From a virus: a stretch of 59,919 nucleotides of DNA. A program made the position numbers and the translations under genes. Below the pieces are notes generated by a model, which saw nothing but the letters and a program-made list of their open reading frames with translations, did not search any database and was not told the origin of the DNA. The stretch lies in UHGV virus genome UHGV-0342645; one strand, given 5' to 3'. Shown one piece after another: positions 1 through 59,919 of this stretch (positions within the stretch are counted from its first letter, which is position 1; each line of letters begins with the position of its first letter).

Positions 1-124
1 ACACTAATAGCTACAGAACTCTTTTTCATTTCTTATCTCCGTTGTCACCCGTGTGACGTTTTTGGGGCTGAGCCGTCCCAGCCCCGTGTTCGTTAATATA
101 AACCAATCAATTTGGAAGTTGCAA

Positions 125-1621
125 CTATTCTTTATCGGAAGCGTCGTCTTCCTTAGGATCTTTGTTTACTTGCTGCTCTGCGTTTAAATCAGCTTTAGCA
201 TCATCGGGCAGAGGCCACTTCTTAAGCTCTTCTTCAAGAATTGCCATTTCTTCTTCAAAGCTTAGTGTGGTCAAGCCCTGATCAACAAGCCAGCCATGAA
301 TAGACTGCAAGCTGATCGGAGCCTTAAGGTTGCGTGCAGTAATAATTTGAACAAAGTCCTGACCGTTAAACATGCTCTTGGTAAATTCAAGATTAGGCTT
401 AACCACAACCTTCTCTGGATCAGCACCCATCCATTTAGCACAAACCTTCAGCAAGTTTTCCAAACCTGCCGCACCAGTATACGCAATTCGAATCAGGCTA
501 GCGGTACGCGCAGCAATACGCGTTTTCATAGCTTCGCCCGATTCCTGCGTGCTCTTGGTGTTGTTTACCATCTGCCCGGCTTTAATCTGAGCTTCTTGCT
601 TATCCGCTGCTAATGCGAGGCGTTGCTCGGACAAACCGTCACCGCTAACGCCTACATATTTAGCGTCACCACCAATAGCAACGTTAATGACCGCTCCAGG
701 ACCGATGCGCTGAGGGGCTTTATCTCCATTCTCCCCAGTACCGCCAACAACAACTAATGTGTCCTGCCCCTGCATATGCAGACTCTGACGGTAATCAGCA
801 TCACTTCGGTACATGCTTAGGCAGATGTTAGCTAGCCCCAATAATGGTGGCGCTTCCGGTGCTGGGGTAATATCTGTCGTATTAACAAACTGGAAAGGTA
901 TTTCGTCCAGCGTGTTACCTTTATAATAAGGAGCAATCATTTGCCCTTCATCATAATTGGTATTGTTGATAAACAAATGCTGGGAGTAGACCGCCCCACC
1001 TGCAACTTCATCTGTGTCCATCGGGCCTAATTGCAGGACGCGATAACGCTTCTCTTCTTTCCAGTCAAACTGATTGACACGTACAGGACCGCTTTCATCC
1101 AGAACAACCATGTTCAAGTTGATATTGCCTAATTCATCTTTACCATCATCCCAGTTGATAATGGATAAAGCATCATAAACGCTAATATAAGGTCTGTTAT
1201 TTACATCCTCACCTTTCGGCAAGTCCAGCAGCAGGCCCAAACGTCCATTTTTTAACTGCATTTCGTTGATGCGACGTAGCAGAGCAATAATGTCTTCACC
1301 GTCCGCAGTACACAGCTCCCGCATGTACTCCATTTCAGGAGGAAGCTGGATTGTAGGAGGCTTCTGGTGCAACAGACCTAAATTGTTTGTGACCGCACTT
1401 GAATAATCGTCAGGGAAGTTAGCACGCAGACGATAAGCAAGCCAACGTTGAAAGCCCAAATCATTAGGATTATTCATCCCATCAATAATCATGGAAGCTA
1501 AAGGTGGTAGATATTTAACACCTTCTTCCTTAATTTTATCTTCACCCTCATAGCAGTCGTTGCACTTAACCCATGCATCCTTCCACTTGTCATATAGCGG
1601 GTGAGTTGCATCAATACCCAT
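125..1621 (-). CDS. portal protein
   Basis: 498 aa ORF immediately downstream of the large terminase on the same strand; size and synteny are typical of siphophage portals. Confidence 0.75.
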   Translation of the reverse strand: MGIDATHPLYDKWKDAWVKCNDCYEGEDKIKEEGVKYLPPLASMIIDGMNNPNDLGFQRWLAYRLRANFPDDYSSAVTNNLGLLHQKPPTIQLPPEMEYMRELCTADGEDIIALLRRINEMQLKNGRLGLLLDLPKGEDVNNRPYISVYDALSIINWDDGKDELGNINLNMVVLDESGPVRVNQFDWKEEKRYRVLQLGPMDTDEVAGGAVYSQHLFINNTNYDEGQMIAPYYKGNTLDEIPFQFVNTTDITPAPEAPPLLGLANICLSMYRSDADYRQSLHMQGQDTLVVVGGTGENGDKAPQRIGPGAVINVAIGGDAKYVGVSGDGLSEQRLALAADKQEAQIKAGQMVNNTKSTQESGEAMKTRIAARTASLIRIAYTGAAGLENLLKVCAKWMGADPEKVVVKPNLEFTKSMFNGQDFVQIITARNLKAPISLQSIHGWLVDQGLTTLSFEEEMAILEEELKKWPLPDDAKADLNAEQQVNKDPKEDDASDKE

Positions 1622-1632
1622 ATACCCTCCAG

Positions 1633-3192
1633 TTAAATACCGATAGTTTTACCAACACCTGTATAAACAGCTTGATCCAGAACCATATAACGTACTTCAT
1701 CCCCCATATGGTCTTCGCATTCCGTATCAACGTCGTCCTGATCTACTTCATCGCGCGGAAGACTTGGAACCAGCTCAAAGAAATAATTGCAATTATCGAA
1801 AACATACATTGCTGGATTTTCACGTGGTCCCGGCAAAGGTTTACCGTTTGCATCTTCCCGCAACGCGGCTTTAAGAAACTCACGCATTTTCTGCCATCCG
1901 CGTTTACGCGACCCAGCAGATTTATCACTTCTCTTCCAATGGATGCCGTTATACAGCTTGCCGTTGAGACGGATTTTCTTCGCCATTGTTGCAGCGGTGG
2001 AGTTATTGTTCTCCAGATCCCAAATAGAATTATCCGCAGGTCCAGGAACTACACGGTCGTGTATGCCCCAGGCCAATTCCCGCTCCAGTATACCGCTTGC
2101 AATCTCTGAGTCCAGCAAATGTAGACCTTCGTTTGTTTTACCGTTAGTGCCGTACCATTCGTTAATACGGAACAAGTCACCGCGTACAGTAGAGAATGTA
2201 GTACCGTCCTCACGTACAACATCCGAACCGTCACTAATAGCCCACCAGCCAACGGAGAATGGTTTTGAAGAACCCCAGTCGAAAGAACGTGTAATCTTCC
2301 AGCTTGATGGGATTGGGAATGGGCGTATTTTATGAACAGTGCTACGCCACAGATCATCGAACATACCGCCGGAGGTGATATCCCAGCTACCGCCTAACCA
2401 TGCAGCTCGTTTGTTCGGATCTGTGATGGACATAAGCTCTGCAATATATTTCGGGCTCAGGTTTTTGTTCTCGCGGTAAGATCCGAAGATATGGCATTGC
2501 GTCGTAACCACATCTTCCTCTTTCTGCGTCCGCGGGTTAAACACTCGCGTAGTTTTCCTGAGTATCTTACCCATCGGTGCAGCATCAATGAAGCGTTTCT
2601 TAACCCAGTTATGCCCCGCACCAAACGGGTTACTGGTAGCAAATACTTCCAGAGGAATGTCTGGTAAATATGTGACAGTACCGTCCGGATCGATAATTGG
2701 ATTATCTTCGGGTAGGAAGGATGAACGGTTACAGGACATCATTGCTTCAAACAAACGCCCGTCCGGATACTTTGTTAATTCGTTCCATCCGATAAACGGG
2801 TATTCGTGACCATGATAAGACCAATAATCCTTTTCTTTGCAAGCAACACGGAACAGCAATTCTTCCCCAGTGGGCCAAACCCATTTATAATCAGACTTCG
2901 AGCTAAGGAATTTAGCACCATCTTTAAATTCAGGGAACCAACGCTGTGATTTGGTTACAAGGTCATCAAGGTTTTTATATTCACGATCGAATATAATACC
3001 CTTCCAGAATTTACCGTACCCTACGCCAACATTCTTACGGAAACGCATAAGCTGGCAGTCCGTCTTTCCAGGACCGCGAGTACCGTGGTATAAAATGATA
3101 TCAGCAGGACAGGATAGAGCGAGTGTCTGTGAACCTGGATGTGGCTTCCAGACTACTCGCGGCATGTTATCAGGTTGTCGGTTTAGCTCCAT
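1633..3192 (-). CDS. terL: terminase large subunit (ATPase + nuclease)
   Basis: 519 aa; Walker A-like 'HGTRGPGKT' near the N-terminus; sits between a small upstream ORF and the portal. Confidence 0.85.
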   Translation of the reverse strand: MELNRQPDNMPRVVWKPHPGSQTLALSCPADIILYHGTRGPGKTDCQLMRFRKNVGVGYGKFWKGIIFDREYKNLDDLVTKSQRWFPEFKDGAKFLSSKSDYKWVWPTGEELLFRVACKEKDYWSYHGHEYPFIGWNELTKYPDGRLFEAMMSCNRSSFLPEDNPIIDPDGTVTYLPDIPLEVFATSNPFGAGHNWVKKRFIDAAPMGKILRKTTRVFNPRTQKEEDVVTTQCHIFGSYRENKNLSPKYIAELMSITDPNKRAAWLGGSWDITSGGMFDDLWRSTVHKIRPFPIPSSWKITRSFDWGSSKPFSVGWWAISDGSDVVREDGTTFSTVRGDLFRINEWYGTNGKTNEGLHLLDSEIASGILERELAWGIHDRVVPGPADNSIWDLENNNSTAATMAKKIRLNGKLYNGIHWKRSDKSAGSRKRGWQKMREFLKAALREDANGKPLPGPRENPAMYVFDNCNYFFELVPSLPRDEVDQDDVDTECEDHMGDEVRYMVLDQAVYTGVGKTIGI

Positions 3193-3727
3193 CTTCAGTC
3201 TCTTTAACTAGTCGTTGTTGAGACTCGGATGCAGTTTTTTCCCATTCGTCAATATTTGCTACAGCAGGGACTATCATTACGCCGCCTCTGTTAGTAACAT
3301 CAATTTTAGCCTTCTTGGGAGCATCCAAATCATAAATTTGTGCAAGCTTGCCCAATGCGGCTACTCTAGCAGCTTGAGAAGATCCCGGTCCTGTATAATG
3401 AGCTTCACGTTTTAATGCTTCAATGATATGCTGACGCTCTAGGTCTGCTTCAATGTTAGCTTGCTCAGAAGTACGTTGAACACGGGATCTTTCAATCTCC
3501 TTGAGCTTCCATCGAACGTAACAGTCCGTGGCAAAGCGTTGGCCAAGCTCCTGTGCAAACATAGCATTGAACCCGCATCTCATGCAAGCGTTAGTCCAAT
3601 TGTAGTCGAACATATACTCAGCAACAACTTTGTCACGTATTGCCATCTCGTCAGCGGACAAGCTATTTGCATACTGGATATAGTTCGTCCAGTCACGATC
3701 ATATTGCTCTTGACTTGCCCCGTTCAT
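3170..3727 (-). CDS. putative terminase small subunit
   Basis: 185 aa ORF directly upstream of and overlapping terL start by 23 nt; assigned by position only. Confidence 0.45.
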   Translation of the reverse strand: MNGASQEQYDRDWTNYIQYANSLSADEMAIRDKVVAEYMFDYNWTNACMRCGFNAMFAQELGQRFATDCYVRWKLKEIERSRVQRTSEQANIEADLERQHIIEALKREAHYTGPGSSQAARVAALGKLAQIYDLDAPKKAKIDVTNRGGVMIVPAVANIDEWEKTASESQQRLVKETEDGAKPTT

Positions 3728-3747
3728 GGAAGCTCCCCTTCTTATTG

Positions 3748-4053
3748 CTATTTAGGCTGAATATAATTGCTTGATCCTACAAAATCAAGCGAAACATTTT
3801 CAGCTTCATAGCGTATGATTTCCTTAACCCTTAGCTTACATTCGGTCAGAGCAGTTTCTGTATCCTGTAAACGTCGGATAATATCTCTTGTGTAAACCAA
3901 AGGAATTTTCTCAACTTCCCGACATTCCACCAGTAGATGCGCGGGTAGTCTTACCTTCACTATCTGTGGAGCTGGGGGAGGTTGAGTCTGCGTCGAGCAA
4001 CCTGCGCAAATCATCAGGAATACGCTCGTTAAGATAAGCTTTGACGTCAGCAT
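3748..4053 (-). CDS. o-spanin (Rz1-like outer-membrane lipoprotein), embedded in a different frame within the i-spanin gene
   Basis: Internal start MLTSKLILTSVFLMICAGC gives a signal peptide plus lipobox (ICAG|C); Pro-rich after the Cys; nested in the Rz-like ORF as in lambda Rz/Rz1. Confidence 0.5.
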   Translation of the reverse strand: MLTSKLILTSVFLMICAGCSTQTQPPPAPQIVKVRLPAHLLVECREVEKIPLVYTRDIIRRLQDTETALTECKLRVKEIIRYEAENVSLDFVGSSNYIQPK

Positions 4054-4387
4054 TGCTTTTCTCCAGTGTCTGCAACTTGTCCTGAAGCAACTTGTGGTTA
4101 TGTTGTTCATCTTGAATTGCAGAAGTTAGTTTCTTGAAAGAGTCCGTGTCCTTCTCCCTTTGTGCAGCAAGAAATACAACAGCCTCGCCCAGCTTTGCAT
4201 TGTCTTTCTCCACAACGGTTAAACGTTCTTCAGCCAAACTTAAATTTGATTTGTTAAGCTCGTTCTGTGACCACAGGTAGGCAGCCACCCCGCATAAAAA
4301 CACCACCGCGCCAATCATCAGGTACTCGATAAATAGACGCGGTTTAGCTTTTATAAAACTGAAGAAGTTATTTAGAATCATTTTCAT
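3911..4387 (-). CDS. i-spanin (Rz-like): N-terminal TM plus coiled-coil
   Basis: 158 aa; N-terminal hydrophobic segment (LMIGAVVFLCGVAAYLW) then charged coiled-coil-like sequence; follows the holin. Confidence 0.5.
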   Translation of the reverse strand: MKMILNNFFSFIKAKPRLFIEYLMIGAVVFLCGVAAYLWSQNELNKSNLSLAEERLTVVEKDNAKLGEAVVFLAAQREKDTDSFKKLTSAIQDEQHNHKLLQDKLQTLEKSNADVKAYLNERIPDDLRRLLDADSTSPSSTDSEGKTTRASTGGMSGS

Positions 4388-4712
4388 GTTTGCAGTCCTC
4401 TGAGTCGAGTTTGATCCCTGTCCGCGATGCTAGAAGCGACTTTAGAGCTTTTAGCGTAGCACGTGAACCCGCCCAAGCGAATAGGCCAGCAAGGCCAAAA
4501 GCGAACCAAAGGCTGATATTAAACTCCCTGTAGATCGCGTACATTATAACGCCGAAGAACGCGGCGGATAAGCCTTCAAGACATGCAATGCTTAACCGTA
4601 CTTTCTTACCAGCGTCAATTGTGCGCATGACGTAACCGAGAGCTCCCCCAATGAGGGAAATCAGAGCAAACCCCGCTAGAACTGCCCAATGTTCGTTTGA
4701 TGAGTTGAACAT
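4368..4712 (-). CDS. putative holin (3 predicted TM segments)
   Basis: Internal start MFNSSNEHWAVLAGFALISLIGG; about 114 aa with three hydrophobic stretches and a charged C-terminus; lies between the endolysin candidate and the spanins. Confidence 0.5.
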   Translation of the reverse strand: MFNSSNEHWAVLAGFALISLIGGALGYVMRTIDAGKKVRLSIACLEGLSAAFFGVIMYAIYREFNISLWFAFGLAGLFAWAGSRATLKALKSLLASRTGIKLDSEDCKHENDSK

Positions 4713-4748
4713 GTTCCCTCCAATAAAAAGGGGCTGACGCCCCATCAG

Positions 4749-5186
4749 TTAAATTACCATTGCAATAGCGCGGTCGATCACGTCATCAGTATAAGGCATC
4801 ATGCCATTTTCATGACGAATGATTGCTTTCACCAAACCTGACATTATCGTCTTGTCGAAGACATTAATTGGATCGTTGGGTTGAACACCAATTGCTTTGG
4901 CAACAGAACGAATATACGCTTCCGTATCGTTTTCATTAGGCGGAGCCCAGCGAGCGATAATTTCACGTACAGTGTCGATGTTTCTCTTACCCACATTGGG
5001 CAAGCCTTCACGTTTGGTGTAGTTTGTCAGGACTTTCGCCAGAGCGCGGATGCCGTAGATCGGTTGCGTAAATTGCGCAAAAGATTTGTCGGTCCGCTTA
5101 TCAACAGGGACCAATCCCTGCCAATTATCACCCCAGCGAATATTACCTGGATTGTTATTACGAATACCACGAGGTTGAAGCGCCAT
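4749..5186 (-). CDS. putative endolysin / peptidoglycan hydrolase (by position; fold not recognised)
   Basis: Start refined to MALQPRGIRNNNPGNIRW, with GGAGGA RBS 7 nt upstream; the upstream part of the six-frame ORF lacks an RBS. Sits at the head of the holin-spanin cassette. Confidence 0.4.
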   Translation of the reverse strand: MALQPRGIRNNNPGNIRWGDNWQGLVPVDKRTDKSFAQFTQPIYGIRALAKVLTNYTKREGLPNVGKRNIDTVREIIARWAPPNENDTEAYIRSVAKAIGVQPNDPINVFDKTIMSGLVKAIIRHENGMMPYTDDVIDRAIAMVI

Positions 5187-5268
5187 ATCGAGTTCCTCCG
5201 CTTGACATGAACCACTCAAGGGTAACAGAGAAACTTGATACGGCGCAAGGAGAATTGATCTAAGAAGA

Positions 5269-5529
5269 TTACCCGTCAAACCACTCGCCAATGTACCAGC
5301 TAACAAGACCTTTTCCACCTTTATCGACCCCGTAGCTGGAGTAAAAAGTGAAGTTATCGGGTTCGTGTTGCAGGATAACCATAAAGTCATGCTGAGTGTT
5401 GTCAATAATTGCAATAGCGATTTCCTCGTTATCTGTGATAAAGATTTCGCCACCAATTACAACATGCGTCCCGTGGTCAACTACCTTACTATGATAAGCA
5501 GGTGGGATCAGGTGACTGAATGTAGTCAT
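5269..5529 (-). CDS. hypothetical protein
   Basis: 86 aa ORF in the minus-strand operon, tightly packed with neighbours. Confidence 0.4.
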   Translation of the reverse strand: MTTFSHLIPPAYHSKVVDHGTHVVIGGEIFITDNEEIAIAIIDNTQHDFMVILQHEPDNFTFYSSYGVDKGGKGLVSWYIGEWFDG

Positions 5530-5994
5530 TTAAAAACCCTCAAATGATATTGTATCAACTCCCAGGAATGCGCATGTGGTGTGTTTAATTGCTAACTCAA
5601 TAGCTTCGCTCGCACTTGCACCAGCAGCTAACGCGCCAGCAGCAAACACACAACCGCTACCCTCAGATCCCCATCCATCCAGCATGGGTTTGCTCAAAGT
5701 ACCATCATTATAAATAAAATGGCAAGTACCTTCCGGAGTAACCGCAAGACCGCAAGTTTGCCCGTAATCATCATCTTTGCTGTAAAGTTTAATATCAGGG
5801 AACTTAACAGGTTCCGCGCTATTAAAATAACGCAACACCTGATCGGTAAATGCTGTAAGGCCGCACAATCCCAGTAAAAACCGTCCACGATGTCCATTTA
5901 CGCTATGAACTTTCTTATAAGCAGTCACAGCTTCCCCGCGCATAACTCCACGGTCCGCAGCTAATACTTTTCCATCAAACGCAATTGTGGTCAT
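5530..5994 (-). CDS. HslV / proteasome-beta-like Ntn-hydrolase peptidase
   Basis: N-terminus MTTIAFDGKVLAADRG matches the Thr1 nucleophile motif of HslV and 20S beta subunits (TTI..DG.VL.AD.R); 154 aa. Confidence 0.55.
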   Translation of the reverse strand: MTTIAFDGKVLAADRGVMRGEAVTAYKKVHSVNGHRGRFLLGLCGLTAFTDQVLRYFNSAEPVKFPDIKLYSKDDDYGQTCGLAVTPEGTCHFIYNDGTLSKPMLDGWGSEGSGCVFAAGALAAGASASEAIELAIKHTTCAFLGVDTISFEGF

Positions 5995-6176
5995 TTAATT
6001 TTCCTTTGGTCTTGGATAATAACAATGCATAAAACAAATAGAATAAGACAGATACAAAGCCCTGTACTTGCAAAGATTCGGATAACCGTGGAAGGTTGTT
6101 CGACTACTGTATAGGTATAAAGCCCAGCGAACATTAACGTCGCAAATAAAAACAATCCGGCGTATAGTTTGGTCAT
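5991..6176 (-). CDS. small membrane protein
   Basis: 61 aa, two hydrophobic segments; start overlaps the upstream gene stop. Confidence 0.4.
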   Translation of the reverse strand: MTKLYAGLFLFATLMFAGLYTYTVVEQPSTVIRIFASTGLCICLILFVLCIVIIQDQRKIK

Positions 6177-6238
6177 TGTGTACCCCTCTTATTCGATGGG
6201 TACACAATACAATGAAGGGTTATGTGATAGCAAGGTTT

Positions 6239-6661
6239 TTAATTAAGCACAATCTCAACGTCTTTAACCCAAGTATGAATGATAAATGCTCCTGGCTGTT
6301 CAGGATCTTGATCCGGGCCAACGTAGAACTTTTTACCTTCCCAACCTTTAATTGGGTCATGTACAATAAACTTGTGATTAGTTGTATCGATCACAACCTG
6401 ATGCAGTGCTCCAGGAACATTGAGACTTGGGACAGTGCACAAAAACAAACCACCCATGTATATAGTCTCACGCCCACCGCCTACAGAACAGATGTGGTCA
6501 ACATTGTTTTGTACTAAATATTCGGAAATTGTTATTTCCCAGTTGTTGTAATATCGATCATGAAATTCCGCAATTACTTCTTCTACAGGTCTATTAAGGA
6601 TCATTGCTAGACACGCAGAAACGCATGTATTTAAAGAAGGTTGCTTGACGTGTTTAATCAT
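6239..6661 (-). CDS. C39-like (papain-fold) cysteine peptidase domain protein
   Basis: N-terminal QPSLNTCVSACLAMIL matches the Q-x4-C-x-x-AC-L-x-MI signature of peptidase C39 (bacteriocin-processing) domains; 140 aa stand-alone domain. Confidence 0.55.
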   Translation of the reverse strand: MIKHVKQPSLNTCVSACLAMILNRPVEEVIAEFHDRYYNNWEITISEYLVQNNVDHICSVGGGRETIYMGGLFLCTVPSLNVPGALHQVVIDTTNHKFIVHDPIKGWEGKKFYVGPDQDPEQPGAFIIHTWVKDVEIVLN

Positions 6662-6662
6662 T

Positions 6663-7133
6663 TTACGCCTCGTATATGACTTCTGGCTCGTTATTATAAG
6701 GACGCAGCAGCAAACGCGCTACCAGCGACGTACGCTTGCTCAACCCTTGCGGATGCACAAACCCAACAAACTGGTAGTGACAACCGCGCAGGTGGTGCAA
6801 ACTCTTAGCACAATGACACGCTTCCAAACGAAGTGTCTCGCCCGACTGCCATTTAACCACAATAGTAGAGCCCGCGATCATGTTAATTTCTACGTCACCA
6901 ATATCTATTTGAAGACGTAAAAGATCTTCTACAACATTACGGACATAGACAAGGATCTGTGATGTGGGCATAACAATAAGCCCGTTCCAGTCTTTCCCGC
7001 GCCCCAAGCCGCAACGACGTGCGAATCTTGATATTAACTGAGTCTCTGTAACCTGTTTTACTTCAAACGACTTCTTCAGTTGGCAGTCTTTGGATTCGTC
7101 CATTGCATCAACAATAGTTTTAACGTCAGCCAT
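6663..7133 (-). CDS. hypothetical protein
   Basis: 156 aa ORF between the C39-like and SLOG-like genes. Confidence 0.45.
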   Translation of the reverse strand: MADVKTIVDAMDESKDCQLKKSFEVKQVTETQLISRFARRCGLGRGKDWNGLIVMPTSQILVYVRNVVEDLLRLQIDIGDVEINMIAGSTIVVKWQSGETLRLEACHCAKSLHHLRGCHYQFVGFVHPQGLSKRTSLVARLLLRPYNNEPEVIYEA

Positions 7134-7136
7134 TAT

Positions 7137-7529
7137 TTACTCCGCTAATGTGTAAGGAATACCGGATGCTTTAATCTGTCTGTACATGTCCATAGTACCA
7201 GCTCCGCCCGGAAACACAATAGCGTGATCTGGTTTGGGATCAGTATCCAGCATTAATTGATTGCGGTAAGCGCCAGCTTGTGCATTATAAGCACCTCTGG
7301 CGTTATACCGTATCTTAGTATTCGGTAAGGAAAGATTGTCCCACGGCGCAGGAAACGCCTCCGTCTTAATACCGTTCCGCTCCGCCCAATGTGCGCAAAT
7401 GCGGTCAACACCGTCAGCGTCACCGTGGCGAAGTGTGGTTATCCTTCTTTGCATATGCAGCTTATCCAATTGAGCATAGATATACTCCACATTCTTAAAA
7501 TTACGACCTCCGGTAACAACTAATAGCAT
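7137..7529 (-). CDS. SLOG/DUF2493-like Rossmann-fold protein (YspA/DprA-like nucleotide-binding fold)
   Basis: MLLVVTGGR...HGDADGVD...FPGGAGT pattern typical of SLOG-superfamily proteins; 130 aa. Confidence 0.4.
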   Translation of the reverse strand: MLLVVTGGRNFKNVEYIYAQLDKLHMQRRITTLRHGDADGVDRICAHWAERNGIKTEAFPAPWDNLSLPNTKIRYNARGAYNAQAGAYRNQLMLDTDPKPDHAIVFPGGAGTMDMYRQIKASGIPYTLAE

Positions 7530-7592
7530 TATTTCTTCTCCAATGGTTTCAACATTTCGTCAATAAAACCTTTCCAATATTTGATATTTTCT

Positions 7593-8066
7593 TCAATCAA
7601 CAATAATCTCCTTAAAACGGTTATACAAATCACGATAGAACAAAGGACCATTAGCATTGCGACGCAGGAAGTCCTTTGCTACAGCTTCCAGAGCTTCGCA
7701 GCGATCACGCAACTCTTGAGCCTTCTTCTCGGTATGCGCCCACACCTCTTCGCTGGTCACACCCGGCGGATTCATTGCACCAACAATTTGACGCAAACGA
7801 ATATAAGAATCGGATAAAGCGTGTTCAGCAGCACGCATGTCGACAAGGTTAGTTTCAGCATTTTCGGCACGTTCTTCCTGAGCTCGCCATTCTGCTTCTA
7901 GCTGGTCAATGCGCATATCACGATAACCCAGTTCCGCAGCAATATCACCTTTGCTGTGCAAACCTTCGGATGTCATTGCCATAACATGACGGGAGTAATA
8001 ACCTCCAGCTTGATCCAGTTCCCAAGCGTCGCGTTCTAAATCATAGCATTTATTTTTCTGTGACAT
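7593..8066 (-). CDS. hypothetical protein (coiled-coil)
   Basis: 157 aa ORF; no recognisable motif. Confidence 0.45.
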   Translation of the reverse strand: MSQKNKCYDLERDAWELDQAGGYYSRHVMAMTSEGLHSKGDIAAELGYRDMRIDQLEAEWRAQEERAENAETNLVDMRAAEHALSDSYIRLRQIVGAMNPPGVTSEEVWAHTEKKAQELRDRCEALEAVAKDFLRRNANGPLFYRDLYNRFKEIIVD

Positions 8067-8352
8067 ATGTAGTAATCTCCTTCAGCGTATCGCGCCAGTC
8101 CGCACCTTCAAGGTCAACTTCACCGCAGTAGCGACACTTATCACCATCATACAGCCATTCTTTAAGTTGTTCATATGCTTTAGGCTTACTATTATAACAG
8201 TGGACAACACCGTTAGCATCCACTGCAATGTGAGTAGCCCAAGGTGCCACAGGGATTTCCTGACCAAAAAACAGGACTTTGATTGCAGTTTTAGAATCGA
8301 CCGCAGGGATATCCGGTTTTTCTCGATTTAAATCCATTCCTAAATAAAGCAT
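8050..8352 (-). CDS. hypothetical protein, member of a 3-copy small paralog family (shares the ..AVD.NG.V.CY...P... VDLEG.DW..TL.E pattern with 8683..8964 and 29405..29659)
   Basis: 100 aa; motifs HIAVDANGVVHCYNSKP and GEVDLEGADWRDTLKE recur in the other two ORFs. Confidence 0.5.
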   Translation of the reverse strand: MLYLGMDLNREKPDIPAVDSKTAIKVLFFGQEIPVAPWATHIAVDANGVVHCYNSKPKAYEQLKEWLYDGDKCRYCGEVDLEGADWRDTLKEITTYVTEK

Positions 8353-8403
8353 AACAACCTCCAGATAATTAAGGGCTCCGTAGAGCCCATTATAGATTGA
8401 TAA

Positions 8404-8682
8404 TTACACTTCCTCCAGGAAATTGGCGCCTACAAGACCAGTATAACTGATTTCGTAAGCATCCTCTTCTTCATCGTATTCATCGCTACCCTGGCTAACA
8501 ATTACAGTATGGTTCCACTGCCCGAAAAGGCTATGCAGATCAAACACCACCTTATTAACAGTAACAATAGAACCAGCTTTCAGTTCCCGGAACTCAACAC
8601 CATCGCCCGGAGCATACCCAACACCGCCAATATCAGTCAGTAAACGATACTCTTTACCTTCAACAATCTCTTCTACACGCAT
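8404..8682 (-). CDS. hypothetical protein
   Basis: 92 aa acidic ORF. Confidence 0.4.
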   Translation of the reverse strand: MRVEEIVEGKEYRLLTDIGGVGYAPGDGVEFRELKAGSIVTVNKVVFDLHSLFGQWNHTVIVSQGSDEYDEEEDAYEISYTGLVGANFLEEV

Positions 8683-8964
8683 TTAAGCCTCCGAACTAAC
8701 ATTAACTAAAGAATTTACCCAACGACCTTCTTCGAAAGGAAACTCGCCAATAAAGACGGATTTACCCGTATCCTCATACCATCTGTCGTAATCGTCGTAT
8801 CCGTCTATATAAGGCTCATTTTCATAAGCATAGAGCTCTTCACACTTATCAACCGCGAGCCAGTTAGCCCAGACAGGCACTACAACCCGAGTCCCGAAAT
8901 AGTTAACAACCTTTTCATCATATTCTACACGCATTCTTCTTTCCTCTATATATTTTTCTGCCAT
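8683..8964 (-). CDS. hypothetical protein, paralog family member (WLAVDKCEELYAYENEP)
   Basis: 93 aa; shares the LAVDK..E.YE.EP motif with 8050..8352 and 29405..29659. Confidence 0.45.
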   Translation of the reverse strand: MAEKYIEERRMRVEYDEKVVNYFGTRVVVPVWANWLAVDKCEELYAYENEPYIDGYDDYDRWYEDTGKSVFIGEFPFEEGRWVNSLVNVSSEA

Positions 8965-9302
8965 TGACGAACAGTTTCTAACATAGATTTATAATCGTCA
9001 TCCCAATCATAATTCTCAACATCTTTTTGAAGTTTGGCGATCATTTCTTCAAGGCTGTTAGCTGGTAAGTAGCTTTCACCAAATGCAGCAAGACGTTTGT
9101 GATAATCGGGGCTTTGTTCATCCACCCAGCCAAATTCAGCTTCAAATGAATCACAACCCGAGCACGATCCATAAGAACCTTCACAAACCCCCAATACACC
9201 ATCTTTTCTTATCAGGGCAAGCCATTCACCCTGATAACAACCAAACTCAACAAAATCTAATACTTCGCATCCAGCAGCTTCTAATGCTAATTGATAAGAC
9301 AT
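8946..9302 (-). CDS. hypothetical protein
   Basis: 118 aa ORF. Confidence 0.45.
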   Translation of the reverse strand: MSYQLALEAAGCEVLDFVEFGCYQGEWLALIRKDGVLGVCEGSYGSCSGCDSFEAEFGWVDEQSPDYHKRLAAFGESYLPANSLEEMIAKLQKDVENYDWDDDYKSMLETVRQWQKNI

Positions 9303-9670
9303 TCTTCTTGCTCCTCTACATATTTAGTGACACATTTTTGAAAATTAAGAACGATATTTTTCTCTTTTACGGAGTGAAATTTAACACGTTCCGGGCAGAT
9401 AATCCAGCCTTCAAAACGTTGAGTAGCGTCATTCCATGCAGCACGACCATAATAGCCGCGATATGGACCTAATCGCATTGCATTTACCTCTGTAACCACA
9501 TTGCTGGAGGTGCTGGGTGTAGCGCTTACACTGGAGTCGCACATAATACCTCCTTGATGCTCTAAAAACAGGTGTGAATTGATAGAAATTGCTTGCATCC
9601 GCTTAAAGATGGTAGCTATGGAGCAGCTACAAGACGAATTATACGTTGACGACTCAGAATTTACTACCAA
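9287..9670 (-). CDS. hypothetical protein
   Basis: 127 aa ORF. Confidence 0.45.
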   Translation of the reverse strand: MVVNSESSTYNSSCSCSIATIFKRMQAISINSHLFLEHQGGIMCDSSVSATPSTSSNVVTEVNAMRLGPYRGYYGRAAWNDATQRFEGWIICPERVKFHSVKEKNIVLNFQKCVTKYVEEQEECLIN

Positions 9671-9878
9671 AATCCATATATTTGACGGTTATAGTGAATA
9701 TGCCATGTTTAATATTGTCCGTGAGATACAAATTACTATCCAATTCCTCTTTAGTGTACAGATAAGCATTACTTACTTCATCTGTAAGTCCTTGCATCGG
9801 AGCAAGCAGCCACCAACCCCTCCAGTCAAACATAGGCGATTTATCAGACACTCTTAATATATAACGTTTATTATTCAA
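9654..9878 (-). CDS. hypothetical protein
   Basis: 74 aa ORF. Confidence 0.4.
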   Translation of the reverse strand: MNNKRYILRVSDKSPMFDWRGWWLLAPMQGLTDEVSNAYLYTKEELDSNLYLTDNIKHGIFTITVKYMDFGSKF

Positions 9879-9898
9879 ACCAATACCTTGTCACCAGA

Positions 9899-9994
9899 CT
9901 AATTTCGCATTGCTAGTACAACAATTAGCACCATTAACATTGCTCCAGCTACCATACCGAGCACAAATACACTAGCTAATCCGATTAAACTCAT
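9899..9994 (-). CDS. 31-aa hydrophobic micro-protein (MSLIGLASVFVLGMVAGAMLMVLIVVLAMRN)
   Basis: Not in the ORF track (<60 aa); GGAGA RBS 9 nt upstream of the ATG; a single predicted TM helix; heads the minus-strand operon. Confidence 0.3.
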   Translation of the reverse strand: MSLIGLASVFVLGMVAGAMLMVLIVVLAMRN

Positions 9995-10281
9995 TTCAAT
10001 ATCTCCGATCAGTTTTATATCATCCATATTTTAACACTAAACCCAGTATATAGAAAGCGTGAAATACTCAAGGGTCCGTTTTTAAGGTAGGTGGGGTCAT
10101 GGATGTAGGTGGATAGTAAAGTGATGGGTGAGATTTAGACAAGGACTTACTATCAGGATGGACAGGGCACGCCCCAGCGCTCCAAGTACCTGGAAAAGGA
10201 TGGGTCGGGTTGCGCGGCTGGGCCTGCGTGGGTCGGTGTGCGCTGTGCGAGCTGTGCGCCACGCTGTGCGCCTGTTTCACC

Positions 10282-10320
10282 CGAGCTAATGCATTACCAT
10301 TGCCTATATGCATTAGCTCG
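10282..10320. repeat. perfect 13-bp-stem hairpin (CGAGCTAATGCAT-13 nt loop-ATGCATTAGCTCG) preceded by a GC-rich island with 4x CTGTGCG tandem motifs (10237-10275)
   Basis: Read directly from the sequence; local GC content is far above the genome background. Confidence 0.6.
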
Positions 10321-10340
10321 CTAGCGTGGCGCTGTGTGTG

Positions 10341-10499
10341 TTATAGCGCCGCTCCTCCTTTGCGGGCTTTACGTGCTGCATAACGCTGTTCCCTTACTTC
10401 GTTGTATTGGCGATCCCATTTAGCATCCATTACTTCGGTTACGATCAGTGCTACCAGTGGACTTACTACTGCGATAACCATCATAATTAAAATTAACAT
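10341..10499 (-). CDS. 52-aa small membrane protein (MLILIMMVIAVVSPLVALIVTEVMD...)
   Basis: Not in the ORF track (<60 aa); GGAG RBS about 10 nt upstream; hydrophobic N-terminus and basic C-terminus. Confidence 0.3.
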   Translation of the reverse strand: MLILIMMVIAVVSPLVALIVTEVMDAKWDRQYNEVREQRYAARKARKGGAAL

Positions 10500-10548
10500 T
10501 TTGTTTACTCCGTTATTTGGTTGATGTATGTAGTATCCACCAGACCGA

Positions 10549-10731
10549 TCACGATGTCCAGATGTTTTGGTCGATTAATTTTGCATAGAAGTCGCGCCCT
10601 GTCTGCATGGCTTGGGACCAGTTGGTTTCTTCCCATTCCATGCGCATAACCTGCAATAATAACGCGTGTTGTGCGCGGGTAAGTTTGTTTTTACTGGACA
10701 TAATATACCTCTGCATAGTTAAGTTAGCCAT
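10549..10731 (-). CDS. hypothetical small protein (first minus-strand gene after the divergent promoter region)
   Basis: 60 aa; AAAGGGG RBS upstream of the ATG. Confidence 0.4.
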   Translation of the reverse strand: MANLTMQRYIMSSKNKLTRAQHALLLQVMRMEWEETNWSQAMQTGRDFYAKLIDQNIWTS

Positions 10732-10798
10732 TTTGTGTACCCCTTTAAGTTAAGTTTTACTGTATTACCTTGCTATGTGTATATAGTAATGCTAGACC

Positions 10799-10827
10799 TA
10801 AAACTTGCCAAGTGTTTTTGCACTTTT
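10799..10827 (+). promoter_or_regulatory. sigma70-like promoter candidate (TTGCCA-17 nt-TATAAA) in the divergent intergenic region
   Basis: -35 at 10799-10804 and -10 at 10822-10827; AT-rich surroundings; sits between divergently oriented gene blocks. Confidence 0.35.
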
Positions 10828-10948
10828 TATAAAAATATTTTGGCACCTTTTATGCCTGCGTGTGCGTGCCCGCGCGTATAGTGCAATTCGTGTGATGTTA
10901 GTTAGGCCGTTTGTGCTAAACATGCAGGGCAAGCATAATTTTCACTAG

Positions 10949-11206
10949 ATGCAAAACAATATCAAAATAGCACTTTTGGCCTATTCAATATCACGATGCA
11001 AGGCTATTATTACTTCAACAAAGCAATACTGCTTAACCACATTAGGTAGCATCATGGAATTCAAATTAGTGGGACTCGAGTCCGGTAAAATAGCTGGTTA
11101 TGTATCTGCTCCAAGCTGGGAAGAGGCCGAAATCTTCTTAATGGGTCAGTTCGATATGTACATTAGCGAAATTTACAAAGAATACGATTTAGTCCAAATT
11201 AAGTGA
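10949..11206 (+). CDS. hypothetical protein
   Basis: 85 aa; first plus-strand ORF after the divergent region; weak RBS. Confidence 0.35.
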   Translation: MQNNIKIALLAYSISRCKAIITSTKQYCLTTLGSIMEFKLVGLESGKIAGYVSAPSWEEAEIFLMGQFDMYISEIYKEYDLVQIK

Positions 11207-11274
11207 TTTATATCTTGCCTAGTTGATACGACTGGGCAATAATAAGTCAACTTAAACAAAACGAGGATTACATC

Positions 11275-11523
11275 ATGGCTACTTCTATCGTCACCAAATT
11301 TTTGGCACCAACTAACACCAAAGGCGCACGCATTGCAGTTAAAGGTTTTGGCAAGCGCAAAGTCTATAGCTGGGACTATGCACTCGACGTAACGCTTAAC
11401 CATAAAGCAGCGGTACAGCAGTTCCTCAAAGCGTTTAACGCCGAAAACGACACCGACTATGGCATCGTTGCTTTCGCAAGCATGGATATCGCAACCGCCG
11501 ATTTCGTAGCAATCGTGCAGTAA
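11275..11523 (+). CDS. hypothetical protein
   Basis: 82 aa; GAGGA RBS upstream. Confidence 0.5.
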   Translation: MATSIVTKFLAPTNTKGARIAVKGFGKRKVYSWDYALDVTLNHKAAVQQFLKAFNAENDTDYGIVAFASMDIATADFVAIVQ

Positions 11524-11595
11524 GTTTTCTTATACACTGCTCATCATTACGGTGGGCAGTAATAAGCAAACTAACATTAACGAAAGGAGATATAC

Positions 11596-12169
11596 CATGT
11601 CTAAAGTAACTCACCGCGAACAGGACAAAATGCGCTACACCATGAAAACGAATGCACGCCGCGCCCTTAAGACCCGTTGGGGCCAGGTTGCACGCGATGC
11701 ACACGAACAGTTAATCCATCAGGACGATATCGGTTTTTACATCGTCGAAAAGGAAGTCCTTCAGGTTCTGCGCGACCATGAAAAAGCTCAAAAGCCGGAG
11801 CAGAAAGTCCCAGCACCGACCGCCGCGCCAGCTGCCCGCGTCTCGGTACTGCGCCCGATGGTAAATCCGGAAATCGTCAAAAGCTGCCTCGAAGCTCTGG
11901 AGCAGGAGGAAGAGAAAGATATGAAACACGCAAAAGCTGCCGCACCAAAACAGGATGCAAAAGCTGCTCGCTGTGATTTCAAAAATGGCGCTCGCAAGCC
12001 GCTCAAAGGAAAAACTGCCGAAGTGTGGGCAATGGGTGACAAACTTCTGAAGGAACTGGGCCGCACGCCGGAGCTGAAAGAAATGAAAGCTGCAATGCCT
12101 TCTTACAACGGGACAACTGTTGCCATTCAGTTCTACGCCTGGCGCAAATATAACGACCTGGACGCATAA
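11596..12169 (+). CDS. hypothetical protein
   Basis: Start refined to MSKVTHREQ, with AGGAGA RBS; 191 aa. Confidence 0.5.
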
Positions 12170-12209
12170 TCTATAACCACACTGTTCACTGACGGCTTCT
12201 GCGGGAGCC

Positions 12210-12545
12210 CTATTTAAGATAAAGATTTTCAATCATATCGTTTTTCGGGTCGTTAATATACTTCCCGAAGACAGCTTTCTTACCCTGCGGCCCGTGGAAC
12301 ATTTCGTACACAATACGGGTCCGTAACACTTTACGGTTTTCCCCGCCACAAATTGGAGCAAGACTAATCCTAGCTTGCAGATGAGCAGCGCATATATCCT
12401 TAGCTTCGTCACCTTTAGTTATGCCATATTTTTTAAAAGACTTCTTCCAGAATAAATCCCCGTCGCGGTATTCAAAATATTTATTCCAATTAGGTTCCTT
12501 CTTCCACCAGTGCTTTTCATAATCCCATTCAAGGCTCATAGTCAC
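12210..12545 (-). CDS. opposite-strand moron: short homing-endonuclease-like protein (resembles an N-terminal fragment of HNH_3/NUMOD-type homing endonucleases)
   Basis: 111 aa on the minus strand inside the plus-strand block, with its own strong RBS (GAGGAG); the pattern DGDLFWKKS...RIVYEMFHGP...NDPKNDMIENL resembles the DNA-binding N-terminal part of phage HNH homing endonucleases, but no catalytic HNH motif is present. Confidence 0.4.
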   Translation of the reverse strand: MTMSLEWDYEKHWWKKEPNWNKYFEYRDGDLFWKKSFKKYGITKGDEAKDICAAHLQARISLAPICGGENRKVLRTRIVYEMFHGPQGKKAVFGKYINDPKNDMIENLYLK

Positions 12546-12759
12546 TCCTCTTGATGATTTAATTTGCGCGCGCTACGTAAGACAGCCTCCTTAGACTTGT
12601 TATCGCGGCTGCGGCTACCCGTGTTACCGGACCGCTGCAATAACTCCTCTCTGCCTTAACGCAGATTATAGCTTGATATACCTTCCGATCACAATAGTTC
12701 AATAAATTTGCCTCAAAAGCACTTGACTTCTCGTTTTTGATCTGCATCCGTTCAGGTTT

Positions 12760-13230
12760 ATGAAAGTTTATAGAGTTTATATTGTGAAGTATAAACAATC
12801 ACATAATACCAATAGGTACTATATACATTAATAATAAATCCTTATTTTATATATATTTATAGTTATTATTAATATTAGTTTAATTTGGTTTATTTTAGTT
12901 AGTTGACTGAAAGTTTATAAGTTTATAGGGGTATACTCCCAACTTTTTTCAGATAATTAATAGTATAGTAGTGATAGTGGTTTTTGCACGTTTTCACTAC
13001 TACTACTAATTATTTGTTTGAAAAGGGGGTAATAAGGGGAAACCGTAAACTTATAAACTTTGCTCTGTGTAAAAATAAAAAATTAGTGAATAGTGAGATA
13101 GTGGTTCATAGTGGCAAACTTTTACAAAGCGAGTAACGACGCACTATACACATTTTGCCCACTATGTACGCCACTAAGCACTATATTAAAACAATCCTTG
13201 CAAATAGCTAATGTCTGTTTTATAGTGGCT
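12760..13230. repeat. AT-rich intergenic iteron array: about 8 copies of ATAGTG(G)/CACTAT in both orientations, plus AAAGTTTATA(A/G)AGTTTAT direct copies (12762, 12910) and an inverted copy (13043-13062)
   Basis: Read directly from the sequence; 450-bp non-coding AT-rich stretch upstream of gene 13254. Confidence 0.55.
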
Positions 13231-13253
13231 TCACCAGTTGACTAGGAGGATTT

Positions 13254-13982
13254 ATGAGCGAAGAAACTATTACGTCTAAAACTGTGGTTAAAGATTTGTG
13301 CTATGTTGCATGGGTTGCTCAAGCTTGCTCGCAGTTGCGCGGTGCACCAACCAAATCACAGGCGCTTGCTATGGTGGAGAATTACTTCAACGATGATTTG
13401 GAACAGCCAGTTAAAAAATCTGTAAGACCGAAAGCGGGAAAGCTGGATGCAGAACGGGCGACTTTTCTTGCATGGGTTAGCGATAAGCTGGGCCATGAAC
13501 TGGATGCCAAAGAGCTTCGCAGCTATACGGGCAAATTCAATTACCACACGGGCAAGGGTAACGACCCATATGAAGAAGCATTTAAGGTGAAAGAAGATAA
13601 GGGTAAGGTAGGGCGCAAGGAAAACGTCGAGCTTAAAGCATGGATAGAGCGCCAAGCTTTGCTCAAAGGGGATTCTCTGACAGATAAGGAAGCGGATAAA
13701 TTGACACATCGTTGGTACAGGATGCGCCGGAGCGGCGATATCCAGGACTGGGATAATCGCGGTCGCTGGCCTACCTGTTCCCTGCACCATTACGAAACCG
13801 CTACCGCTATCCGTGTCAAGCTTGGCGCTCATTGGGTAGACCTTGCAATATACAAGGATGCTGAGCAGGCTAAAAATATTCTTCCGAACATTGATAATTG
13901 GCTTATTAGCTTAAGACAGGGAAGGGAACCACAGGACGTTATGTTAGAAGTTGGTAACCATATTATCACAACTCCGCACTAA
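13254..13982 (+). CDS. hypothetical protein (first gene downstream of the iteron array)
   Basis: 242 aa; strong AGGAGGA RBS. Confidence 0.55.
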   Translation: MSEETITSKTVVKDLCYVAWVAQACSQLRGAPTKSQALAMVENYFNDDLEQPVKKSVRPKAGKLDAERATFLAWVSDKLGHELDAKELRSYTGKFNYHTGKGNDPYEEAFKVKEDKGKVGRKENVELKAWIERQALLKGDSLTDKEADKLTHRWYRMRRSGDIQDWDNRGRWPTCSLHHYETATAIRVKLGAHWVDLAIYKDAEQAKNILPNIDNWLISLRQGREPQDVMLEVGNHIITTPH

Positions 13983-14047
13983 TGCAAAAATAGTTGCAAA
14001 GTAAGGCGTTACTGTGTATTGTGTGGACGGTTGTAACGGAGGGTATT

Positions 14048-14251
14048 ATGGATCACGAATCGGAATTTGATTTGAACTACATAACGGCGGCGGAAATCGA
14101 AGACCGTTATGGCATATCTAAGTTTAAGATGTCGCGCATACGTGATAGCATCCCGGGCGCTATCAGAATTGCTAACCAGTACATCTACAAACGTTCCTTA
14201 GCGGTGCCCGCCCTGGAAAAGATGCAAGGCGATAAGCGTCGGAGGTCATGA
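14048..14251 (+). CDS. small putative HTH DNA-binding protein
   Basis: Start refined to MDHESEF, with GGAGGG RBS; ITAAEIEDRYGISKFKMSRIRD resembles a helix-turn-helix. Confidence 0.4.
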   Translation: MDHESEFDLNYITAAEIEDRYGISKFKMSRIRDSIPGAIRIANQYIYKRSLAVPALEKMQGDKRRRS

Positions 14252-14463
14252 TGGTACTTAGTGAAGTTGGACAAAATAAGCTTCGGGAGCAGGGTTGGTT
14301 TATTGGGCATTACATGCATTACCGCACAGCTTATATTATGGTTGCTGGGACTATTGTTTACCTTGGACATTATGAGAGCTATCTGGATGCAGAGAAAGTC
14401 ATCAACAAGACTAAGGAGCACTTATTAGTCGCCATCGGTTGCGCAATGGTTAGTTCTCAGTAA
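14248..14463 (+). CDS. hypothetical small membrane-associated protein
   Basis: 71 aa; start overlaps the upstream stop (ATGATGG). Confidence 0.4.
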   Translation: MMVLSEVGQNKLREQGWFIGHYMHYRTAYIMVAGTIVYLGHYESYLDAEKVINKTKEHLLVAIGCAMVSSQ

Positions 14464-14474
14464 AAGGATAAATC

Positions 14475-16817
14475 ATGGAACTGTTTCCCGCTGAAATTAA
14501 AGCTTTCCCACAATGGGCGGTCGCTGATGCGGATAAAAAGCCGCTTGTATGGGACAACGATATCGGACGTTTGATGGCGGCGGACGTTACCGATCCGGAT
14601 ATGCTAATGACGTTTGAAGCTGCCAAAGGTTGCGCTGCTCATTTCAATAAACCTTATATTGGCTTCGTGCTTACTGCGCAAGACCCGTTCACCTGCATCG
14701 ACCTGGATGTAAAGAACGCAACCAATGAACCTGATCCCAAGAAGCACACGACGCCGGAACAGTTGCGCCGCTTCGAACAGATTATGACCGCGTTCGATAC
14801 TTACACCGAAGTAAGTCGCTCAGGATTGGGCGTCCACCTGTGGTTAAGAGGTAACATCGGTAAAGGTCGTCGGCGTGATGGTGTCGAGGTTTATAGTCAG
14901 GAGCGTTTTATTATCTGCACGGGTAATCCTGTCTATAACAAACCAGTTGCAGAACGTGATCATTATCTTACTATGCTTGTGAATGAAATTGATCTTCAGC
15001 GCAAGACATATGAAATTGAACTGGTAGAAAAAGATCCGGTAGAAGACGACGCAACTATTCACCAGCGTGCGCTTGAAGCAGACAACGGCGATAAGTATGC
15101 ACGCCTCTTCAATGGTGAATGGGTTGAAATGGGATTCCCTTCCCAGTCTGAAGCAGATCTTGCCCTTATTTCCATGTATGCATTCTACACAGAAAGTAAT
15201 GAGCAATGTCGTCGTCTCTTCCGTTACAGTGCACTGGGCAAACGTGAGAAGGCTAATAAGAACAATGTTCATATTGACCGTTGTTTACGCATGTGTCGTG
15301 GTCGCATGGAACGTGAGCGCATTGCTCAGGAAAACGTAGCGGCGCTGGCGCGGGATTACGCTGCCCGTATGCAAGCCGCACACAGTGCAATGCAGCAGGT
15401 AACAGAAATGCCTGTAACCGTCGAAACAACACAGGGGCAGACAGTAGTTGCAGAAAGCACATCCGTTGATGCAACAGCTATTGAATGGCCGCCGGGGCTT
15501 GCTGGTGAGCTTGCTAAATATATATACAAAGCATCCGTCAGACCAGTGAAAGAAATCTCTATTGTTACCTCGCTCGGATTTATGGCTGGGGTATGCGGGA
15601 AAGTATGGCAGATCCCGCAATCCGGTCTTAATGGATATTTTGTCTTAATTGCTCGTTCTGGTGTTGGTAAAGAGACGTTGAACAGTGGGCTGTCTAATAT
15701 AGTTAGCCAGATTCAGGACCAGTTTCCGCAGATTCATAGCTTTGTATCTTTTGATAGATGCGCTTCTGGATCTGCACTGCGTAAATCTTTTGCAGACAAA
15801 CAATCTTTTATCAACCTGAATGGTGAGTTCGGTAAGATTATCAAAGCAATGGCAACGGCTCCAGCAGGCTCGCCGATGCAAAGTTTCAAGAATGACCTTA
15901 CCGATGTTTATCAAAAGTCCGGTCAGATGTCTATCGTTGGTGGTATGTCTTATTCTGATAAGGCTAATAATACTGAAGCTCAACAAGGTGTGGCATATAG
16001 CATCATGGGCGAAACGACACCGGATACGTTCTTTGAAGCATTAACCCGTGAAATGATGGAGGATGGATTCTTATCCCGTTTCCATGTTGTACGCTATGAA
16101 GGTGATCGACCGCCTTTAAACAAAAATCAGCAGACTACAATGGATCAGCATTTGAAGGACATGGTGTGCCATCTTGTTAACCACACTTTAGTAACAATGG
16201 CAAAGCATCAGAGTATTGAAGTACAGTTTAGCCCGGATGCGGAAGCATTATGCGATCAGTTTAACGATGAATGTGATCGCAATATTAACGCAACCAAAGA
16301 CGAAGCAATCCGTCAGCCGTGGAACCGTGCTCACCTGAAGGTCTTGCGACTTTCTGCCTTGTTAGCCGTGGGTGAGAACTGGATCAATCCGGTGGTACAA
16401 ACCTATCATGTGCAATGGGCTTTGGACTTCGTGCGTCATGGGCAGGATATTATTATGAAGGAATGGCATAGCGGAGGCATTGGGACTAATGATGAAGCTC
16501 GTATCCGTACTATGTGTCAGGTCTGTGTGAATTATCTAACTAAAGACTGGGTGAAAGTTAAACGTGTAGATTTGCGCAAAGAAGGTATTATCACGCGAGG
16601 GGATATTACTACGCGTCTTGCAAGTAAGTCCGCGTTTAAAAACTATCATCACGGATTATCCGCTGCAATCGAGTCTACAATCAAGGAGATGGTTGCTATG
16701 GGTGCACTTGTTCCGGTAACACGGGAGGAGACTATTAAACTGGGATTTACTGGGGTAGCTTGGCGCATTACGCAAGATGTTGAAGGAATTATGGCAAACT
16801 TAGGTGAAGAGGAATAA
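14475..16817 (+). CDS. bifunctional primase-polymerase (prim-pol) N-terminal domain fused to a D5-like P-loop helicase
   Basis: 780 aa. N-terminal FVLTAQDPFTCIDLDVK (DxD acidic motif of prim-pol domains); central Walker A ARSGVGKET; the size matches phage primase/helicases. Confidence 0.75.
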   Translation: MELFPAEIKAFPQWAVADADKKPLVWDNDIGRLMAADVTDPDMLMTFEAAKGCAAHFNKPYIGFVLTAQDPFTCIDLDVKNATNEPDPKKHTTPEQLRRFEQIMTAFDTYTEVSRSGLGVHLWLRGNIGKGRRRDGVEVYSQERFIICTGNPVYNKPVAERDHYLTMLVNEIDLQRKTYEIELVEKDPVEDDATIHQRALEADNGDKYARLFNGEWVEMGFPSQSEADLALISMYAFYTESNEQCRRLFRYSALGKREKANKNNVHIDRCLRMCRGRMERERIAQENVAALARDYAARMQAAHSAMQQVTEMPVTVETTQGQTVVAESTSVDATAIEWPPGLAGELAKYIYKASVRPVKEISIVTSLGFMAGVCGKVWQIPQSGLNGYFVLIARSGVGKETLNSGLSNIVSQIQDQFPQIHSFVSFDRCASGSALRKSFADKQSFINLNGEFGKIIKAMATAPAGSPMQSFKNDLTDVYQKSGQMSIVGGMSYSDKANNTEAQQGVAYSIMGETTPDTFFEALTREMMEDGFLSRFHVVRYEGDRPPLNKNQQTTMDQHLKDMVCHLVNHTLVTMAKHQSIEVQFSPDAEALCDQFNDECDRNINATKDEAIRQPWNRAHLKVLRLSALLAVGENWINPVVQTYHVQWALDFVRHGQDIIMKEWHSGGIGTNDEARIRTMCQVCVNYLTKDWVKVKRVDLRKEGIITRGDITTRLASKSAFKNYHHGLSAAIESTIKEMVAMGALVPVTREETIKLGFTGVAWRITQDVEGIMANLGEEE

Positions 16818-16819
16818 AT

Positions 16820-16839
16820 AAAGGGCCTTCCGGCCCTTT
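16820..16839. terminator. bidirectional hairpin between convergent genes (AAAGGGCC-TTCC-GGCCCTTT)
   Basis: Stem-loop directly after the stop at 16817 and at the end of minus gene 16838..17068. Confidence 0.4.
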
Positions 16840-17068
16840 ATTGGTAGTTAAGATAGTAATCATGGATGTCGTACCTTGCCATAATTTCGGATGCTTCCGC
16901 CGCACTTTCCGCTTCTTCATAAGCTTGCTCAGCGTCGTCATAAGTACCGTAATACATCCAACCTTCACCCATTGGACGGATATATGCTTCAAATTTGCCA
17001 GTACGCGGGTGACGTACAACTTTATAATCTGCGCCCATTGTGCTATATACTTTATTCAGCATGACCAT
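16838..17068 (-). CDS. opposite-strand moron: stand-alone AP2-type DNA-binding domain protein
   Basis: 76 aa on the minus strand with a strong RBS (ACGGAGGA). YKVVRHPRTGKFEAYIR..GW.YYGTYDDAEQAYEEAESAA matches the AP2 domain consensus (YRGV...W.A.I.......LGTF.T.EEAA.AYD.AA). Confidence 0.5.
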   Translation of the reverse strand: MVMLNKVYSTMGADYKVVRHPRTGKFEAYIRPMGEGWMYYGTYDDAEQAYEEAESAAEASEIMARYDIHDYYLNYQ

Positions 17069-17226
17069 TTTGTAATCCTCCGTTTTGCTTATGAGTTAAT
17101 AGTACAGTTAGACTGATCAGATGTAAAGGCAAATCGTGCTATTTTATAGATGCATTTCAAGTCTAAAGTTGTTGCATACATCTCAAGTCCTGCTATACTT
17201 ACAGCATAAAGTTAACGGAGGGAACA

Positions 17227-17301
17227 ATGTTCGAGCTTTTAAAATTATTTGCGGGTGCTATTTTCGTAGCTGGTTATTTCTGGTTTATGTATATATTATG
17301 A
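17227..17301 (+). CDS. 24-aa hydrophobic micro-ORF (MFELLKLFAGAIFVAGYFWFMYIL)
   Basis: Strong GGAGGG RBS 5 nt upstream; the stop overlaps the RBS of the next gene; not in the ORF track. Confidence 0.25.
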   Translation: MFELLKLFAGAIFVAGYFWFMYIL

Positions 17302-17309
17302 GGTGTGAA

Positions 17310-17618
17310 ATGAAAAAGTTAACAACCGTATTAATGTTTACGACTGCTTTTATGTTTTCTGCTAGCTGCATTAGCGCAACTAAGGATTGCCAAAAAGCGG
17401 TCACTGAGTTTCAGTCAAAGTTGCAACTTAAACGAACTGAATTGCAGACTAGCAACGACATTGCATTTTGTACAACTATTCAGCGTAAAGCTCAGCACGC
17501 AACAGTTGATGAAATTATGGAACCATTGAAAAACTTTAAAAACCCGGAACGTAAGTACTATGTGTCTATTGCCACTTATGCTTTCGTAACACGGTCTTTA
17601 GCGGAGGATTTAAAATGA
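17310..17618 (+). CDS. secreted or periplasmic small protein with N-terminal signal peptide
   Basis: Start refined to MKKLTTVLMFTTAFMFSASCISA (signal-peptide-like), with GAGGTG RBS; 102 aa. Confidence 0.5.
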   Translation: MKKLTTVLMFTTAFMFSASCISATKDCQKAVTEFQSKLQLKRTELQTSNDIAFCTTIQRKAQHATVDEIMEPLKNFKNPERKYYVSIATYAFVTRSLAEDLK

Positions 17619-17920
17619 GCATTGTAAATACTATCTGCGAAGCAATCTATGCAGAGCTTATCCGTGAAAACGTAAATAATGAGGACAATAACCAAATCCA
17701 AAAGATTTTGGTTGATCATAAAACTTATGCAGAGATTCGTCACGACAATGCTTTTCCTCATTGGTGTCATATTTATTATCCGCGTCGTGAGGATGAATCT
17801 ATTGTACTTACAATCATGGGCTATGCTATTGTTCCAACTTATGAAGTACAAGGTTTTGAAATACTTCTAAGAGGTGGTACTTTAGCACCAAAAGCGGCAA
17901 AGGGAACCGCGCAAAATTGA
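17615..17920 (+). CDS. hypothetical protein
   Basis: 101 aa; start overlaps the upstream stop. Confidence 0.45.
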   Translation: MSIVNTICEAIYAELIRENVNNEDNNQIQKILVDHKTYAEIRHDNAFPHWCHIYYPRREDESIVLTIMGYAIVPTYEVQGFEILLRGGTLAPKAAKGTAQN

Positions 17921-17923
17921 AGC

Positions 17924-18264
17924 TTGCCATTCAAGACTGCATCCTTTAAGATAACCACAGTTAACGAGGTTTAACAATTTAACAACATTAACTTAGTGAA
18001 CGATGCTTAACTCAAGCCCTTGAAAGTGGTAGCTGTACCTCCTTACAGCAACTACTTTCGCTGGGCTTCCTGGAGCGGACAGGGTAAACCCGCAACTTAC
18101 TGAACGATGTGAACGATGTTTAACGCGACGGCGCCAGATGTACCAAACCGTCACCAGCCTTTGGCGAGGCTGTACAAGTAGGCCAGGATAGACGAAGACG
18201 GCAGTCAAAGTAAGCTATCCGACAATCAAGAGAGCCCAGGAATCCTTATGCCTGGGCTTTTTTG
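17924..18264 (+). ncRNA. candidate non-coding transcription unit of about 300 nt: promoter-like TTGCCA-17-TAAGAT (17924-17952), internal GTGAACGATG(N)TTAAC repeats (17996-18011, 18109-18125) and TTAAC clusters, ending in a strong intrinsic terminator (18233-18264)
   Basis: No protein-coding ORF with an RBS occupies the region; the terminator is AGCCCAGG-loop-CCTGGGCT followed by TTTTTT. Confidence 0.35.
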
Positions 18265-18338
18265 TTCCTTGAGATCAACAGAACTTCAATATAAAATTCT
18301 TTATGAAGTGTTTTACATTAAAGTTATGGAGACAAACA

Positions 18339-18805
18339 TGGCAGTAAATATTCGCGCTAAAGGTCAACGCGGTGAGCGGGAAGTATGCGATTTCTTTAAT
18401 GCAATTTATGCCGAAATCTACGCAGAGCTGGGGATGCAGTTACCGGAAAAACCTATTGCTCAGCGTAACCAGAATCAAAGTGCGGTCGGTGGTTGCGACA
18501 TTAGCAATACGTGTCACCATGCGGTTGAAGTAAAAAACCATGCTACGCCACAAGTAAACACATGGTGGAAGCAGACTGTTCAATCTGCTAAAGAACTTGG
18601 CAGATATCCAGTTCTCATGTATAAAATAGAACGGAAAGGATGGAAGGTTGTTCTACCGCTCAATCCAGTTGTCTTTAGCAATGGTGAGTGGCAGTGGTAC
18701 GAAGTTAAAGATTCCATCCGCGCGGAGATTAGTCTTGATGACTATCGCATTATTTTTAAAGCTCACGCGAAACAATGGTTAATTGATCGCGGTTCAATTC
18801 AATAA
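18339..18805 (+). CDS. VRR-NUC / PD-(D/E)xK-like nuclease
   Basis: Start refined to MAVNIRAKG, with GGAGA RBS; it lies after the terminator that overlaps the longer six-frame ORF. The D...EVK pattern (GCDISNTCHHAVEVKNH) is typical of the VRR-NUC fold. Confidence 0.45.
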
Positions 18806-18814
18806 GGTGAAATT

Positions 18815-19417
18815 ATGACTGACGTATTAAATAACATGCACACTATTTCTATAACTGATTCTAGCGTAACTGATTCTAGCGTAACTGTTACACCCTTTGC
18901 GCCAACTCTTCTCGGGGTGAAGCGGTTAACTGATACGGCAATTCTACCAGCGTTCGCTACTGCTGGGGCAGCTTGCTTTGACCTGCACGCGGATCTCAAA
19001 AGTGAAGACGGTTGTGAACAAATCATTTTCTCTTACGAGCACATATTCCGCACAGGGTTGGCGTTTGATATCCCTAAAGGGTATGCGCTTATGGTCTATT
19101 CCCGTAGTGGACACGGATTCAAAAATGACGTGCGTTTGGCAAACTGCGTGGGCGTTATTGATAGCGATTACACTGGCGAAGTTAAAGTTAAGCTTACTAT
19201 TGATCATGATGGTAGTTTTACCGTTAGTCATGGTGATCGTATTGCGCAAGCTATGCTTATTAAGGTGCCTTGCGTGCAACTGGTAGAAGTAGACGAGCTT
19301 AAGACTACTGAGCGCGGTGCTAATGGCTTCGGGTCCACTGGTACGTCTGCCAATGTGGTTACAGCAGAGGAAGAAGCTGCTACGCATCCAATTATAACTT
19401 CCCGCTATTTGAAATAG
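18815..19417 (+). CDS. dut: dUTP diphosphatase (trimeric dUTPase)
   Basis: Motif RSGHGF and GVIDSDYTGEV (dUTPase motif III); C-terminal Gly-rich RGANGFGSTG (motif V). The N-terminal extension carries a 15-bp tandem duplication (18853-18882). Confidence 0.8.
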   Translation: MTDVLNNMHTISITDSSVTDSSVTVTPFAPTLLGVKRLTDTAILPAFATAGAACFDLHADLKSEDGCEQIIFSYEHIFRTGLAFDIPKGYALMVYSRSGHGFKNDVRLANCVGVIDSDYTGEVKVKLTIDHDGSFTVSHGDRIAQAMLIKVPCVQLVEVDELKTTERGANGFGSTGTSANVVTAEEEAATHPIITSRYLK

Positions 19418-19424
19418 GTTATTT

Positions 19425-19598
19425 ATGGGTAAACGGAAGAAAAAGTTATCAAAGCAAGTAATATCTGACATGGAACCCTATACACCTTGTCAGATACCTG
19501 AAGCGTATAAGCCTTCACCATTAATGGAGGATGCTGAATGGAGGAAGGTTGCTAGATTACTAATCCGTTTAAAAAGATTAATTGATACGAATTGAGTC
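19425..19598 (+). CDS. possible small basic protein (MGKRKKKLSKQ...)
   Basis: 57-aa ORF below the track threshold; weak RBS. Confidence 0.2.
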
Positions 19599-19658
19599 TT
19601 GCCCTGCCACATGGATGTGCTATTATACATACATCGAAACACAACAGAGGACAGAAAA

Positions 19659-20069
19659 ATGTTCGACGCAGATAAAGCAGTACAAGCAACAGAAGCAGAT
19701 GTAATTGAGTGGTATAAAACTAAAGCGGAATTGCAGAAGCTGCAAGCTCGTGAGCGAGCACTCCGTGATAAGATTATTAAGTCCTATTTTCCAGCGCCGT
19801 CTGAGGGGACTAATAAAGTTGAAATTACTGGCGGGGTTATGAAGATGACCCACAAGATTGATCGTAAGATTGATCTTCCAAGCCTTAACGGAATCCTGGG
19901 CGATCTGATTAAAGTTGGTGTTAACGTTGATCAGCTTGTGGAAAATAAACCTGTATTGAAAGTTGCAGCTTGGCGTAAACTTACAGCGGAGCAAGCCGCA
20001 GTCTTCAACCAGTGTGTTGAATCTAAAGTTGGATCTGCGTCACTGGAAATTGTTCCAAATAAAGCTTAA
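19659..20069 (+). CDS. hypothetical protein
   Basis: Start refined to MFDADKAV, with AGAGGA RBS; 136 aa. Confidence 0.5.
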   Translation: MFDADKAVQATEADVIEWYKTKAELQKLQARERALRDKIIKSYFPAPSEGTNKVEITGGVMKMTHKIDRKIDLPSLNGILGDLIKVGVNVDQLVENKPVLKVAAWRKLTAEQAAVFNQCVESKVGSASLEIVPNKA

Positions 20070-20110
20070 CCACATTAACGGGCGGTTGATCCGCCCGAGA
20101 GGAAACTAAA

Positions 20111-20902
20111 ATGCGTAAAGAATCTCAGAAAGCTTATCATGCCCTGTTAAAAGGTGTTGTAACTGTCAAAGTTAAGTTTGAAGCAGGTGGTCGTCTTTAT
20201 ACCTACCGTGCTTTGGAAAGCGACGAATTACAGCCGGGCGATACTGTTGTAATTCAATATAACGGCAAGTTCTTTACTACGGAAGTAGTAGAAGTGGATC
20301 AGTATCCGGACTTCAGCAAGGATGTTGAATATAAATGGATTGTGTGCAAAGTGGACGAAGAACGCTATGCCCACTTCCTGGAACAGGAACACATGTTCGA
20401 ACAACAGATGTTGGCTTTGTCCGCAAACAAAGAAGCAGAAGCGACCAAGAAAGAACTGATCGAGTTGTACGGTGAAGAAAATGTCGGTTATTTAGCAGGT
20501 ATTGCTCAGGGTAAAGTAATGGTCCCGACATTGAATGACGTTATTGAAACTATGCTACACAACTTTGCGGATGGTACAGATCTTAACGGTAGTGTTGTTG
20601 AGTTTAAAACCGGACCTTATAATGACGAAGCTGTACAACGTCAGAAAGATTTATATGTACAGGTGCTTGGTCGCGGCTTACGCACAATGGAAGGTCCGCG
20701 TGTAGACTGGGAAAGCCGTTACAATAAACACATTGCAAACATGTATACTCTGAACGGTTTCACATGGCATGACTTTATGGCACCGGGCGCAAATAAGGAG
20801 AATAAAGAGGAGGTGAAAGCTGCTAAGATTTTGTTTGATCGTTTCAAACGCAAACAGTACCCGATTGAGAAATATATCGAAGAGTTCAAAGACAAATTAT
20901 AA
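20111..20902 (+). CDS. hypothetical protein
   Basis: 263 aa; GAGAGGA RBS. Confidence 0.55.
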   Translation: MRKESQKAYHALLKGVVTVKVKFEAGGRLYTYRALESDELQPGDTVVIQYNGKFFTTEVVEVDQYPDFSKDVEYKWIVCKVDEERYAHFLEQEHMFEQQMLALSANKEAEATKKELIELYGEENVGYLAGIAQGKVMVPTLNDVIETMLHNFADGTDLNGSVVEFKTGPYNDEAVQRQKDLYVQVLGRGLRTMEGPRVDWESRYNKHIANMYTLNGFTWHDFMAPGANKENKEEVKAAKILFDRFKRKQYPIEKYIEEFKDKL

Positions 20903-20909
20903 TAAACTA

Positions 20910-20932
20910 AAGGGGGAGCAAGCCCCCTTTTT
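20910..20932 (+). terminator. intrinsic terminator (GGGGG-AGCAAG-CCCCC-TTTTT)
   Basis: GC stem followed by a T5 run, immediately after the stop at 20902. Confidence 0.6.
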
Positions 20933-20946
20933 AACAGGAGTTATTA

Positions 20947-21590
20947 TGAGAGTAACAATTATTTCTGATGCAAGTTTTTGTCCAAATACAAAAGCCGCAG
21001 GCTATGGTGGATGGGTAGTTTGCAACCGCGGAAGTAATGCTAATGGTGGTCCATTACGCGGCGCTCCGGATAACAATGCAGCCGAAACAATGGCAATTTG
21101 CAATGTTATTTGGGAAGGATTCAAAGCTAACTTAATTCATTCTGGTGATCATTTAGTTGTCCAGACAGATTGTTCAACTGCTATTAAAGTGTACAAGGAA
21201 GCAAGTTGGAAAAGCGAGCAAGAAGGTGTCGCTTTCAAGTGGTTGAACGATCAACTTCGTAAATATAACCTTACTATTGAGTTTCGTCATGTTAAAGGTC
21301 ATACGAGTAATCAGGACCAACGTAGCAAAGCTCAAAGATTCTGCGATGAACGTGCGCGTTCTGCTATGCGGCTGGAAAGAAGCAAAATTCGTTTGCAGGA
21401 ATGCAAAGAGCTTATTTCCGAAGCAAAGAAAAAGGAAAATAGACCTAAAAAGGGCAGCGGGCATTTACGTCGCAATACTCGCCTAAACCAGAAAGCAGAA
21501 ACCGTTTGGCGGCGTTCTATGGGTAAAGGTATGGGTGTAAATTCAATTACAACTCGCTCGGACTGGTCAGACTTTGACTATGAAATGTAA
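20947..21590 (+). CDS. rnh: RNase H (RNase HI-like)
   Basis: Start refined to MRVTIISDASF, with AGGAG RBS. Catalytic-type residues are in canonical order (D in SDAS, E in AAETMA, D in HVKGHTSNQD). Confidence 0.65.
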
Positions 21591-21599
21591 GGAGGGGAT

Positions 21600-22514
21600 A
21601 TGGCATTCAAGCCACATTTAGCAACTGACGCGGTTGAAGAAAAGATTAAGTTTCCGTGCTGCATACTGCCTAAAATCGACGGTGTGCGCGGTTTAAATCC
21701 GGATGGGCAAATAGTAGGGCGCAGCTTAAAGCTGTTTAAAAACCGCCATACAAGCGCAATTTTCAGCGGTCCTCAATACATGGGCTATGACGGTGAGCTT
21801 GCAGCAGGAGTTGAAACGGACCCGGATCTGTGCCGTAAAACAACCAGTGCGGTAAATACAATTGAAGGTGAGCCATTCCTGAAATGGCACATCTTTGATC
21901 TGTGCGCGGAAAGTGTTGCAGAGCTGGGCTATGAAGCACGCTACAACATGATGAAAGACTTTATAACCACACAGCACGCGAAAGGTGAACTGCTCGATCT
22001 GCAAGTTGTGCCGATGTATGTGGTTAAGTCTTTGCAAGAGCTGCTCTACTGGGAAAACATCTGGCTTGATATGGGCTATGAAGGTATTATTATCCGCGAT
22101 CCTGAAAAGCCTTATAAGCATGGGCGCGGTACAGTTCGTGAAGGCGGATATCTTCGTATTAAACGCTTTATTCAGGAAGACGCTATTGTCCTCGATATTA
22201 TTGAGGGTGAAACTAATCTTAATGAAGTTACTGTTAACGAGCTGGGAAGGACTACACGATCTTCACATCAGGAAAATAAAGTTCCTAACGGTATGATCGG
22301 GACGCTTGTTTGTAAAGACGTCAAGACTGGCAATACAATCAACGTTAGTCCTGGTAAACTAACGCAAGAGGATAAGATTTATTATTGGAATAACCCTGAC
22401 AAGATTAAAGGTCGGACTATTTCATATAAACACTTTCCTCATGGCGTTAAAGATAAACCGCGTTTTGCTAACTTTATGCATTTCCGCGATGAAACTGATC
22501 AGGCTTTAGATTAA
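21600..22514 (+). CDS. lig: ATP-dependent DNA ligase
   Basis: Adenylation motif I K-x-DG-x-R (LPKIDGVRGL); 304 aa, similar in size to small phage ligases. Confidence 0.8.
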   Translation: MAFKPHLATDAVEEKIKFPCCILPKIDGVRGLNPDGQIVGRSLKLFKNRHTSAIFSGPQYMGYDGELAAGVETDPDLCRKTTSAVNTIEGEPFLKWHIFDLCAESVAELGYEARYNMMKDFITTQHAKGELLDLQVVPMYVVKSLQELLYWENIWLDMGYEGIIIRDPEKPYKHGRGTVREGGYLRIKRFIQEDAIVLDIIEGETNLNEVTVNELGRTTRSSHQENKVPNGMIGTLVCKDVKTGNTINVSPGKLTQEDKIYYWNNPDKIKGRTISYKHFPHGVKDKPRFANFMHFRDETDQALD

Positions 22515-22579
22515 AAAGTAATTGAGGGTTCAAAGTATATTACGTTACAATGAGCACGAACTTAAAAGAGAGGCGTTAA

Positions 22580-23308
22580 ATGGCCATTGAAATTAAAATG
22601 TCTTCACAAGTAGTGCAAGACACAGGCGTTAAAATTCTGGTTTACGGTGAAGCGGGTATGGGTAAAACCAGCCTTGTAGCGACGCTACCTAAACCAATTT
22701 TGATCAGCGCAGAGTCCGGTCTGTTATCTATTGCAGCGGAAAACCTTAATCGCGTTTATGGTAACATGGGATTGCCGATCGTTTATGATATCCCAGTTAT
22801 TGAAGTTAAATGTCTGGAGAACGTTGAAGCTGCTTATCAGTGGTGTGTAACTCCAGCTAACCAGCAGTATTTCGATTCTATTGCGCTTGACAGCTTGAGC
22901 GAAATTGCTGAACAATGTTTAAATAATGCGAAAAAAGGAACAAAAGATCCTCGTCAAGCTTATGGTACTTTGCTTGAAAAGATGCAAGATCTGATCCGTA
23001 AATTTCGCGATATTCCTGGCAAACATGTTTATATGTCTGCTAAAATGGGCAAAGACAAAGATGAAGTCTCCGGTGTTACCGCGTATGCTCCATCTATGCC
23101 TGGGTCCAAATTGGGGCAAATGCTCCCTTATTTCTTCGACGAAGTGTTTCGTCTGAATGTAAATAAGGATCAGCAAGGTAACTCGTATCGTTACTTGCAA
23201 ACTCAACCGGACTTTAATACAATCGCTAAGGATCGTTCGGGACGTTTAGATGCGGTTGAAGTCCCACACTTAGGTTCTGTTATCAACAAAATGAAAGGTA
23301 TCAACTAA
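22580..23308 (+). CDS. Sak4-like RecA-fold ATPase (single-strand annealing/recombination, AAA_24-like)
   Basis: Walker A VYGEAGMGKTS near the N-terminus; 242 aa; followed by an SSB-like gene and a Cas4-like nuclease, as in Sak4 recombination modules. Confidence 0.6.
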   Translation: MAIEIKMSSQVVQDTGVKILVYGEAGMGKTSLVATLPKPILISAESGLLSIAAENLNRVYGNMGLPIVYDIPVIEVKCLENVEAAYQWCVTPANQQYFDSIALDSLSEIAEQCLNNAKKGTKDPRQAYGTLLEKMQDLIRKFRDIPGKHVYMSAKMGKDKDEVSGVTAYAPSMPGSKLGQMLPYFFDEVFRLNVNKDQQGNSYRYLQTQPDFNTIAKDRSGRLDAVEVPHLGSVINKMKGIN

Positions 23309-24192
23309 TGACTATGCCAACTAATTTCCACTTTGACGCGAGCAGCTATCAAGCACCTTCTTACGGCGCATTGCCGAAAGGTTGGTATAAAGCAGTAATT
23401 GAAGCATCTGAATTTAAACCGACCAAAAATGGCGGTATGGCAATCCAGGTAACGTTTAGCATCATTGACGGTTTTGCTAAAGGTCGTAAAATCTTTGCTC
23501 GTTATAACGTCATTAACGACAACGAAGATACTGTACGCATCGCTTACGAGCAGTTGGGCGCTCTTTCCCACGCTGTAGGCGTAATTCGCTGGGATACTCC
23601 TGCTCAATTGCATAACATTCCGCTGAACCTGCGTCTGAAAGTTCGTTCTCAGGAAGGTTATGAAGACAGCAACGAGCCTAACGGTTACGCTAACATTAAC
23701 GATCCGGTTAAATATGCGGAAAAAGCAGCAGAGGCTCCATCAATGGGTGCTCCAGCAGTAGCTAACCCGTTTGGTGCAGGTGCGCCAGCACAGCAGCCAA
23801 CTTTCCCGGGCGCAGCGCCACAGCAGCCAGCAGCTAACCCGTTTGCTCAGCAACAGCAAGCACCTGTACAACAGCAAGCTCCGGTGCAGCAACAGCAGCC
23901 AGTTCAGCAGCCTGTGCAGCAGCAACCAGCACCGCAGCAGGGCACAGCAGCTCAACCGTGGCAGAATGCCGCACCGCAGCCGTGGGATAACCCTGCTCAA
24001 AACGCAGCGCTACAGCAGCCAGTTCAGCAAGCTCCGGTACAACAGCCAGTAGCGCCGGAAGCAGCTCAGCAACCGTGGGCGCAGCAGGTAGCGCAGCCGG
24101 GTCAGGCAGCGGCACCGCAGCAGCAAGCGCAGCCACAGCAGCAAGCTGAACCGCATCCGGCACAAGCCGCAGTCCCGCCGTGGCAGCAGTAA
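23308..24192 (+). CDS. putative ssDNA-binding protein with a long Gln/Pro/Ala-rich low-complexity C-terminal tail
   Basis: The N-terminal about 140 aa are globular; the C-terminal about 150 aa are QQPVQQ/APQQ repeats; position is immediately after Sak4. Confidence 0.45.
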   Translation: MTMPTNFHFDASSYQAPSYGALPKGWYKAVIEASEFKPTKNGGMAIQVTFSIIDGFAKGRKIFARYNVINDNEDTVRIAYEQLGALSHAVGVIRWDTPAQLHNIPLNLRLKVRSQEGYEDSNEPNGYANINDPVKYAEKAAEAPSMGAPAVANPFGAGAPAQQPTFPGAAPQQPAANPFAQQQQAPVQQQAPVQQQQPVQQPVQQQPAPQQGTAAQPWQNAAPQPWDNPAQNAALQQPVQQAPVQQPVAPEAAQQPWAQQVAQPGQAAAPQQQAQPQQQAEPHPAQAAVPPWQQ

Positions 24193-24218
24193 GTTAACCC
24201 TCCCTCTGTAGTGTCCCT

Positions 24219-24246
24219 AAGCCGTCGAAAGACGGCTTATTTTTCT
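24219..24246 (+). terminator. intrinsic terminator (AAGCCGTC-GAAA-GACGGCTT-ATTTTTCT)
   Basis: GNRA-loop hairpin plus U-tract after the stop at 24192. Confidence 0.6.
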
Positions 24247-24257
24247 AAGGTACTCCA

Positions 24258-25166
24258 ATGGCTATTTATATTGCAGAAAAAACACTTCAAGCAATCAATG
24301 ACGGTGTGCAAAAAGATCAGGGCGGGACTTACCGTAAATATCTCGGCGTAGTTATTCCTACAATTGAAGACGCATATCGTCCTGAAAGCGGAAACCGCAG
24401 CCACTTAGGCGCTTCCCTTATTGGACAACAATGTGCTCGCAAGCTGTTCTACGGATATCGCTGGGCTACGCGTAAAGAGTTTGATGGACGCCAGCTTCGA
24501 TTGTTTAACCGCGGACATCTGGAAGAAGCGCGCTTTATTGCTATGCTTCTTGCGGCAGGTATGCAGGTCTACCAGCAGGATGAAAACGGACACCAGTTCC
24601 GTATTAGCGAAGCTGGCGGACACTTTGGTGGTTCCTGTGATGGTGTGGTTATAGGTTGTCCGGATGTTCAGCCTGGGATGCCTGTGCTTACTGAAATGAA
24701 GACCCACAACGATAAGTCTTTCAAGAAACTGAAAGCTAAAGGTGTCAAAGAAGCTAAACCTGAGCACTATGTGCAGATGAACGTGTATATGCGAAAGCTT
24801 GGACTTGGTGCAGCGTTATATCTTGCTGTAAACAAGAACGATGATGAAGTTTACGCAGAAATTATTCCATTTGATCCGGTCACTGCGGACATGTATATTG
24901 ATCGTGGTGTGCAGATTGCTATTGCTACGGATATTCCTGACCGTGCATTCAAAGACTCTACCTTCTTCGAATGCAAATGGTGCGACCACTCCTCATTGTG
25001 CTGGCGTAAAACTATGCCGGAAGTAAACTGTCGTACATGTCAATTTCTTGAGCCAAAAGATGATGGAACATGGTATTGCAATTTCCATTCCGTTGCAGTA
25101 GATACGCAGGGTCAAAAAGTTGGTTGTCAAAACTATCAAGTAGCTAACTATTACGGGAAAGATTGA
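24258..25166 (+). CDS. Cas4/RecB-like PD-(D/E)xK exonuclease with C-terminal Cys cluster
   Basis: D..E.K arrangement (GSCDGVVIG...LTEMKTHN); C-terminal CKWCDHSSLC...C..C suggests an Fe-S or Zn cluster as in Cas4-family nucleases. Confidence 0.6.
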   Translation: MAIYIAEKTLQAINDGVQKDQGGTYRKYLGVVIPTIEDAYRPESGNRSHLGASLIGQQCARKLFYGYRWATRKEFDGRQLRLFNRGHLEEARFIAMLLAAGMQVYQQDENGHQFRISEAGGHFGGSCDGVVIGCPDVQPGMPVLTEMKTHNDKSFKKLKAKGVKEAKPEHYVQMNVYMRKLGLGAALYLAVNKNDDEVYAEIIPFDPVTADMYIDRGVQIAIATDIPDRAFKDSTFFECKWCDHSSLCWRKTMPEVNCRTCQFLEPKDDGTWYCNFHSVAVDTQGQKVGCQNYQVANYYGKD

Positions 25167-27145
25167 TTATGCATCTCCGCGATTATCAACAGGAAGCAGT
25201 TTATAGCGTATTCCGCTATTTTGATGCCGAAAAGGGTAACGCGGGGAACCCTTTGATCCTGTTACCAACAGGGACAGGAAAATCGCTCGTTATCGCGGGG
25301 TTCCTCGATCTGCTTTATAAATGGTATCCAAACCAGCGCGTAATGATGTTAACTCACGTCAAAGAGTTGATCGCGCAAAACTATGATAAATTAATGAAAG
25401 TCTGGCCTGAAGCGCCAGCAGGTATTTACAGCGCTGGTTTGAAGCGTAAAGAAGTTTATAATCTTATCACATTTGCGGGGGTTGCATCTGTTGCTAAGCA
25501 TCCTAAAAAGTTTGGCAAGGTTGATCTAATCTTTGTGGATGAAGCGCACCTTATTAGTCCTCGTGATGCAACAATGTATAAGAAGTTCTTTGCAGCATTG
25601 CGTGAAGTTAACCCGTATTTAAAAATTATCGGTCTTACCGCTACACCTTATCGACTGGGTTACGGCTCAATTGTTAAGGAAAACGAAGACGATGATGCTT
25701 TATTTGATAAAGTAACGTTTGATGCAACTACCCCTGAAGCCTTTAACTGGTTCCTGGAGCAAGGCTATTTGCTTCCGGTTGTGCCAAAGCGTACAAAGAT
25801 GGAACTGGACCTCAATGGTGTAGGGAAACGCGGCGGTGAGTTTATTCAGAGTGAGCTGCAAAGTGCGGTAAACCGCAACGACGCAACACTCCGCGCACTT
25901 GAGGAAGCCATTGAATGCGGTGAAGACCGTCAAAGCTGGCTTATATTTTGTTCTGGCATTGAACACGCTAAAGATGCGTGTGACATGCTGAACGATATGG
26001 GTATTAGTTGCGGATGTATTCACTCAAAGCTTGATGCAAAAGAGCGTGATGAAATTATTGAAAAGTTCAAGCGCGGGGAGTTTCGAGCATTAACGAACAA
26101 CAACGTCTTAACCACAGGTTTCGACCATCCGATGCTCGATCTAATTATTATGCTCCGCCCAACTGCCTCGGCGGTGCTATGGGTTCAGATGTTGGGTCGC
26201 GGTACGCGTCCGGTATACGCGGAAGGCTTTGATCTTTCCACGCAGGAAGGCCGCTTGCAAGCTATTGCAGCAAGCCCTAAGCAAAACTGTCTTGTACTGG
26301 ATTTCAGCGGTAATACGCGTCGTTTGGGCCCTATTAACGACCCTGTTAAACCCAAGCGCCCGGGCGAAAAAGGTGCTGGCACTGCTCCGGTTAAAGAATG
26401 CGATGTGTGCGGGTCGTATAATCATGCATCTGCTCGCTATTGCGGTGGCTTTGCACCAATTCCTATGGACAGCGTTACACAGGAACAAGTTCAACAATTA
26501 TATTTGAAGGGATTCAGACTACGTGGAACGGATTATGTTAAAGAAGGATTTTGCGGTCATGAGTTTAAGTTCCAGACCAAACTTAAAAAGGCAGCAAGTA
26601 CCGAAGCATTGATCAAGCAGGACATTCCTGTAGTTGAAGACTTTAAAGTTACGCATGTTACTTATGCGAAGCACACTAAACGCAATGACAGCTCTAAACC
26701 TCCAACAATGAAGGTGACTTATTATTGCGGTAGTAAAATATTCAGCGAATGGGTAGCTCTGCTTCATGGTGACTGGGCAGGTCGTAAAGCGGTTGCATGG
26801 TGGAAGAAAAGGACGCATCTACCTTTACCACAAACTATTGAAGAAGCTCTTGATGTTGCTGCAATGCTCAAAACGCCGAAATACATCAAAGTTCATACCA
26901 ATAAGAAATGGCCTGAGATATTGAACTATGATTATGATGGTACGTGTTTCGGTAAGTTTGAAGCACCACAGGAAGACGAAGCTATTCAAGTTAAAGTATA
27001 CGGGCAAGATGGAACAACCGAAGGTCCAAGCTATAACGATGATGTGAGCTGGGATGATATTGTTTCGCAGAATACGCAAGGTATAACAGTGAACAATGTG
27101 GTTAACCCTGTACAAGTAGATGATCCGGATTACGTTCCGTTCTAA
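25163..27145 (+). CDS. superfamily-2 DEAH-box DNA helicase
   Basis: Walker A LLPTGTGKS, motif II FVDEAH, motif III GLTATP; 660 aa. Confidence 0.8.
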   Translation: MIMHLRDYQQEAVYSVFRYFDAEKGNAGNPLILLPTGTGKSLVIAGFLDLLYKWYPNQRVMMLTHVKELIAQNYDKLMKVWPEAPAGIYSAGLKRKEVYNLITFAGVASVAKHPKKFGKVDLIFVDEAHLISPRDATMYKKFFAALREVNPYLKIIGLTATPYRLGYGSIVKENEDDDALFDKVTFDATTPEAFNWFLEQGYLLPVVPKRTKMELDLNGVGKRGGEFIQSELQSAVNRNDATLRALEEAIECGEDRQSWLIFCSGIEHAKDACDMLNDMGISCGCIHSKLDAKERDEIIEKFKRGEFRALTNNNVLTTGFDHPMLDLIIMLRPTASAVLWVQMLGRGTRPVYAEGFDLSTQEGRLQAIAASPKQNCLVLDFSGNTRRLGPINDPVKPKRPGEKGAGTAPVKECDVCGSYNHASARYCGGFAPIPMDSVTQEQVQQLYLKGFRLRGTDYVKEGFCGHEFKFQTKLKKAASTEALIKQDIPVVEDFKVTHVTYAKHTKRNDSSKPPTMKVTYYCGSKIFSEWVALLHGDWAGRKAVAWWKKRTHLPLPQTIEEALDVAAMLKTPKYIKVHTNKKWPEILNYDYDGTCFGKFEAPQEDEAIQVKVYGQDGTTEGPSYNDDVSWDDIVSQNTQGITVNNVVNPVQVDDPDYVPF

Positions 27146-27160
27146 TTGACTTCAACATCT

Positions 27161-27190
27161 AATGCCCCTACTATTGGGGCATTACTTATT
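27161..27190 (+). terminator. intrinsic terminator (AATGCCCC-loop-GGGGCATT)
   Basis: 8-bp stem after the stop at 27145, followed by a U-rich stretch. Confidence 0.5.
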
Positions 27191-27204
27191 TATAGGGGAT
27201 TGCA

Positions 27205-27699
27205 ATGTACGTCCTGATTGATACAGATAAATTTGAACTCTTGGCAAAGCATCCCAATTGGCTGACACTACACCAACTTGGAATTATTTGTTGCCCTGAG
27301 TCAACACTGGTAACACCAGTAGACGATTTACACGATCTTGAAGATGTTGATCTTCAAATGCTTTATATTAACTTGACAGAAAACTTAGGAGCTGCACCTT
27401 ATGAACGGGAAATCGTTGAGCGCATTTTGTTTGATTACTTTACGCAACTTCCAGAAACAATCCTGGATCACGCCCAAATCAGCGCACAAGCCGAATTCTG
27501 TGTGGAATACGATATCCAAGGCTTTTGCTCACCTCAAATTGGGCAATACGTTCCGTCAATGGATGAAGGACTTTGGAAACCTGCCCGTGTCAAATACGAT
27601 GCTGAACGGGAGGGTGGTATTATTTCCGGTGCCAGGGTCGTTTGTGAGCAACCCGCATTGCAAGCTGCATGGACGCCGGGCAGAGGGGCAAAGAGCTAG
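27205..27699 (+). CDS. hypothetical protein
   Basis: 164 aa acidic ORF. Confidence 0.5.
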   Translation: MYVLIDTDKFELLAKHPNWLTLHQLGIICCPESTLVTPVDDLHDLEDVDLQMLYINLTENLGAAPYEREIVERILFDYFTQLPETILDHAQISAQAEFCVEYDIQGFCSPQIGQYVPSMDEGLWKPARVKYDAEREGGIISGARVVCEQPALQAAWTPGRGAKS

Positions 27700-27827
27700 T
27701 AAGTTCTAAGCTTGATCAAAAAATATTTTTAAAAATGTTCAGATAAGGGGTTGCGTGTCACAAAATCCTTTGGTACATTTAACCCCGTTGGTAACAAACG
27801 AACCCATAACAATTCGGAGTGAAGAGA

Positions 27828-28628
27828 ATGAGCAACATTGAAGACAAAAAAGCTGCCGCCGCAGCCGCCGCTGCCGCTGCAAAATCTGCTAAACCTGCAA
27901 AGAAAGAAGCTACTGTGAATGATGCAGAAGCTAAGAAAGCCGCTGCCGCTGAAGCTGCACGCGTAGCAAAAGAGAAAAAAGAAGCAGAGAAAAAAGCTGC
28001 CGCTGAAAAGAAACAAGCTGAAATCCGCACTGAAGCGGAAAACAAATTTACCGCTCTTTCCCAGGCAGTTGAAACCGTGAAGTTTGCTTTATCTGGTATT
28101 ACCGATGAAAGCACTGTTGAACAGATTACGGAAGCAGAATCTAAGGGTTCTGAACAGCTGAAGCATTTAAAGAATGCTCTGAAAGAGCTGAAAGCAGTTG
28201 TTAAAAAATCCAAAGGTGAAGATCTGTCCGGTGCAGTGACTGCTGCTCAGAGCATGGTAGACGAACTGGATTCGTCTATTAAAGGCTTCAAAGACAAGAT
28301 CCGTGCTGCAAAACAGGCAGAAAAAGAAGCGGAAAAAGCACGCGCTAAAGAGCTCCGCGAGAAAGAAAAAGAAGCTAATCGTATGCCGGAACAGAACGGT
28401 GTTCGTCGTCCGCAACCGGAAACTTCCTGCGGTCGTGCCTGGGCTCTGATGGACCAGATTAGCGCTACGCTGGGTCAGCCTGCTCCGATCTCTTATGTTC
28501 TGAATCTGGCTGGTCGCCAGGGGCTGAACGAAGATACCGTTAAAACCCAGTATGCACGCTGGAAGAAATTTAATGGTGTAACTGGTCGCGTACCTGTACC
28601 AGTACCGGAAGCCCTGAACGGCTTGTAA
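27828..28628 (+). CDS. Ala/Lys-rich histone-H1-like basic protein
   Basis: Start refined to MSNIEDKK (RBS GGAGTGAAGAG). The first about 70 aa are poly-A followed by AKKxAAxEKK repeats (H1/AlgP-like KAAA repeats), with a predicted coiled-coil central region. Confidence 0.5.
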   Translation: MSNIEDKKAAAAAAAAAAKSAKPAKKEATVNDAEAKKAAAAEAARVAKEKKEAEKKAAAEKKQAEIRTEAENKFTALSQAVETVKFALSGITDESTVEQITEAESKGSEQLKHLKNALKELKAVVKKSKGEDLSGAVTAAQSMVDELDSSIKGFKDKIRAAKQAEKEAEKARAKELREKEKEANRMPEQNGVRRPQPETSCGRAWALMDQISATLGQPAPISYVLNLAGRQGLNEDTVKTQYARWKKFNGVTGRVPVPVPEALNGL

Positions 28629-28654
28629 TATCAAAACATATCACGTTATAATGA

Positions 28655-28681
28655 AGGCGCCCAATGAGGCGCTTTCTTTTT
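28655..28681 (+). terminator. intrinsic terminator (GGCGCC-CAATGA-GGCGCT-TTCTTTTT)
   Basis: Hairpin plus U-tract after the stop at 28628. Confidence 0.5.
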
Positions 28682-28697
28682 CACTAGAGGATTTAAG

Positions 28698-29405
28698 ATG
28701 AATATTAATCAACAAGCTCCCGAGTCTCGTTCTAAAGAAAACGATATGTATTTAGACGTGCATTCGGTATTCTCTACCATTCAGGGTGAAGGTCCGTTCT
28801 GCGGCCAGCCTGCTGTATTTGTGCGCCTTGCTGGATGTAACCTGCAATGCCCAGGCTGCGACACGGATTATACTGTTGGTCGTTCTCTTTACCACATTGT
28901 TGATATCATGCGTTTAATCGAAAGCCGTAAGCTGGAATCAGGCAATAGCACCTCACTTGTGGTTATTACTGGGGGTGAACCGTTCCGTCAGCAAATTAAC
29001 CCGCTTATTGAACAACTGTTATCGCGGGGCTATTTGGTGCAAATCGAAACTAATGGGTCTATGCCTTTACCTAAGAACTTTTCCCAGTTGCCTGTGATTG
29101 TATGTAGCCCCAAGACCTCAAAGATTCATCCTTCTGTGCTTTACCGCGCTAATGCATTTAAATATGTACTTAAAGCGTGCTGTGTAAACGTGGAAGATGG
29201 TTTACCCCTTCAAGCATTAGATCATCAAGCTACGCCATTTATCGCTAGACCTCCGAAGGGGTTCAAGGGTAAGATATATTTACAGCCAATGGACGAGCAG
29301 GATGAAGACCTTAACCACAGTAACATCCAAGCGGTTGTCCAAAGCTGTATGAAACACGGATACACGTTGCAGCTTCAGGTTCACAAATATATCGGGGTGG
29401 AATAA
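28698..29405 (+). CDS. queE: 7-carboxy-7-deazaguanine synthase (radical SAM)
   Basis: IQGEGPF..G.P..F.RLAGCNLQCPGCDT matches the QueE cluster-binding CxxxCxxC variant and the SAM-binding start; alternative start at 28743 (MYLDVH). Confidence 0.8.
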   Translation: MNINQQAPESRSKENDMYLDVHSVFSTIQGEGPFCGQPAVFVRLAGCNLQCPGCDTDYTVGRSLYHIVDIMRLIESRKLESGNSTSLVVITGGEPFRQQINPLIEQLLSRGYLVQIETNGSMPLPKNFSQLPVIVCSPKTSKIHPSVLYRANAFKYVLKACCVNVEDGLPLQALDHQATPFIARPPKGFKGKIYLQPMDEQDEDLNHSNIQAVVQSCMKHGYTLQLQVHKYIGVE

Positions 29406-29659
29406 TGCGTGTGTTAAGTCGGGTTGTGCATACTAAAGATGTTAATTTTTATGGTGTCACTTTAACCGTTCCAAGTCGAGTTGATTATCTGGCAGCTGAC
29501 AAGGATGGAAAGGTTTGTGGGTATGAAGTAGCTCCTCCAGAACTCAGTCATCGATTTGATAGATGGCTGCCAGCAGATCCGGGAGCTTACGAGTACGATG
29601 AAATAGCTTATGTAGACCTTGAAGGCTTAGACTGGACTCAAACATTAAGGGAGGTTTAA
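29405..29659 (+). CDS. hypothetical protein, third member of the small paralog family (YLAADKDGKVCGYEVAP ... YVDLEGLDWTQTLREV)
   Basis: 84 aa; located inside the deazaguanine island; shares motifs with 8050..8352 and 8683..8964 on the other strand. Confidence 0.45.
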   Translation: MRVLSRVVHTKDVNFYGVTLTVPSRVDYLAADKDGKVCGYEVAPPELSHRFDRWLPADPGAYEYDEIAYVDLEGLDWTQTLREV

Positions 29660-29872
29660 ATGATCACTTTAGAAGAAGCGAAACAGCATCAGGAAATGAT
29701 CACTGAGATTGTAGAAAAACTTAATTCTGCAATTGCTCACGCTACTATGCAGGGTGTACATGTTGAATTAGATATTAACCACGTTAGCACAATCGGAGCA
29801 CGCAATCATCCGATTGTGCTGTCAAATGTAACAATTAATCCTTGTGATATTAAAGGTGTAGAAGATGAATGA
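29660..29872 (+). CDS. hypothetical small protein (tandem paralog A)
   Basis: 70 aa; similar pattern to the next ORF (..L..AI..A...H.EL.I....). Confidence 0.4.
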   Translation: MITLEEAKQHQEMITEIVEKLNSAIAHATMQGVHVELDINHVSTIGARNHPIVLSNVTINPCDIKGVEDE

Positions 29873-30053
29873 AGAAACTGTAATTCTTATGCAGAAAATT
29901 CAACGTTTACAGGACGAGTTGAATGACGCTATTTGCCGCGCTGCATCCAAGAACATACATTCGGAGCTTGAAATACACCAGCGTAAGGTAACATCTGAAG
30001 CGGTGGTGGAACAAGTAGTCATTAACCTCAATATTAGTCTTAAAGGTTTCTAA
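29865..30053 (+). CDS. hypothetical small protein (tandem paralog B)
   Basis: 62 aa; overlaps the previous stop; shares helical pattern and length with 29660..29872. Confidence 0.4.
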   Translation: MNEETVILMQKIQRLQDELNDAICRAASKNIHSELEIHQRKVTSEAVVEQVVINLNISLKGF

Positions 30054-30054
30054 A

Positions 30055-30762
30055 ATGAATAAATTAGATAAACTGGTATTCCCTGTAAAAAATCATAACT
30101 CCGCCGTTGTAGTCCTGTCTGGCGGCCAGGACAGTGTGACCTGTTTAGGTCTTGCACTTAATAACTATGATAAGGTTTACGCTATTGGTTTTGCATACGG
30201 TCAACGTCATAACATTGAGCTGGCTTGTGCTAATCAAATTTGTAAAGAGCACGATGTCCCATTTGTTGTCTTTGAATTACCTGCTTTGAAACAGATTGGG
30301 AATAGCGCTTTAATCGGGGATGAAGGTGATGTTAACGAACATCACGAACAGCACAACAACCTTCCGGCAAGCTTTGTGCCAAACCGTAATGCTCTTTTCC
30401 TCACTACCGCGCACGCTTACGCACAGAAAGTTGGCGCTCGATATGTGGTTACGGGCGTTTGTGAAACAGACTATAGCGGTTATCCGGATTGCCGCCAGCA
30501 GTTTGTAAACTTGCTTGAAGCTACATTAAACGTTGGATATGAAACTGATATCCATTTTGTTACACCGCTTATGCGTTTAAATAAAGCGGAAACGTTTGAA
30601 CTGGCGGATAAGGTTGGTTTCTTAACCACAGTAATTGAACAGTCCCATACTTGCTATAACGGTGTCCGTCGCACTCTGCATGACTGGGGCTATGGTTGCG
30701 GTGAATGCCCTGCGTGCAAACTGCGTGCTAAAGGGTACAGCGAATTTATTAGCAAAGCTTAA
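30055..30762 (+). CDS. queC: 7-cyano-7-deazaguanine (preQ0) synthase
   Basis: PP-loop VVLSGGQDS near the N-terminus and C-terminal Zn-binding cysteines (CYNG...CGECPAC); 235 aa, canonical single-domain QueC with no glutamine-amidotransferase fusion. Confidence 0.85.
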   Translation: MNKLDKLVFPVKNHNSAVVVLSGGQDSVTCLGLALNNYDKVYAIGFAYGQRHNIELACANQICKEHDVPFVVFELPALKQIGNSALIGDEGDVNEHHEQHNNLPASFVPNRNALFLTTAHAYAQKVGARYVVTGVCETDYSGYPDCRQQFVNLLEATLNVGYETDIHFVTPLMRLNKAETFELADKVGFLTTVIEQSHTCYNGVRRTLHDWGYGCGECPACKLRAKGYSEFISKA

Positions 30763-30882
30763 TCTTACCGCGAAAACCGCACCGCTAGCGCATTGTTTAG
30801 GGTGCGGGAACCCAACTATACTACTAAAGCTTTTAAACCCAACAACCAGCGAATACCGCTGTTAAAACTGGAGAACAAAAGT

Positions 30883-31362
30883 ATGAAATTTATCGTCGCT
30901 TATTTGGCTGCAATTACATTCGTAAATCTGGGCTTTTCCTACCTCCCAATGCTTAACACGCCTCTTGGCGTAGTCCCCATGATGGCTTTCTTTGTAGGTA
31001 TTATCTTTGTGTTGCGTGACTACGCACAGCGTAACGCTGGCAAAGGCGTTATCCCTGCAATGATTGTGGGTTGCATCCTTAGCTGGGTATTTGGGGACCC
31101 TGCTGTTGTAGTTGCATCCGTTGCATCCTTTGCTCTTAGCGAGTTTGCGGACTATGCGGTATACACGATTACTAAGAAGCCGTTTCATCAACGTGTATTT
31201 ATCAGCTCTTTGGTAGCTGTACCAATTGACTCCATTGTGTTCTTAAGTATTATAGGTATTGTTAATCCGGGATCAATGGTAGCAATGAGCTTAAGTAAGT
31301 TCACAGCATCTGCCATCCTTTGGGTTGTTTACGAAGTTCATTCACGTACAGCGAGAGCGTAA
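30883..31362 (+). CDS. YhhQ/QueT (Vut/DUF165)-family membrane protein, putative 7-deazapurine (preQ0/preQ1) precursor transporter
   Basis: Start refined to MKFIVAYLAAI (RBS GGAGAACAAAAG). Multi-TM protein; the ASFALSEFADYAVY and LRDY motifs resemble DUF165/YhhQ conserved segments. Confidence 0.55.
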   Translation: MKFIVAYLAAITFVNLGFSYLPMLNTPLGVVPMMAFFVGIIFVLRDYAQRNAGKGVIPAMIVGCILSWVFGDPAVVVASVASFALSEFADYAVYTITKKPFHQRVFISSLVAVPIDSIVFLSIIGIVNPGSMVAMSLSKFTASAILWVVYEVHSRTARA

Positions 31363-31363
31363 A

Positions 31364-31954
31364 ATGAAAGATAATTTGAATAAAATTTGGCATCAACACG
31401 ACGGTAAAGGAATGCCTATTTTTCTTCGTAATGAGAAGTTTGAAGTTCGTTTGCGCAACGGCACACACGTTAAGAATCTATTACATGGATGGGATTGGGC
31501 TATGGAAGGGCGTTCAGCTATGGATGAGAATAGCCCTTATAAAGTTCAAGATATTATAGCCTGGCGATATATTGTTGCGGATGATTACGTCAAACAAGCC
31601 GGCGAAAACACTCGCTCCGGAGTGTGCCATCAATCTTCTTCTGGAATAAGCATAAGTAATACATTTAATGGTGCAGTTTTTACGAAATATGAACCATCTA
31701 AAATTCCCATGAATAAATATCAGAAAATTATTTATGGTAAAGATCAAAACGGCAATGTTGTAAAATGCATCGTGGACGTGTATGATGTCTTGGAAGCTTG
31801 GAAAACGACTAACCCAGCTTTACAACATTTGATTAAAAAGGCGTTGCAGCCTGGCGAACGCGGTCATAAAAGTCTGGTAGAAGACTTGAAAGATATTATT
31901 GCATCTGCACAGCGTGCGTTAGAAATTGAACAGTCTAAAGAGGTGTTAAAATGA
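31364..31954 (+). CDS. hypothetical protein embedded in the deazaguanine island
   Basis: About 196 aa from MKDNLNKIWHQ; no recognisable motif; flanked by the transporter and queD. Confidence 0.45.
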   Translation: MKDNLNKIWHQHDGKGMPIFLRNEKFEVRLRNGTHVKNLLHGWDWAMEGRSAMDENSPYKVQDIIAWRYIVADDYVKQAGENTRSGVCHQSSSGISISNTFNGAVFTKYEPSKIPMNKYQKIIYGKDQNGNVVKCIVDVYDVLEAWKTTNPALQHLIKKALQPGERGHKSLVEDLKDIIASAQRALEIEQSKEVLK

Positions 31955-32484
31955 GCTATACAGTAATTCGTTCACATGAAATTTGTGCTGGACATCGTGT
32001 TGTAGGACATGAAAGCAAGTGTCGTCATCTTCACGGTCACAACTATAAGTTTCACTTTAAGGTTGCACCGAAGCGCGTAGAAAGCGAAAACTACATCCCG
32101 GGCGCGAAAGGTTTCTCCGTTGAAGGTAAACTGGACGATGTCGGGCGCGTTATTGATTTTAGTGTGGTTAAGACTACGCTCTGTCAGTGGCTGGAAGACA
32201 ACTGGGATCACAAGTTCCTGCACTGGGAAAATGATCCTCTCATTAAAGGCCTCGATGCTCTTTTACGTCACGACGCTGCTATAGGGTATGACGTGGTAGA
32301 GCAAGAGGACGGATCCCATTTCTTTGACTCACTGGTAGCGCTACCGTTCAACCCAACTGCGGAGAACTTAGCTGCATATATGGTTAACGTAATTGGACCG
32401 CAACTACTTGACGGACATGGTGTTCAACTTGTAGAATGCACCATCGAAGAAACTTCGAAATGCCACGTAAATTATAGCCTGTAA
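31951..32484 (+). CDS. queD: 6-carboxy-5,6,7,8-tetrahydropterin synthase
   Basis: CxxxHGH zinc/active-site motif (CRHLHGHNY) and a second HH; 177 aa. Confidence 0.8.
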   Translation: MSYTVIRSHEICAGHRVVGHESKCRHLHGHNYKFHFKVAPKRVESENYIPGAKGFSVEGKLDDVGRVIDFSVVKTTLCQWLEDNWDHKFLHWENDPLIKGLDALLRHDAAIGYDVVEQEDGSHFFDSLVALPFNPTAENLAAYMVNVIGPQLLDGHGVQLVECTIEETSKCHVNYSL

Positions 32485-32519
32485 TATGACCACATTAACA
32501 AACAAGGAAACTGCAAACC

Positions 32520-33101
32520 ATGCGTAAAGATACTGTAAAAATTGCTATTAGTTCATTACTTTTAAATATTGAAGGTTCAACAGAACTCCGTCCTGGGTTG
32601 GAAGAGACTCCTGAACGTGTCGCTAAAGCATACCAGACGTGGTTCGGCGGTTACGATGTAGATATCGCTGGATTGTTTAAAACCTTTGAGGATGGGGCTG
32701 AAAACACCAATGAAATGGTCATTGCCCGTGATATTCCTGTATACAGTCATTGTGAGCATCACATGGCTCCTATTATCGGTCATGCTGTTGTGGGTTATGT
32801 TCCCAATGGGAAGATCGTTGGGCTCAGTAAACTGTCTCGCGTAGTTGATGCTTTTAGCCGTCGCTTGCAAGTCCAAGAGCGTCTAACTAACCAGATTGCA
32901 GACGCTATCCAGGAGCATTTAAACCCGAAAGCTGTATGCGTTTATATTGACGCCAAACATATGTGCATGGAGTCGCGCGGTGTTAAGCAGGTATGCGGCA
33001 GCTCTACCATTACCAAAGCGTTCCGGGGCGCTACAGAACTGGAGCATGGTAGCGATATTGGTAAAGAATGGCGCCGGGAGTTCCTTGAAGCTTGTAAATA
33101 A
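32520..33101 (+). CDS. folE: GTP cyclohydrolase I
   Basis: SHCEHHM zinc-binding motif; 193 aa; first step of the preQ0 pathway. Confidence 0.85.
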   Translation: MRKDTVKIAISSLLLNIEGSTELRPGLEETPERVAKAYQTWFGGYDVDIAGLFKTFEDGAENTNEMVIARDIPVYSHCEHHMAPIIGHAVVGYVPNGKIVGLSKLSRVVDAFSRRLQVQERLTNQIADAIQEHLNPKAVCVYIDAKHMCMESRGVKQVCGSSTITKAFRGATELEHGSDIGKEWRREFLEACK

Positions 33102-33120
33102 TAGATAGCTTTACAGATCA

Positions 33121-33158
33121 AGCCCATATCGGTCATAATACTGGTATGGGCTTTTTAG
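33121..33158 (+). terminator. terminator-like hairpin (AGCCCATA-17 nt loop-TATGGGCT-TTTTAG)
   Basis: 8-bp stem and U-tract after the folE stop. Confidence 0.45.
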
Positions 33159-33171
33159 TTGGTATAAGACA

Positions 33172-33729
33172 ATGGAAATTATCACAAGAGCTGAAGCAAA
33201 AGAAAGAGGTTTGAAATATTATTTTACTGGTAAGCCTTGTGCGAAAGGTCATCTTTCTGAAAGAAAGACTGTAGATGGCTATTGCATTACTTGTGACAGA
33301 GAAGCACGAAAGAAAAGAATGCGTATTTACAATAAAACAGAAGCTGCAAGGAATGCTATTAAGAGATATCATAAGTCACAGAAAGGAAAAGAAGCCCTTC
33401 AACGTTCAAAAGCTGCTTATAATTCTACTGAGAAAGGTAAAGAACAAAATAAAGAAAGGCTGAAACGCTGGGCTAAGACAGATTACGGTAAAGCTAGATC
33501 AAGATTACATTCCCTTGAAGTGCATAAGAAAAGGTCTTTAAGAATCCCTGCGTGGTCTGAAAAAGAACAAATTGAATTGTTCTACGCTAACTGCCCGGAT
33601 GGGATGGAGGTTGATCATATTATACCTCTTTGCGGTAAAAGAGTTAGTGGACTTCACGTCCTTAGTAACCTACAATACTTATCTATTGAAGAAAACAGAT
33701 CTAAGCGTAATAAATTTGAGGTGGAATAA
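33172..33729 (+). CDS. HNH homing endonuclease
   Basis: C-terminal HNH motif EVDHIIPLCGK...NLQYLSIEENRSKRN; the N-terminus has CxxC...CxxC; inserted between folE and dpdA. Confidence 0.7.
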   Translation: MEIITRAEAKERGLKYYFTGKPCAKGHLSERKTVDGYCITCDREARKKRMRIYNKTEAARNAIKRYHKSQKGKEALQRSKAAYNSTEKGKEQNKERLKRWAKTDYGKARSRLHSLEVHKKRSLRIPAWSEKEQIELFYANCPDGMEVDHIIPLCGKRVSGLHVLSNLQYLSIEENRSKRNKFEVE

Positions 33730-34649
33730 TGCATCTGTTTGTTGCTGCGGTATATACCAACGGCTATAAAGCTGGTCAACAACGATATGAAAAGTTAAAC
33801 GATCGGGAAAAGGACATCGTTAATAGCCTACCAAATATTTTGGAATCATACCACTACGTTGGACGTCAGAAGTATGTTGATCAAATGCGTGCGGACGGGG
33901 CTAAAGTGTTTCTCGACTCCGGAGCATTCTCCGCGCACTCGTTAGGTGCTCACATTGATATTGTCGAATATTGCGAATACATCAAACGCAATAAAGATAT
34001 CCTGCGCGTAGAAGATGGTGCTGTAATGGCGTCAGTGCTTGATGGTATCGGTGATCCACTGCAAACCTACCGTAACCAGCTTGAAATGGAAGCACGCGGT
34101 GCTAAACCGTTACCTTGCTTTCACTTTGGGGAGGACTTCCGCTATCTCGAATATTACATGAAGAACTACGAATATATCACCATCGGGGGCATGGTAGGGC
34201 GTTCCACGGACACGCTTAAAACTTGGCTTGACCGCATGTGGGATAAATATATTTGCGATGGTAGCGGTCGCCCTAAGATTAAGCTTCATGCATTTGGTAT
34301 TACGTCCACTACCATTATGGAACGTTACCCGTGGTATAGCTGTGACTCATCCTCCTGGATTCAAGCGGCAGCGTTTGGAAGTGTGGTTACTCCTCCGTGG
34401 GGCCCGATGCGCGTATCTGACAAGTCACCGGACCGACACCATTTCGGTAAGCACGTTTCAACGCTAACTGAAATTGAACAAGACGCTGTCCTTAAATACC
34501 TTGAGCAAAACGGTTTCACTTACGAACGTTTATCAACAATCTATGAATCACGTGCTGCCTTCAACTTATGGGCGTATGGTGTAATTGCTGCAAACATTAA
34601 CGCTACCCATGACGGCACATTCCGTGATCGTGTAATGGAGTTGTTCTGA
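33729..34649 (+). CDS. dpdA: DpdA-like DNA 7-deazaguanine transglycosylase (TGT superfamily)
   Basis: 306 aa; LDSGAFS resembles the TGT LDSGGFQ substrate-binding motif. Co-located with queCDE/folE, as in phage deazaguanine DNA-modification clusters. Confidence 0.65.
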   Translation: MHLFVAAVYTNGYKAGQQRYEKLNDREKDIVNSLPNILESYHYVGRQKYVDQMRADGAKVFLDSGAFSAHSLGAHIDIVEYCEYIKRNKDILRVEDGAVMASVLDGIGDPLQTYRNQLEMEARGAKPLPCFHFGEDFRYLEYYMKNYEYITIGGMVGRSTDTLKTWLDRMWDKYICDGSGRPKIKLHAFGITSTTIMERYPWYSCDSSSWIQAAAFGSVVTPPWGPMRVSDKSPDRHHFGKHVSTLTEIEQDAVLKYLEQNGFTYERLSTIYESRAAFNLWAYGVIAANINATHDGTFRDRVMELF

Positions 34650-34876
34650 TGGCTAACTTAAGAAGACCAAAAGGTAAACGTAAATATACTCACACAGGCG
34701 TAAGAATTAATTACTACGGTGAAAACAGAGTAGTATTCCTCCACAAGACACCTAAGCAGTGGCAGGATCCGTCAGGCACATGGTTTAATGCACAAGGGAA
34801 ACAAATGGGACTTTATGGATACCCTCCAACCTGTGAATTAGATTTAACCACAATTAGAGCAATCGAGGATCGCTAA
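34649..34876 (+). CDS. hypothetical small protein
   Basis: 75 aa; translationally coupled (ATGA overlaps). Confidence 0.4.
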   Translation: MANLRRPKGKRKYTHTGVRINYYGENRVVFLHKTPKQWQDPSGTWFNAQGKQMGLYGYPPTCELDLTTIRAIEDR

Positions 34877-35829
34877 TGTTAGACGCTCTTAAATTTGTTC
34901 AAGGCTCCGTTGCTAAAAAGGAACTGGTAGAAGGGCTTACCAGTTTTCTTATTCGTGACGGCCAAGTACAGGGCTTTAACGGTGTTATCGCACTGGGTAG
35001 CCCTATTGAGTTGGATATTGATTGCAAGCCCGAAGCTGGACCTATGATCAAAGCTATTTCAAACTGTGATGAAACAGTGCAGTTAACAATGATGGCTAAC
35101 GGTAAGCTGAATATCAAGTCAGGTCCGTTTCGTGTTGCTATACGCTGCATTGATAAAGAAACGCCGCACGTATTCCCTGAAGGCGATTTGTACGAAATAG
35201 ACGGTGCTCGCTTTGTTCATGGTGTGAAGTCCGTTGCTCCATTTGTAGGCTCCGATGCTTCCCGTCCGTGGGCTTGCGGTATCCTGATTAATAACGGTAG
35301 CCTGTTTGCTACAAATAACGTCACTATTGCGGAATACTGGTTTGGTAATCAATTCCCTATCGATTGCATAATACCTTCCGTTGCAATTAAAGAAATACTG
35401 CGTATTAAAGCTAACCCGACGCATATTCAGGTCAGTAAAAATAACGTAACGTTTCATTATTCGGAAGGTCGCTGGTTGCGCACACAGCTTATTGATGCAG
35501 AGTGGCCCGATATACGTCGTATTTTAAATGTTCAATGCAATGCACATCCTGTTGATCCAGGTCTTTTTGAAGGCTTGCATAAAATTAAACCGTTCGCAGA
35601 AGACCGACCGCGTGTATATATTGAAAACGGTCTAGCCCGTACTCACTATGATGATGCGGAAGGTGCAAGCTTTGTATTACAGGACCGCACAATAACGGGA
35701 GTGTACAATATTGACATCCTGCTATTGCTTGAAAATGTGGTTAAGACTGCGGACTTTAGTTTATATCCGCAACCTTGCGCATTCTTTGGGGAAAATCTTC
35801 GCGGTGTATTAATTGGAGAACGTGTCTAA
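34876..35829 (+). CDS. hypothetical protein; possibly a sliding-clamp-like processivity factor (weak)
   Basis: 317 aa immediately upstream of and coupled to the DNA polymerase; acidic; no firm motif. Confidence 0.3.
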   Translation: MLDALKFVQGSVAKKELVEGLTSFLIRDGQVQGFNGVIALGSPIELDIDCKPEAGPMIKAISNCDETVQLTMMANGKLNIKSGPFRVAIRCIDKETPHVFPEGDLYEIDGARFVHGVKSVAPFVGSDASRPWACGILINNGSLFATNNVTIAEYWFGNQFPIDCIIPSVAIKEILRIKANPTHIQVSKNNVTFHYSEGRWLRTQLIDAEWPDIRRILNVQCNAHPVDPGLFEGLHKIKPFAEDRPRVYIENGLARTHYDDAEGASFVLQDRTITGVYNIDILLLLENVVKTADFSLYPQPCAFFGENLRGVLIGERV

Positions 35830-37814
35830 TGCGGACAGATGCTATTGGTTTCTTTTGGCAGGACTTACCGCCTGAGCCAAAAGCAAAGAAAGAAAAAGTT
35901 AAACGTTTACCGCCGGAGCGCACTTGGGAGCGCCCGGATTATTTGCCCAATCTTGAGGAAGCGCGGAACTTCCAATACAACCTGTATACGCAGGACGAAC
36001 TTATTCAAGCATGGATTAACCGCGAACCGCTTGTATACGATATTGAATGTTATCCAAATTATTTCTTAATCGCGTTTCGCGGAGTACGGACTAAGAAAGT
36101 CGTCTACTTCGAAATGTATCACGGTTGTAGTTTGAATTGCTTGTTACTTAACTGGGTAATGACAAACTTCCTTATCGTAAGCTTTAACGGTAACGGGTAC
36201 GATATGCCCATTGCTACGCTTGCGCTTAACGGCTGCTCTAATGCTCAGCTTAAAGATGCAACCGATAAAATAATCGTGGAAGACTGGCGACCTTCCGATG
36301 TGTTGAAGAGTTACCGGCTTAAGCGTATGCAGAATGTTAACCACATTGATATTATGGAAGTTCTGCCTGGGTCCGGTGGTTTGAAACAATATGGCGGACG
36401 TGTACATACTCGCCGTATGCAGGATTTACCATTTAAGCCAAATACAATGTTGACGCAGGACCAGATGTTGATTGTACGCTGGTACTGTATTAACGACCTT
36501 GTACAGACAGAAGAATGTTTTATCGCATTACAAGAACCTTTGCACCTTCGTGAAATTATGTCGCAAGAATACGGTGTGGATCTGCGTTCACGTTCCGATG
36601 CACAGATCGCAGAAGACGTAATTAAGCACGAAATCCAAGCGTTAACTGGTGTGCGTCCGCAGCGCCCCCAAGTTTATCCTGGAACAAAGTATGCATACAA
36701 CATACCGGACTTCATTCGTTTTCAAACACCTCTAATGAATAGTGTTTTGGATATTGTTCGGGACTGTCGTTTTATTGTTAGCGATAACGGTGGTGTTAGC
36801 CTACCCCCAGCGTTAACAGGGCTTGAGATTAAGATCGCGGACGGTGTCTACCGTATGGGTATTGGCGGTTTGCACAGCTCTGAAGAATGTGCTGGTCACG
36901 GTAAAGAGCCAGGTATTAAGAAGCGGGACATTGACGTAACGTCCTATTACCCTTCTATTATTCTTAATCAGGGCTTGTATCCTGAGCAGTTGGGGCCAGC
37001 GTTTCTTCGTGTTTATAAAAGCATTGTAGACCGACGTATTGCAGCTAAGCACTCAGGGGACAAGAACACAGCCAATACGCTGAAGATCGTAATCAACGGA
37101 TCGTTCGGTAAATTGGGCTCAATGTGGTCCGTACTGTACGCTCCGCAATTATTGATACAAGTTACATTAACTGGACAGTTATCACTGTTGATGCTTATTG
37201 AAGCGTTTGAACTGAACGGCGTTAAAGTAATTTCAGCTAACACGGATGGTATTGTGGTTAAGTACCCTGACCACATGCAGGACTTCGTTGATAACATGAT
37301 CAAGTGGTGGGAGTCCGTGACAGGCTTTGAAATGGAATCCAACTACTATGACAAGCTGTACAGTGCTAACGTCAATAACTATGTTGCAGTAAAAGAACCT
37401 GATGAGGAAGGAAATGTTGAAATCAAACGTAAAGGCTGGTTCGCAAAAACAGGGCTTCAAAAGAACTGTACTGGTGAAATTATTATGGAAGCTGTATGTG
37501 AATGTTTGGCCCACGGTACGCCTGTTTCTCGTACTATACGCAATTGCAACGATATTAGAAAATTCATTATCCTACGTGCGGTGAAAGGCGGCGCAGTATG
37601 GAATGGCGAATTTTTGGGTAAGGTTGTACGCTGGTACTTAAGCACTAATGAAGAAACACCTGAAATAATCTATGCTAACTCGGGCAACCGTGTAGCTGGT
37701 AGTGCTGGAGGCGTACCGATCATGACGTTACCGGATAAAGTGCCGGACGATATAGATTATGACGCTTACATAGCTAAGGCTGAAAAGTATCTCGAAGACA
37801 TGGGATACGCCTAA
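35829..37814 (+). CDS. DNA polymerase
   Basis: Start refined to MRTDAIGFFWQ (TAATG overlap, GGAGA RBS). 661 aa with acidic motifs DIDVTSYYPSII and NTDG; family not assigned from sequence alone. Confidence 0.65.
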   Translation: MRTDAIGFFWQDLPPEPKAKKEKVKRLPPERTWERPDYLPNLEEARNFQYNLYTQDELIQAWINREPLVYDIECYPNYFLIAFRGVRTKKVVYFEMYHGCSLNCLLLNWVMTNFLIVSFNGNGYDMPIATLALNGCSNAQLKDATDKIIVEDWRPSDVLKSYRLKRMQNVNHIDIMEVLPGSGGLKQYGGRVHTRRMQDLPFKPNTMLTQDQMLIVRWYCINDLVQTEECFIALQEPLHLREIMSQEYGVDLRSRSDAQIAEDVIKHEIQALTGVRPQRPQVYPGTKYAYNIPDFIRFQTPLMNSVLDIVRDCRFIVSDNGGVSLPPALTGLEIKIADGVYRMGIGGLHSSEECAGHGKEPGIKKRDIDVTSYYPSIILNQGLYPEQLGPAFLRVYKSIVDRRIAAKHSGDKNTANTLKIVINGSFGKLGSMWSVLYAPQLLIQVTLTGQLSLLMLIEAFELNGVKVISANTDGIVVKYPDHMQDFVDNMIKWWESVTGFEMESNYYDKLYSANVNNYVAVKEPDEEGNVEIKRKGWFAKTGLQKNCTGEIIMEAVCECLAHGTPVSRTIRNCNDIRKFIILRAVKGGAVWNGEFLGKVVRWYLSTNEETPEIIYANSGNRVAGSAGGVPIMTLPDKVPDDIDYDAYIAKAEKYLEDMGYA

Positions 37815-37824
37815 ATTCTACTTG

Positions 37825-37847
37825 CAGACCCTTCGCGGGTCTGTTTT
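37825..37847 (+). terminator. intrinsic terminator (CAGACCC-TTCGC-GGGTCTG-TTTT)
   Basis: Hairpin plus U-tract after the stop at 37814. Confidence 0.6.
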
Positions 37848-37878
37848 AATATATGCATACAACAAGAGGAGATACAAA

Positions 37879-38163
37879 ATGAGCTTAGTAGACGATTACA
37901 ATAAAGGTAAAATTGATGCTGTGGAACTTAACCGTCAGCTTAATAAACAAAATGAAGAACGCAAACAAGGTAAATACCTTACAATGATTGTTGCGCTTAT
38001 CTTCACTGTTATTGGTGGATGTGTTTACGGCTACATTAACCACACTGTTGAAGTCGGCAACGAATGTCGCGCTAAATATCCAATTCACGTTGGTGTAACT
38101 CCACAGGAAGACATTGATGCGCTTCTTGAACTTCAAGCCTTATGTCGTAAAGGAAAAGCATAA
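37879..38163 (+). CDS. small membrane-anchored protein
   Basis: Start refined to MSLVDDYNKG (RBS AAGAGGAGA); one TM segment. Confidence 0.45.
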   Translation: MSLVDDYNKGKIDAVELNRQLNKQNEERKQGKYLTMIVALIFTVIGGCVYGYINHTVEVGNECRAKYPIHVGVTPQEDIDALLELQALCRKGKA

Positions 38164-38456
38164 TGAAACGTTTATTACTCGTAACTTTGATGATAGCGCC
38201 TACGGTCCAAGCTGTAGACTTAAAGGAAGCAACAAAGAAATTATGCCAAGACCATCCTATTAGGGTACAATGTGAACAACTTGTATCCAGTATGTTGACG
38301 CATTCTTACGTGATGGGTCAAACTCAAATTGGATGTGAGTTAGGTATTATTGATGCGTGCAAAGCGGCGCGTACCAATAAACATTTTGAAAAGAACGCAC
38401 GTTGGCTGGAGCAGCGCATTAGAGCCCTTGATCATAGGGGTACTTTTGGGGGTTAG
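38163..38456 (+). CDS. secreted small protein with signal peptide (MKRLLLVTLMIAPTVQA)
   Basis: 97 aa; N-terminal signal peptide and four Cys. Confidence 0.45.
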   Translation: MKRLLLVTLMIAPTVQAVDLKEATKKLCQDHPIRVQCEQLVSSMLTHSYVMGQTQIGCELGIIDACKAARTNKHFEKNARWLEQRIRALDHRGTFGG

Positions 38457-38488
38457 CCGCGTGTAAAACCTTAAAGGGGTACATTAGC

Positions 38489-38695
38489 ATGGCTGGTAAA
38501 GAAAAGAGCGTAGCAAGCGATTTAGGTGCGGATGTAGTAGGTCGCGAACCGTGGCAACATGGTGACAAACCAGTAGTTTACATTCACGTCTATTACTGGA
38601 ATAATATGACCGCGGAGCAACAAGAAGCGTTAAAGGTTTTAGCCGACGTTATTGTTGTTCCAGATGAGGTATCACCGGAAACACCGGAAGCGTAA
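38489..38695 (+). CDS. hypothetical small protein
   Basis: 68 aa acidic ORF. Confidence 0.4.
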   Translation: MAGKEKSVASDLGADVVGREPWQHGDKPVVYIHVYYWNNMTAEQQEALKVLADVIVVPDEVSPETPEA

Positions 38696-38701
38696 TAAAA
38701 T

Positions 38702-38727
38702 AATACCCGCGTTCGCGCGGGTATTTA
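38702..38727 (+). terminator. terminator-like hairpin (AATACCCGCG-TTCG-CGCGGGTATT)
   Basis: Perfect 10-bp stem after the stop at 38695; weak U-tract. Confidence 0.4.
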
Positions 38728-38731
38728 AGGA

Positions 38732-38926
38732 GTGAATATGGCTAGAGCAGCAAAAGGTTACAGACAGACTTTTAAGCTAATTGGTGGACCGTGGGACGGG
38801 CAAAAGGTGCAACTATATAGCGCCGGAACGCTGGAGTTCTCAGTGAAAAGCTTCGATCCACGTCCAGGGCGCTATGTATCCGCGGGTAATGCTTATAATC
38901 TAATTTGGGAGTTTACCGATGAGTGA
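38732..38926 (+). CDS. hypothetical small protein
   Basis: 64 aa; AAGGAG RBS. Confidence 0.4.
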   Translation: MNMARAAKGYRQTFKLIGGPWDGQKVQLYSAGTLEFSVKSFDPRPGRYVSAGNAYNLIWEFTDE

Positions 38927-39125
38927 GTATGTGGTTATGTATTTTGTAATTGGCGCAATTGTTGCAGCAATGACTTATTGCTTCTGTTGGGATAACTATG
39001 ATTATGCAATAGCTCATAAGAAACGTTGGGAGAAGATTGTAAGTCTTCTATGTATACTCGCTTGCTGGCCGGTCACTATTATTGCGACTGCTTATGATCA
39101 ATACATGTACAGGAGACGCAAATGA
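38919..39125 (+). CDS. small membrane protein (1-2 TM)
   Basis: 68 aa; hydrophobic YFVIGAIVAAMTY and ILACWPVTIIATAY. Confidence 0.4.
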   Translation: MSEYVVMYFVIGAIVAAMTYCFCWDNYDYAIAHKKRWEKIVSLLCILACWPVTIIATAYDQYMYRRRK

Positions 39126-39403
39126 TGGAATATCTATTAGTTGTCGTTGCGCTATTTCTAATCATTGTTGTTATAATGACCGGAGATAGTAATGAGAAGG
39201 GCTTTACAGCAATGAGCAGGGCGTTATTACGCGCCCTTGCTGTTGCACTGCTTGGGACAAGTTTTGCTATGGCGTTTGGGGTTGTGGAGATCCCTAGCAC
39301 CTATTACGGTTTTGTTAAAGTTCAACATCAACTCACTTATGCTACCGTCGTCGGATTGGGTGCTGTAACACTTGCAATCCTGTCAGCTTTTCATAAGCGT
39401 TAA
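39122..39403 (+). CDS. small membrane protein (3 predicted TM), holin-like topology
   Basis: 93 aa; last gene of the plus-strand block. Confidence 0.4.
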   Translation: MMEYLLVVVALFLIIVVIMTGDSNEKGFTAMSRALLRALAVALLGTSFAMAFGVVEIPSTYYGFVKVQHQLTYATVVGLGAVTLAILSAFHKR

Positions 39404-39431
39404 AGAAAGGGCGTTTGCCCCTTTTCTCTTC

Positions 39432-39635
39432 TTAGAATATACGAAAGAAAGAACCGTATGGGTATACGCCAAAAGTATTGAAAACAGGCGGTGCAAAAGC
39501 ATTCACAAACACAGGAGTTGGCGCTACTGGTTGAAAAGTTTTGCAATTACACGCCGCTTGAGCCAATTGTCCCTGAAGTATACCTGCTTGTGTTGCAGGA
39601 CTGCCTAGACAGCAACGGTTAGTATTACCACACAT
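39432..39635 (-). CDS. Cys-rich 67-aa small protein (MCGNTNRCCLGSPATQAG...CNC...)
   Basis: Strong RBS AAGGAGG 7 nt upstream of the ATG; last gene of the minus late block, abutting the convergent terminator region. Confidence 0.4.
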   Translation of the reverse strand: MCGNTNRCCLGSPATQAGILQGQLAQAACNCKTFQPVAPTPVFVNAFAPPVFNTFGVYPYGSFFRIF

Positions 39636-39646
39636 AGTAGACCTCC

Positions 39647-39931
39647 TTAAAGGTCGCTTTCGTTATCCTGCTTGGAACTGGGCTTTTCAGATTCAATCAT
39701 TCCAAGTACCGCAATAACTTTAACAGCAATACGCTGAGCCAGACTGATTTGCTGCTGGGTTAATTTTCCGGTCGACACCACAGTCATTAACCCGCTCAAG
39801 TTTCCAAGAGACTTGAAATCGCTGAATGCTGATTTCATAATACTAAGTTGATCATGACCTTCATCAGCTATAACATGAGCACGAATAGAAAGTCCTTCAA
39901 CAACTTTATCAATACCTTCATTCTTCGTCAT
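39647..39931 (-). CDS. hypothetical protein
   Basis: 94 aa. Confidence 0.45.
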   Translation of the reverse strand: MTKNEGIDKVVEGLSIRAHVIADEGHDQLSIMKSAFSDFKSLGNLSGLMTVVSTGKLTQQQISLAQRIAVKVIAVLGMIESEKPSSKQDNESDL

Positions 39932-40448
39932 TTGGTTTTACCTTCTGCTCCGGTTTCTGAGGGACCGTTTGAGCGGTCTTTGGCTGCAACACTTCCTGAT
40001 CAATCATTGGTGGCCACGGACTAATATGTTCCCGGGCTTCTACAGGTTGCTCCGGTTGCACGCCAAGAAACTTATTAATAAAATCACCTGCAAAGTCTGT
40101 ACCATCGCTGACATAAACGTGCATACGATCAAGATCAGACTGACTAATGGAGTTTGGAGCGATCGTGATTTTAAACTGGTGGAAGCCGACATACATCACA
40201 TTCACGGGTCGTTCGATAGTGCCCGGCGTAGGCGGTATCACTCCCATAATCCAACAGTAATGAACCCTTCCATCACCCATAGGTTCACAGCCAGCATTAA
40301 GCCAGCTAACCTTCTGGTGTGGGAACATGGTAGTTGAATCGGTAGCGTCCCGACGTAACGTCCAATCAACACCGCCCATGTTGATGGAGTTTTTCGGTTT
40401 CATCCCGTTGAACTGGGTTACGCCCATTCCTGCGTTTACGTTTTGCAT
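39918..40448 (-). CDS. hypothetical protein
   Basis: 176 aa. Confidence 0.45.
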   Translation of the reverse strand: MQNVNAGMGVTQFNGMKPKNSINMGGVDWTLRRDATDSTTMFPHQKVSWLNAGCEPMGDGRVHYCWIMGVIPPTPGTIERPVNVMYVGFHQFKITIAPNSISQSDLDRMHVYVSDGTDFAGDFINKFLGVQPEQPVEAREHISPWPPMIDQEVLQPKTAQTVPQKPEQKVKPNDEE

Positions 40449-40463
40449 GTCGGCTTCCTATTA

Positions 40464-40832
40464 TTACATATCTTTCATTTTTTGAAGAGCGCAAGTACAA
40501 GCTGCGGCAAGATCAGTCAACTCTTTCATGATCCCTGCGCGGTCGCCTTCTTTCTTACACTCCATTAATTCGCGGTATTCCATTTCAACAATGGACATCA
40601 TACCGCCGGGCTTGTCGTGGTACGCCGCCCACGTATGCGGAGGTTCTTCCATCCGGTCAAGAACATTTGACATAGCTGCCATATGTTCATGATCTCGAGC
40701 ATAAGAGTGAGCATGTTTATATTCCTCTTTCTCATGTTCATGGTGGTGCTCACCTACGCTAATTCGAGGTAAAGCAACCTTAGGCAATTTGACCCGTGGC
40801 ATTCCCATCGTTGCAATTTTAATGTGGCTCAT
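40464..40832 (-). CDS. His-rich small protein, possibly a MazG-like NTP pyrophosphohydrolase (weak)
   Basis: HHHEHEKEEYKHAH stretch; acidic helix EMEYRELMECKKEGD reminiscent of MazG EExxE motifs. Confidence 0.3.
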   Translation of the reverse strand: MSHIKIATMGMPRVKLPKVALPRISVGEHHHEHEKEEYKHAHSYARDHEHMAAMSNVLDRMEEPPHTWAAYHDKPGGMMSIVEMEYRELMECKKEGDRAGIMKELTDLAAACTCALQKMKDM

Positions 40833-40903
40833 GATAGTACCTCTGTTAAAAGCGCCCCAAGCGGAGGAGCGAAAGGCGCTTTAGTTTAACCACACTTCAA
40901 CGA

Positions 40904-41611
40904 TTAGCAGCAGCCAGTCGGAGGAGTCGGAGGGGTTGGCAGCTTAAAATTGACCAGATCATAAACCTGATCAATTTCGCAGCGAAGCTTAGCGGTCTGT
41001 GCCAGCTGGGAGTTCTGGAAGCGCGATTCCTGCAACTGAGACTTCAGGTCGCAGATAAGAACTGCTTGCGCCTGTGCGTGCTGGTCACGGATCAGCGCAC
41101 GGGTAGCTTCAGCTTGACGCTCGATGTTCAGGTTGGTTTCGCAGCAACACTTCTGAGCTTCTAACTGTGCTTGGAAAGAACGGGTGATGTTAGCCGCTTC
41201 GTTGCTACACAGAGCCGCGAGCACTTGGCTGGTGCCACCCTGAATCTGAGTGTTCAGACCGGCAAAGCCCTGAACGGAAGCCAGCAGGTTCTGAGTGTTC
41301 TGCTGAGTGATGCCATTATAGGTAGAAGCAGCGGAGCGCTCAACAGTCAGGTTAGTACCGTTCTGCCCCTGAATGGTCTGAAGAATGCCGTTGTTGATAG
41401 CTTGCAGAATTGCGTTGGTGTCAACAGAAGCTTGCACTTCTACCGGACCAGCGAAGTTACCGCGACCACCCCAACCACCATTGCCACCCCAACCATTACC
41501 GATCCAGGAACCAATTAAGCCACCGATGGCGCCACCGATACCAGCCGCACCAGCTTCACCGCCGAAGCCATCGCCACCGAGATTAGTAGGTAAAAGAGTC
41601 ATGTCAGACAT
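40904..41611 (-). CDS. Gly-rich / Gln-Asn-rich protein with Cys-rich C-terminus (virion or lysis-associated?)
   Basis: Start refined to MSDMTLLPTNLGG (GGAGA RBS). About 90 aa of GG/GW repeats, then a Q/N-rich predicted helical domain, ending CCC...PTPPTPPTGCC. Confidence 0.45.
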   Translation of the reverse strand: MSDMTLLPTNLGGDGFGGEAGAAGIGGAIGGLIGSWIGNGWGGNGGWGGRGNFAGPVEVQASVDTNAILQAINNGILQTIQGQNGTNLTVERSAASTYNGITQQNTQNLLASVQGFAGLNTQIQGGTSQVLAALCSNEAANITRSFQAQLEAQKCCCETNLNIERQAEATRALIRDQHAQAQAVLICDLKSQLQESRFQNSQLAQTAKLRCEIDQVYDLVNFKLPTPPTPPTGCC

Positions 41612-41782
41612 AGGAAAATCTCCATATATGGATTTGTTAAGCGGATGTAACCAACTGGTTACGAAGTAAAGCATACCCCTTAACATGCTTTTTACAATGA
41701 TCCATATGTAAAGATTTTGTAAATTAGGATTGACAGCCAATAAAAAGCGCGCCCGAAGACGCGCTGTTGAAGTCAGATGTGG

Positions 41783-42763
41783 TTATGGGAGAAGTTGCTC
41801 CGGTTGCTTGTTAATGAGCGTTGCTACTAGTTTTTTAAGATCTTCAACTTCTGTCTCAAGCTTAGTAATGCGATCGTCAGTTTCACGACATACCTGAACA
41901 AGCAGACCAACAATACCAGAATAGTTAACGGTAAGATAACGCGTCCCTATTTCCTTATCTTCTTCAGTGTAAACTGTCATCCCACCAACTGCTTCCGGCA
42001 ATGCTTCCATAACCTCTTGTGCGATCACACCAGAATAAGGCATTCTATCAGATTTAAGGGTATATGTGTATCCGTACATCTTGCGCAGCTTTTCGGTGGC
42101 ATTAGCGATGATTTCAATATCGGTTTTCAAGTCTCGGTCAGATCCCGCACTTACGTTATTTGCTATAATATTTCCATTTACATGAAACTCTCTTGAATTA
42201 TCACTATTACGCTGCATATAGAAGCCATAACCATTACTCCAGCTGTATTCAAATACGTCCGCACGTGTCCCGGAACCCCACATATTCAAACGACCATCCA
42301 TTGACGCTGTGCCATCATTTGCAATACGAAAACGTCTTGTGCTAAGATTTTGTTTCGGCGGAATTACAATTTCGCCATTATCATTAAAATCGTAATATAT
42401 TGAGTCACCGGCAGCGTTAACAACATTAATACGCGCGTTTATAACTCCGTCAGATCTAACCCGCACCATTTCCAGTGACGAAGCATATGTTTTTCCATCA
42501 ATATCTATACCTTGAGAGATTAATTTATAACCTGTCCCGAAGTTGCTAGATGAATCGGTCTGCTGATTCTGCGGTCGCTGTGCTGTCCAATCAGTATTCA
42601 CAATCTCCCGTGTTTCCAAGTTACCAACTTCGGACTTTAGAGTTGACACATCGGACTTCAACGTGGAGGTATCTTGCGTTAATGTTGATACTTCTCCGTT
42701 TATTGCTTCAACGTCAGTTTTAAGTTTGGTTATATCTGTTGGTATAACGGTCTTAGTCACCAT
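41783..42763 (-). CDS. tail fibre/spike protein with C-terminal S74-type intramolecular chaperone (self-cleaving) domain
   Basis: C-terminal SDRDLKTDIEIIANATEKLRKMYGYTY matches the S74 chaperone-domain signature of endosialidase-type fibres. Confidence 0.6.
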   Translation of the reverse strand: MVTKTVIPTDITKLKTDVEAINGEVSTLTQDTSTLKSDVSTLKSEVGNLETREIVNTDWTAQRPQNQQTDSSSNFGTGYKLISQGIDIDGKTYASSLEMVRVRSDGVINARINVVNAAGDSIYYDFNDNGEIVIPPKQNLSTRRFRIANDGTASMDGRLNMWGSGTRADVFEYSWSNGYGFYMQRNSDNSREFHVNGNIIANNVSAGSDRDLKTDIEIIANATEKLRKMYGYTYTLKSDRMPYSGVIAQEVMEALPEAVGGMTVYTEEDKEIGTRYLTVNYSGIVGLLVQVCRETDDRITKLETEVEDLKKLVATLINKQPEQLLP

Positions 42764-42772
42764 AACTACTCC

Positions 42773-43048
42773 TTAAGCCCATTCTCTTAGAGGTTGATCA
42801 AGAATAACACTGTGGTTACTGTACTGGGTAAAATCAAATGAGTCATCAATAACTCTTACGTTTACATAATATCCTTCATTTTGAATATATGTTGGTTCGT
42901 CTGATAGACTTTCAACTTCTGTATAGGTGTAGCCTATTACGTCAAGTAAAATCTGGTTTTGCAAAGTTTCATTGTATTCCCAATCAATAACCACAAGGAA
43001 ATCTTCAAATGCTTTCTTATCCTTAAATTTCATCGTTAAGTCTTTCAT
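42773..43048 (-). CDS. hypothetical small protein (fibre-associated?)
   Basis: 91 aa between the two fibre genes. Confidence 0.4.
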   Translation of the reverse strand: MKDLTMKFKDKKAFEDFLVVIDWEYNETLQNQILLDVIGYTYTEVESLSDEPTYIQNEGYYVNVRVIDDSFDFTQYSNHSVILDQPLREWA

Positions 43049-45195
43049 ACAGACTCCTTCATTTGACGATCTGTTAATTCTTTATGCCAGATTCTAAAGT
43101 TACGAATGTGACCGAAAAGATGACGTAGGCCGCTATTATTCTGCCCGCCAATCCTGAAGAAATAACCAGATTTAACACCGACATGATCCGTGGTTTTAGG
43201 AGTCCCATGCTGGGCATTGCTAACGAAATGCACATTACCAGATTCATTTAAAACAAATCCAAGAACAGATTTTTGTTCAAATAATACTGGCGATACGGCA
43301 ACTACTGTACTACCGTCTTTATTGTACATCGTAACACTAGGAAATAATGTTGAACTAATAGCAACACTTATATATTGACCCGGAGTTGTGCTCCCACCAC
43401 TGGTATCAAAAATTCGTGGTGCTGCATTTGGCGTTTCGTTCCAGTTTGTATGAACTTCAGCTAGAAATGTTAAAGGTGGTGTACCGATATTGTTATTTGT
43501 TGGTATATTCACCATATCACTGGCTCTTGTGACTGGCGTTTCCTCAGTAATAATAAACGAAGAAGCGCACGAACCGCCTTCGAGCTGAGGAGTTGCAACA
43601 TAAATATAATCATCTGCGCCAGTGCTTCCCCCTTTTGGTGGTGCATATTGCACCATCGCACCGATCATATTTTCTGTATCAAGTGCCTTAATTGTTGCCT
43701 CAAAGAAAATCCATTTGCTTGCTTCATTTTTAACAGCCCTTGCAGTAATACGACTTGCATCGCCGCCAGTTTTATCAATCGATAAATCTGTCATATTTAA
43801 GAAAGCATCACCCACGAATTTGTGGGTAGATCCATCATATTCTTCAAATCGTAATCGACATCTTAAATTTGGAGTCCCACTTTGTACCCTGCATGAGATA
43901 GTTACATACTTTTCATCGCCGGTAACATCATATCCTTTGCTTCCAGATACTGTGACAATAGAAAGGGATGAGGTTTGCCCCACCATTTCTGGTTTTAATG
44001 TGAATTTTGCGTACTGGAAACCAAAATCATCTACACCTGATGTATTTAAAATCATATTTGATGACTTGTTCCACTTTGATGGATTTGTGCTATTTATTAA
44101 CAGGTTTGTACGCTGCCCTTCAATCAGCAATCCATACTTTTCAAAGCGAGGTTCATCGATTGCAGCCTCTGTCAGCACACCAGATTTATTAATGTAAGTT
44201 GCTTTTGATGCACGTTTAAACTTAACAATCTTGTCACCAGGCATTGTAATTTCATCGTCATCAATTACAATCTTTTTATATGAAGGCGAAAAGCCCGTAA
44301 TCATATCTAGAGAATCGTTAAACGGTATCCACACATCAGGTAACGGCTGAATTTCTGGTGCATTGTTGGCAGCAGATTCCGCACGGTCAGCTTCCGTCTT
44401 TGCACGGTCCGCGTCGTTTTTAGCTGCGGTTGCGCTTGTGCTTGCGTTACCTGCTTGTTTTCCGGCTTCGGTAGCACTATTACCCGCTTCCGTAGCAGAA
44501 GCAGCGGCAGCGTCTTTTAAAGCGGTAGTTTCGGACACAGCGGCATCTTTAATTGCTTGCGTCTCACTTACTGCATTGTTCTTAATAGTCTGTGTATTGG
44601 ACTTTAACTTTTCAACATCCTTTTTGAGATTTGTTATTGTGGTTACAGCTTGTGTTGCAGTGTTGGCGGAACCAGCAGCACCTGCTTGTGCTTGTTTAGC
44701 TGCATCCGCGTTGGCCTTAGAATCATTCTTGTAAGTTAATGCTTGACTTGCTGAGGTTGCAGCCGCCGCTTTACTGTTACGTGCGTCCGTAGCGTCTGCG
44801 TTTGCTGCCGCAGCAGAACGTCCAGCTTGTAACGCATATTCCTCAGAGTTAGCCACAAGTCGCTGGACTTGCTTAATAACGTCCGGTGTCAACTGTTCCG
44901 GAGCCCAGTTAATCAAATAGCCGTTGAGCGAACCTTCAGGACTATCGCCATAAATAACAATTTCACCCGCTTTATAAGGCTCAATACCCTGCGGACCAAT
45001 GATCACCTTATAATGGCCTGTTTGTACGGTTACATTGTACGCACCTTCCCCGTCTGTGCGGAATATTGCTTCACTTCCGTTCAATACCGTAATTGTATTT
45101 CCTTTTGCAATAAGCGCAACCGTAGCGTTGATAATTGGCTTATTCAAACCATCCAGCAAGATACCGTGCAAGCGCGTAGCCATAATTTCTCCCAC
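43045..45195 (-). CDS. side tail fibre / receptor-binding protein
   Basis: 716 aa; Ala-rich coiled-coil shaft (AATSASQALTYKNDSKANADAAKQAQAGAAG...), C-terminal beta-rich domain. Confidence 0.65.
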   Translation of the reverse strand: MGEIMATRLHGILLDGLNKPIINATVALIAKGNTITVLNGSEAIFRTDGEGAYNVTVQTGHYKVIIGPQGIEPYKAGEIVIYGDSPEGSLNGYLINWAPEQLTPDVIKQVQRLVANSEEYALQAGRSAAAANADATDARNSKAAAATSASQALTYKNDSKANADAAKQAQAGAAGSANTATQAVTTITNLKKDVEKLKSNTQTIKNNAVSETQAIKDAAVSETTALKDAAAASATEAGNSATEAGKQAGNASTSATAAKNDADRAKTEADRAESAANNAPEIQPLPDVWIPFNDSLDMITGFSPSYKKIVIDDDEITMPGDKIVKFKRASKATYINKSGVLTEAAIDEPRFEKYGLLIEGQRTNLLINSTNPSKWNKSSNMILNTSGVDDFGFQYAKFTLKPEMVGQTSSLSIVTVSGSKGYDVTGDEKYVTISCRVQSGTPNLRCRLRFEEYDGSTHKFVGDAFLNMTDLSIDKTGGDASRITARAVKNEASKWIFFEATIKALDTENMIGAMVQYAPPKGGSTGADDYIYVATPQLEGGSCASSFIITEETPVTRASDMVNIPTNNNIGTPPLTFLAEVHTNWNETPNAAPRIFDTSGGSTTPGQYISVAISSTLFPSVTMYNKDGSTVVAVSPVLFEQKSVLGFVLNESGNVHFVSNAQHGTPKTTDHVGVKSGYFFRIGGQNNSGLRHLFGHIRNFRIWHKELTDRQMKESV

Positions 45196-45266
45196 ATTTA
45201 ATTGACTTACTCAACCTAACAAGTATATTAAACTTGAACCTTGACAACAACCTAAAAGGAGTCCCG

Positions 45267-45500
45267 ATGAAACGTTCTATTGTAATTTTAGCATTAACAT
45301 TTCTGTTAGCTGCTTGCGGTACTGGTCTGGACACAGGAAAGCCTAATTCCGGTGTTATTCCAAAACCTTTAGACCGTGACGGTAACGGTTCTTTAATCTA
45401 TGATACCGAAAAACTTCCAATGACTGGGCAATGGTGTCATGAGATTGATCACGAGTACCGACGAATTGGTAGTCCTTCCAACTGTGTTATAGATTACTAA
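45267..45500 (+). CDS. Cor/Llp-like superinfection-exclusion lipoprotein (candidate)
   Basis: Start refined to MKRSIVILALTFLLAACGT (signal peptide plus lipobox LAA|C), AAAGGAG RBS; 77 aa. Encoded on the opposite strand between tail-fibre and tail-tip genes, like cor/llp in T1/T5/phi80-type phages. Confidence 0.5.
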   Translation: MKRSIVILALTFLLAACGTGLDTGKPNSGVIPKPLDRDGNGSLIYDTEKLPMTGQWCHEIDHEYRRIGSPSNCVIDY

Positions 45501-45505
45501 AAATT

Positions 45506-45530
45506 ACCCCGCATTAGCGGGGTTTTGTTT
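45506..45530. terminator. bidirectional intrinsic terminator (CCCCGC-ATTA-GCGGGG-TTTTGTTT)
   Basis: After the plus-strand stop at 45500 and the minus-strand stop at 45529. Confidence 0.55.
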
Positions 45531-48492
45531 AACCAGTGAATGAACCGGATCCGTGCGAAACAATAATAGTAGGCGAGGCTATATACGCCCCTCTATTGTT
45601 CTGAGCGGAAATTGTAATTCTTACCGTAACGTTTGGACCAGTTACAACAGCAGAATGCATAATAAGTCGTTCTATATCCTGTACTCTGGAAGAGCCCTCA
45701 GATCCGTTAATATTTATCGTACCTGCACCATTCCCACTCACGTTTGCTATAACACAGACGTGTCTTGCGTGACCTGAGGAGGATGAATCTGTGTATGTCA
45801 TTACCTTTTCCAGTACACCGTTATTCGTTCGACTTACATTCGTCCCAGTATGCATGTTTGCAATATCGCCAATAAAGCTTTGAGCTTCAACAGTTCCGGT
45901 AAACTTACCATTAGTTGCATACACGGTCCCTCTAAACTCACCGTTGGTTGCGTAAATAGTCCCTCTTGCAATTATGTTGTTAACGTGGAAATAACCGTCT
46001 TTAGTAATTGCCCAACCTTGATCGTCACCGTTCCAGTTATAGGATTGAATAATATTACCAATTTTTGCGTTATTGATAGAACCGTCTTCAATGAAGCCTT
46101 CACGAATAAAGGTTTGACCGTTCTTAATAACAAACGCTAAGCTTGCAGCCCCCGCTACCGGATTATAAACAGCAAAGTTGTCCGCACTTACCATCCAGTA
46201 TGATTGATATTGCCCACCCTGCCCTTCCACGCCCATCTGCATACCAGCAACGTATTTATTTCCGTTGTTGTCAATCTGAACCTTCTGCCCCCATTGTGCG
46301 GATAATTTACCGTTTAAATCAGCAAACGCGGAAGCTTGTTGTTGTACAGTAGCGCTAACATTGCCCACACTGCTCTGGACTGAGTTGATCTGCTCCGTAT
46401 ATTTAGTGTCATTTTCCTCTATAGTTGTTTGAAGGGATGTCACACCATCTTCAACTTCTTTAACCGTTGCAACAAGATTTTTATATGATTCAGTTTGCGA
46501 TAACGTGTCTTCTACAAAGTCAATCAGCTGTCCAGTTTCTGCATGAACTACAGCCGCAACTTCCACGAATGCGGACGAACCAAATGCGTTTATCGAACGG
46601 ACGTACCAGTAATAAGTGTGGTCATTCTTAAGGTTTTGGTCGGTCCATGTTGTACCCATCCCTTTTCTTGTTGCTTGCGCTTCAACAATTTCGGTTGCAT
46701 AAGATGGTAATTTTGTTTCACCGGATGTCCAGAAATCAAATTGCGTACTAACGCTAGTCAAATCTTTAATACGCGGAATTAACGTTATAGCAAAATACCC
46801 ATTTTGGACTTCTACATTGGACGGAGGTGGCGGTGCCTGAATGTTAAATTCCAAATAGGCTTCAGGCGACACAGCACCATTATAGCCAACAGCTTGCACA
46901 TGAGCGGTATAACCGCCGCGCAATAGCCCAGTTACACGCACGTTCTGCCCAGGAACCTGTGCGGTCCATATCGTTTGCCCGTTCTGCTTAATTGCAACAC
47001 GGTTATATGAAAAAGATCCTATATTGCTCCACGTTAATACACCTTGTACAACGTCGCTAATCTGCAACACCTGATACTGCAAATTCTGAGGTTGGGGGAT
47101 TCCACCAGTAGGAAGATCGACAAGATCCGGACGCTCTATTGGTTTACCGATAGCATCATCCCACATCTCAAGGAAGTCCTGACGTAATGTAAGGTTAACA
47201 CCTCCTTTAGGATCAAAAGACCATTTAGTTACACGCATTTCAACATCGCGCATACCAATCTGTGGGATTGATACTTTTAAGTACATGCCTGGGCGGAATT
47301 TATACCCCTTCATATTACAAGGAATTTCAAGCGTTCTGCCTACACGTTTACGACGTAAAATAATATTTGCAAGACGCTGGGCTTGGTATGGACTTACAAC
47401 GAAGCGGTATTCCATATCCTGCGTGATTTCCCCTCCATCTTTCTCCACCCATTCCTTAACCACAACTGAGGGGAAGTCTGCTTCTGTATAGTTTTGTTCC
47501 GGATCGATGAATGTACCTGTGATGGTGTTAGTACGGTCTTTATATGATGTCTCCGGTACTATTTTAATATCACCAGCAATACAACTTTCGTCCAACGTCA
47601 TTGTTGCAGGGCCGTAATAAGCGCCAACAAGCAAGCCGTGTTTACCCCCAATATATGTTAGTTCACCGCCGCAAGCTTCCAGCATTGCATCGAGTATTTT
47701 GGACGGGGCCTCTTCAACCTCAAACTCGCCATTAATGCGATAGCGGCGTTCAGATGTACCATCTGCGTTATTTATGATTTCATCACAAATATTGGCAGCT
47801 TCAATAAACTGATCCCAGTTTATGCTGGAGTCTTTACGATTTAAGTACACACGAAAATAATCCAATATCACTAACGCAGCGTTATCGCTAAAGACTTCTG
47901 TCCCTGAACGCGGGTCGTACACCCTTCTACCTTTCTTTAAAACTTTAACGTTAGGTAAACCAGAAGGGAACTTTTCAGCATCAAACTTATAGGTCAGTCT
48001 TAGCCATGCTAAACCTTTACCAATCATGTCCTCCTTCCACGAAGGACAATTATTCAACATATAGGGGTCAACTGTTTGACGGTCGTTATGAAACTCCCAC
48101 GATACCAAATCCCCAAAAGTTTCAATAGCATCGTCGCCAAGCCATATTGGTCCTATCCCTTCTAGCCTATGGGATGCAAGGACAAGCACCATATTTAGAA
48201 TTTCTTTATCATCCTGATCACCAGCTTGTTCCTCTGCAAAGGATAATAGACCGGATGAAACAGTTGTACCGTAGACAACAACTCTTGAAGAGGCAGCGGA
48301 CCGCAAAACTTGTTTACGTTCTTGCTGACCTTTAAAGGCGTTGAAATCAAATTTAGGCGTTTTGGTAAGCAAAGCACCCGCTGCGGTTGCAGCCATGCCT
48401 ATCACTAAAGCGGTTGTAACGGAAATAATACTAGCAGCCGCGGCAGCGGACGCGCCTAGTGCAATTGCTGCTCCAATTATTGCTGGTGGCAT
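45529..48492 (-). CDS. central tail fibre / host-specificity protein (lambda J-like tail tip)
   Basis: 987 aa; follows M/L/K-like genes; C-terminal region with repeated beta-rich (FN3-like) segments. Confidence 0.75.
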   Translation of the reverse strand: MPPAIIGAAIALGASAAAAASIISVTTALVIGMAATAAGALLTKTPKFDFNAFKGQQERKQVLRSAASSRVVVYGTTVSSGLLSFAEEQAGDQDDKEILNMVLVLASHRLEGIGPIWLGDDAIETFGDLVSWEFHNDRQTVDPYMLNNCPSWKEDMIGKGLAWLRLTYKFDAEKFPSGLPNVKVLKKGRRVYDPRSGTEVFSDNAALVILDYFRVYLNRKDSSINWDQFIEAANICDEIINNADGTSERRYRINGEFEVEEAPSKILDAMLEACGGELTYIGGKHGLLVGAYYGPATMTLDESCIAGDIKIVPETSYKDRTNTITGTFIDPEQNYTEADFPSVVVKEWVEKDGGEITQDMEYRFVVSPYQAQRLANIILRRKRVGRTLEIPCNMKGYKFRPGMYLKVSIPQIGMRDVEMRVTKWSFDPKGGVNLTLRQDFLEMWDDAIGKPIERPDLVDLPTGGIPQPQNLQYQVLQISDVVQGVLTWSNIGSFSYNRVAIKQNGQTIWTAQVPGQNVRVTGLLRGGYTAHVQAVGYNGAVSPEAYLEFNIQAPPPPSNVEVQNGYFAITLIPRIKDLTSVSTQFDFWTSGETKLPSYATEIVEAQATRKGMGTTWTDQNLKNDHTYYWYVRSINAFGSSAFVEVAAVVHAETGQLIDFVEDTLSQTESYKNLVATVKEVEDGVTSLQTTIEENDTKYTEQINSVQSSVGNVSATVQQQASAFADLNGKLSAQWGQKVQIDNNGNKYVAGMQMGVEGQGGQYQSYWMVSADNFAVYNPVAGAASLAFVIKNGQTFIREGFIEDGSINNAKIGNIIQSYNWNGDDQGWAITKDGYFHVNNIIARGTIYATNGEFRGTVYATNGKFTGTVEAQSFIGDIANMHTGTNVSRTNNGVLEKVMTYTDSSSSGHARHVCVIANVSGNGAGTININGSEGSSRVQDIERLIMHSAVVTGPNVTVRITISAQNNRGAYIASPTIIVSHGSGSFTG

Positions 48493-48927
48493 TTACATCC
48501 TCCAAATGTCGGTAATTTCAATCTTACTTAATGGAAAAGTTTCAACACCGTTTGGACCCATAGCCCAAACAACACCCGACCATAATACGCCAGCGGTTAA
48601 ACCTAAGTCACCATTAAATGTAACCACATCTCCGCGCTGCGCATATTTCTTATCGACACGCTGCGTGATGTATACATCCAACATTGTAGGCAAATACGTG
48701 CTCTTGGCTTTTTCCAGCATAAATCTCTTGCTTCCAAGCTCTGTGCTGTACTGACCAATTATCCCGTCTGCAATACTAGTCCCGTATTGTGCGTCTAAAC
48801 ATTTAGCGACAAATATACAGCAATCATTTTGCCCCCAAACAAAAGGGACTTCCTTTAGCTCGTTTACTGTGGTTAATAGGCGTGTCTGCCACCCTGCGGT
48901 TTTATTCATAGTAGAATCCCGGCGCAT
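48493..48927 (-). CDS. tail assembly protein K-like (NlpC/P60 papain-fold)
   Basis: Start trimmed to an internal Met (MRRDSTMNKTAGW) to avoid a 176-nt overlap; conserved Cys in VWGQNDCCIFV typical of lambda gpK NlpC/P60 domains. Confidence 0.5.
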   Translation of the reverse strand: MRRDSTMNKTAGWQTRLLTTVNELKEVPFVWGQNDCCIFVAKCLDAQYGTSIADGIIGQYSTELGSKRFMLEKAKSTYLPTMLDVYITQRVDKKYAQRGDVVTFNGDLGLTAGVLWSGVVWAMGPNGVETFPLSKIEITDIWRM

Positions 48928-49486
48928 CTTTCTTACTTCCCCAAAAGATTGAACGTTCTGCCATTTGTGCAACATATCTAAAAAAGCGGTCCCCTGGATG
49001 TAACCGCTGTTGACTTTCATCCGTGTAGCGGTCAGGCAATCCCTGCGACCATCTTTCAAATACGTTAGCAACAACATAACTTAATGCGTTCTGTTGACCC
49101 GCTTGCATTGCAGTATCTGTAATAAAACCTTCAAAGAGAACGTTAGCACCAGTTACAACACCTTGACTATTTAATACCGCAATGTAGCATATAACTGTAC
49201 ATCCGATTACTTCTTCGTTCAACGTCTCACCAACAAGACTCATATCAAGTCCGTTAAGTGTCATAGACATGGTACTTGAACTTGTGCTGTTTTCTTCAGT
49301 AACCGAGCCAACGTCCCCTAACGTTCCAACTCCAAGAAACGTTTGACCGTCAATAACAACAACTCCGGTCCCTGTATGGACTCTAGTTATACCAGAAGGG
49401 AAATGTATTTCCGCAGCAAGGACAAGCTTAACATCCGGTTGATCCATGGCAGTTAAAACACTATTGCTAAAAGGGCTGAACAGCAT
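48902..49486 (-). CDS. minor tail protein L-like
   Basis: 194 aa; position between the M-like and K-like genes. Confidence 0.5.
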   Translation of the reverse strand: MLFSPFSNSVLTAMDQPDVKLVLAAEIHFPSGITRVHTGTGVVVIDGQTFLGVGTLGDVGSVTEENSTSSSTMSMTLNGLDMSLVGETLNEEVIGCTVICYIAVLNSQGVVTGANVLFEGFITDTAMQAGQQNALSYVVANVFERWSQGLPDRYTDESQQRLHPGDRFFRYVAQMAERSIFWGSKKDAPGFYYE

Positions 49487-50070
49487 TAGAAAGCCTCCGA
49501 AAACTTTAAAGTAAATGAGTTGTTGAAAGCTGGTTGACGTTTGACGCCGTTGGTATTGTCGGATAAGCGAAAGGCGCCTTGTGGTTTCTGCGTTTCAACT
49601 TTAGCACCATTGGGGGGAATAGTTCTCAGCATTGGCGCAATATTTAAGATAACGTTACCAGCACCATCGCTCCATGCGTCCTCAGTGACCATCTTTAACT
49701 CACCGTTCACGGTAATATAGTCCCCTTCCCATAAGACTTTTCTGTTAGGTGTCCAACCTTTAGTCGCCAATGTAGTTCCTGTGTTGCTTGCACCATTAAC
49801 CACAGGTGTTCCCATAGGAGGTCTGCCCCAACGTCCAAAATCTTGAAGCATAATACGACCAGATTTACCATCCAGCTTAACTAGAGTGGATTCTAATTTT
49901 CTAGATTGCCAATCGTTTAAATTGTTAAAAGATAAAGTTGCCTCCCATCTAGACCCAGGATAGGAGACAGTTTGTGTAGCCCCATTGAAGGGGCTAGTGA
50001 ATTCCACGGAGTTAGATACCAGATACCACTCCATCGAAGATGGTCTAAGTTCCTCAGGCCAGTCAAGCAT
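49486..50070 (-). CDS. minor tail protein M-like (distal tail)
   Basis: 194 aa, directly after the tape measure. Confidence 0.5.
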   Translation of the reverse strand: MLDWPEELRPSSMEWYLVSNSVEFTSPFNGATQTVSYPGSRWEATLSFNNLNDWQSRKLESTLVKLDGKSGRIMLQDFGRWGRPPMGTPVVNGASNTGTTLATKGWTPNRKVLWEGDYITVNGELKMVTEDAWSDGAGNVILNIAPMLRTIPPNGAKVETQKPQGAFRLSDNTNGVKRQPAFNNSFTLKFSEAF

Positions 50071-50073
50071 ATG

Positions 50074-53000
50074 TTACCCCATTGCAGTTCTACGAATTGT
50101 TCCTCGGGAAGCAAAGTCTGCAAGAACCTTGTTATATCCCTGCTCTGCACCATCACGAGCGGCTTGCTGCATTGCTTGCTTGAGCGCTGCATCGCCGTTC
50201 CCTTGTACAGTAATATTCTGAATAATGGTAACACCGCCTGACATATTCACGCCACCTTGTTGCGAAGCTTGGCTATCCAGGAAGCGATTTAACTTGTCAT
50301 TAGACGGAGCATTAAGCACACGTTCACCTTTATCCAATAACCATGTACCTTCGCGCGGAACATTATCAATACCGTCATGTGCCATACCAGCGATTGCTAA
50401 GCCACCCACGGTAGCGGCTGACGCATAACCCATAGCTTTCACTATACCCGCCATAGCTGCGCCCATTGTAGCACCGCCTTGCTGTGTACCCCACGCAAGC
50501 GCTGCTGATGCCGCTGTCTCCGTGTTAGCAAGGATTGATGGGATCTGCATTGCTTTCTGTGCTGCAAACATTGCCTTATAAATAAAGTTCTGTTTACTAA
50601 CACCTTCTTCCAGCCCTGACAAGATAATACCCAATGATTCCTGAGAAAAGGATATCATTCGGTTCATAAGAACTTTATCCAGGTTTTCCCTTTCCATGCT
50701 TGCTTTCTTCAGAACTTGAGTTTTGGCATCCTCATAAAGTTGATAATAAGCTAGGTCATCCGCTCGCTGTTTTGCATTAAGCTCTGTAATCTTTGTATTT
50801 TGCTCGTACGCGATTTTTTCATAGTCTGTCATACCTTCATCTAACAGACCCTCAGCAAACTTACGATTCTTCTTACGCTCGTCCAGTTTCTTTTGAGCTT
50901 CTTCTGCATCGTAAATTGCAGCAGCAAGACTAACGACTTCTGCTTTTTCCGCAGCAGTTGCAGACGCATTGAGCTTATTGAGGGCGGCAGCTTGGGCTTT
51001 CGCTTTGGCGTTTTCCTTAACCCCTGTGGTTACTTCGTTAAGCTTGTTTCGTAAATTGTCAATAACCTTAGCGTTTTGTTGATCCGCCCTAATAGCGTCT
51101 TTTGTAGCTTTGGTTCGGTTTCTCTCCGCTTCCTCAAGATCGTAGTTCTTGCCAAGAGCTTGGGCTAAATCTTGAGCATATTTAACAAGCTCTTTAGCGG
51201 ATTCGCTTGTTGCCTCTGAGCTAACGTCCTGACCCATAGCTACTTTGCGAATTAGACTTCCGTAGGTGTCCGCATCCTTACCTAAAGTTTGATACAACCC
51301 TTTAAGTATTTCAGCTTGACGCGCATTACCCGCACCTTTAACAGTATTAACATCAATTTCACGGTTAACGTCACCTAACTGGCCTTTAAAACGATCAAGG
51401 ACATTTTTGTCAATAATTGGTCCGGTGTTAACGTTAAGCACAGCCTTCATATCGGCAGCAAGCTGACGAGCTAACGGAATTATCTTCTCGATAGCGGGGC
51501 TTGTCATTTCCAATACGTTATTGTAACGACGTTGCGCTTCTTCCGCACGCTCAGCAGCAAGCTTGACATTATCCGTAGCAATTTGTAAGTTCTTCTCAGC
51601 ACTAGCAGTATCTCGACCGGATGCAGCTCGACGCTTCAATTGTGCTTCATAGAACTTCTGCGTTTCCGTTGCAGATTTAAGAGCGGTTTGCTCGCGCTTC
51701 ATTTGCTCTTCAAGTTCCGGAAGTATTGCTCTAGCTTTAACAGCATTAGCCGCAAGCTGAGCTTCCGTCATTTGCATCAATTTATCGCGTACTGTGTCAA
51801 CGCTATCTGCAAATTGATTATTTTCAGCACGACCCGCTTCCAGCGACGCTTTATAAGAGTAAATTGCACCCGCTGCCAGCATTGCTACACCAACAGGACC
51901 GCCAATTAACCCCATAGCACCGCGCAGCACGCTCATTGCTGTAGCTGCTCGGCTTGCGGCTGGTACAGTTGCGTTAAGCGCAGCATTGAGCGCTTGCCGC
52001 GCTTGCACGTCCGCCACAATTGCCGCAGAATGCGCACGGGTAGCATTGATAAGCGCAAGACGAGCACCTGCTTCCGCTGCCGTACCCTTAGCAACCGCTA
52101 AGGACCCTCGAGCAACCTGTAACGCTGCAAGCGAAGCCGCACGATCCGCAGCCGCTTTCTGTGCGGTAACGCCAATAGAGCTTCGCATCACCGCCGTAGT
52201 TGCCGCAGTTTGTGCAGCCTCCATCTGAGATGCTTTTGCAGCAGCTATAGACGCTTTAGTCTTAGCAAGCATTGCCGTAATGATACGGGCGGTGATTACT
52301 GTGGCTAAAGCTGAACTAACCGTTACAACCGTTCCTAAGTTTTCGGATAATGCAACAAACGTCTGCCCCAATGCAGCGACCGCACCTTGAGTCTTTTGGG
52401 ATTCGCCCATAAACTTAGTCAGGTTGTTTGTTGCGATCGTCCATTGCTGTTTGAACGTTGGCATAGTGCGGCTAAATTCTTTATCAATTGTATCCGCAGC
52501 AGCAGACAACGATTTGATAACCACATCGGCTGTTAACTTGCCGCTGTACGCCAGCTCACGCAATTGTCCAATGGTAACGCCTAAAGAATCGGACATGATT
52601 TGAGTTAAGCGCGGAGCTTGTTCTGCAACAGAGCGGAATTCATCCCCGCGCAAAACACCGGATGCCATCGCTTGCGAAAACTGAATAAGAGCAGCACTTG
52701 CTTCGTTGGACGTTGCACCAGAAACGATCATTGCTTTGTTAATTGTTTCCGTGATGCGCCCGAGCTCCATAGCTGTCATACCAGTATTCTTCATTACACG
52801 CTGGAGGCGGGAGTACAGAGTTGCAGTCGCTTCTAAGCTTGTACGTGACCGCTGGGCAATATCAAACACGCGTTGCTGCGCATCCGCAACGGTTTCATTA
52901 CCCGTACGAGCCAGTTCAAGTTTGTTGGTGAGGATAGTCCAGGAGTCCGATAGCGAAATAACACGGTTAATGGTGTCGACGCTAATCATTCCTACAATTG

Positions 53001-53190
53001 CAGCATCTAAACGACTTGTGACAGTTGCAAGTTCGTTAGATGTGTTAGACAATGTTTTATAGCTGGAGGTAACACGTTGAGCAGACCGCTCCGCTGTGTC
53101 ACCTGTACGCGCTAAGTTCCGCAACATAGAGTCCGCGGTACTAATCCCTCTCGCGTCAACTCTGATTACTAGCGAAGCGGTTTCGGCCAT
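50074..53190 (-). CDS. tail tape measure protein
   Basis: 1038 aa, Ala-rich and helical throughout; preceded by the G/GT chaperone pair. Confidence 0.85.
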   Translation of the reverse strand: MAETASLVIRVDARGISTADSMLRNLARTGDTAERSAQRVTSSYKTLSNTSNELATVTSRLDAAIVGMISVDTINRVISLSDSWTILTNKLELARTGNETVADAQQRVFDIAQRSRTSLEATATLYSRLQRVMKNTGMTAMELGRITETINKAMIVSGATSNEASAALIQFSQAMASGVLRGDEFRSVAEQAPRLTQIMSDSLGVTIGQLRELAYSGKLTADVVIKSLSAAADTIDKEFSRTMPTFKQQWTIATNNLTKFMGESQKTQGAVAALGQTFVALSENLGTVVTVSSALATVITARIITAMLAKTKASIAAAKASQMEAAQTAATTAVMRSSIGVTAQKAAADRAASLAALQVARGSLAVAKGTAAEAGARLALINATRAHSAAIVADVQARQALNAALNATVPAASRAATAMSVLRGAMGLIGGPVGVAMLAAGAIYSYKASLEAGRAENNQFADSVDTVRDKLMQMTEAQLAANAVKARAILPELEEQMKREQTALKSATETQKFYEAQLKRRAASGRDTASAEKNLQIATDNVKLAAERAEEAQRRYNNVLEMTSPAIEKIIPLARQLAADMKAVLNVNTGPIIDKNVLDRFKGQLGDVNREIDVNTVKGAGNARQAEILKGLYQTLGKDADTYGSLIRKVAMGQDVSSEATSESAKELVKYAQDLAQALGKNYDLEEAERNRTKATKDAIRADQQNAKVIDNLRNKLNEVTTGVKENAKAKAQAAALNKLNASATAAEKAEVVSLAAAIYDAEEAQKKLDERKKNRKFAEGLLDEGMTDYEKIAYEQNTKITELNAKQRADDLAYYQLYEDAKTQVLKKASMERENLDKVLMNRMISFSQESLGIILSGLEEGVSKQNFIYKAMFAAQKAMQIPSILANTETAASAALAWGTQQGGATMGAAMAGIVKAMGYASAATVGGLAIAGMAHDGIDNVPREGTWLLDKGERVLNAPSNDKLNRFLDSQASQQGGVNMSGGVTIIQNITVQGNGDAALKQAMQQAARDGAEQGYNKVLADFASRGTIRRTAMG

Positions 53191-53995
53191 TATCTTCTCC
53201 TTTTTCTTCTACCTTTATTTTGATTTTGCATTTGACTTTCCATGAGTTTAGCATTTTGTTCAGCTTCTGACACGCGCTTTTCAAGCCATAGCTGCCGCAG
53301 TATTTCGCATTCGTACGGTTGAAGATGTAAGCCCATTGTCACTTGATAGCTGTGCAATTCTGTATAACTAAAATCTCCTCCAGTGTAGATATCATCAAAT
53401 AAAGTAGATAGATATTCGAAGCAAAGCGGTATTTCCTTTTCCCGATATTCTTTAAGCTTAGGTGGCGTCTTACCAGACTGTTCCTCAACCTTTTGCAGTT
53501 GCGATAATAAAGAAGATCCCCCGCCGGGGACTTTACTATTTAGTTCCCATTGGAGGATCTTCTTATCAATTAACTGTCTGCGCGCTTTTAGAAAAAATTA
53601 CTATCTTTAGCGGCAAATACGTTAAGGTCTTCTCGGACAGTTGGGTTCTCCGTTAAGAACTCAAACACGTTGTCAACGGTTGGAGGCTCGTCAAACGTCC
53701 AACCTGCTACAAGATTACACAGTGAACGGGTAAGGATGTCTTCCTTCATAGCATCCGTTACTTCCCCGTCTTTACCCTGCATAAGTGCCAACAGTTGACG
53801 TTGTGCTTTCAATTCTGCGTCACGATACTCTGTGCAGTAACGGCTACGAATGTAGAGTTTTTCGCCAGTGTCGCCTACACCAGGAATAACCACATTCATA
53901 GGCTTAGTGTTTGCCGGATCATTTGCCCGGCTCACAGTTTTAAAATCACGGAAGCTTTTAGCTACTGCAACTTTGGCTTTTTTGGTGTCGGTCAT
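53190..53995 (-). CDS. tail assembly chaperone G (53588..53995) and G-T fusion produced by a programmed -1 ribosomal frameshift
   Basis: The G ORF ends ...AAT TTT TTC TAA; the heptamer T_TTT_TTC (plus-strand 53591-53597) fits X_XXY_YYZ. By manual translation, the -1 frame stays open for about 400 nt from the slip site to a TAA that overlaps the tape-measure ATG (TAATG at 53190). No Met-initiated ORF of at least 60 aa exists in that interval. Confidence 0.55.
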
Positions 53996-54004
53996 TTCTT
54001 ATCC

Positions 54005-54928
54005 TTATGCTCCCGCTAAAACGCGGGTAATTTTGATAGAACTTGCGCTTGTTGGGTCCAGCAATCCGCGGTAGCCCATATTAAGCATGATATCGCCTTC
54101 ACCGTCAATAGGACGCGGAGCCTCAGTGAATTTCACGCGAGGGATTTCCACAGTGTATTTTTGTTGCGGATTGCTTGGGTCAATCAGATCAAACTTGATT
54201 GAAGTTTCCACTTCATCCAGATACTTCTTACGCAGTTTGTTATCCAGGAAGTAAACGTTAGCTGTACCAGTTACAGCACGGCGACCAGCAGACGGTTCAA
54301 TGGAGAACTTCGAGCCAACAACGAAGCGCGGAGTGATATCGTTTTCAACGGTAAGACCGATTTCCGTAATAACGCTAATTTCCTGACCGCCTTCCAGCAA
54401 GCGACCGGAGAAGCCGTCCATCGGTGAAGAAGTTGTACGAGCTTTGATGGAAGCACCAGCAGGAAGTGATTCAGCAATTTCCATCGAGCGACCAACAATG
54501 CCGAACTCTACTGTGGTCATGTTTTCAGCAGACAATGAGAAAGTCATGCTGTTAACTTCACAACCGCGATAGATTGTGTATTTACCTGATGGCAGATCTG
54601 CGTTATAGTCTACAAAAGTAAATGACTGGCGAACAATACCACCTTTAAGGACGTTGTCCTGCCATTCACCGCGCAGTGCTGCCGCAATGAGGTCGTCAAA
54701 CGTACCGAAGGACATTTCGCCTGTTACCGTACCTTCAACGCTTCGAGCGCCAAGACGGAAGTCTGCGGTTTCTGCGTCATCACGCAGTTCTTCAGACTCC
54801 AGCGTCGCAATGTTAATATCCAGACCGGAACTCGTTACACGAAACGGGGTAAACTTCGCGCTTGCTGGAGTTGTGTTGCTCACATCTTCTTTGACGTAAT
54901 AACACGAATAACGTGAACCTGTAGCCAT
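54005..54928 (-). CDS. major tail (tube) protein
   Basis: 307 aa immediately upstream of the G/GT chaperones. Confidence 0.6.
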   Translation of the reverse strand: MATGSRYSCYYVKEDVSNTTPASAKFTPFRVTSSGLDINIATLESEELRDDAETADFRLGARSVEGTVTGEMSFGTFDDLIAAALRGEWQDNVLKGGIVRQSFTFVDYNADLPSGKYTIYRGCEVNSMTFSLSAENMTTVEFGIVGRSMEIAESLPAGASIKARTTSSPMDGFSGRLLEGGQEISVITEIGLTVENDITPRFVVGSKFSIEPSAGRRAVTGTANVYFLDNKLRKKYLDEVETSIKFDLIDPSNPQQKYTVEIPRVKFTEAPRPIDGEGDIMLNMGYRGLLDPTSASSIKITRVLAGA

Positions 54929-54942
54929 ATTTAGATCCTCTC

Positions 54943-55392
54943 TTACCTCGGCTCACGAGCCGACCAATAGATTGTAATAAAGTTAACGTCCCAGTTGTCT
55001 TCAACCCCGCCTCTGGTAAAATCATTCAGCGAAGTTTGTCCACCCTGCGAAAAGTCTAAGCTGACAATTCGTATCGTGTGGTCATCCGGGCACGGGATAC
55101 GCAAGCCCAGTTTAAACTTTTTCCGAATGGAATCCAAGATTTGATTCTGTTTAGACGTTCCAGTGTTTAACGGACTGTACACTGTAACTTGATAGAATCC
55201 TGGAATTTCATTCAGACCGTTGTCACCTAACGTTGCCGCGTATGTAGATGCAGGTGCATTGATTGCCTTTAACCACATCTGATTCGCTTTAGGTGTAAAC
55301 TTCTTGTTCTTCCACGCTATACCTATATCCGGTCCAACGGCTTCGCGTAGCATCTTATTAAATGCGTCATTGATAAAATCGTATCCCAGCAT
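54943..55392 (-). CDS. tail terminator-like protein (position of lambda gpU)
   Basis: 149 aa; synteny only. Confidence 0.4.
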   Translation of the reverse strand: MLGYDFINDAFNKMLREAVGPDIGIAWKNKKFTPKANQMWLKAINAPASTYAATLGDNGLNEIPGFYQVTVYSPLNTGTSKQNQILDSIRKKFKLGLRIPCPDDHTIRIVSLDFSQGGQTSLNDFTRGGVEDNWDVNFITIYWSAREPR

Positions 55393-55799
55393 TATAGTTT
55401 TCCTTCTACAATAGCTTGGCGTATCAACATTGGAAGCTTCGCTACGTTAATACGCACCATGCCATTTGGCGCTTGCTGCGACCAACCAAGATATTCAAGT
55501 TTCGGAGCATACGGGGTTAAATTGCTAAAGTAGAAAGTCCAGTCTTTATCATCTGGCAACTGTCTTATAATAACCCTAGCTTCCGCTTTAGCTAACTCCC
55601 CAGTAGGATCGAGGCGGATAGTTTCCGTCGCATATGGTGTACCAATGGATGAACGCCAACCGCCTTTTGTACGTCCGGTCTTAACAGGAGTATCCTGAAT
55701 TACATTCTCCGTGAACTTGACAACAACCTTTTTGGCTTGCTCCCCAGTCTGGACAAGCACCTTTTGACTTGCACGCCGTATATCCGCCCCGAATCCCAT
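55392..55799 (-). CDS. tail completion / neck protein (position of gpZ)
   Basis: 135 aa; synteny only. Confidence 0.4.
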   Translation of the reverse strand: MGFGADIRRASQKVLVQTGEQAKKVVVKFTENVIQDTPVKTGRTKGGWRSSIGTPYATETIRLDPTGELAKAEARVIIRQLPDDKDWTFYFSNLTPYAPKLEYLGWSQQAPNGMVRINVAKLPMLIRQAIVEGKL

Positions 55800-56179
55800 T
55801 ATCGCGTCACCTTGAAAGTATAAAGAACAGAAACATTAGCAGGTCTTGTATCAACAAACTCATTTATGGTCCACACTTCCAACTCACCATCAGGAGACAT
55901 ACGCTCAATGCGTGCAGTCATTGCTTTATCTCGTGTCAATGGTGGAGTCATTGGATAGGTTAAGACTTTCAATTCGCCAGTAGCAACAAGGCTCCCACCG
56001 ATCATTTTTTCCTTCGGGGAAAGAAAAGCTCCGATAAATGGGTAGCGTTTTTCAACACTAGGATCGTCCCACTCATCTTGACCTTCTCCTTTTTCCATGA
56101 CCACAAGGGTACAGTTCACGCCAGCGTCGTTGATCATTTGCTTTGCAGCTTCAACTAACTGCTCATAAGGAAAGCTCAT
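55799..56179 (-). CDS. head closure / head-tail joining protein
   Basis: 126 aa; synteny only. Confidence 0.4.
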   Translation of the reverse strand: MSFPYEQLVEAAKQMINDAGVNCTLVVMEKGEGQDEWDDPSVEKRYPFIGAFLSPKEKMIGGSLVATGELKVLTYPMTPPLTRDKAMTARIERMSPDGELEVWTINEFVDTRPANVSVLYTFKVTR

Positions 56180-56182
56180 AAC

Positions 56183-56689
56183 TCACCGTATTAATCTGTT
56201 ACCCATTTGATAACCCAGCAAAGGTGATAAAAACGTCATAGCTTTATCATATGTTTTTGCTGGACCTGACTGTGCTGTGCTACCAGTTGCATATTCAATC
56301 TCAAGACCTTCTACTTTAGTTCTTTTGACTGCATATGCAGTAGTTTTCCCATTAAGAGGACCGCCAGTAGCTGAGTCCGCTGTAAGCTGGCAAACAGCGT
56401 TTATAAGCGCCTTTGGCAAAGGGCTTTGGGGTAGCTCGAACCCATCCACAAACACCCCGTAGCGTGGCCAATTTAGGGGTTGCTGTGGGTCCATTTTATA
56501 ACCCTTAAACCGTTGGCCGTATCCTTCCACAAAATCCATAGCGTCGAAGATCTTTGTCTTTAGATCTTCATCTTCACTTGGAAGTACAATACCTCGCATT
56601 GCGGCATACATCCGGACTTGTTCAATGGTCACATAACTGTTGGCGTCCGGTACACCAGTACCATCTTCAACTATCAGTGGAATCTCCAT
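56183..56689 (-). CDS. head-tail connector (adaptor) protein
   Basis: 168 aa; synteny only. Confidence 0.4.
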   Translation of the reverse strand: MEIPLIVEDGTGVPDANSYVTIEQVRMYAAMRGIVLPSEDEDLKTKIFDAMDFVEGYGQRFKGYKMDPQQPLNWPRYGVFVDGFELPQSPLPKALINAVCQLTADSATGGPLNGKTTAYAVKRTKVEGLEIEYATGSTAQSGPAKTYDKAMTFLSPLLGYQMGNRLIR

Positions 56690-56827
56690 CTTTCTTCCTC
56701 ATTGCGATGGTTGTAGGGATAAGTGGCGGGAGCTCTTCTTCAGGAACAGAAACGGCGTCTTCTTGACGCCGTTTTCTATTACGTCGGAGGAGCCACAACA
56801 CATATTGTCTATGGCTCATTTCCATGA

Positions 56828-57481
56828 TTAACCTCGACGCATCATATTACGTGCAACCATACGGGCAACCGGATCGTCAATAGGGTTCTGGAAGCGATGG
56901 TCAGAAAGCATGTCTTCCGGTTTACGTTTTTTCTGCGCTTCAAGATACATCTGAGTTGCAGTAAGACCGGACTTAGGACGACGACTTTCCTGCTCAACAA
57001 TAATCTTATCCAGATCCGCTTGAACGTCTGCAATAGCAAGCTCCAGCGCGTGCTTAGTGTCAGCAATCTCTTTAACCACATTGCTAAGCTTTTCACGCTT
57101 CGCTTTCAGTTCTTCATCGGTTAAGCTGGAAGTGTCACCGATTTTTTCCGGCTCCAGAAGAGCACGCAGTGCTTCGCTAATCTTAACTTCGATTTGCATC
57201 GTTGCAACCGCGACTTTCTTTTGTTCTTCATGAGCTTTCTCCTGTTTGACAGCTTCATGTAAAACTGGATCAGCAGATTTAACAGGTTCCACTGGCTCTG
57301 GCTCTTCCAGCACGCGGTTATCGCGGGTAAACAGCGGAGCAGCAGTTGTAATATCGTCGCGGGTTAAAGACGGGTTAGCGGTAGCGAAACGCAGAGCGTC
57401 AACTTTAGGTAAGCCATCGCTGGTCCAATGATTCGGGTTATCCGGATCAAGTTCTAACAATGCTTCAATTAATGTCTTCAT
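56828..57481 (-). CDS. hypothetical structural-module protein
   Basis: 217 aa; acidic, coiled-coil. Confidence 0.4.
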   Translation of the reverse strand: MKTLIEALLELDPDNPNHWTSDGLPKVDALRFATANPSLTRDDITTAAPLFTRDNRVLEEPEPVEPVKSADPVLHEAVKQEKAHEEQKKVAVATMQIEVKISEALRALLEPEKIGDTSSLTDEELKAKREKLSNVVKEIADTKHALELAIADVQADLDKIIVEQESRRPKSGLTATQMYLEAQKKRKPEDMLSDHRFQNPIDDPVARMVARNMMRRG

Positions 57482-57498
57482 TGTTTAATCCTTATTTT

Positions 57499-57822
57499 TT
57501 AGGTCACATTAATAACACATGTACCAGTAACACTATCCTTTGCCTTGGACGTTACTGTCAAGTTTGAAGTACCACTGCTTGCGGTTGTGGTCACGGTAAT
57601 TGTACCGTCCCCGTTGTCTTTAATTGTAGCAGAGGAACCGTCAACTGACGCGCTATACGCTTTGTTTGTAGTTCCGCCTGGGACAAAGTTTATTTTAACA
57701 GTAACCGTCTTTACTTCTGAAGTTGTGGTGTCAATCTTAGCAGGATCGAGAGTAATCGAAATTGGCTCCACCTGCAACGATTTTTCCATCAAGTCATGTC
57801 GTTCATAACGTTGATAACGCAT
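57499..57822 (-). CDS. Ig-like (Big_2-type) domain head decoration protein
   Basis: 107 aa; Thr/Ser-rich beta-strand pattern (TVTVKINF...DGTITVTTTASSGTSNLTVTSKAKDSVTGTCVINVT) typical of bacterial Ig-like domains; immediately after the capsid gene. Confidence 0.5.
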   Translation of the reverse strand: MRYQRYERHDLMEKSLQVEPISITLDPAKIDTTTSEVKTVTVKINFVPGGTTNKAYSASVDGSSATIKDNGDGTITVTTTASSGTSNLTVTSKAKDSVTGTCVINVT

Positions 57823-57891
57823 GGTTGTTCTCCTAAAAAAGAGGGGACATAAATGTCCCCAAAATACTACAGCGCGGCGTTGAGTGAAGCC

Positions 57892-58953
57892 TTAGGAACC
57901 CTGATACTCACGAGTGATCAGGCGTGCGACTTTAAGCTGCTTGCGCTCAAGGAACGCACGACGCCAGGAATCTTCATGGGCCAGGTTGTTAGTGGTAGCA
58001 GCGTTAGACGGACCACCTTTAGCAGTTTGGGCAGCAGCCCAAGCATGACCGACCGGATGCAGAATCCATTCAACACGGTTGTGAAGAACTTCTTCACCAG
58101 CACCATTGTTAGCAGCTTCGTCACGAACCACAGCGGTCGGAACTTTTGGTGAACCAGCACCCATTGCAGTCGCGCCCGGGCCGAACAGCCAGCTTTCAAA
58201 GATACCAGTAGACGGATCGTGCGGCATGGAGTCGTCTTCAATAATACGCAAACCCTGATAATACTCGAACTGAGTTTCACCGCGAGCATCCGGAATGAAG
58301 TCGATCAGGTTCAGCTGACGCATACGATTACGAACGGTAGAGTGTACCATAATCATGGTCAGACCACGAGCAGCATCACCCATCGTTGCAGTTGCGTTGA
58401 TGAAGTTAGACGCGGTAAAGTTGGTCTGGTTGTTTACAAATGAAGAACCGGAAATATCGAACGTCAGATCGTCCGAATGGGATTTCTTGGCATTAGCAAA
58501 TACACCTTTCCAGGTTGCAATGTATGCAGCTTGCAGACGGCGAACCCACCACGCAGACACGCGATTACCGATAGCGGTCATTGGGTCGTTACCAATCAAA
58601 GCAGATACCAGATCCGCAGAACCCCAGGATTTTGAGCGACTCATACGAACCTGAACTTCAGATCCGGTAGTGATGTTTGACGGTTTGGACGGAGCACCTT
58701 TATCGATCGCAATATCTTCGTCTTCGTCTTTCAGGTCATTATAGAACGGCTCGTTAAAAGTCAAACCTGCACCAGCAAGGTTAGCAGATAAACGCTCGTC
58801 CATTACAACTGCACCGGATTGAATCAGAGCAGAAAGTTCAGCGGTCTGCGTCTGCACATAACCAGTGAAGATTTCAGGGACGATCACGTCAGCCAAACGA
58901 GTCAGGTCACTGTCACCACGACCAAATGGCAGAATAATTTTAGATTTAGACAT
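57892..58953 (-). CDS. major capsid protein (HK97-fold)
   Basis: 353 aa; position after the scaffold gene; size and composition typical of an MCP. Confidence 0.75.
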   Translation of the reverse strand: MSKSKIILPFGRGDSDLTRLADVIVPEIFTGYVQTQTAELSALIQSGAVVMDERLSANLAGAGLTFNEPFYNDLKDEDEDIAIDKGAPSKPSNITTGSEVQVRMSRSKSWGSADLVSALIGNDPMTAIGNRVSAWWVRRLQAAYIATWKGVFANAKKSHSDDLTFDISGSSFVNNQTNFTASNFINATATMGDAARGLTMIMVHSTVRNRMRQLNLIDFIPDARGETQFEYYQGLRIIEDDSMPHDPSTGIFESWLFGPGATAMGAGSPKVPTAVVRDEAANNGAGEEVLHNRVEWILHPVGHAWAAAQTAKGGPSNAATTNNLAHEDSWRRAFLERKQLKVARLITREYQGS

Positions 58954-59075
58954 ACTTGTCTCCAGGAAAAGGATTGATTTGTTTACTGTTGGTAGCCTTT
59001 CCCCGTGGAAGGCTGTTTAGGAACCCGTGTCCCTGATGTGTTGAAACTTAACATCAGGGACGTCGGGATGTCAAC

Positions 59076-59876
59076 TTATTTCTTAGCAGGACGTACAGGC
59101 TTCAGTGGGTCTACGCCATTCTTTTCAGCTAAACGTTTAGCTAAAGATTGGTTAGTTTTCCAGAGATTCATCTGCTTAGAGATGTTCCAACCGTCGTGAC
59201 TGTATGGATCTTCACCGTGATGGCCACCCGCGCCCGGACCAGATGCACCACCACCAGCAGATCCTTCAACCCAGTGCGGACGTTTCGGAAGGATTTCGTT
59301 CAGCCAGTCCGCCGGAGTTAGGTAAGGAGTTACACCAGCCCCATCTTTCGTAACCACATTACCGTTCTCGTCGACAGTCATTTGCAACTGCGCATAAGTT
59401 ACAGCGTCTTCGATAGCAGATGGACGCAATTTAGCACCAGAAGCAGCGGCAATAACTGCATCTTTAATCTTCGCTTTAGTTTCGCGAGTGCGGTAGCCTT
59501 CAATTTCCTGCTTAACCGTGTCACGCTCGGCGATAACAGTTTGCAATTGACGCTCGAGCGGCGCAAGACGGGCTTTGACCATCTTCTCAATGTCTTCCGG
59601 ATTGCCTTTACCGTTAGCAGCAGCTTCCAGCTCAGGGATACGATCCAAATCCGCCAGGACTTCTTCAACTGGACGCCCCAGTGCGCTAATTTGTTGTTTC
59701 ACCTGACGATGATCGTTACGCTCTTTTGCTAACGCACTTTCCAGACGACGAACGCTATCAGCAGGTGCTACACCTTTGACTTTTGCAAGAACGTATTTAC
59801 CGCCCTGCTCTGCGTAAAGAGTTGCAAATTCCGCTGGGATTTCTTCCGCAGATGCGTACTCGTATTGTAATTCCAC
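59076..59876 (-). CDS. putative head scaffolding protein
   Basis: 266 aa, coiled-coil rich with a Gly-rich C-terminal segment; lies between portal (across the window boundary) and capsid. Confidence 0.45.
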   Translation of the reverse strand: MELQYEYASAEEIPAEFATLYAEQGGKYVLAKVKGVAPADSVRRLESALAKERNDHRQVKQQISALGRPVEEVLADLDRIPELEAAANGKGNPEDIEKMVKARLAPLERQLQTVIAERDTVKQEIEGYRTRETKAKIKDAVIAAASGAKLRPSAIEDAVTYAQLQMTVDENGNVVTKDGAGVTPYLTPADWLNEILPKRPHWVEGSAGGGASGPGAGGHHGEDPYSHDGWNISKQMNLWKTNQSLAKRLAEKNGVDPLKPVRPAKK

Positions 59877-59919
59877 ATCACCTTCACCGCGAGCGCGTGG
59901 ATTAATTAAAGCAAAACCA

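What the first reader, a model, noticed from the sequence alone, without database searches (positions are those of the whole stretch)
5530..6661. Phage-encoded HslV/proteasome-beta-like Thr peptidase next to a stand-alone C39 (bacteriocin-processing-type) cysteine peptidase
The N-terminus MTTIAFDGKVLAADRG has Thr1 immediately after the initiator Met, as in Ntn-hydrolase HslV and 20S beta subunits. Two genes downstream, a 140-aa protein has the Q-x4-C-x2-AC-L-x-MI C39 signature. A pair of peptidases in the early region of a virulent phage suggests proteolytic inactivation of a host defence or host factor, or processing of a phage pro-peptide. Candidates for the latter are the Cys-rich 67-aa and Gly-rich proteins at 39432-41611.
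Basis: partly seen in the sequence, partly recalled or inferred. Interest (0 to 1): 0.55.

Follow-up and report, generated by a model that had tools for sequence, protein, structure and literature searches.

The report
Two phage peptidases: mini-HslV and C39-like
This E. coli phage really does carry a miniature proteasome-type threonine peptidase and a small stand-alone C39-type cysteine peptidase. Databases already label both folds, nobody has shown what they cut, and the proposed pro-peptide substrates did not hold up.

Summary
The window is a Seuratvirus-like coliphage genome.

- **Pfam.** Both score below the Pfam thresholds, so they are divergent variants. Both sit in existing phage families: PHROG 1040 'peptidase HslV family' and PHROG 4049. 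GenBank and UniRef records already call them proteases.

- 'Early region' is unproven. The genes lie on the late-gene strand, just upstream of endolysin, holin and terminase.
- The pro-peptide idea fails. No double-glycine leaders were found, and the Gly-rich protein occurs in phages that lack the C39-like gene.
- Elsewhere the two families occur apart. The mini-HslV clade is large (about 7,900 clusters) and is usually found beside terminase or portal genes. The C39-like clade usually sits among replication or nin-type genes, and between the topoisomerase II subunit genes in Ackermannviridae.
- Only in Queuovirinae-like phages are they a conserved, sometimes overlapping, pair, often with a SLOG gene.

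Substrates remain unknown.

The parts
5530..5994 (-). Mini-HslV: a 154-aa proteasome-beta/HslV-type (MEROPS T1-like) threonine peptidase. Thr2 becomes the N-terminal nucleophile once Met is removed.
5991..6176 (-). Intervening 61-aa gene. Its sequence is largely hydrophobic, so I read it as a small membrane protein. Its stop overlaps the mini-HslV start (ATGA). The gene in this slot is not conserved: other Queuovirinae-like phages have a different gene here, or none.
   Evidence: ORF and sequence. PHROG 22841, unknown function. The slot holds other genes in JenP2, Kpn2-P2 and Vid5, and no gene in PSTCR4. No transmembrane prediction was run.
6239..6661 (-). Stand-alone 140-aa C39-like (clan CA, papain-fold) cysteine peptidase with Gln7 (oxyanion hole), Cys13, His87 and Asp102.
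7137..7529 (-). SLOG/YAcAr-family gene that recurs next to the two peptidase genes in related phages. It may be a third member of a lineage-specific module.
   Evidence: Pfam PF10686, E 3.1e-18. PHROG 289. Contiguous with the C39-like and HslV-like genes in Providencia phage PSTCR4. Lies between them in locus L172, whose contig length equals that of Pantoea phage Vid5. Lies near a mini-HslV gene in L048 and near a C39-like gene in Shewanella phage S0112.
5269..5529 (-). 86-aa gene of unknown function that starts directly after the mini-HslV stop codon.
   Evidence: PHROG 23528. The gene after the HslV-like gene in Klebsiella phage vB_Kpn2-P2 gives a weak hit to the same PHROG (E 2.4e-4).
4749..5186 (-). 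Endolysin (context). It is the next recognisable function downstream and marks the start of the lysis and packaging block.
   Evidence: PHROG 873 endolysin, E 1.8e-63. Annotated as endolysin in Seurat, KS_W4 and others. The probable start is the internal Met (MALQPRG...), as in Seurat's 145-aa CDS.
4730..4743 (-). Terminator-like GC hairpin followed by a T-run, directly after the endolysin stop. It may end the transcription unit that contains both peptidase genes.
   Evidence: Consensus scan. A terminator is annotated at the same place in the Seurat record. The scan as a whole was not above chance.

Best explanation
**What is shown.** The region encodes two unrelated cytoplasmic peptidases whose catalytic residues are all intact.

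1. The 154-aa protein is a minimal member of the proteasome-beta/HslV superfamily.
- It has no propeptide, so removal of the initiator Met exposes Thr as the N-terminal nucleophile.
- Asp14, Lys28 and the Gly-Ser-Gly loop correspond to HslV Asp17, Lys33 and Gly-Ser-Gly.
- It keeps helix H1 and the two C-terminal helices. It lacks the second long helix (H2) of HslV.
- No unfoldase gene lies beside it.

2. The 140-aa protein is a stand-alone C39-like papain-fold cysteine endopeptidase with a Gln-Cys-His-Asp active site. It has no ABC-transporter part.

**What is inferred.**
- The mini-HslV belongs to a very large, mostly phage-borne clade whose genes usually lie beside terminase, portal, head or adaptor genes. 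I therefore think it acts late, as a ring-forming threonine protease that processes or clears proteins linked to virion assembly. A plausible variant is that it acts on host proteins with help from a host unfoldase.
- The C39-like enzyme belongs to a clade that usually lies among replication or nin-type accessory genes. It most likely makes site-specific cuts, at small residues of the Gly-Gly type, in a cytoplasmic target protein during host takeover.
- In Queuovirinae-like phages the two genes, often with a SLOG gene, form a conserved and sometimes translationally coupled block just before the lysis and packaging genes. A shared task in this lineage is possible. Family-wide, neither gene needs the other.
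For: **Fold and active site**
- HslV-like.
- C39-like.
- No propeptide: the profile starts at residue 1 in almost all of the 150 best representatives, and the proteins begin 'MT'.

**Family size**: 7,897 cluster representatives at E<=1e-10.

**Mini-HslV context**
- TerL lies within two same-strand ORFs in 16 of 41 non-redundant distant loci (6 upstream, 10 downstream). Portal, TerS, adaptor and major head proteins are also among the neighbours.
- Binomial P is about 9e-7 if 10% were expected by chance.
- Individual contexts.
- No unfoldase appears among the top neighbour families or among the adjacent window genes.

**C39-like context**: NinG, NinB, RusA, DnaB, replication protein O and methylases in 34 non-redundant loci. 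It also lies in a recombination-gene operon (GamL/RecT/YqaJ/Dam) next to the integrase of Enterobacter prophages.

**Conserved pair**
- Order C39-like then HslV-like in all 11 of the 14 loci where both ORFs were called. The genes overlap by 10-29 nt in L141, L148, L153 and L154, and by 4 nt in PSTCR4.
- These are the only two genes of the tested block with a syntenic homologue in JenP2, at 39% and 30% identity. Core proteins are 39-67% identical.

**Precedent for cytosolic C39 enzymes with a defined target**: Cpe1 and StbD-CT cleave GyrB and ParE (PMC12136450; bioRxiv 10.64898/2026.05.07.723447).
Against: - No activity, oligomeric state, substrate or expression timing was measured, and none could be.
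- Both proteins fall below the Pfam gathering scores.
- In this phage the mini-HslV gene is separated from the head genes by the lysis cassette. A terminator-like site after the endolysin would fit an early or middle transcription unit instead.
- Gene neighbourhood near terminase can also reflect a hot spot for accessory genes. For example, an Acb2/Tad1-like gene lies two genes upstream of the mini-HslV gene in one locus.
- My ORF calling in metagenomic loci was crude.
- C39-like contexts are heterogeneous, so one common target is not assured.
- Papain-fold and Ntn-fold enzymes can also be amidases, deamidases, acyltransferases or ligases.
Confidence: 0.5

Rival explanations
1. The two peptidases work together to process a phage-encoded pro-peptide, such as the Cys-rich 67-aa or the Gly-rich protein at 39432-41611.
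For: C39 domains classically remove double-glycine leaders (PMC6363468, PMC10318531). The 235-aa protein starts MSDMTLLPTNLGG and is very Gly-rich.
Against: No ORF in the window has a credible double-glycine leader. The hits are membrane segments or enzyme nucleotide-binding loops. Homologues of the Gly-rich protein occur in 180 phage records, including about 50-kb coliphages and about 112-kb Salmonella phages; those genome sizes do not appear among the listed C39-like hits. The candidates lie about 33 kb away, after the tail-fibre genes. The mini-HslV needs no processing because it has no propeptide.
Confidence: 0.04
2. HslU hijack. The mini-HslV assembles with the host unfoldase HslU (or another host AAA+ unfoldase) to form a hybrid ATP-dependent protease. 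That protease degrades host or defence proteins.
For: Bacterial HslV needs HslU for full activity (established knowledge). No phage-encoded unfoldase lies next to mini-HslV genes in 41 loci or in the window. The catalytic residues are fully conserved.
Confidence: 0.2
3. Counter-defence. One or both peptidases cleave, or deconjugate, a host anti-phage defence component. An example would be a ubiquitin-like conjugate or a sensor of terminase, portal or capsid.
Against: There are no PADLOC hits and no known anti-defence homologue. Both genes are retained across genera, unlike most neighbouring accessory genes. The deubiquitinase-like matches are weaker than the C39 matches.
Confidence: 0.15
4. 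Topoisomerase attack. The C39-like enzyme cleaves the ATPase subunits of the host type II topoisomerases (GyrB and ParE), as the C39 toxins Cpe1 and StbD-CT do. This would shut down the host chromosome.
Against: The topoisomerase linkage is limited to one phage family and the pentapeptide neighbour to one locus. Other contexts differ. Similarity to the toxins is at fold level only, and they were not among the sequence matches. AGSNF-type motifs may be a general feature of T4-type topoisomerases (my recollection, not tested). The window phage has no topoisomerase gene among its large ORFs and may need host gyrase.
Confidence: 0.1
5. Non-proteolytic chemistry. The two folds, together with the SLOG protein, act on small molecules or on modified nucleotides or DNA, for example as amidases or transferases linked to the 7-deazaguanine DNA modification of these phages.
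Against: The Thr1-Asp-Lys plus Gly-Ser-Gly signature is specific to proteasome-type peptidases. The best structural matches are peptidases by a wide margin. Both families are widespread in phages that have no deazaguanine genes.
Confidence: 0.07

Closest known systems
Bacterial HslV (ClpQ), the peptidase of the HslUV protease (MEROPS T1B)
   Different: About 20 residues shorter. The second long helix is replaced by a loop with a conserved Pro66. Only about 20% identical. Below the Pfam threshold. No adjacent hslU-like gene. Phage-encoded and usually next to packaging or head genes.
BPH and Anbu, the 'orphan' bacterial proteasome homologues
C39 peptidase domains of PCAT/AMS bacteriocin exporters (PCAT1, LahT150, ComA)
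   Different: Stand-alone 140-aa protein with no ABC transporter. None of the 120 listed homologues (of 233) carries any precomputed Pfam domain. No double-glycine substrate is encoded nearby. The Pfam C39 hit is sub-threshold and covers residues 3-24 only.
Cpe1 and StbD-CT, C39-type interbacterial toxins that cleave GyrB and ParE
   Different: The toxins are delivered by T6SS or CDI, carry entry or carrier domains, and have immunity proteins. The phage proteins are free-standing. No sequence-level similarity was detected.
Phage pseudomurein endoisopeptidase PeiR (Pei family)
   Different: PeiR acts on the cell wall. The window protein lies upstream of the lysis genes, but no signal-peptide or wall-binding-domain prediction was run on it.
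ClpP-like and S49-like head-maturation proteases of tailed phages (own knowledge, not tested)
   Same: These are a precedent for a cellular self-compartmentalising protease family being recruited into phage head modules. That is the position many mini-HslV genes occupy.
   Different: Unrelated serine-protease folds. A morphogenetic role for the mini-HslV is only inferred from gene neighbourhood.

Membership tests
Proteasome/HslV family (MEROPS T1, Pfam PF00227) | N-terminal Thr nucleophile; in HslV it follows the initiator Met directly, with no propeptide | tested here: met
   MTT... at the only possible start. Thr in 156 and Ser in 10 of 166 relatives. The profile starts at residue 1 of almost all of the 150 best representatives.
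Proteasome/HslV family (MEROPS T1, Pfam PF00227) | Catalytic partners Asp17 and Lys33, plus Gly45/47 and the Gly-Ser-Gly loop | tested here: met
   D14 in 165/166, K28 in 166/166, G45 in 166/166, G112 in 166/166, S113 in 142/166, G114 in 166/166. These align to the HslV residues in the profile-PDB alignments.
Proteasome/HslV family (MEROPS T1, Pfam PF00227) | Ntn-hydrolase alpha-beta-beta-alpha sandwich fold | tested here: met
Proteasome/HslV family (MEROPS T1, Pfam PF00227) | Score above the Pfam gathering threshold | tested here: not met
   15.4 bits against a cut-off of 22.4. 15 of 22 relatives give a hit at E<=1, the best at 4.1e-7.
Proteasome/HslV family (MEROPS T1, Pfam PF00227) | Full complement of helices (H1 and H2 on one face, H3 and H4 on the other) | tested here: not met
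   The model has H1 (47-58), H3 (115-123) and H4 (128-137). Residues 59-79 are a loop. Family median length is 148 aa, against 171-198 aa for solved HslV chains.
HslUV system | Partner AAA+ unfoldase HslU encoded in the same operon | tested here: not met
   Neighbouring window genes have no such hits. No unfoldase family appears among the top neighbour families of 41 loci. Use of the host's HslU is not excluded.
HslUV system | Double-ring (dodecameric) assembly and ATP-dependent proteolysis | not testable with these tools
   No multimer prediction or biochemistry was available.
Peptidase C39 (Pfam PF03412, MEROPS clan CA) | Papain-like fold with Cys on the N-terminal helix and His and Asp on the beta-sheet, plus an oxyanion-hole Gln | tested here: met
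Peptidase C39 (Pfam PF03412, MEROPS clan CA) | Score above the Pfam gathering threshold | tested here: not met
   14.5 bits against a cut-off of 22, covering residues 3-24 only. 14 of 21 relatives hit, the best at E 0.016.
Peptidase C39 (Pfam PF03412, MEROPS clan CA) | N-terminal domain of an ABC exporter (PCAT/AMS) with a double-glycine-leader substrate encoded nearby | tested here: not met
   The protein is 140 aa and stand-alone. The 120 listed homologues (of 233) are 124-304 aa and carry no precomputed Pfam domain. No leader-like N-terminus exists in the window.
Peptidase C39 (Pfam PF03412, MEROPS clan CA) | Cleavage after Gly-Gly (or Gly-Ala/Ser) | not testable with these tools
   Needs biochemistry.
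Cpe1/StbD-CT C39 toxins | Specific sequence relationship to the toxin clade, and delivery and immunity genes | tested here: not met
Cpe1/StbD-CT C39 toxins | Cleavage of GyrB and ParE at LHAGGKF | not testable with these tools
   There is only circumstantial gene-neighbourhood evidence.
PHROG 1040 'peptidase HslV family' and PHROG 4049 | Significant full-length match to the family profile | tested here: met
   E 1.3e-31 over residues 1-152, and E 4e-55 over residues 1-139.

The most novel reading that the evidence does not exclude
The mini-HslV clade is a proteasome-type, self-compartmentalising threonine protease that tailed phages have recruited for virion morphogenesis, for example to clear scaffold or trim head or portal proteins. 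It would be a further class of phage assembly protease, beside the known herpesvirus-fold and ClpP/S49-like ones. In this Seuratvirus, whose head module runs portal, scaffold, major head protein with no recognised protease, it would supply the missing proteolytic step. A second, less likely novel reading is that the C39-like enzyme cleaves host GyrB and ParE.
Probability: 0.18. Interest if true: 0.7.

Novelty: new variant of a known kind. Interest (0 to 1): 0.45.

Why it matters
Proteasome-type peptidases are normally seen as cellular machines that need an unfoldase partner. This one belongs to a shortened, propeptide-less clade carried by phages. The clade has thousands of sequence clusters and a strong positional link to terminase and portal genes, and I found no functional study of it. 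If it works in capsid assembly or host takeover, that would add a new enzyme class to phage biology. It would also be a minimal model for how proteasome-like rings work without dedicated activators.

The stand-alone C39-like clade is likewise widespread in phages and uncharacterised. Recent work shows that C39-fold toxins kill bacteria by cutting GyrB and ParE. The position of the phage homologue inside the topoisomerase II operon of Ackermannviridae therefore gives a concrete, cheap experiment.

For annotation, the result is ordinary. Both folds are already recognised in PHROGs and in several GenBank and UniRef records.

Tried and rejected
- **Single-sequence PDB searches.** phmmer searches with either protein found nothing meaningful. 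Profiles and structure prediction were needed.
- **NCBIfam and PADLOC.** No hits for either peptidase or for the neighbouring genes.
- **Literature.** Searches for phage HslV, 'peptidase HslV family', Seuratvirus/Queuovirinae protease, phage C39 anti-defence, proteasome/prohead protease and Nonagvirus virion proteomics found no functional study. The Vid5 paper does not mention these genes.
- **Pro-peptide hypothesis.** Rejected after a motif scan for double-glycine leaders and a comparison of phyletic distribution for the Gly-rich protein.
- **Obligate functional pair.** Rejected family-wide, but kept as a lineage-specific possibility.
- **General link between the C39-like gene and topoisomerase or gyrase.** A systematic Pfam survey of neighbours found topoisomerase domains in only one de-replicated lineage, and a pentapeptide protein in only one locus. 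It is kept only as a low-probability lead.
- **Promoter and terminator scan.** Counts were not above shuffled expectation, so transcription timing is left open.
- **'Late transcriptional activator' label.** The gene between the two peptidase genes in Klebsiella phage vB_Kpn2-P2 carries this label, but it rests on a weak PHROG hit (E 1.9e-4). I did not rely on it.
Full report
**What the window is.** A 2.9-kb stretch around the finding is 97% identical to Escherichia phage KS_W4 and 92-95% identical to Seurat, CAjan and about 30 other coliphages. The window is therefore a Seuratvirus-type (Queuovirinae) siphophage genome.

All genes in the region are on the minus strand. Transcription runs from a divergent intergenic zone near 10.3-10.9 kb. 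In order, it passes:
- about 25 small ORFs;
- a SLOG/YAcAr gene (7137-7529);
- a 156-aa ORF (6663-7133);
- the C39-like gene (6239-6661);
- a largely hydrophobic 61-aa ORF (5991-6176);
- the HslV-like gene (5530-5994);
- an 86-aa ORF (5269-5529);
- the endolysin (4749-5186), then holin, spanins, TerS, TerL and portal (125-1621);
- across the window ends, the scaffold (59076-59876) and the major head protein.

**Checking the observation.** Both ORFs are real, and both starts are unambiguous, each with a Shine-Dalgarno sequence.

*HslV-like protein.*
- Pfam gives only a sub-threshold Proteasome hit (15.4 bits against 22.4), but PHROG 1040 'peptidase HslV family' matches at E 1.3e-31.
- A profile built from 22 relatives (A1) hits solved HslV chains at E 2.5e-9, and also BPH and 20S beta subunits.
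- The AlphaFold model is confident (pLDDT 95).
- The profile-PDB alignments place D14, K28, G45 and G112-S113-G114 on HslV Asp17, Lys33, Gly45 and Gly-Ser-Gly.
- Across 166 relatives these positions are almost invariant: Thr2 in 156 (Ser in 10), Asp14 in 165, Lys28 in 166, Gly45 in 166, Gly112 in 166, Ser113 in 142, Gly114 in 166.
- Nearly all relatives start 'MT' at profile position 1, so there is no propeptide. Methionine aminopeptidase would expose Thr (established enzymology, an inference here).
- The protein is a reduced version of the fold. Residues 59-79 form a loop where HslV has its second long helix. Median family length is 148 aa.

*C39-like protein.*
- Pfam matches Peptidase_C39 only over residues 3-24 (14.5 bits against 22). 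PHROG 4049 (function unknown) matches at E 4e-55.
- The model (pLDDT 93) is a papain fold.
- Gln7, Cys13, His87 and Asp102 are invariant in two alignments that span at least eight phage groups.

**How known is this?**
- RefSeq and Pharokka-style records for Seurat, CAjan, slur01 and the KS phages already say 'peptidase HslV family'. The 2015 CAjan record says 'putative protease'.
- Shewanella phage S0112 and a UniRef entry for a Salmonella phage call the C39-like protein a C39 peptidase.
- The CSP1C record carries 'ATP-dependent protease subunit HslV' and 'cysteine protease', each displaced by one gene.
- I found no paper that studies either protein.

**The mini-HslV family and where it lives.**
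- A full HMMER scan of 1.84 billion cluster representatives found 7,897 proteins at E<=1e-10. The best 150 are nearly all 140-170 aa.
- Distant members whose contigs I could read lie in virion modules:
  - before TerS, TerL and portal;
  - between TerL and portal;
  - after the major head protein and adaptors;
  - after tail-fibre genes.
- In 41 non-redundant IMG/VR loci, 16 have a large terminase (PHROG 2) within two same-strand ORFs, 6 upstream and 10 downstream. Portals, small terminases, adaptors, Neck1 and major head proteins are also frequent neighbours.
- If 10% were expected by chance, the probability is about 9e-7. The ORF calls were crude, and the null value is my own estimate.
- No unfoldase is among the common neighbours.
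- The window fits this pattern: HslV-like, 86 aa, endolysin, holin, spanins, TerS, TerL, portal.

**The C39-like family and where it lives.**
- tblastn finds it in 197 phage records. These include Queuovirinae, Ackermannviridae, Vequintavirinae, Pseudomonas Samunavirus phages and the Vibrio phage phiVC8/VP2 group (taxonomy).
- The 120 listed homologues (of 233) are all 124-304 aa and carry no precomputed Pfam domain, so none looks like a toxin or transporter fusion.
- Neighbours in 34 non-redundant viral loci are NinG, NinB, RusA, DnaB, replication protein O, DNA methylases and YAcAr. I read these as replication/recombination or nin-type accessory regions.
- In Enterobacter prophages the gene lies in a recombination-gene operon (GamL, RecT, YqaJ, Dam), a few genes before the integrase.
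- In a Methylophaga Mu-like prophage it lies between the Mu portal and MuF genes.
- In Ackermannviridae of both subfamilies it lies between the topoisomerase II large and medium subunit genes.
  - In Ag3 and CRW-SP2 its reading frame overlaps at least one of them; in Marshall it overlaps the downstream gene.
  - That phage topoisomerase has LYAGSNF where GyrB and ParE have LHAGGKF.
  - LHAGGKF is the site cut by the C39 toxins Cpe1 and StbD-CT (PMC12136450; bioRxiv 10.64898/2026.05.07.723447).
- In L002 the next gene is a pentapeptide-repeat protein. These are leads, not a general pattern.

**Are the two a pair?**
- Family-wide they are not. None of 78 distant mini-HslV loci has a C39-like ORF within 6 kb, and the distant C39-like loci lack a mini-HslV.
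- Within one lineage they are.
  - 14 of 80 C39-like viral loci also carry the HslV-like gene. Those on near-complete contigs are about 57-65 kb, and one contig has the same length as the genome of Pantoea phage Vid5 (61,437 bp).
  - In all 11 loci where both ORFs were called, the order is C39-like then HslV-like on one strand.
  - The ORFs overlap by 10-29 nt in L141, L148, L153 and L154, and by 4 nt in Providencia phage PSTCR4.
- Of the 17 genes I tested from the block between 125 and 9302, only the two peptidases have a homologue at the syntenic position in Nonagvirus JenP2. They are 39% and 30% identical, against 39-67% for core proteins.
- A SLOG gene accompanies them in changing order:
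  - SLOG, C39-like, HslV-like in PSTCR4;
  - C39-like, SLOG, HslV-like in the Vid5-length locus;
  - SLOG, x, C39-like, x, HslV-like in the window.
- This argues for some shared role in this lineage. The alternative is that the two genes simply meet at the junction between a nin-type accessory region and the late genes.

- The pro-peptide candidates are not supported.
  - A scan of all window ORFs for double-glycine leaders returned only membrane segments and enzyme loops.
  - The Gly-rich protein's homologues occur in about 50-kb coliphages and about 112-kb Salmonella phages. Those genome sizes do not appear among the listed C39-like hits.
- 'Early region' is undecided. A terminator-like hairpin right after the endolysin, annotated in Seurat, would make the block a separate unit ending with the endolysin. 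However, the family-level neighbourhood of the mini-HslV is late.
- Interaction with host HslU could not be tested. The loss of helix H2 and a two-residue deletion in the Asp-Lys hairpin make a canonical HslU interface uncertain. That reading of the interface rests on my recollection of HslVU structures.

**Verdict.**
- Biochemically these are very likely active peptidases: a threonine N-terminal nucleophile enzyme and a Cys-His-Asp enzyme.
- My best reading is that the mini-HslV is a late-acting, ring-type protease tied to the assembly module.
- I read the C39-like enzyme as a site-specific cytoplasmic endopeptidase used during takeover.
- In Queuovirinae-like phages the two are kept together with a SLOG gene for a reason not yet known.
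- Both are divergent variants of known peptidase kinds that are already flagged in databases, and their substrates are unknown.
- Interest is moderate. It rests mainly on the size and consistent genomic placement of the mini-HslV clade, and on the testable topoisomerase lead for the C39-like clade.

Noticed in passing
L098 3480-3929 (Salmonella phage Marshall); L104 2989-3435 (Shigella phage Ag3); L105 2989-3435 (Salmonella phage CRW-SP2): The C39-like homologue lies between the phage topoisomerase II large and medium subunit genes in both Ackermannviridae subfamilies. The phage topoisomerase has LYAGSNF where GyrB and ParE carry LHAGGKF, the site cleaved by the C39 toxins Cpe1 and StbD-CT.
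   Followed up: partly
window 7137-7529; L096 3989-4504; L172 5465-5833; L048 1733-2122; L012 795-1358: A SLOG/YAcAr (PHROG 289) gene recurs next to the C39-like and/or mini-HslV genes, in permuted order, in several unrelated or distantly related phages. This suggests a three-gene association of unknown meaning.
   Followed up: partly
window 40904-41611 (minus strand): A 235-aa protein has an extremely Gly-rich N-terminal third (GGDGFGGEAGAAGIGGAIGG...GWGGNGGWGG), a Gln/Asn-rich middle and a Cys-rich C-terminus ending in GCC. It lies after the tail-fibre gene. Homologues occur in 180 phage records, including about 50-kb coliphages and about 112-kb Salmonella phages. Function unknown (PHROG 9288).
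   Followed up: partly
L001 (Escherichia phage CSP1C, PQ202980.1), whole region: The product names in this GenBank record look shifted by one gene. 'ATP-dependent protease subunit HslV' sits on the 86-aa ORF, 'cysteine protease' on the 61-aa ORF, and 'DprA' on the 156-aa ORF.
   Followed up: no
window 4730-4743 (minus strand) and 5378-5405 (minus strand): There is a GC-rich hairpin plus T-run directly after the endolysin stop, annotated as a terminator in Seurat. The best sigma-70-like match of the region (TTGACA-16-TATGGT) lies inside the 86-aa gene, upstream of the endolysin. Overall site counts were not above shuffled expectation.
   Followed up: partly
window 3748-4110 and 3911-4387 (minus strand): A 120-aa ORF contains the sequence LMICAGCS, which looks to me like a lipoprotein signal (lipobox). 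It overlaps the 158-aa ORF downstream of the holin, which resembles an overlapping Rz/Rz1-type spanin pair.
   Followed up: no
L109 7001-7432 (Methylophaga Mu-like prophage); L026 5749-6198: In different phages a C39-like gene (L109) and a mini-HslV gene (L026) each occupy the same slot, between the portal gene and the MuF/gp7-type minor head protein gene.
   Followed up: no
L008 2304-2648: An Acb2/Tad1-hairpin (anti-CBASS/anti-Thoeris sponge-like) gene lies two genes upstream of a mini-HslV gene, inside a podophage structural module. Counter-defence genes can therefore be embedded in the same neighbourhoods.
   Followed up: no
L002 8566-9105: A pentapeptide-repeat protein (the protein class that includes the gyrase-binding Qnr and MfpA) is encoded immediately downstream of a distant C39-like gene, between two DNA methylase genes.
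   Followed up: partly
window 5530-5994, residue 66 of the protein: Pro66, in the loop that replaces HslV helix H2, is conserved in 162 of 166 family members. This hints that the shortened region has a defined structural or interface role.
   Followed up: no

Follow-up and report, generated by a model that had tools for sequence, protein, structure and literature searches.

A conserved non-coding element between early genes of a Seuratvirus coliphage as a putative Rho loading site with a 3'-protective hairpin

The early region of a Seuratvirus coliphage of the CAjan/Seurat group carries a 260-base non-coding element that is conserved in about 45 relatives and flanked on both sides by mosaic sequence, and that we tentatively read as a putative Rho loading site with a 3'-protective hairpin, a reading we rate as possible and somewhat short of probable. 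In the window, i.e., the whole stretch of 59,919 nucleotides analyzed here (UHGV virus genome UHGV-0342645), the element is single-copy and sits in a non-coding gap of about 313-345 nt (Table 1). We infer Rho loading, termination, transcript trimming, and regulatory use from sequence features, and a role as terminator or attenuator seems the most likely one for the element, ahead of a packaging site or an origin. Among the functions offered by the original prediction for a GC-rich island in this region, a regulatory RNA structure comes closest to the evidence, because a hairpin in an untranslated leftward early transcript lies directly upstream of a C-rich, G-poor tract; the antiterminator variant of that proposal did not hold up, as no boxA-like sequence (CGCTCTTA-like, up to 1 mismatch) was found between positions 9900 and 10800.

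Seuratviruses, which include CAjan, Seurat, and several BASEL phages, are models for 7-deazaguanine DNA modification and candidates for phage therapy. In the literature searched, nothing relevant was found on Seuratvirus termini, transcriptomes, origins, or responses to Rho or bicyclomycin. GenBank records treat the element inconsistently, showing hypothetical proteins on one or the other strand, an intrinsic terminator, or no annotation, and its recognition as a single conserved non-coding unit would allow these annotations to be cleaned up. A border between early transcription units probably lies at the element, and if Rho is indeed used, this would be a case in which a virulent coliphage turns host Rho to the timing of its own early genes. 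As a natural module-swap site, it could also be a tolerated insertion point for phage engineering.

Table 1. Coordinates of the element, its parts, and the neighboring features in the window
Feature	Position	Strand	Remarks
Whole conserved non-coding element ("short form")	10085..10344	-	Alignments, BLAST, IMG/VR and metagenome scans
Universal left core, putative rut tract	10085..10168	-	Common to short, alternative, and divergent forms
GC-rich island proper	10165..10280	-	GC 0.71; replaced by unrelated sequence in alternative forms
Direct-repeat cluster G(G/C)TGTGCG	10235..10270	+	Copies at 10235, 10242, 10251, 10263
Stable hairpin: 13-bp perfect stem, 13-nt loop, no U-tract on either strand	10282..10320	-	
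Outer 10-bp inverted repeat enclosing the hairpin	10256..10332 (10256-10265 / 10323-10332)	-	Perfect only in the window
Upstream 52-aa membrane-type ORF	10341..10499	-	phrog_7482, E=7.7e-9; stop codon inside the element
First conserved small early ORF	10549..10731	-	phrog_37795, E=1.4e-25
Extended -10-like TGnTAAAAT, possible promoter for downstream genes	10028..10036	-	In all "type A" left flanks
Downstream tiny membrane ORF	9899..9995	-	Start probably ATG 9995 after a GGAG RBS

Genes are oriented leftward throughout positions 1-10740, and the phrog_37795 ORF always lies upstream of the element in the relatives. Read on the minus strand, the element runs from the TAA of the upstream gene (10343-10341) on to ACCCCACCTACCT. 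The conserved motifs of the left core are AGGTAGGTGGGGT, GAGATTT, and ACTATCAGGATGGA on the plus strand, and the RNA of the island is C-rich and CA-rich with repeated CGCACAGC. The sequence quoted in the original prediction was recovered where it had been placed, and the island is real, with 100-nt windows reaching a GC content of 0.67-0.71 against a genome mean of 0.444 (sd 0.063) and the segment 10165-10264 tying for the genome maximum (0.71); the conserved unit is larger than had been supposed (10085-10344), and by the alignments the island is its replaceable right half. The CTGTGCG copies, described earlier as tandem, are instead clustered direct repeats: no tandem repeats were detected by TRF (minimum score 30), and the three exact GCTGTGCG copies at 10242, 10251, and 10263 (spacing 9 and 12) are accompanied by one-mismatch copies at 10235 and 10331-10338. 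The genome-wide count of GCTGTGCG is at chance (45 observed vs 44.2 expected), and it is solely in their clustering that the copies stand out; the divergent relatives STP-SP5, yong3, and L143 retain two or three GCTGTGC copies.

The hairpin, formed by the perfect inverted repeat CGAGCTAATGCAT / ATGCATTAGCTCG (10282-10294 / 10308-10320), is the longest perfect one in the genome, and a 13-bp stem was reached in none of 30 block-shuffled genomes; the folding z-scores are -3.2 (minus strand) and -3.9 (plus strand). The perfect stem that had been reported is thus confirmed for the window, but among the relatives it is shared by a single metagenomic one. Other relatives have stems of 10-12 bp with wobble-type changes, and STP-SP5 has a different, fully complementary upper stem with a similar loop. 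Around the hairpin, the relatives have other short lower stems or none, and the C at 10260, within the outer inverted repeat, occurs only in the window among the aligned relatives. Three substitutions in the stem yield G-U pairs only in the minus-strand RNA, which favors the Rho reading; the strand evidence from wobbles is nevertheless mixed, as pair 13 of the hairpin and a putative long-range helix favor the plus strand and count against it.

From this anatomy, we propose that the hairpin would act as the 3'-end-protecting stem-loop of the upstream transcript. Ribosomes would stop at the TAA, about 20 nt after which the RNA would fold into the stable stem-loop without a U-tract, and then about 200 nt of unstructured, C-rich, and G-poor RNA would emerge. 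Host Rho would load on this C-rich tract and stop or attenuate transcription further downstream, around 10000-10085, after which 3'-5' exonucleases would trim the transcript back to the hairpin, which would stabilize the upstream message. In this way, the element would set the first few tiny genes of the early operon apart from the roughly 20 early genes that follow. A consensus promoter scan found none downstream of the element, which counts against the Rho reading, since about 20 genes might then depend on read-through. The scanner needs a -35 match and did not call the TGnTAAAAT motif, which is a possible promoter of these genes. The downstream tiny ORF probably starts where Table 1 places it rather than at ATG 10027, and its 5' region is common to relatives in which an HNH gene starts at the equivalent ATG.

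The composition of the leftward transcript is the main argument for Rho loading. Its C-minus-G excess peaks within the element at the genome maximum, in a 78-nt stretch with C=30 and G=5 (z about 4.9), and 78-nt windows in the left core have C=30-31 and G=5-6; the next-best window has an excess of 19 vs 25 at the element. For comparison, a rut tract would be expected to span some 70-80 nt or more of the transcribed strand. The two runner-up windows examined as further Rho sites, near 16.9 kb and 12.4 kb, lie inside ORFs of the opposite strand and were discarded as orientation artefacts. The C excess is kept in 28 of 28 variants (C=27-39 vs G=5-17), including indel variants, alternative forms, and relatives at about 75% identity, and the flanking coding RNA shows the opposite, G>C. 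In further agreement with the Rho reading, the C-rich tracts are no more structured than shuffled sequences (z -0.73 for the left core and +0.94 for the island).

The element is also untranslated, as required of such a tract and as the original prediction had held for the island. A six-frame test of synonymous and nonsynonymous changes gave no significant synonymous excess (best p 0.06-0.11), 1-nt, frame-breaking indels occur in relatives, and ORFs across the element matched no PHROG family; these coding tests, which comprised codon-phase counts, the six-frame test, ORF integrity, and Pfam and PHROGs searches, have low power. A protein-coding gene, as annotated in CAjan, Seurat, WildeMaa, and others, was rejected, with ORF lengths and strands varying by record in addition to the indels. 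A globally structured non-coding RNA was likewise rejected, with z-scores of -1.5 and -0.7 for whole-element folds on the two strands; RNAalifold on 20 homologs gave a covariation term of -0.06 in each orientation. No match within the element or 10000-10400 was returned by Rfam cmscan over 9000-12000 (E up to 10), and ARAGORN found neither a tRNA nor a tmRNA. Two smaller candidates were set aside as well, namely a G-quadruplex from four GGG runs (10201-10233), which are not kept in VogelGryff, L147, STP-SP5, and yong3, and a DnaA-box-like TATCCACC at 10106-10114, which is variable or deleted in relatives.

Homologs were found in 36 phage records by BLAST with the element, with further loci added by scans of IMG/VR and metagenomes, and 21 short-form and 7 alternative-form homologs were aligned. 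In the IMG/VR scan by 15-mers, 117 of the 120 matches were due to chance; the gapped-pattern scan was specific, with 2 of 12 metagenome matches attributable to chance. No homolog was detected by BLAST in plasmids or in 5,426 E. coli genomes. Comparison with related phages, as had been suggested, showed the island to be conserved in most of them and naturally replaceable in others: unrelated sequence takes its place in eight isolated relatives, including SA126VB, SHIN8, Skure, and Dru_SM1, and these alternative-form phages match only positions 57-141 of the query. In exchange for the island they have another U-less hairpin, of 11 bp, and keep the C-rich core, in line with the Rho reading. Against that reading, a synteny comparison with the sister genus Nonagvirus (JenP2) revealed no comparable tract. 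In the Pantoea phage Vid5, short motifs and a C-rich window were suggestive, but the nhmmer result was not significant and the phage was left out of the homologs.

Rho-dependent 3' ends in E. coli lie immediately downstream of stable stem-loops without a U-tract, with the rut sites immediately downstream (PMC6061677), and host Rho sites show a "mild" C enrichment (PMC6061677, Dar & Sorek 2018; Peters et al. 2012 cited there). The element resembles these terminators in its stable U-tract-less stem-loop after a stop codon, in the C>G region directly downstream of the hairpin, and in a tract that is untranslated, poorly structured, and longer than 80 nt; the host of the phage is, moreover, an enterobacterium with Rho. 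It differs in a C excess far stronger than that of host sites and in the length of the tract (about 200 nt), its sequence conservation with discrete motifs, and its location in a phage early operon.

In phage lambda, the terminators tR1 and tL1 with their nut sites are Rho-dependent stops after the first early genes. The element likewise follows the divergent early promoters at a distance of a few hundred nt, with one to four small genes ahead of it, pairs a hairpin with C-rich, rut-like RNA, and could create a division between immediate-early and delayed-early genes. Unlike the lambda nut sites, it is without a boxA-like sequence and has a 13-bp stem with a 13-nt loop where boxB has 15 nt; in addition, the hairpin can be replaced in relatives, there is no sequence similarity, and an N-like arginine-rich protein was not identified. 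With intrinsic terminators the element shares a GC-containing, stable hairpin just past a stop codon, and the depositor of SA80RD annotated the hairpin as such. This candidate was rejected, as the tails GGGTGAAACAGG (minus) and CTAGCGTGGCGC (plus) contain no U-run and the scanner makes no call, whereas the same genome has textbook intrinsic terminators elsewhere, e.g., at 16818-16840.

Two observations on the core sit less well with a plain Rho terminator. The motifs ACTATCAGGATGGA, AGGTAGGTGGGGT, GGGTCGGGT, and AAGTACC stay conserved in relatives whose overall identity is about 75%, which exceeds the needs of a compositional rut and counts against the Rho reading. In the alternative forms, a good promoter (TAGCCA-18-TATAAT) points directly into the C-rich core, an arrangement more in keeping with a regulated leader or attenuator than with a simple terminator. 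The universal core 10085-10168, with its invariant ACTATCAGGATGGA, AGGTAGGTGGGGT, and GGGTCGGGT, may be a sequence-specific switch rather than a generic rut, a proposal that we consider unlikely when its two versions are taken jointly. In the first version, the core could be a phage leader or attenuator of a new kind, with a factor of the phage or the host governing the access of Rho, and this control would then set the transition from immediate-early to delayed-early transcription in Seuratviruses. In the second, it could be the replication origin of this 7-deazaguanine-modified phage group. In either version, the GC-rich island and the hairpin would be an exchangeable accessory module.

A cis-acting DNA element, i.e., a replication origin or primosome-loading site in which the GCTGTGCG cluster or G-rich motifs would act as iterons, or else a region to which proteins bind to control the neighboring early promoters, ranks behind the switch and is likewise unlikely. 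The element is non-coding, present once, and conserved in sequence with specific motifs, its clustered direct repeats persist in divergent relatives, its hairpin adjoins an AT-rich stretch, and its distance to the region of the divergent early promoters is about 0.5 kb, with the minimum of the cumulative GC skew also nearby. The phage encodes a primase-polymerase/D5-type helicase, and the equivalent intergenic region of JenP2 has three 19-nt iteron-like repeats that share TACCTGG with the element. Iteron-type origins served by primase-helicase initiators, e.g., the ori of satellite phage P4, also have clustered short direct repeats in one copy per genome. The repeats of the element are, however, irregularly spaced (7, 9, and 12), the GC-skew switch is explained by gene orientation with its minimum at about 13 kb, and no similarity to plasmid or chromosomal origins was found. 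Because the eight isolated phages have other sequence in place of the island, its repeats, and its hairpin, and the form of the island is uncoupled from the two primase-helicase alleles (98.5% and 78%), a role of the island as origin or pac site, both raised in the original prediction, is disfavored; these tests apply to the island and not to the universal left core (10085-10168).

Less likely still is an element that serves RNA processing or stability only, as an RNase III/RNase E site or mRNA stabilizer that would cause differential decay of the early polycistron without Rho. Its hairpin has significant stability, is widely kept, and is located between cistrons. An RNase III site would call for a conserved, possibly interrupted duplex of some 20 bp or more; the stem by itself has 13 bp, and coaxial lower stems bring the duplex to about 21-23 bp both in the window and in most relatives. 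In most relatives, these are two short stems (GCGCC/GGCGC, CGCU/GGCG) that give about 21 bp interrupted by internal loops. The early RNase III sites of phage T7 are intercistronic hairpins in an early polycistron and are comparable in this respect. The lower stems are not conserved, however, as they differ between the window and the relatives and are lost in KS_A3 and L146, and the hairpin itself is weak or missing altogether in yong3 and L143, while the alternative forms have a replacement. Processing would also leave the conserved C-rich 200 nt and the universal core unexplained, and this long C-rich tail has no counterpart in T7.

We give a low probability, below that of a processing site, to a conserved "linker" without a dedicated function, at which accessory modules would be exchanged by homology and the composition would be incidental. 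Both flanks are indeed mosaic, with at least four different upstream genes and two left-flank types among the relatives, HNH homing endonuclease genes inserted beside the element in four of them, and recombinant junctions inside the element itself (KS_A3 and L146 have an alternative-type right end, and L138 and L141 are alternative forms carrying a short-type right end). The recombination hotspot of the original prediction is thereby retained in a passive sense, as mosaic junctions at or inside a conserved element, while no Chi site was found near it. A purely neutral sequence would be expected to decay, yet the extreme composition survives indels and divergence to about 75% identity, and the core appears more conserved than the neighboring coding DNA, with about 75-77% DNA identity compared with 54-62% for the adjacent 205-aa protein in yong3 and STP-SP5.

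A product of the plus strand, either a G-rich non-coding RNA (GGA-rich, with CsrB-like CAGGAUGG) whose left end would pair with the hairpin loop, or a 29-aa arginine-rich ORF starting at ATG 10200, is very unlikely. In the long-range helix AGGUAGGUG x CAUURCCU, 98.7% of cells are paired and five of the eight pairs vary by wobble only, pair 13 of the hairpin and the AUUAUUAG/CUGAUGAU hairpin of the alternative forms pair fully on this strand only, positions 10200-10289 are free of indels among 18 close relatives, and the ORF has an S:N of 9:9 vs 0.34 expected (p=0.11). Against this, the promoter scan found none for the plus strand, compensatory double changes are absent and G/U-rich strands readily give wobble-tolerant helices, the covariation term is about 0, and the fold z-score is -0.66. 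The ORF, moreover, has no Shine-Dalgarno sequence and no PHROG family, loses its start in SA80RD, is truncated in yong3, and is absent from the alternative forms. A CsrA sponge built on the plus-strand GGA motifs was set aside on account of the missing promoter and of the best-conserved GGA, which reads GAA in STP-SP5.

A packaging (pac/cos) recognition site is highly improbable, being favored by generic features only (GC-rich, repeated, and hairpin-forming sequence), as the island is replaceable in viable phages and the deposited ends of most relatives map to about window position 3728 and those of Seurat to 3911, both about 6.4 kb away, although positions taken from database record ends may partly reflect convention. 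Position 3728 or so falls between the lysis cassette and a 185-aa ORF upstream of large, terminase-sized genes.

The GC-rich island of UHGV-0342645 belongs to a real, conserved and previously unrecognized non-coding unit that has been annotated inconsistently. BLAST matched 9000–12000 to 35 phage records at 85–96% identity. All but one of the records inspected belong to the genus Seuratvirus of the Queuovirinae (CAjan, Seurat, slur01, BASEL Bas23-25, and others), and these run opposite to the window. Alignment of 16 GenBank relatives, two IMG/VR contigs, and ten metagenome contigs delimits a discrete block, the element, which on the minus strand opens with the upstream gene's TAA stop codon and closes with ...ACCCCACCTACCT; the feature originally placed at 10190–10335 is real, and its conserved block is wider. 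The element occurs once in the genome, and a search of 72,556 plasmids and 5,426 E. coli genomes found no homolog. Both flanks are mosaic: upstream genes of at least four kinds occur, and left flanks of two types (A, as in the window, and B).

Because the minus-strand genes end at about 10740 and the plus-strand genes begin at about 10950, the interval between them is taken to hold the divergent early promoters; the element lies ~0.4–0.7 kb into the leftward early operon. Within this promoter region, 10794–10878 holds an inverted repeat (AGACCTAAAACTTGCCAA / TTGGCACCTTTTATGCCT), a direct repeat (AAGTGTTTTTGCAC / AAATATTTTGGCAC, 23 nt apart), a second small GC-rich patch (GCCTGCGTGTGCGTGCCCGCGCG), and TGGCAC-N5-ATGC, which resembles a sigma-54 -24/-12 element.

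Coordinates of the element and of other features in the window
Feature	Position	Strand	Basis or remark
Minus-strand genes	1–10740 and 39900–59919	-	gene map
Plus-strand genes	about 10950–39400	+	gene map
Conserved element	10085–10344		alignment of relatives
Left core	10085–10168		C-rich on minus-strand RNA
GC peak of the island	10165–10264		GC 0.71
Main hairpin	10282–10294 / 10308–10320		13-nt loop
Exact GCTGTGCG copies (n = 3)	10242, 10251, 10263		
One-mismatch copies	10235, 10331		
Extended -10 TGnTAAAAT	10028–10036		candidate promoter
Gap between spanin gene and 185-aa ORF	3728–3910		183 nt; likely cos/pac region
Primase-polymerase/D5-type helicase	14475–16817		two alleles
Textbook intrinsic terminator AAAGGGCCTTCCGGCCCTTTATT	within 16817–17068		after primase gene
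76-aa ORF	16838–17068	-	strong Shine-Dalgarno sequence; nested in plus-strand block
Further perfect 11–12-bp hairpins	29786–29820, 59029–59061, 6175–6208		loops 11–13 nt

The sequence quoted in the original prediction is present where it was reported. The GC peak is the joint genome maximum (mean 0.444, sd 0.063), and the perfect 13-bp stem is the longest perfect hairpin of the genome, a length reached in none of 30 block-shuffled genomes, with folding z-scores against shuffles of -3.2 (minus strand) and -3.9 (plus strand). The CTGTGCG repeats exist and are clustered but are not in tandem (TRF finds none); only their clustering is unusual, since across the genome they are about as frequent as chance predicts.

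Comparison with related phages showed that the element is kept as a discrete block, but the island is replaced in some of them. The short form (the window's own, ~240–290 nt) covers at least 81% of the query in 25 GenBank records. The alternative form (~400 nt; in GenBank SA126VB, SHIN8, Skure, Dru_SM1, GottfriedDienst, SLUR25, SLUR63, and ECP2304, plus three metagenome contigs) carries unrelated sequence in place of 10168–10285, a segment that spans the GC island and the hairpin's 5′ arm. This replacement has its own 11-bp hairpin, which lacks a U-tract, and contains a promoter directed leftward (TAGCCA-18-TATAAT). Only the left core and the last ~50 nt are universal. Divergent members of ~75% identity (Salmonella phage STP-SP5, Hafnia phage yong3, and contig L143) retain the motifs AGGTAGGTGGGGT, GAGATTT, ACTATCAGGATGGA, AAGTACC, and GGGTCGGGT, as well as GCTGTGC in two or three copies.

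Dru_SM1 (L016) carries the alternative-form hairpin CAGGCCGTACG-CGTTAA-CGTACAGCCTG (relative L004, 1449–1486) in reverse-complement orientation, which points to inversion of the palindrome or template switching there. In the left core of WildeMaa (L006), a run of ~13 G replaces the CATGGATGTAGGTGGATAG segment; it may be a genuine slippage tract or an error of sequencing or assembly. SA80RD, WildeMaa, Skure, and Dru_SM1 (L003, L006, L013, L016) have an HNH homing-endonuclease gene directly left of the element; its start coincides with the ATG of a tiny membrane ORF (9995 in the window), and the 5′ leader is common to both. Type-B flanks, absent from the window, hold a small hairpin (relative L001, 1095–1130, and equivalents) whose stem varies yet stays complementary (GTAGCT/AGCTAC; GTACC/GGTAC in STP-SP5; GCGCTA/TAGCGT in L143), followed by a conserved CATCTTTAAGCGGATG ~90 nt downstream of the element.

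Depositors' annotations of the element conflict, with minus-strand ORFs of 58–126 aa, plus-strand ORFs, a "terminator", or nothing. The predicted lack of coding function was supported: relatives differ by indels of 31 nt, ~16–22 nt, and 1 nt (the last upstream of 10200), and no significant synonymous excess was found in any of the six frames of the indel-free core (10203–10286; 18 changes; best p 0.06–0.11). The plus-strand ORF has no ATG in SA80RD; yong3 has only a truncated version and the alternative forms none. The minus-strand ORF starts inside the hairpin without a Shine-Dalgarno sequence; neither matches a PHROG family, although the flanking tiny ORFs do. We conclude from these comparisons that the element is probably non-coding, with limited statistical power that leaves room for a 29-aa plus-strand peptide.

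A globally folded RNA was ruled out by the lack of any Rfam match at E up to 10 or of a tRNA, by whole-element MFE z-scores of -1.5 and -0.7, and by an RNAalifold covariation term of -0.06 in both orientations (20 distinct homologs). Local hairpins are the only structures predicted to stand out. RNAalifold proposed that the left-end motif pairs with the hairpin loop on the plus strand; by explicit count 98.7% of cells are paired, all changes are one-sided wobbles, and there are no compensatory pairs, so that pairing on this G/U-rich strand is at most weakly indicated.

The composition of the element, read in the sense direction of the local genes, is its most distinctive property. It contains the strongest C-over-G window of the genome (78 nt, C = 30, G = 5, z = 4.9; next best 19), and the adjoining coding RNA has G over C. 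The runner-up windows that were checked, near 16.9 kb and 12.4 kb, were rejected as orientation artefacts, since they fall within opposite-strand ORFs of the plus-strand block. The bias is kept in 28/28 variants (best window C = 27–39 vs G = 5–17), including deletion and insertion variants, alternative forms, and divergent members, and the C-rich tracts show no excess of structure over shuffled sequences (z -0.73 and +0.94).

Rho loads on untranslated C-rich RNA, so a leftward transcript over this spacer is expected to be a strong substrate for it, independently of other roles that the sequence may have. The transcript would pass a stop codon, ~20 nt, a stable stem-loop without a U-tract, and then ~200 nt of RNA that is untranslated and unstructured, rich in C and poor in G. 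The closest match to this arrangement is a Rho-dependent terminator or attenuator whose hairpin would be protective, a reading that we hold tentatively, at somewhat below even odds. The alternative form agrees with a generic role of the island, as one U-less hairpin is swapped for another and the C-rich core is kept; because its promoter fires into the core, "attenuator or leader" may suit it better than "terminator". The GC-rich island of the original prediction is dispensable; most likely to matter is the universal C-rich core, mostly beyond the predicted bounds. A consensus scan found no sigma-70 promoter downstream of the element; the extended -10, conserved in type-A flanks including the window, is a candidate promoter, well placed ahead of a GGAG ribosome-binding site and the ATG at 9995. 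A lambda-type nut site is absent.

In relatives the main hairpin has stems of 10–12 bp; STP-SP5 has a similar loop on a different, fully complementary upper stem. Changes at pairs 1, 2, and 11 leave G-U wobbles on the minus RNA where the plus strand has A-C; pair 13 shows the opposite strand pattern, and one variant is mismatched on both strands. The hairpin could possibly act only as an RNase III site or stabilizer, but the lower stems are not conserved and the C-rich tract is left unaccounted for. The universal core might instead be a DNA site, and could conceivably act as a sequence-specific switch or the origin; for the island, an origin is disfavored by its replaceability, the irregular repeat spacing, and the occurrence of both forms with both primase-helicase alleles (98.5% and ~78% identical to the window's). 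Across the genus, these alleles (at least 98.5% and ~76–78% identical to the window's protein) assort independently of element form and flank type, and mosaicism is therefore extensive. A passive recombination linker or hotspot fits the junctions that do occur at and within the element, but no Chi site lies near it and its composition and core are conserved beyond neighboring coding DNA. The proposed packaging site is not supported, as the deposited ends of relatives lie 6.4 kb away at ~3728 (Seurat's at 3911), beside lysis and terminase genes; most relatives' records start or end in the gap there.

In Pantoea phage Vid5 (MG948468), a minus-strand ORF (3977–4537) is annotated over a conserved homolog of 11552–12169 (plus strand, 4016–4558). 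About 1 kb to its left, 2930–3110 holds a C-rich tract (C = 29, G = 6) with AAGGTGGGTGGGGTCGG, GACTATCAGG, and CTGATAGTAAG, which resemble the core of the element; these motifs are suggestive, but the nhmmer match to the element is not significant. Enterobacteria phage JenP2 (KP719133), from the sister genus Nonagvirus, has no comparable tract. Its 605-nt divergent intergenic region contains three 19-nt direct repeats (3371–3442, GCTACCTGGTATGTTCGGC-like, 26–27-nt spacing) that share TACCTGG with the Seuratvirus element and look like iterons or operators.

Follow-up and report, generated by a model that had tools for sequence, protein, structure and literature searches.

Two interleaved repeat systems upstream of a Seuratvirus primase-helicase gene, a putative replication origin with a control cassette

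The window, the whole 59.9-kb stretch of DNA that was analyzed, belongs to a Seuratvirus (Queuovirinae) with about 93% identity to KS_A8 and phiG7. Seuratviruses are Queuovirinae with 7-deazaguanine-modified DNA, and their BASEL members include KurtStettler, SeppeHuegi, WildeMaa, VogelGryff and GottfriedDienst. A literature search found no published study of the region considered here, and the Seuratvirus origin and early regulation were undescribed in the papers searched. The region is followed by genes for a 242-aa protein, a 67-aa protein and a primase-helicase. Two kinds of short repeat, type 1 (ATAGTG) and type 2 (GTTTATR), are interleaved in it. The features, from left to right, are the following.

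12213-12664, minus strand: inserted HNH-like open reading frame, with no counterpart in the closest relatives
12665-12755: 91-nt ultra-conserved block forming the left edge (98-99% identity in six relatives; adjacent segments 32-77%)
12694-12665, minus strand: leftward sigma70-like promoter TTGTGA-18-TATAAT in the block (promoter match 10/12)
12756-12796: type-2 cluster 1, with direct GTTTATG (12756), GTTTATA (12766) and GTTTATA (12775) and an inverted unit (12790-12796)
12797-12902: AT-rich tract, candidate DNA-unwinding element, flanked by type-2 clusters in every lineage
12902-12909, plus strand: invariant GTTGACTG, 100% conserved in the six relatives aligned (primase C-terminal types I and II)
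12910-12927, plus strand: type-2 cluster 2, two direct units AAAGTTTATAAGTTTATA (AAAGTTTTAGGTTTTTGG in type-II phages)
12928-12940: near-palindrome GGGGTATACTCCC, perfect in KS_A8 (GGGGTATACCCC); most lineages have the palindrome
12966-13008: type-1 inverted repeat TAGTAGTGATAGTGG ... CACTACTACTACTA, in the middle of an imperfect 150-nt hairpin or cruciform (12910-13061)
13045-13061, minus strand: type-2 cluster 3, two inverted units, an inverted copy of cluster 2 (16/16 complementary)
13083-13114, plus strand: type-1 array, four direct sites (TTAGTGA, ATAGTGA, ATAGTGG, ATAGTGG)
13142-13184, minus strand: type-1 array, four inverted sites (three CACTAT and one CCACTAA)
13198-13228, plus strand: sigma70-like operon promoter TTGCAA-17-TATAGT (9/12 match)
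13254-13982, plus strand: 242-aa orphan protein, phrog_27223, candidate type-1 reader through residues ~51-115
14048-14251, plus strand: 67-aa small protein, phrog_11967, with an HTH-like motif
14475-16817, plus strand: 780-aa primase-helicase, with an NrS-1-type prim-pol, an MCM/ORC-like AAA+ part and a C-terminal alpha/beta domain
16515-16814, plus strand: hypervariable C-terminal ~100 residues (681-780) of the primase-helicase, candidate type-2 reader

An earlier, sequence-only reading had described the region as an AT-rich array with at least 8 ATAGTG/CACTAT copies. That count was borne out, since 8 exact copies lie within 12974-13227, out of 24 in the whole window, and every other 300-bp stretch of the window holds at most one. 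The clustering is not random. In 5000 dinucleotide-preserving shuffles of 12760-13253, the mean number of ATAGTG copies was 0.43 and the maximum 4, and none of the 5000 reached 8. The looser core TAGTG is present in 12 copies (12756-13228), where 1.5 are expected. Similarly, six exact copies of GTTTATA were found in 12766-13058 against an expectation of 0.47, a number that again none of 5000 shuffles attained. The type-1 and the type-2 repeats each stand at 8-14 times the local-shuffle level, with no second cluster anywhere in the window. Matches to type 2 at 25.2-25.5 kb were considered as such a cluster and rejected as chance matches inside a helicase ORF.

Three copies of a 17-mer had also been claimed. 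Two of them are real: AAAGTTTATAAGTTTAT occurs exactly at 12910-12926 (plus strand) and in inverted form, with one mismatch, at 13045-13061. The supposed first copy is not a plain copy. Its place is taken by AAAGTTTATAGAGTTTAT (12763-12780), which is missed by a mismatch search because a 1-nt insertion separates its two 8-nt units. The real type-2 repeat unit is 7-8 nt long, GTTTATR, and not a 17-mer; at least 8 such units are present in 12756-13061, namely GTTTATG, five GTTTATA, one inverted GTTTATA and one GTTTAC.

The AT-richness reported for the region was confirmed, with 77% AT over 12700-12999. Its core, 12803-12902, is 86% AT and, of all 100-bp duplexes in the window, has the lowest stability, at -0.975 kcal/mol per step compared to a window mean of -1.355 (SD 0.076), about 5 SD away. 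GC skew is lowest near 10.5-13 kb, just where the gene strand switches, and this minimum is uninformative. A DnaA-box cluster, and with it a DnaA-dependent origin, was dropped; the box (TTWTNCACA) has a single, isolated match in the region (13066-13074), which is not conserved in class B, and 3 in the window where 7.8 are expected. TTGACT at 12903 was likewise rejected as a -35 element, as no acceptable -10 follows and the promoter scan made no call.

The 166-nt stretch 12903-13068 folds far better than its shuffles (DNA fold z = -6.2). Furthermore, the arms of the nested inverted repeats change jointly between lineages: those of clusters 2 and 3 differ together in type-II phages (CCAAAAACCCAAAACTTT), and in Seurat and CAjan each TAGTG/CACTA of the type-1 inverted repeat is replaced by TAGGG/CCCTA. 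It could be that these repeats act through the structure that they form, as a cruciform in DNA or as a hairpin in RNA such as a leader or sRNA, and not as protein-binding sites. However, inverted binding sites explain the arm changes equally well, and direct repeats of these motifs, which are unable to pair, are present too (13083-13114 and cluster 1). The promoter scan found no promoter ahead of the hairpin, and a scan of 12100-13400 against Rfam 15 returned no match, the best E values being 0.44 and 0.92 (miRNA models), far under the gathering score. A structural role is therefore considered very improbable. The 91-nt block is not a structured RNA, with fold z values of 0.0 and 0.78.

The repeats were compared with those of about 20 relatives of the window phage. 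In 11 representative loci, covering five primase C-terminal types, the order of the elements is identical: the conserved block, cluster 1, the AT tract, GTTGACTG, cluster 2, the palindrome, the type-1 inverted repeat, cluster 3, the type-1 array and the promoter. In cluster 1 the direct-direct-inverted layout is kept in all lineages and the units are lineage-specific: phages whose primase C-terminus is of type II have GTTTT(T)G, and those of type III have ATTTTAY. No comparable upstream gap was found in Vid5-like phages and remoter relatives of the primase, so that the scaffold is confined to Seuratvirus-like phages; a scan of IMG/VR yielded 3 loci only. The genes upstream of the region are on the plus strand in relatives, which means that the region is not simply a divergent promoter gap. 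When the window and Seurat were compared over their whole genomes, to see whether another gene co-varies with the repeats, many other mosaic segments were found to differ as well.

The sets of repeat copies switch sequence together between lineages, and this supports the view that the repeats behave as specific protein-binding sites. The single array of the earlier reading was not upheld. The two repeat kinds vary independently and constitute two repeat systems on one conserved scaffold, each with its own pattern of co-variation.

The AAAGTTTATA-type repeats that flank the AT tract track the C-terminus of the primase-helicase, and neither the 242-aa protein nor the small HTH-like protein. The co-variation in both systems rests on few independent events, the C-terminal types numbering three or four and the motif variants three. 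The type I C-terminus (the window, KS_A8, Seurat and L018) goes with GTTTATR, type II (SA80RD, SA126VB, VogelGryff and STP-SP5) with GTTTT(T)G, and type III (L015, L019 and L027) with ATTTTAY. Each C-terminal type is found with two or three different downstream cassettes. Residues 681-780 are 25-52% identical between types, compared to 98-100% for residues 1-280. When types I and II were compared, the block (99%), GTTGACTG (100%) and primase residues 1-280 (98-100%) were conserved, whereas the type-2 clusters (49-59%) and the primase C-terminus (~40%) were not, so that the divergence is concentrated in exactly these two features. Against the tracking stands yong3, whose C-terminus shares just 42% identity with type I and whose GTTTATR unit nevertheless looks the same.

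Type-2 clusters 1 and 2 sit in 'backbone' DNA, and linkage could create part of the co-variation. As to the primase itself, about 270 phage records carry the window's type, and the C-terminal fragment alone gave one match when used as a query in a protein search.

The AF2 model of the primase-helicase (pLDDT 86) consists of an NrS-1-type prim-pol and an AAA+ part, followed at the C-terminus by a helix/strand domain (698-765). The best structural matches of the AAA+ part are MCM, ORC and Cdc6, which carry C-terminal winged helices. The best sequence match in the PDB is SaPI5 PriRep (7OLA, E = 7.7e-11), with only the N-terminal part aligned. In the SaPI PriRep relatives, a C-terminal winged helix binds 5-6-nt iterons, half of which are situated on each side of a central AT-rich region (PMC9371898). 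The window phage resembles this system in having a fused primase-helicase with a predicted C-terminal domain of DNA-binding type and a primase part of detectable homology, in carrying multiple copies of a short repeat (5-8 nt), some direct and some inverted, to the left and right of a central AT-rich tract, and in that the presumed specificity differs between closely related elements. In SaPI-type origins the winged helix sets the specificity, and the initiator-helicase binds and melts the origin specifically without ATP and supports its replication. SaPI origins contain six to twelve iterons of 5-6 nt; the window element has at least 8 units, which are slightly longer (7-8 nt) and often paired into 17-mers. 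At least two iterons lie on each side of the SaPI AT region, in opposite directions. Clusters 1 and 2 flank the AT tract of the window, where strictly opposite orientation across the tract depends on one inverted unit in cluster 1 and on cluster 3, which lies 120 bp further on.

There are also differences from the SaPI arrangement. The SaPI origin is immediately downstream of rep, whereas the window element precedes the start of the primase-helicase gene (14475) by 1.4-1.8 kb; behind this gene comes a short gap only, with a terminator in relatives. The helicase part of SaPI PriRep has no sequence match to that of the window protein. Moreover, the type-2 repeats of the window element are interspersed with another, orthogonal set of repeats and with a cassette gene, and the element belongs to a lytic siphophage, not to a satellite.

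A second comparison is offered by P4 alpha, a single polypeptide of ~780 aa that combines primase, helicase and a C-terminal origin-binding domain. At ori and crr, alpha recognises octamer type I iterons, both direct and inverted, at more than one cluster. Its size, a domain plan with a C-terminus that in the window protein is a candidate origin binder, and the repeats in both orientations at several clusters are shared with the window phage. However, the P4 primase is of a different type, that of the window being an NrS-1-type AEP prim-pol, and searches with the window primase-helicase matched P4 alpha neither by sequence nor by structure. Nor was a distant second site, as in P4, found in the window, the matches at 25.2-25.5 kb lying in a coding region.

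The NrS-1 polymerase has the same architecture of prim-pol, helix bundle and ring helicase as the window protein. An 8-nt recognition sequence present on both strands near the centre of the NrS-1 genome was proposed as its origin (PMC7102993). In the phages compared here, the prim-pol domain is 98-100% identical across different type-2 units and cannot therefore be what distinguishes the units. Unlike NrS-1, Seuratviruses also carry a separate DNA polymerase.

The type-1 sites also switch as a set, from ATAGTG (47 sites in 4 phages) to ATAGGGT (26 sites) or TAGGGGTA (9 sites). Between the GTG and GGG classes, the primase keeps 98.5% identity. The part of the 242-aa protein that follows the motif is segment 51-115, with 46-95% identity within a motif class and 30-41% between classes. 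In 12 alleles this segment segregates perfectly with the GTG and GGG classes; the other segments of the protein shuffle independently. The metagenomic pair L015 and L019 is 95-96% identical except for one cassette, and the swapped cassette comprises exactly the type-1 hairpin, the array, the promoter and the 242-aa ORF. On the strength of these sequence comparisons the 242-aa protein is the best candidate for a reader of the ATAGTG sites. The coding half for its N-terminal part adjoins the type-1 sites, and linkage could yield part of this co-variation as well.

Little could be learned from homology. The 242-aa protein had no sequence match in Pfam, NCBIfam or the PDB, PHROGs gave only phrog_27223 of 'unknown function', and neither a recognisable DNA-binding fold nor a structural neighbour was found. 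In an exhaustive profile search of 1.84 billion proteins, the family amounted to two 50%-identity cluster representatives. Sister phages that lack the 242-aa gene have GGAATAA repeats at the type-1 positions, and no linked gene tracks GGAATAA, so that the reader of type-1 positions could be encoded elsewhere. The 67-aa small protein, which has HTH_17, MerR and sigma region-4 similarities, all sub-threshold, tracks neither repeat type; L015 has an A/B-like small protein together with GGG sites.

The possibility was considered that there is one iteron array and that the 242-aa protein is its initiator, which recruits the primase-helicase in the manner of lambda O or a plasmid Rep; the sequence-only reading had named it as a possible iteron-binding initiator. 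Lambdoid O/ori modules have a Phage_rep_O initiator with 19-bp iterons inside its own gene, and the N-terminal part of O sets the iteron specificity in lambdoid phages. The parallel is that residues 51-115 co-vary with the ATAGTG or ATAGGG sites, and that the module is exchanged whole and other parts shuffle independently. Furthermore, the inverted pair of type-1 sites is located inside the putative origin, with type-2 cluster 2 on one side and cluster 3 on the other. However, the gene is absent from VogelGryff, STP-SP5, yong3 and other Seuratviruses that keep the same scaffold and primase. This absence and the scarcity of homologues mark the 242-aa gene as an exchangeable accessory rather than a conserved initiator, and an essential initiator function is unlikely. 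The repeats flanking the AT tract are those of type 2, which do not track the 242-aa protein. The protein has no homology to the Rep, O or DnaD families, and, unlike the arrangement in lambda, the ATAGTG cluster is entirely upstream of its ORF. An array read by the 242-aa protein as initiator is accordingly rated as decidedly improbable.

The Rep protein of iteron plasmids recognises direct iterons within the origin and also inverted half-sites over the promoter of its own gene. The window region is similar in having an AT-rich tract, direct repeats and inverted copies over the promoter of the downstream gene. It differs in that Rep_3/WH1-WH2 homology is lacking, a single DnaA-box match is present, and the sites, 6-8 nt overall and 6-7 nt for type 1, have an irregular spacing of 7-18 nt, unlike iterons of 17-22 bp phased at ~22 bp.

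A type-1 site, ATAGTGG (13222-13228), sits on the -10 hexamer of the operon promoter. Seurat has TTGCAA-17-TACCAT with ATAGGG in the equivalent place, and the class B promoter is TTGCCA-17-TATAAT, whose -35 and spacer contain CACTAT sites, so that core promoter elements are overlapped by a type-1 site in classes A, B and C. The copies over the promoter of the downstream 242-aa gene suggest that the gene may be autoregulated.

The same sites raise the question of whether the region is devoted purely to transcriptional control, in which case the repeats would be operator or activator sites timing the replication operon and the leftward transcript, the AT tract would be promoter-associated curved or UP-like DNA, and replication would start elsewhere. 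There are sigma70-like promoters on both edges (rightward, 13198-13226; leftward, 12694-12665), with transcription predicted to start near 13233 and 12658, respectively, an annotated terminator precedes the AT tract and clusters 1 and 2 in relatives, and the combination of sites and gene resembles phage immunity (repressor-operator) modules. However, the AT tract and clusters 1 and 2 are 330-500 bp upstream of the rightward promoter, too far for ordinary operators. The type-2 units track the helicase C-terminus and no regulator-like gene, and the genome's least stable duplex is the AT tract with repeats on both sides. Moreover, promoter-like matches in the region are not raised (4, against 3.6 in shuffles). 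Purely transcriptional control is considered unlikely.

Both pac/cosB sites and plasmid centromeres typically contain arrays of short repeats, direct as well as inverted, and the region might be a packaging site (pac/cos) or a partition-like centromere, bound by the terminase small subunit or a ParB-like protein. This explanation is extremely unlikely. The genes that the repeats follow are those of the replication module, neither ParA nor ParB genes were seen in the vicinity, and in the 56.8-kb Seurat record TerS/TerL are at 0.2-2.3 kb and the region at 46.6-47.2 kb, ~10 kb apart across the ends.

We infer that a composite element heads the replication operon and has two functionally separate layers, with binding, melting, initiation and repression as its presumed activities. 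Specifically, 12665-13253 would be a putative iteron-type origin of a self-loading primase-helicase combined with an autoregulatory or origin-modulating cassette read by the 242-aa protein, a reading to which we give about an even chance of being correct. It retains part of what had been proposed from the sequence, an origin or multi-operator layout: the anatomy of an iteron origin, with short repeats flanking a melt-prone AT tract, and the operator-like promoter sites both stand, and the single array and the 242-aa initiator do not.

In the first layer, the type-2 clusters bracket the easiest-melting DNA (12803-12902), with the extra inverted cluster 120 bp downstream. The C-terminal alpha/beta (winged-helix-like) domain of the primase-helicase would bind the type-2 units; melting of the AT tract, self-loading and priming by the helicase would follow, as described for SaPI Rep/PriRep and P4 alpha. 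The second layer would consist of the type-1 inverted pair inside the origin (12966-13008), the array at 13083-13184 and the -10 site at 13222, all read by the N-terminal half (~51-115) of the 242-aa protein. Its binding is predicted to autoregulate the operon (the 242-aa gene, the small gene and the primase-helicase) and may also gate origin firing. The type-1 sites and the 242-aa gene would together be the cassette that is exchanged between phages.

A more specific version of this model is put forward tentatively and is, on balance, doubtful. In it, the 242-aa protein would represent a novel type of protein that binds DNA sequence-specifically and consists of three tandem helix-hairpin repeats, the second of which (~51-115) reads ATAG(T/G)G with single-base discrimination. 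The protein and its sites would form a swappable 'replication-immunity' cassette inside the origin, exerting lineage-private control of firing and of primase-helicase expression, and the helicase C-terminus would be a second, independent specificity lock.

The composite reading predicts that primase-helicase residues 681-780 read GTTTATR, GTTTT(T)G or ATTTTAY according to type, and that residues 51-115 of the 242-aa protein read ATAGTG, ATAGGG or TAGGGG. Natural allele swaps already provide the controls for both specificity predictions. If the reading is true, the SaPI/P4 principle of iterons plus a self-loading helicase would hold for a large set of lytic siphophages as well, a function would be assigned to a protein family without detectable relatives, and phage engineering would gain orthogonal parts, both origins and regulators.

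The window represents a nearly complete Seuratvirus (Queuovirinae) coliphage genome, with a median genome-wide identity to Seurat of ~91%. Mosaic segments at 7500-11700, 17100-18000, 33000-35250 and 39900-47100 have little or no nucleotide similarity to Seurat. Positions 12000-15000 are 93% identical to phages KS_A8, SHIN8, phiG7 and SeppeHuegi. The repeats lie in a ~600-bp non-coding gap, kept in every relative and followed 3' by genes for a 242-260-aa protein, a 67-aa protein and a 780-aa primase-helicase. In Seurat, the gap heads a long replication and nucleotide-metabolism gene cluster, with TerS/TerL ~10 kb away. A literature search on the gap region found no experiment or publication. 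Between the small HTH-like gene and the primase is a 71-aa ORF (14248-14463) with no family match, found in KS_A8, phiG7 and SLUR76 and missing in Seurat and CAjan; SA80RD, Dru_SM1 and contig L018 carry an HNH endonuclease in its place.

The gap was aligned in six relatives and its sites were mapped at 11 loci, including metagenomic ones. Type-1 sites are ATAGTG-like (core TAGTG) and type-2 units are GTTTATR-like. The order of 12 elements was constant across the mapped loci.

Elements of the gap, left to right, then the promoter-like sequences within them
12665-12755: 91-nt block, 98-99% identity everywhere
Type-2 cluster 1: direct units, then one inverted unit
AT tract
GTTGACTG, invariant
Type-2 cluster 2: two direct units
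GGGGTATAC.CCC palindrome
Type-1 sites, inverted pair
G-rich stretch
Type-2 cluster 3: two inverted units
A-rich stretch
Type-1 array: 4 direct and 4 inverted sites
Promoter, ribosome-binding site and first gene
Inside 12665-12755, minus strand: sigma70-like promoter by sequence match, TTGTGA-18-TATAAT
13198-13226: sigma70-like promoter, TTGCAA-17-TATAGT, with ATAGTGG on the -10

The sequence-only reading had described a single AT-rich iteron array. The two kinds of repeat vary among lineages independently of one another, and the idea of one array was therefore abandoned. Its count of at least eight ATAGTG/CACTAT elements was confirmed: 8 of the 24 copies in the window fall in 12974-13227, no other 300-bp stretch holds more than 1, and local dinucleotide shuffles averaged 0.43 and never reached 8 (0/5000). 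The TAGTG core occurs 12 times against 1.5 expected from such shuffles. Three copies of the 17-mer AAAGTTTATAAGTTTAT had also been proposed; the exact copy (12910-12926) and the inverted copy (13045-13061) stand, while that at 12763-12780 consists of two units split by a 1-nt insertion. The true type-2 unit is GTTTATR, and exact GTTTATA occurs six times in 12766-13058 against 0.47 expected. The AT-richness was likewise upheld, positions 12803-12902 being 86% AT with the lowest duplex stability of any 100 bp in the window, ~5 SD off the mean.

A long hairpin is possible across 12903-13068 (z = -6.2), the same motifs also being present as direct repeats, and an Rfam search of the region returned no family. 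The only DnaA-box match in the region, TTTTACACA (13066-13074, minus strand; consensus TTWTNCACA), sits next to type-2 cluster 3 on its right side, and class B phages do not conserve it; the window has 3 matches against 7.8 expected by chance. GC skew at the region is confounded by gene orientation.

The 91-nt block is conserved above the surrounding coding DNA, since neighbouring segments show only 32-77% identity; it was not structured when tested for stable RNA structure. To its left, 12213-12664 is a 452-bp insertion, absent from KS_A8, phiG7, Seurat and others, that carries a 109-aa HNH-like ORF on the minus strand (ATG 12539, stop 12210; weak PHROG 'HNH endonuclease' match). Different minus-strand HNH genes occupy this position in SLUR76, STP-SP5 and L018, and unnamed minus-strand ORFs in Dru_SM1 and yong3. 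Because all of these sit directly past the conserved leftward promoter, on its downstream side, 12210-12664 looks like a homing-endonuclease hotspot.

The type-2 unit is GTTTATR in class A (window-like phages), class C and L018, GTTTT(T)G in classes B and B', VogelGryff and STP-SP5, and ATTTTAY in L015, L019 and L027. This partition coincides with that of the primase-helicase C-terminus (last ~100 residues, 681-780; window 16515-16814): the window, slur01 and Seurat have type I; SA80RD, VogelGryff and L022 have type II (STP-SP5 is 85% identical to it); and L015, L019 and L027 have type III. Identity is 25-52% between types, whereas residues 1-280 are 98-100% identical between types I and II. 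At the DNA level the flanking block is 99%, GTTGACTG 100% and the type-2 clusters 49-59% identical. Two or three different cassettes are found alongside each C-terminal type. One phage departs from the match: yong3 combines a GTTTATR-like unit with a C-terminal type of its own. The 67-aa protein shows no such match with the type-2 units. Mosaicism extends to the primase-helicase gene, whose product is most variable at residues 708-735, ahead of a conserved hydrophobic helix.

Pfam assigned the primase-helicase an NrS-1 helix-bundle domain and DUF3987, and its PDB sequence matches were SaPI5 PriRep (7OLA, E = 7.7e-11) and the NrS-1 primase-polymerase. Its AF2 model (pLDDT 86) matched NrS-1 N300, then MCM, ORC and Cdc6 AAA+ proteins, and has a terminal helix/strand domain at 698-765. 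SaPI Reps are self-loading helicases; their iterons, 5-6 nt long and arranged to either side of a central AT-rich region, are bound by a C-terminal winged helix (PMC9371898). NrS-1 polymerase depends on a template sequence of 8 nt, possibly a marker of the NrS-1 origin (PMC7102993); here, in contrast, the prim-pol domain is invariant across type-2 unit types.

Type-1 sites are ATAGTG(G/A) in class A, class B (Greed, SA80RD, SA126VB, Dru_SM1) and contig L019, ATAGGGT in class C (Seurat, CAjan, slur01, SLUR76) and contig L015, and TAGGGGTA in L018. Copies within one phage switch as a set, including that on the promoter -10. The class C promoter is TTGCAA-17-TACCAT with ATAGGG on the -10; that of class B is TTGCCA-17-TATAAT with CACTAT sites in the -35 and spacer. 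That the region might serve transcription alone was considered and is thought unlikely. The inverted type-1 sites and promoter are overlapped by a 44-aa GTG ORF (13111-13245). KS_A8 has a corresponding annotated CDS; among the relatives of classes B and C that were inspected, none has a CDS annotated there. The ORF is probably not a gene.

Neither the primase, 98.5% identical between classes A and C but 77% between A and B, nor the 67-aa protein follows the type-1 switch: L015 (GGG) has an A/B-like 67-aa allele whose putative recognition stretch is unchanged, and the L018 and Seurat alleles are exactly the same. In the 242-aa protein (13254-13982), residues ~51-115 alone segregate with the motif (46-95% identity within a class, 30-41% between). 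Segments 116-165 and 166-242 are shuffled independently, the gene being a patchwork of at least three exchanged segments. On either flank L015 and L019 share 95-96% identity; they differ only in a cassette that begins shortly ahead of the first type-1 inverted repeat and ends at the 242-aa stop codon. The co-variation may owe something to adjacency.

The 242-aa protein has no relative in Pfam, NCBIfam or PDB, and among 1.84 billion proteins its family comprises only two representatives of 50%-identity clusters. Its AF2 model (pLDDT 73.5), for which no structural neighbour was found, has three helix-hairpin repeats and a three-strand/helix C-terminal domain. The repeats, ~40 aa each (residues ~10-45, 63-98 and 123-157), share F/L-x-A-W-V ... 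G-x-x-L-T-x-K-E ... Y. Many Seuratviruses lack the gene (VogelGryff, Skure, STP-SP5, yong3, L027), so the protein is an exchangeable accessory and not a conserved initiator; the earlier suggestion that it initiates replication is very improbable. Without the gene, the small gene adjoins the gap directly and GGAATAA/TTATTCC repeats stand at the type-1 positions (8 copies; L011 1790-2440, L013 1800-2450, L027 2480-3110); no linked gene tracking them was found in these relatives.

The most economical reading, held with about even confidence, is a composite element of two layers, for which we infer binding, melting and initiation from anatomy and co-variation. In the origin core, a self-loading primase-helicase would use its hypervariable C-terminal domain to recognise the type-2 iterons that flank the unwinding tract. 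In the control cassette, the orphan 242-aa protein would recognise the type-1 sites, thereby autoregulating the replication operon and perhaps gating the origin.
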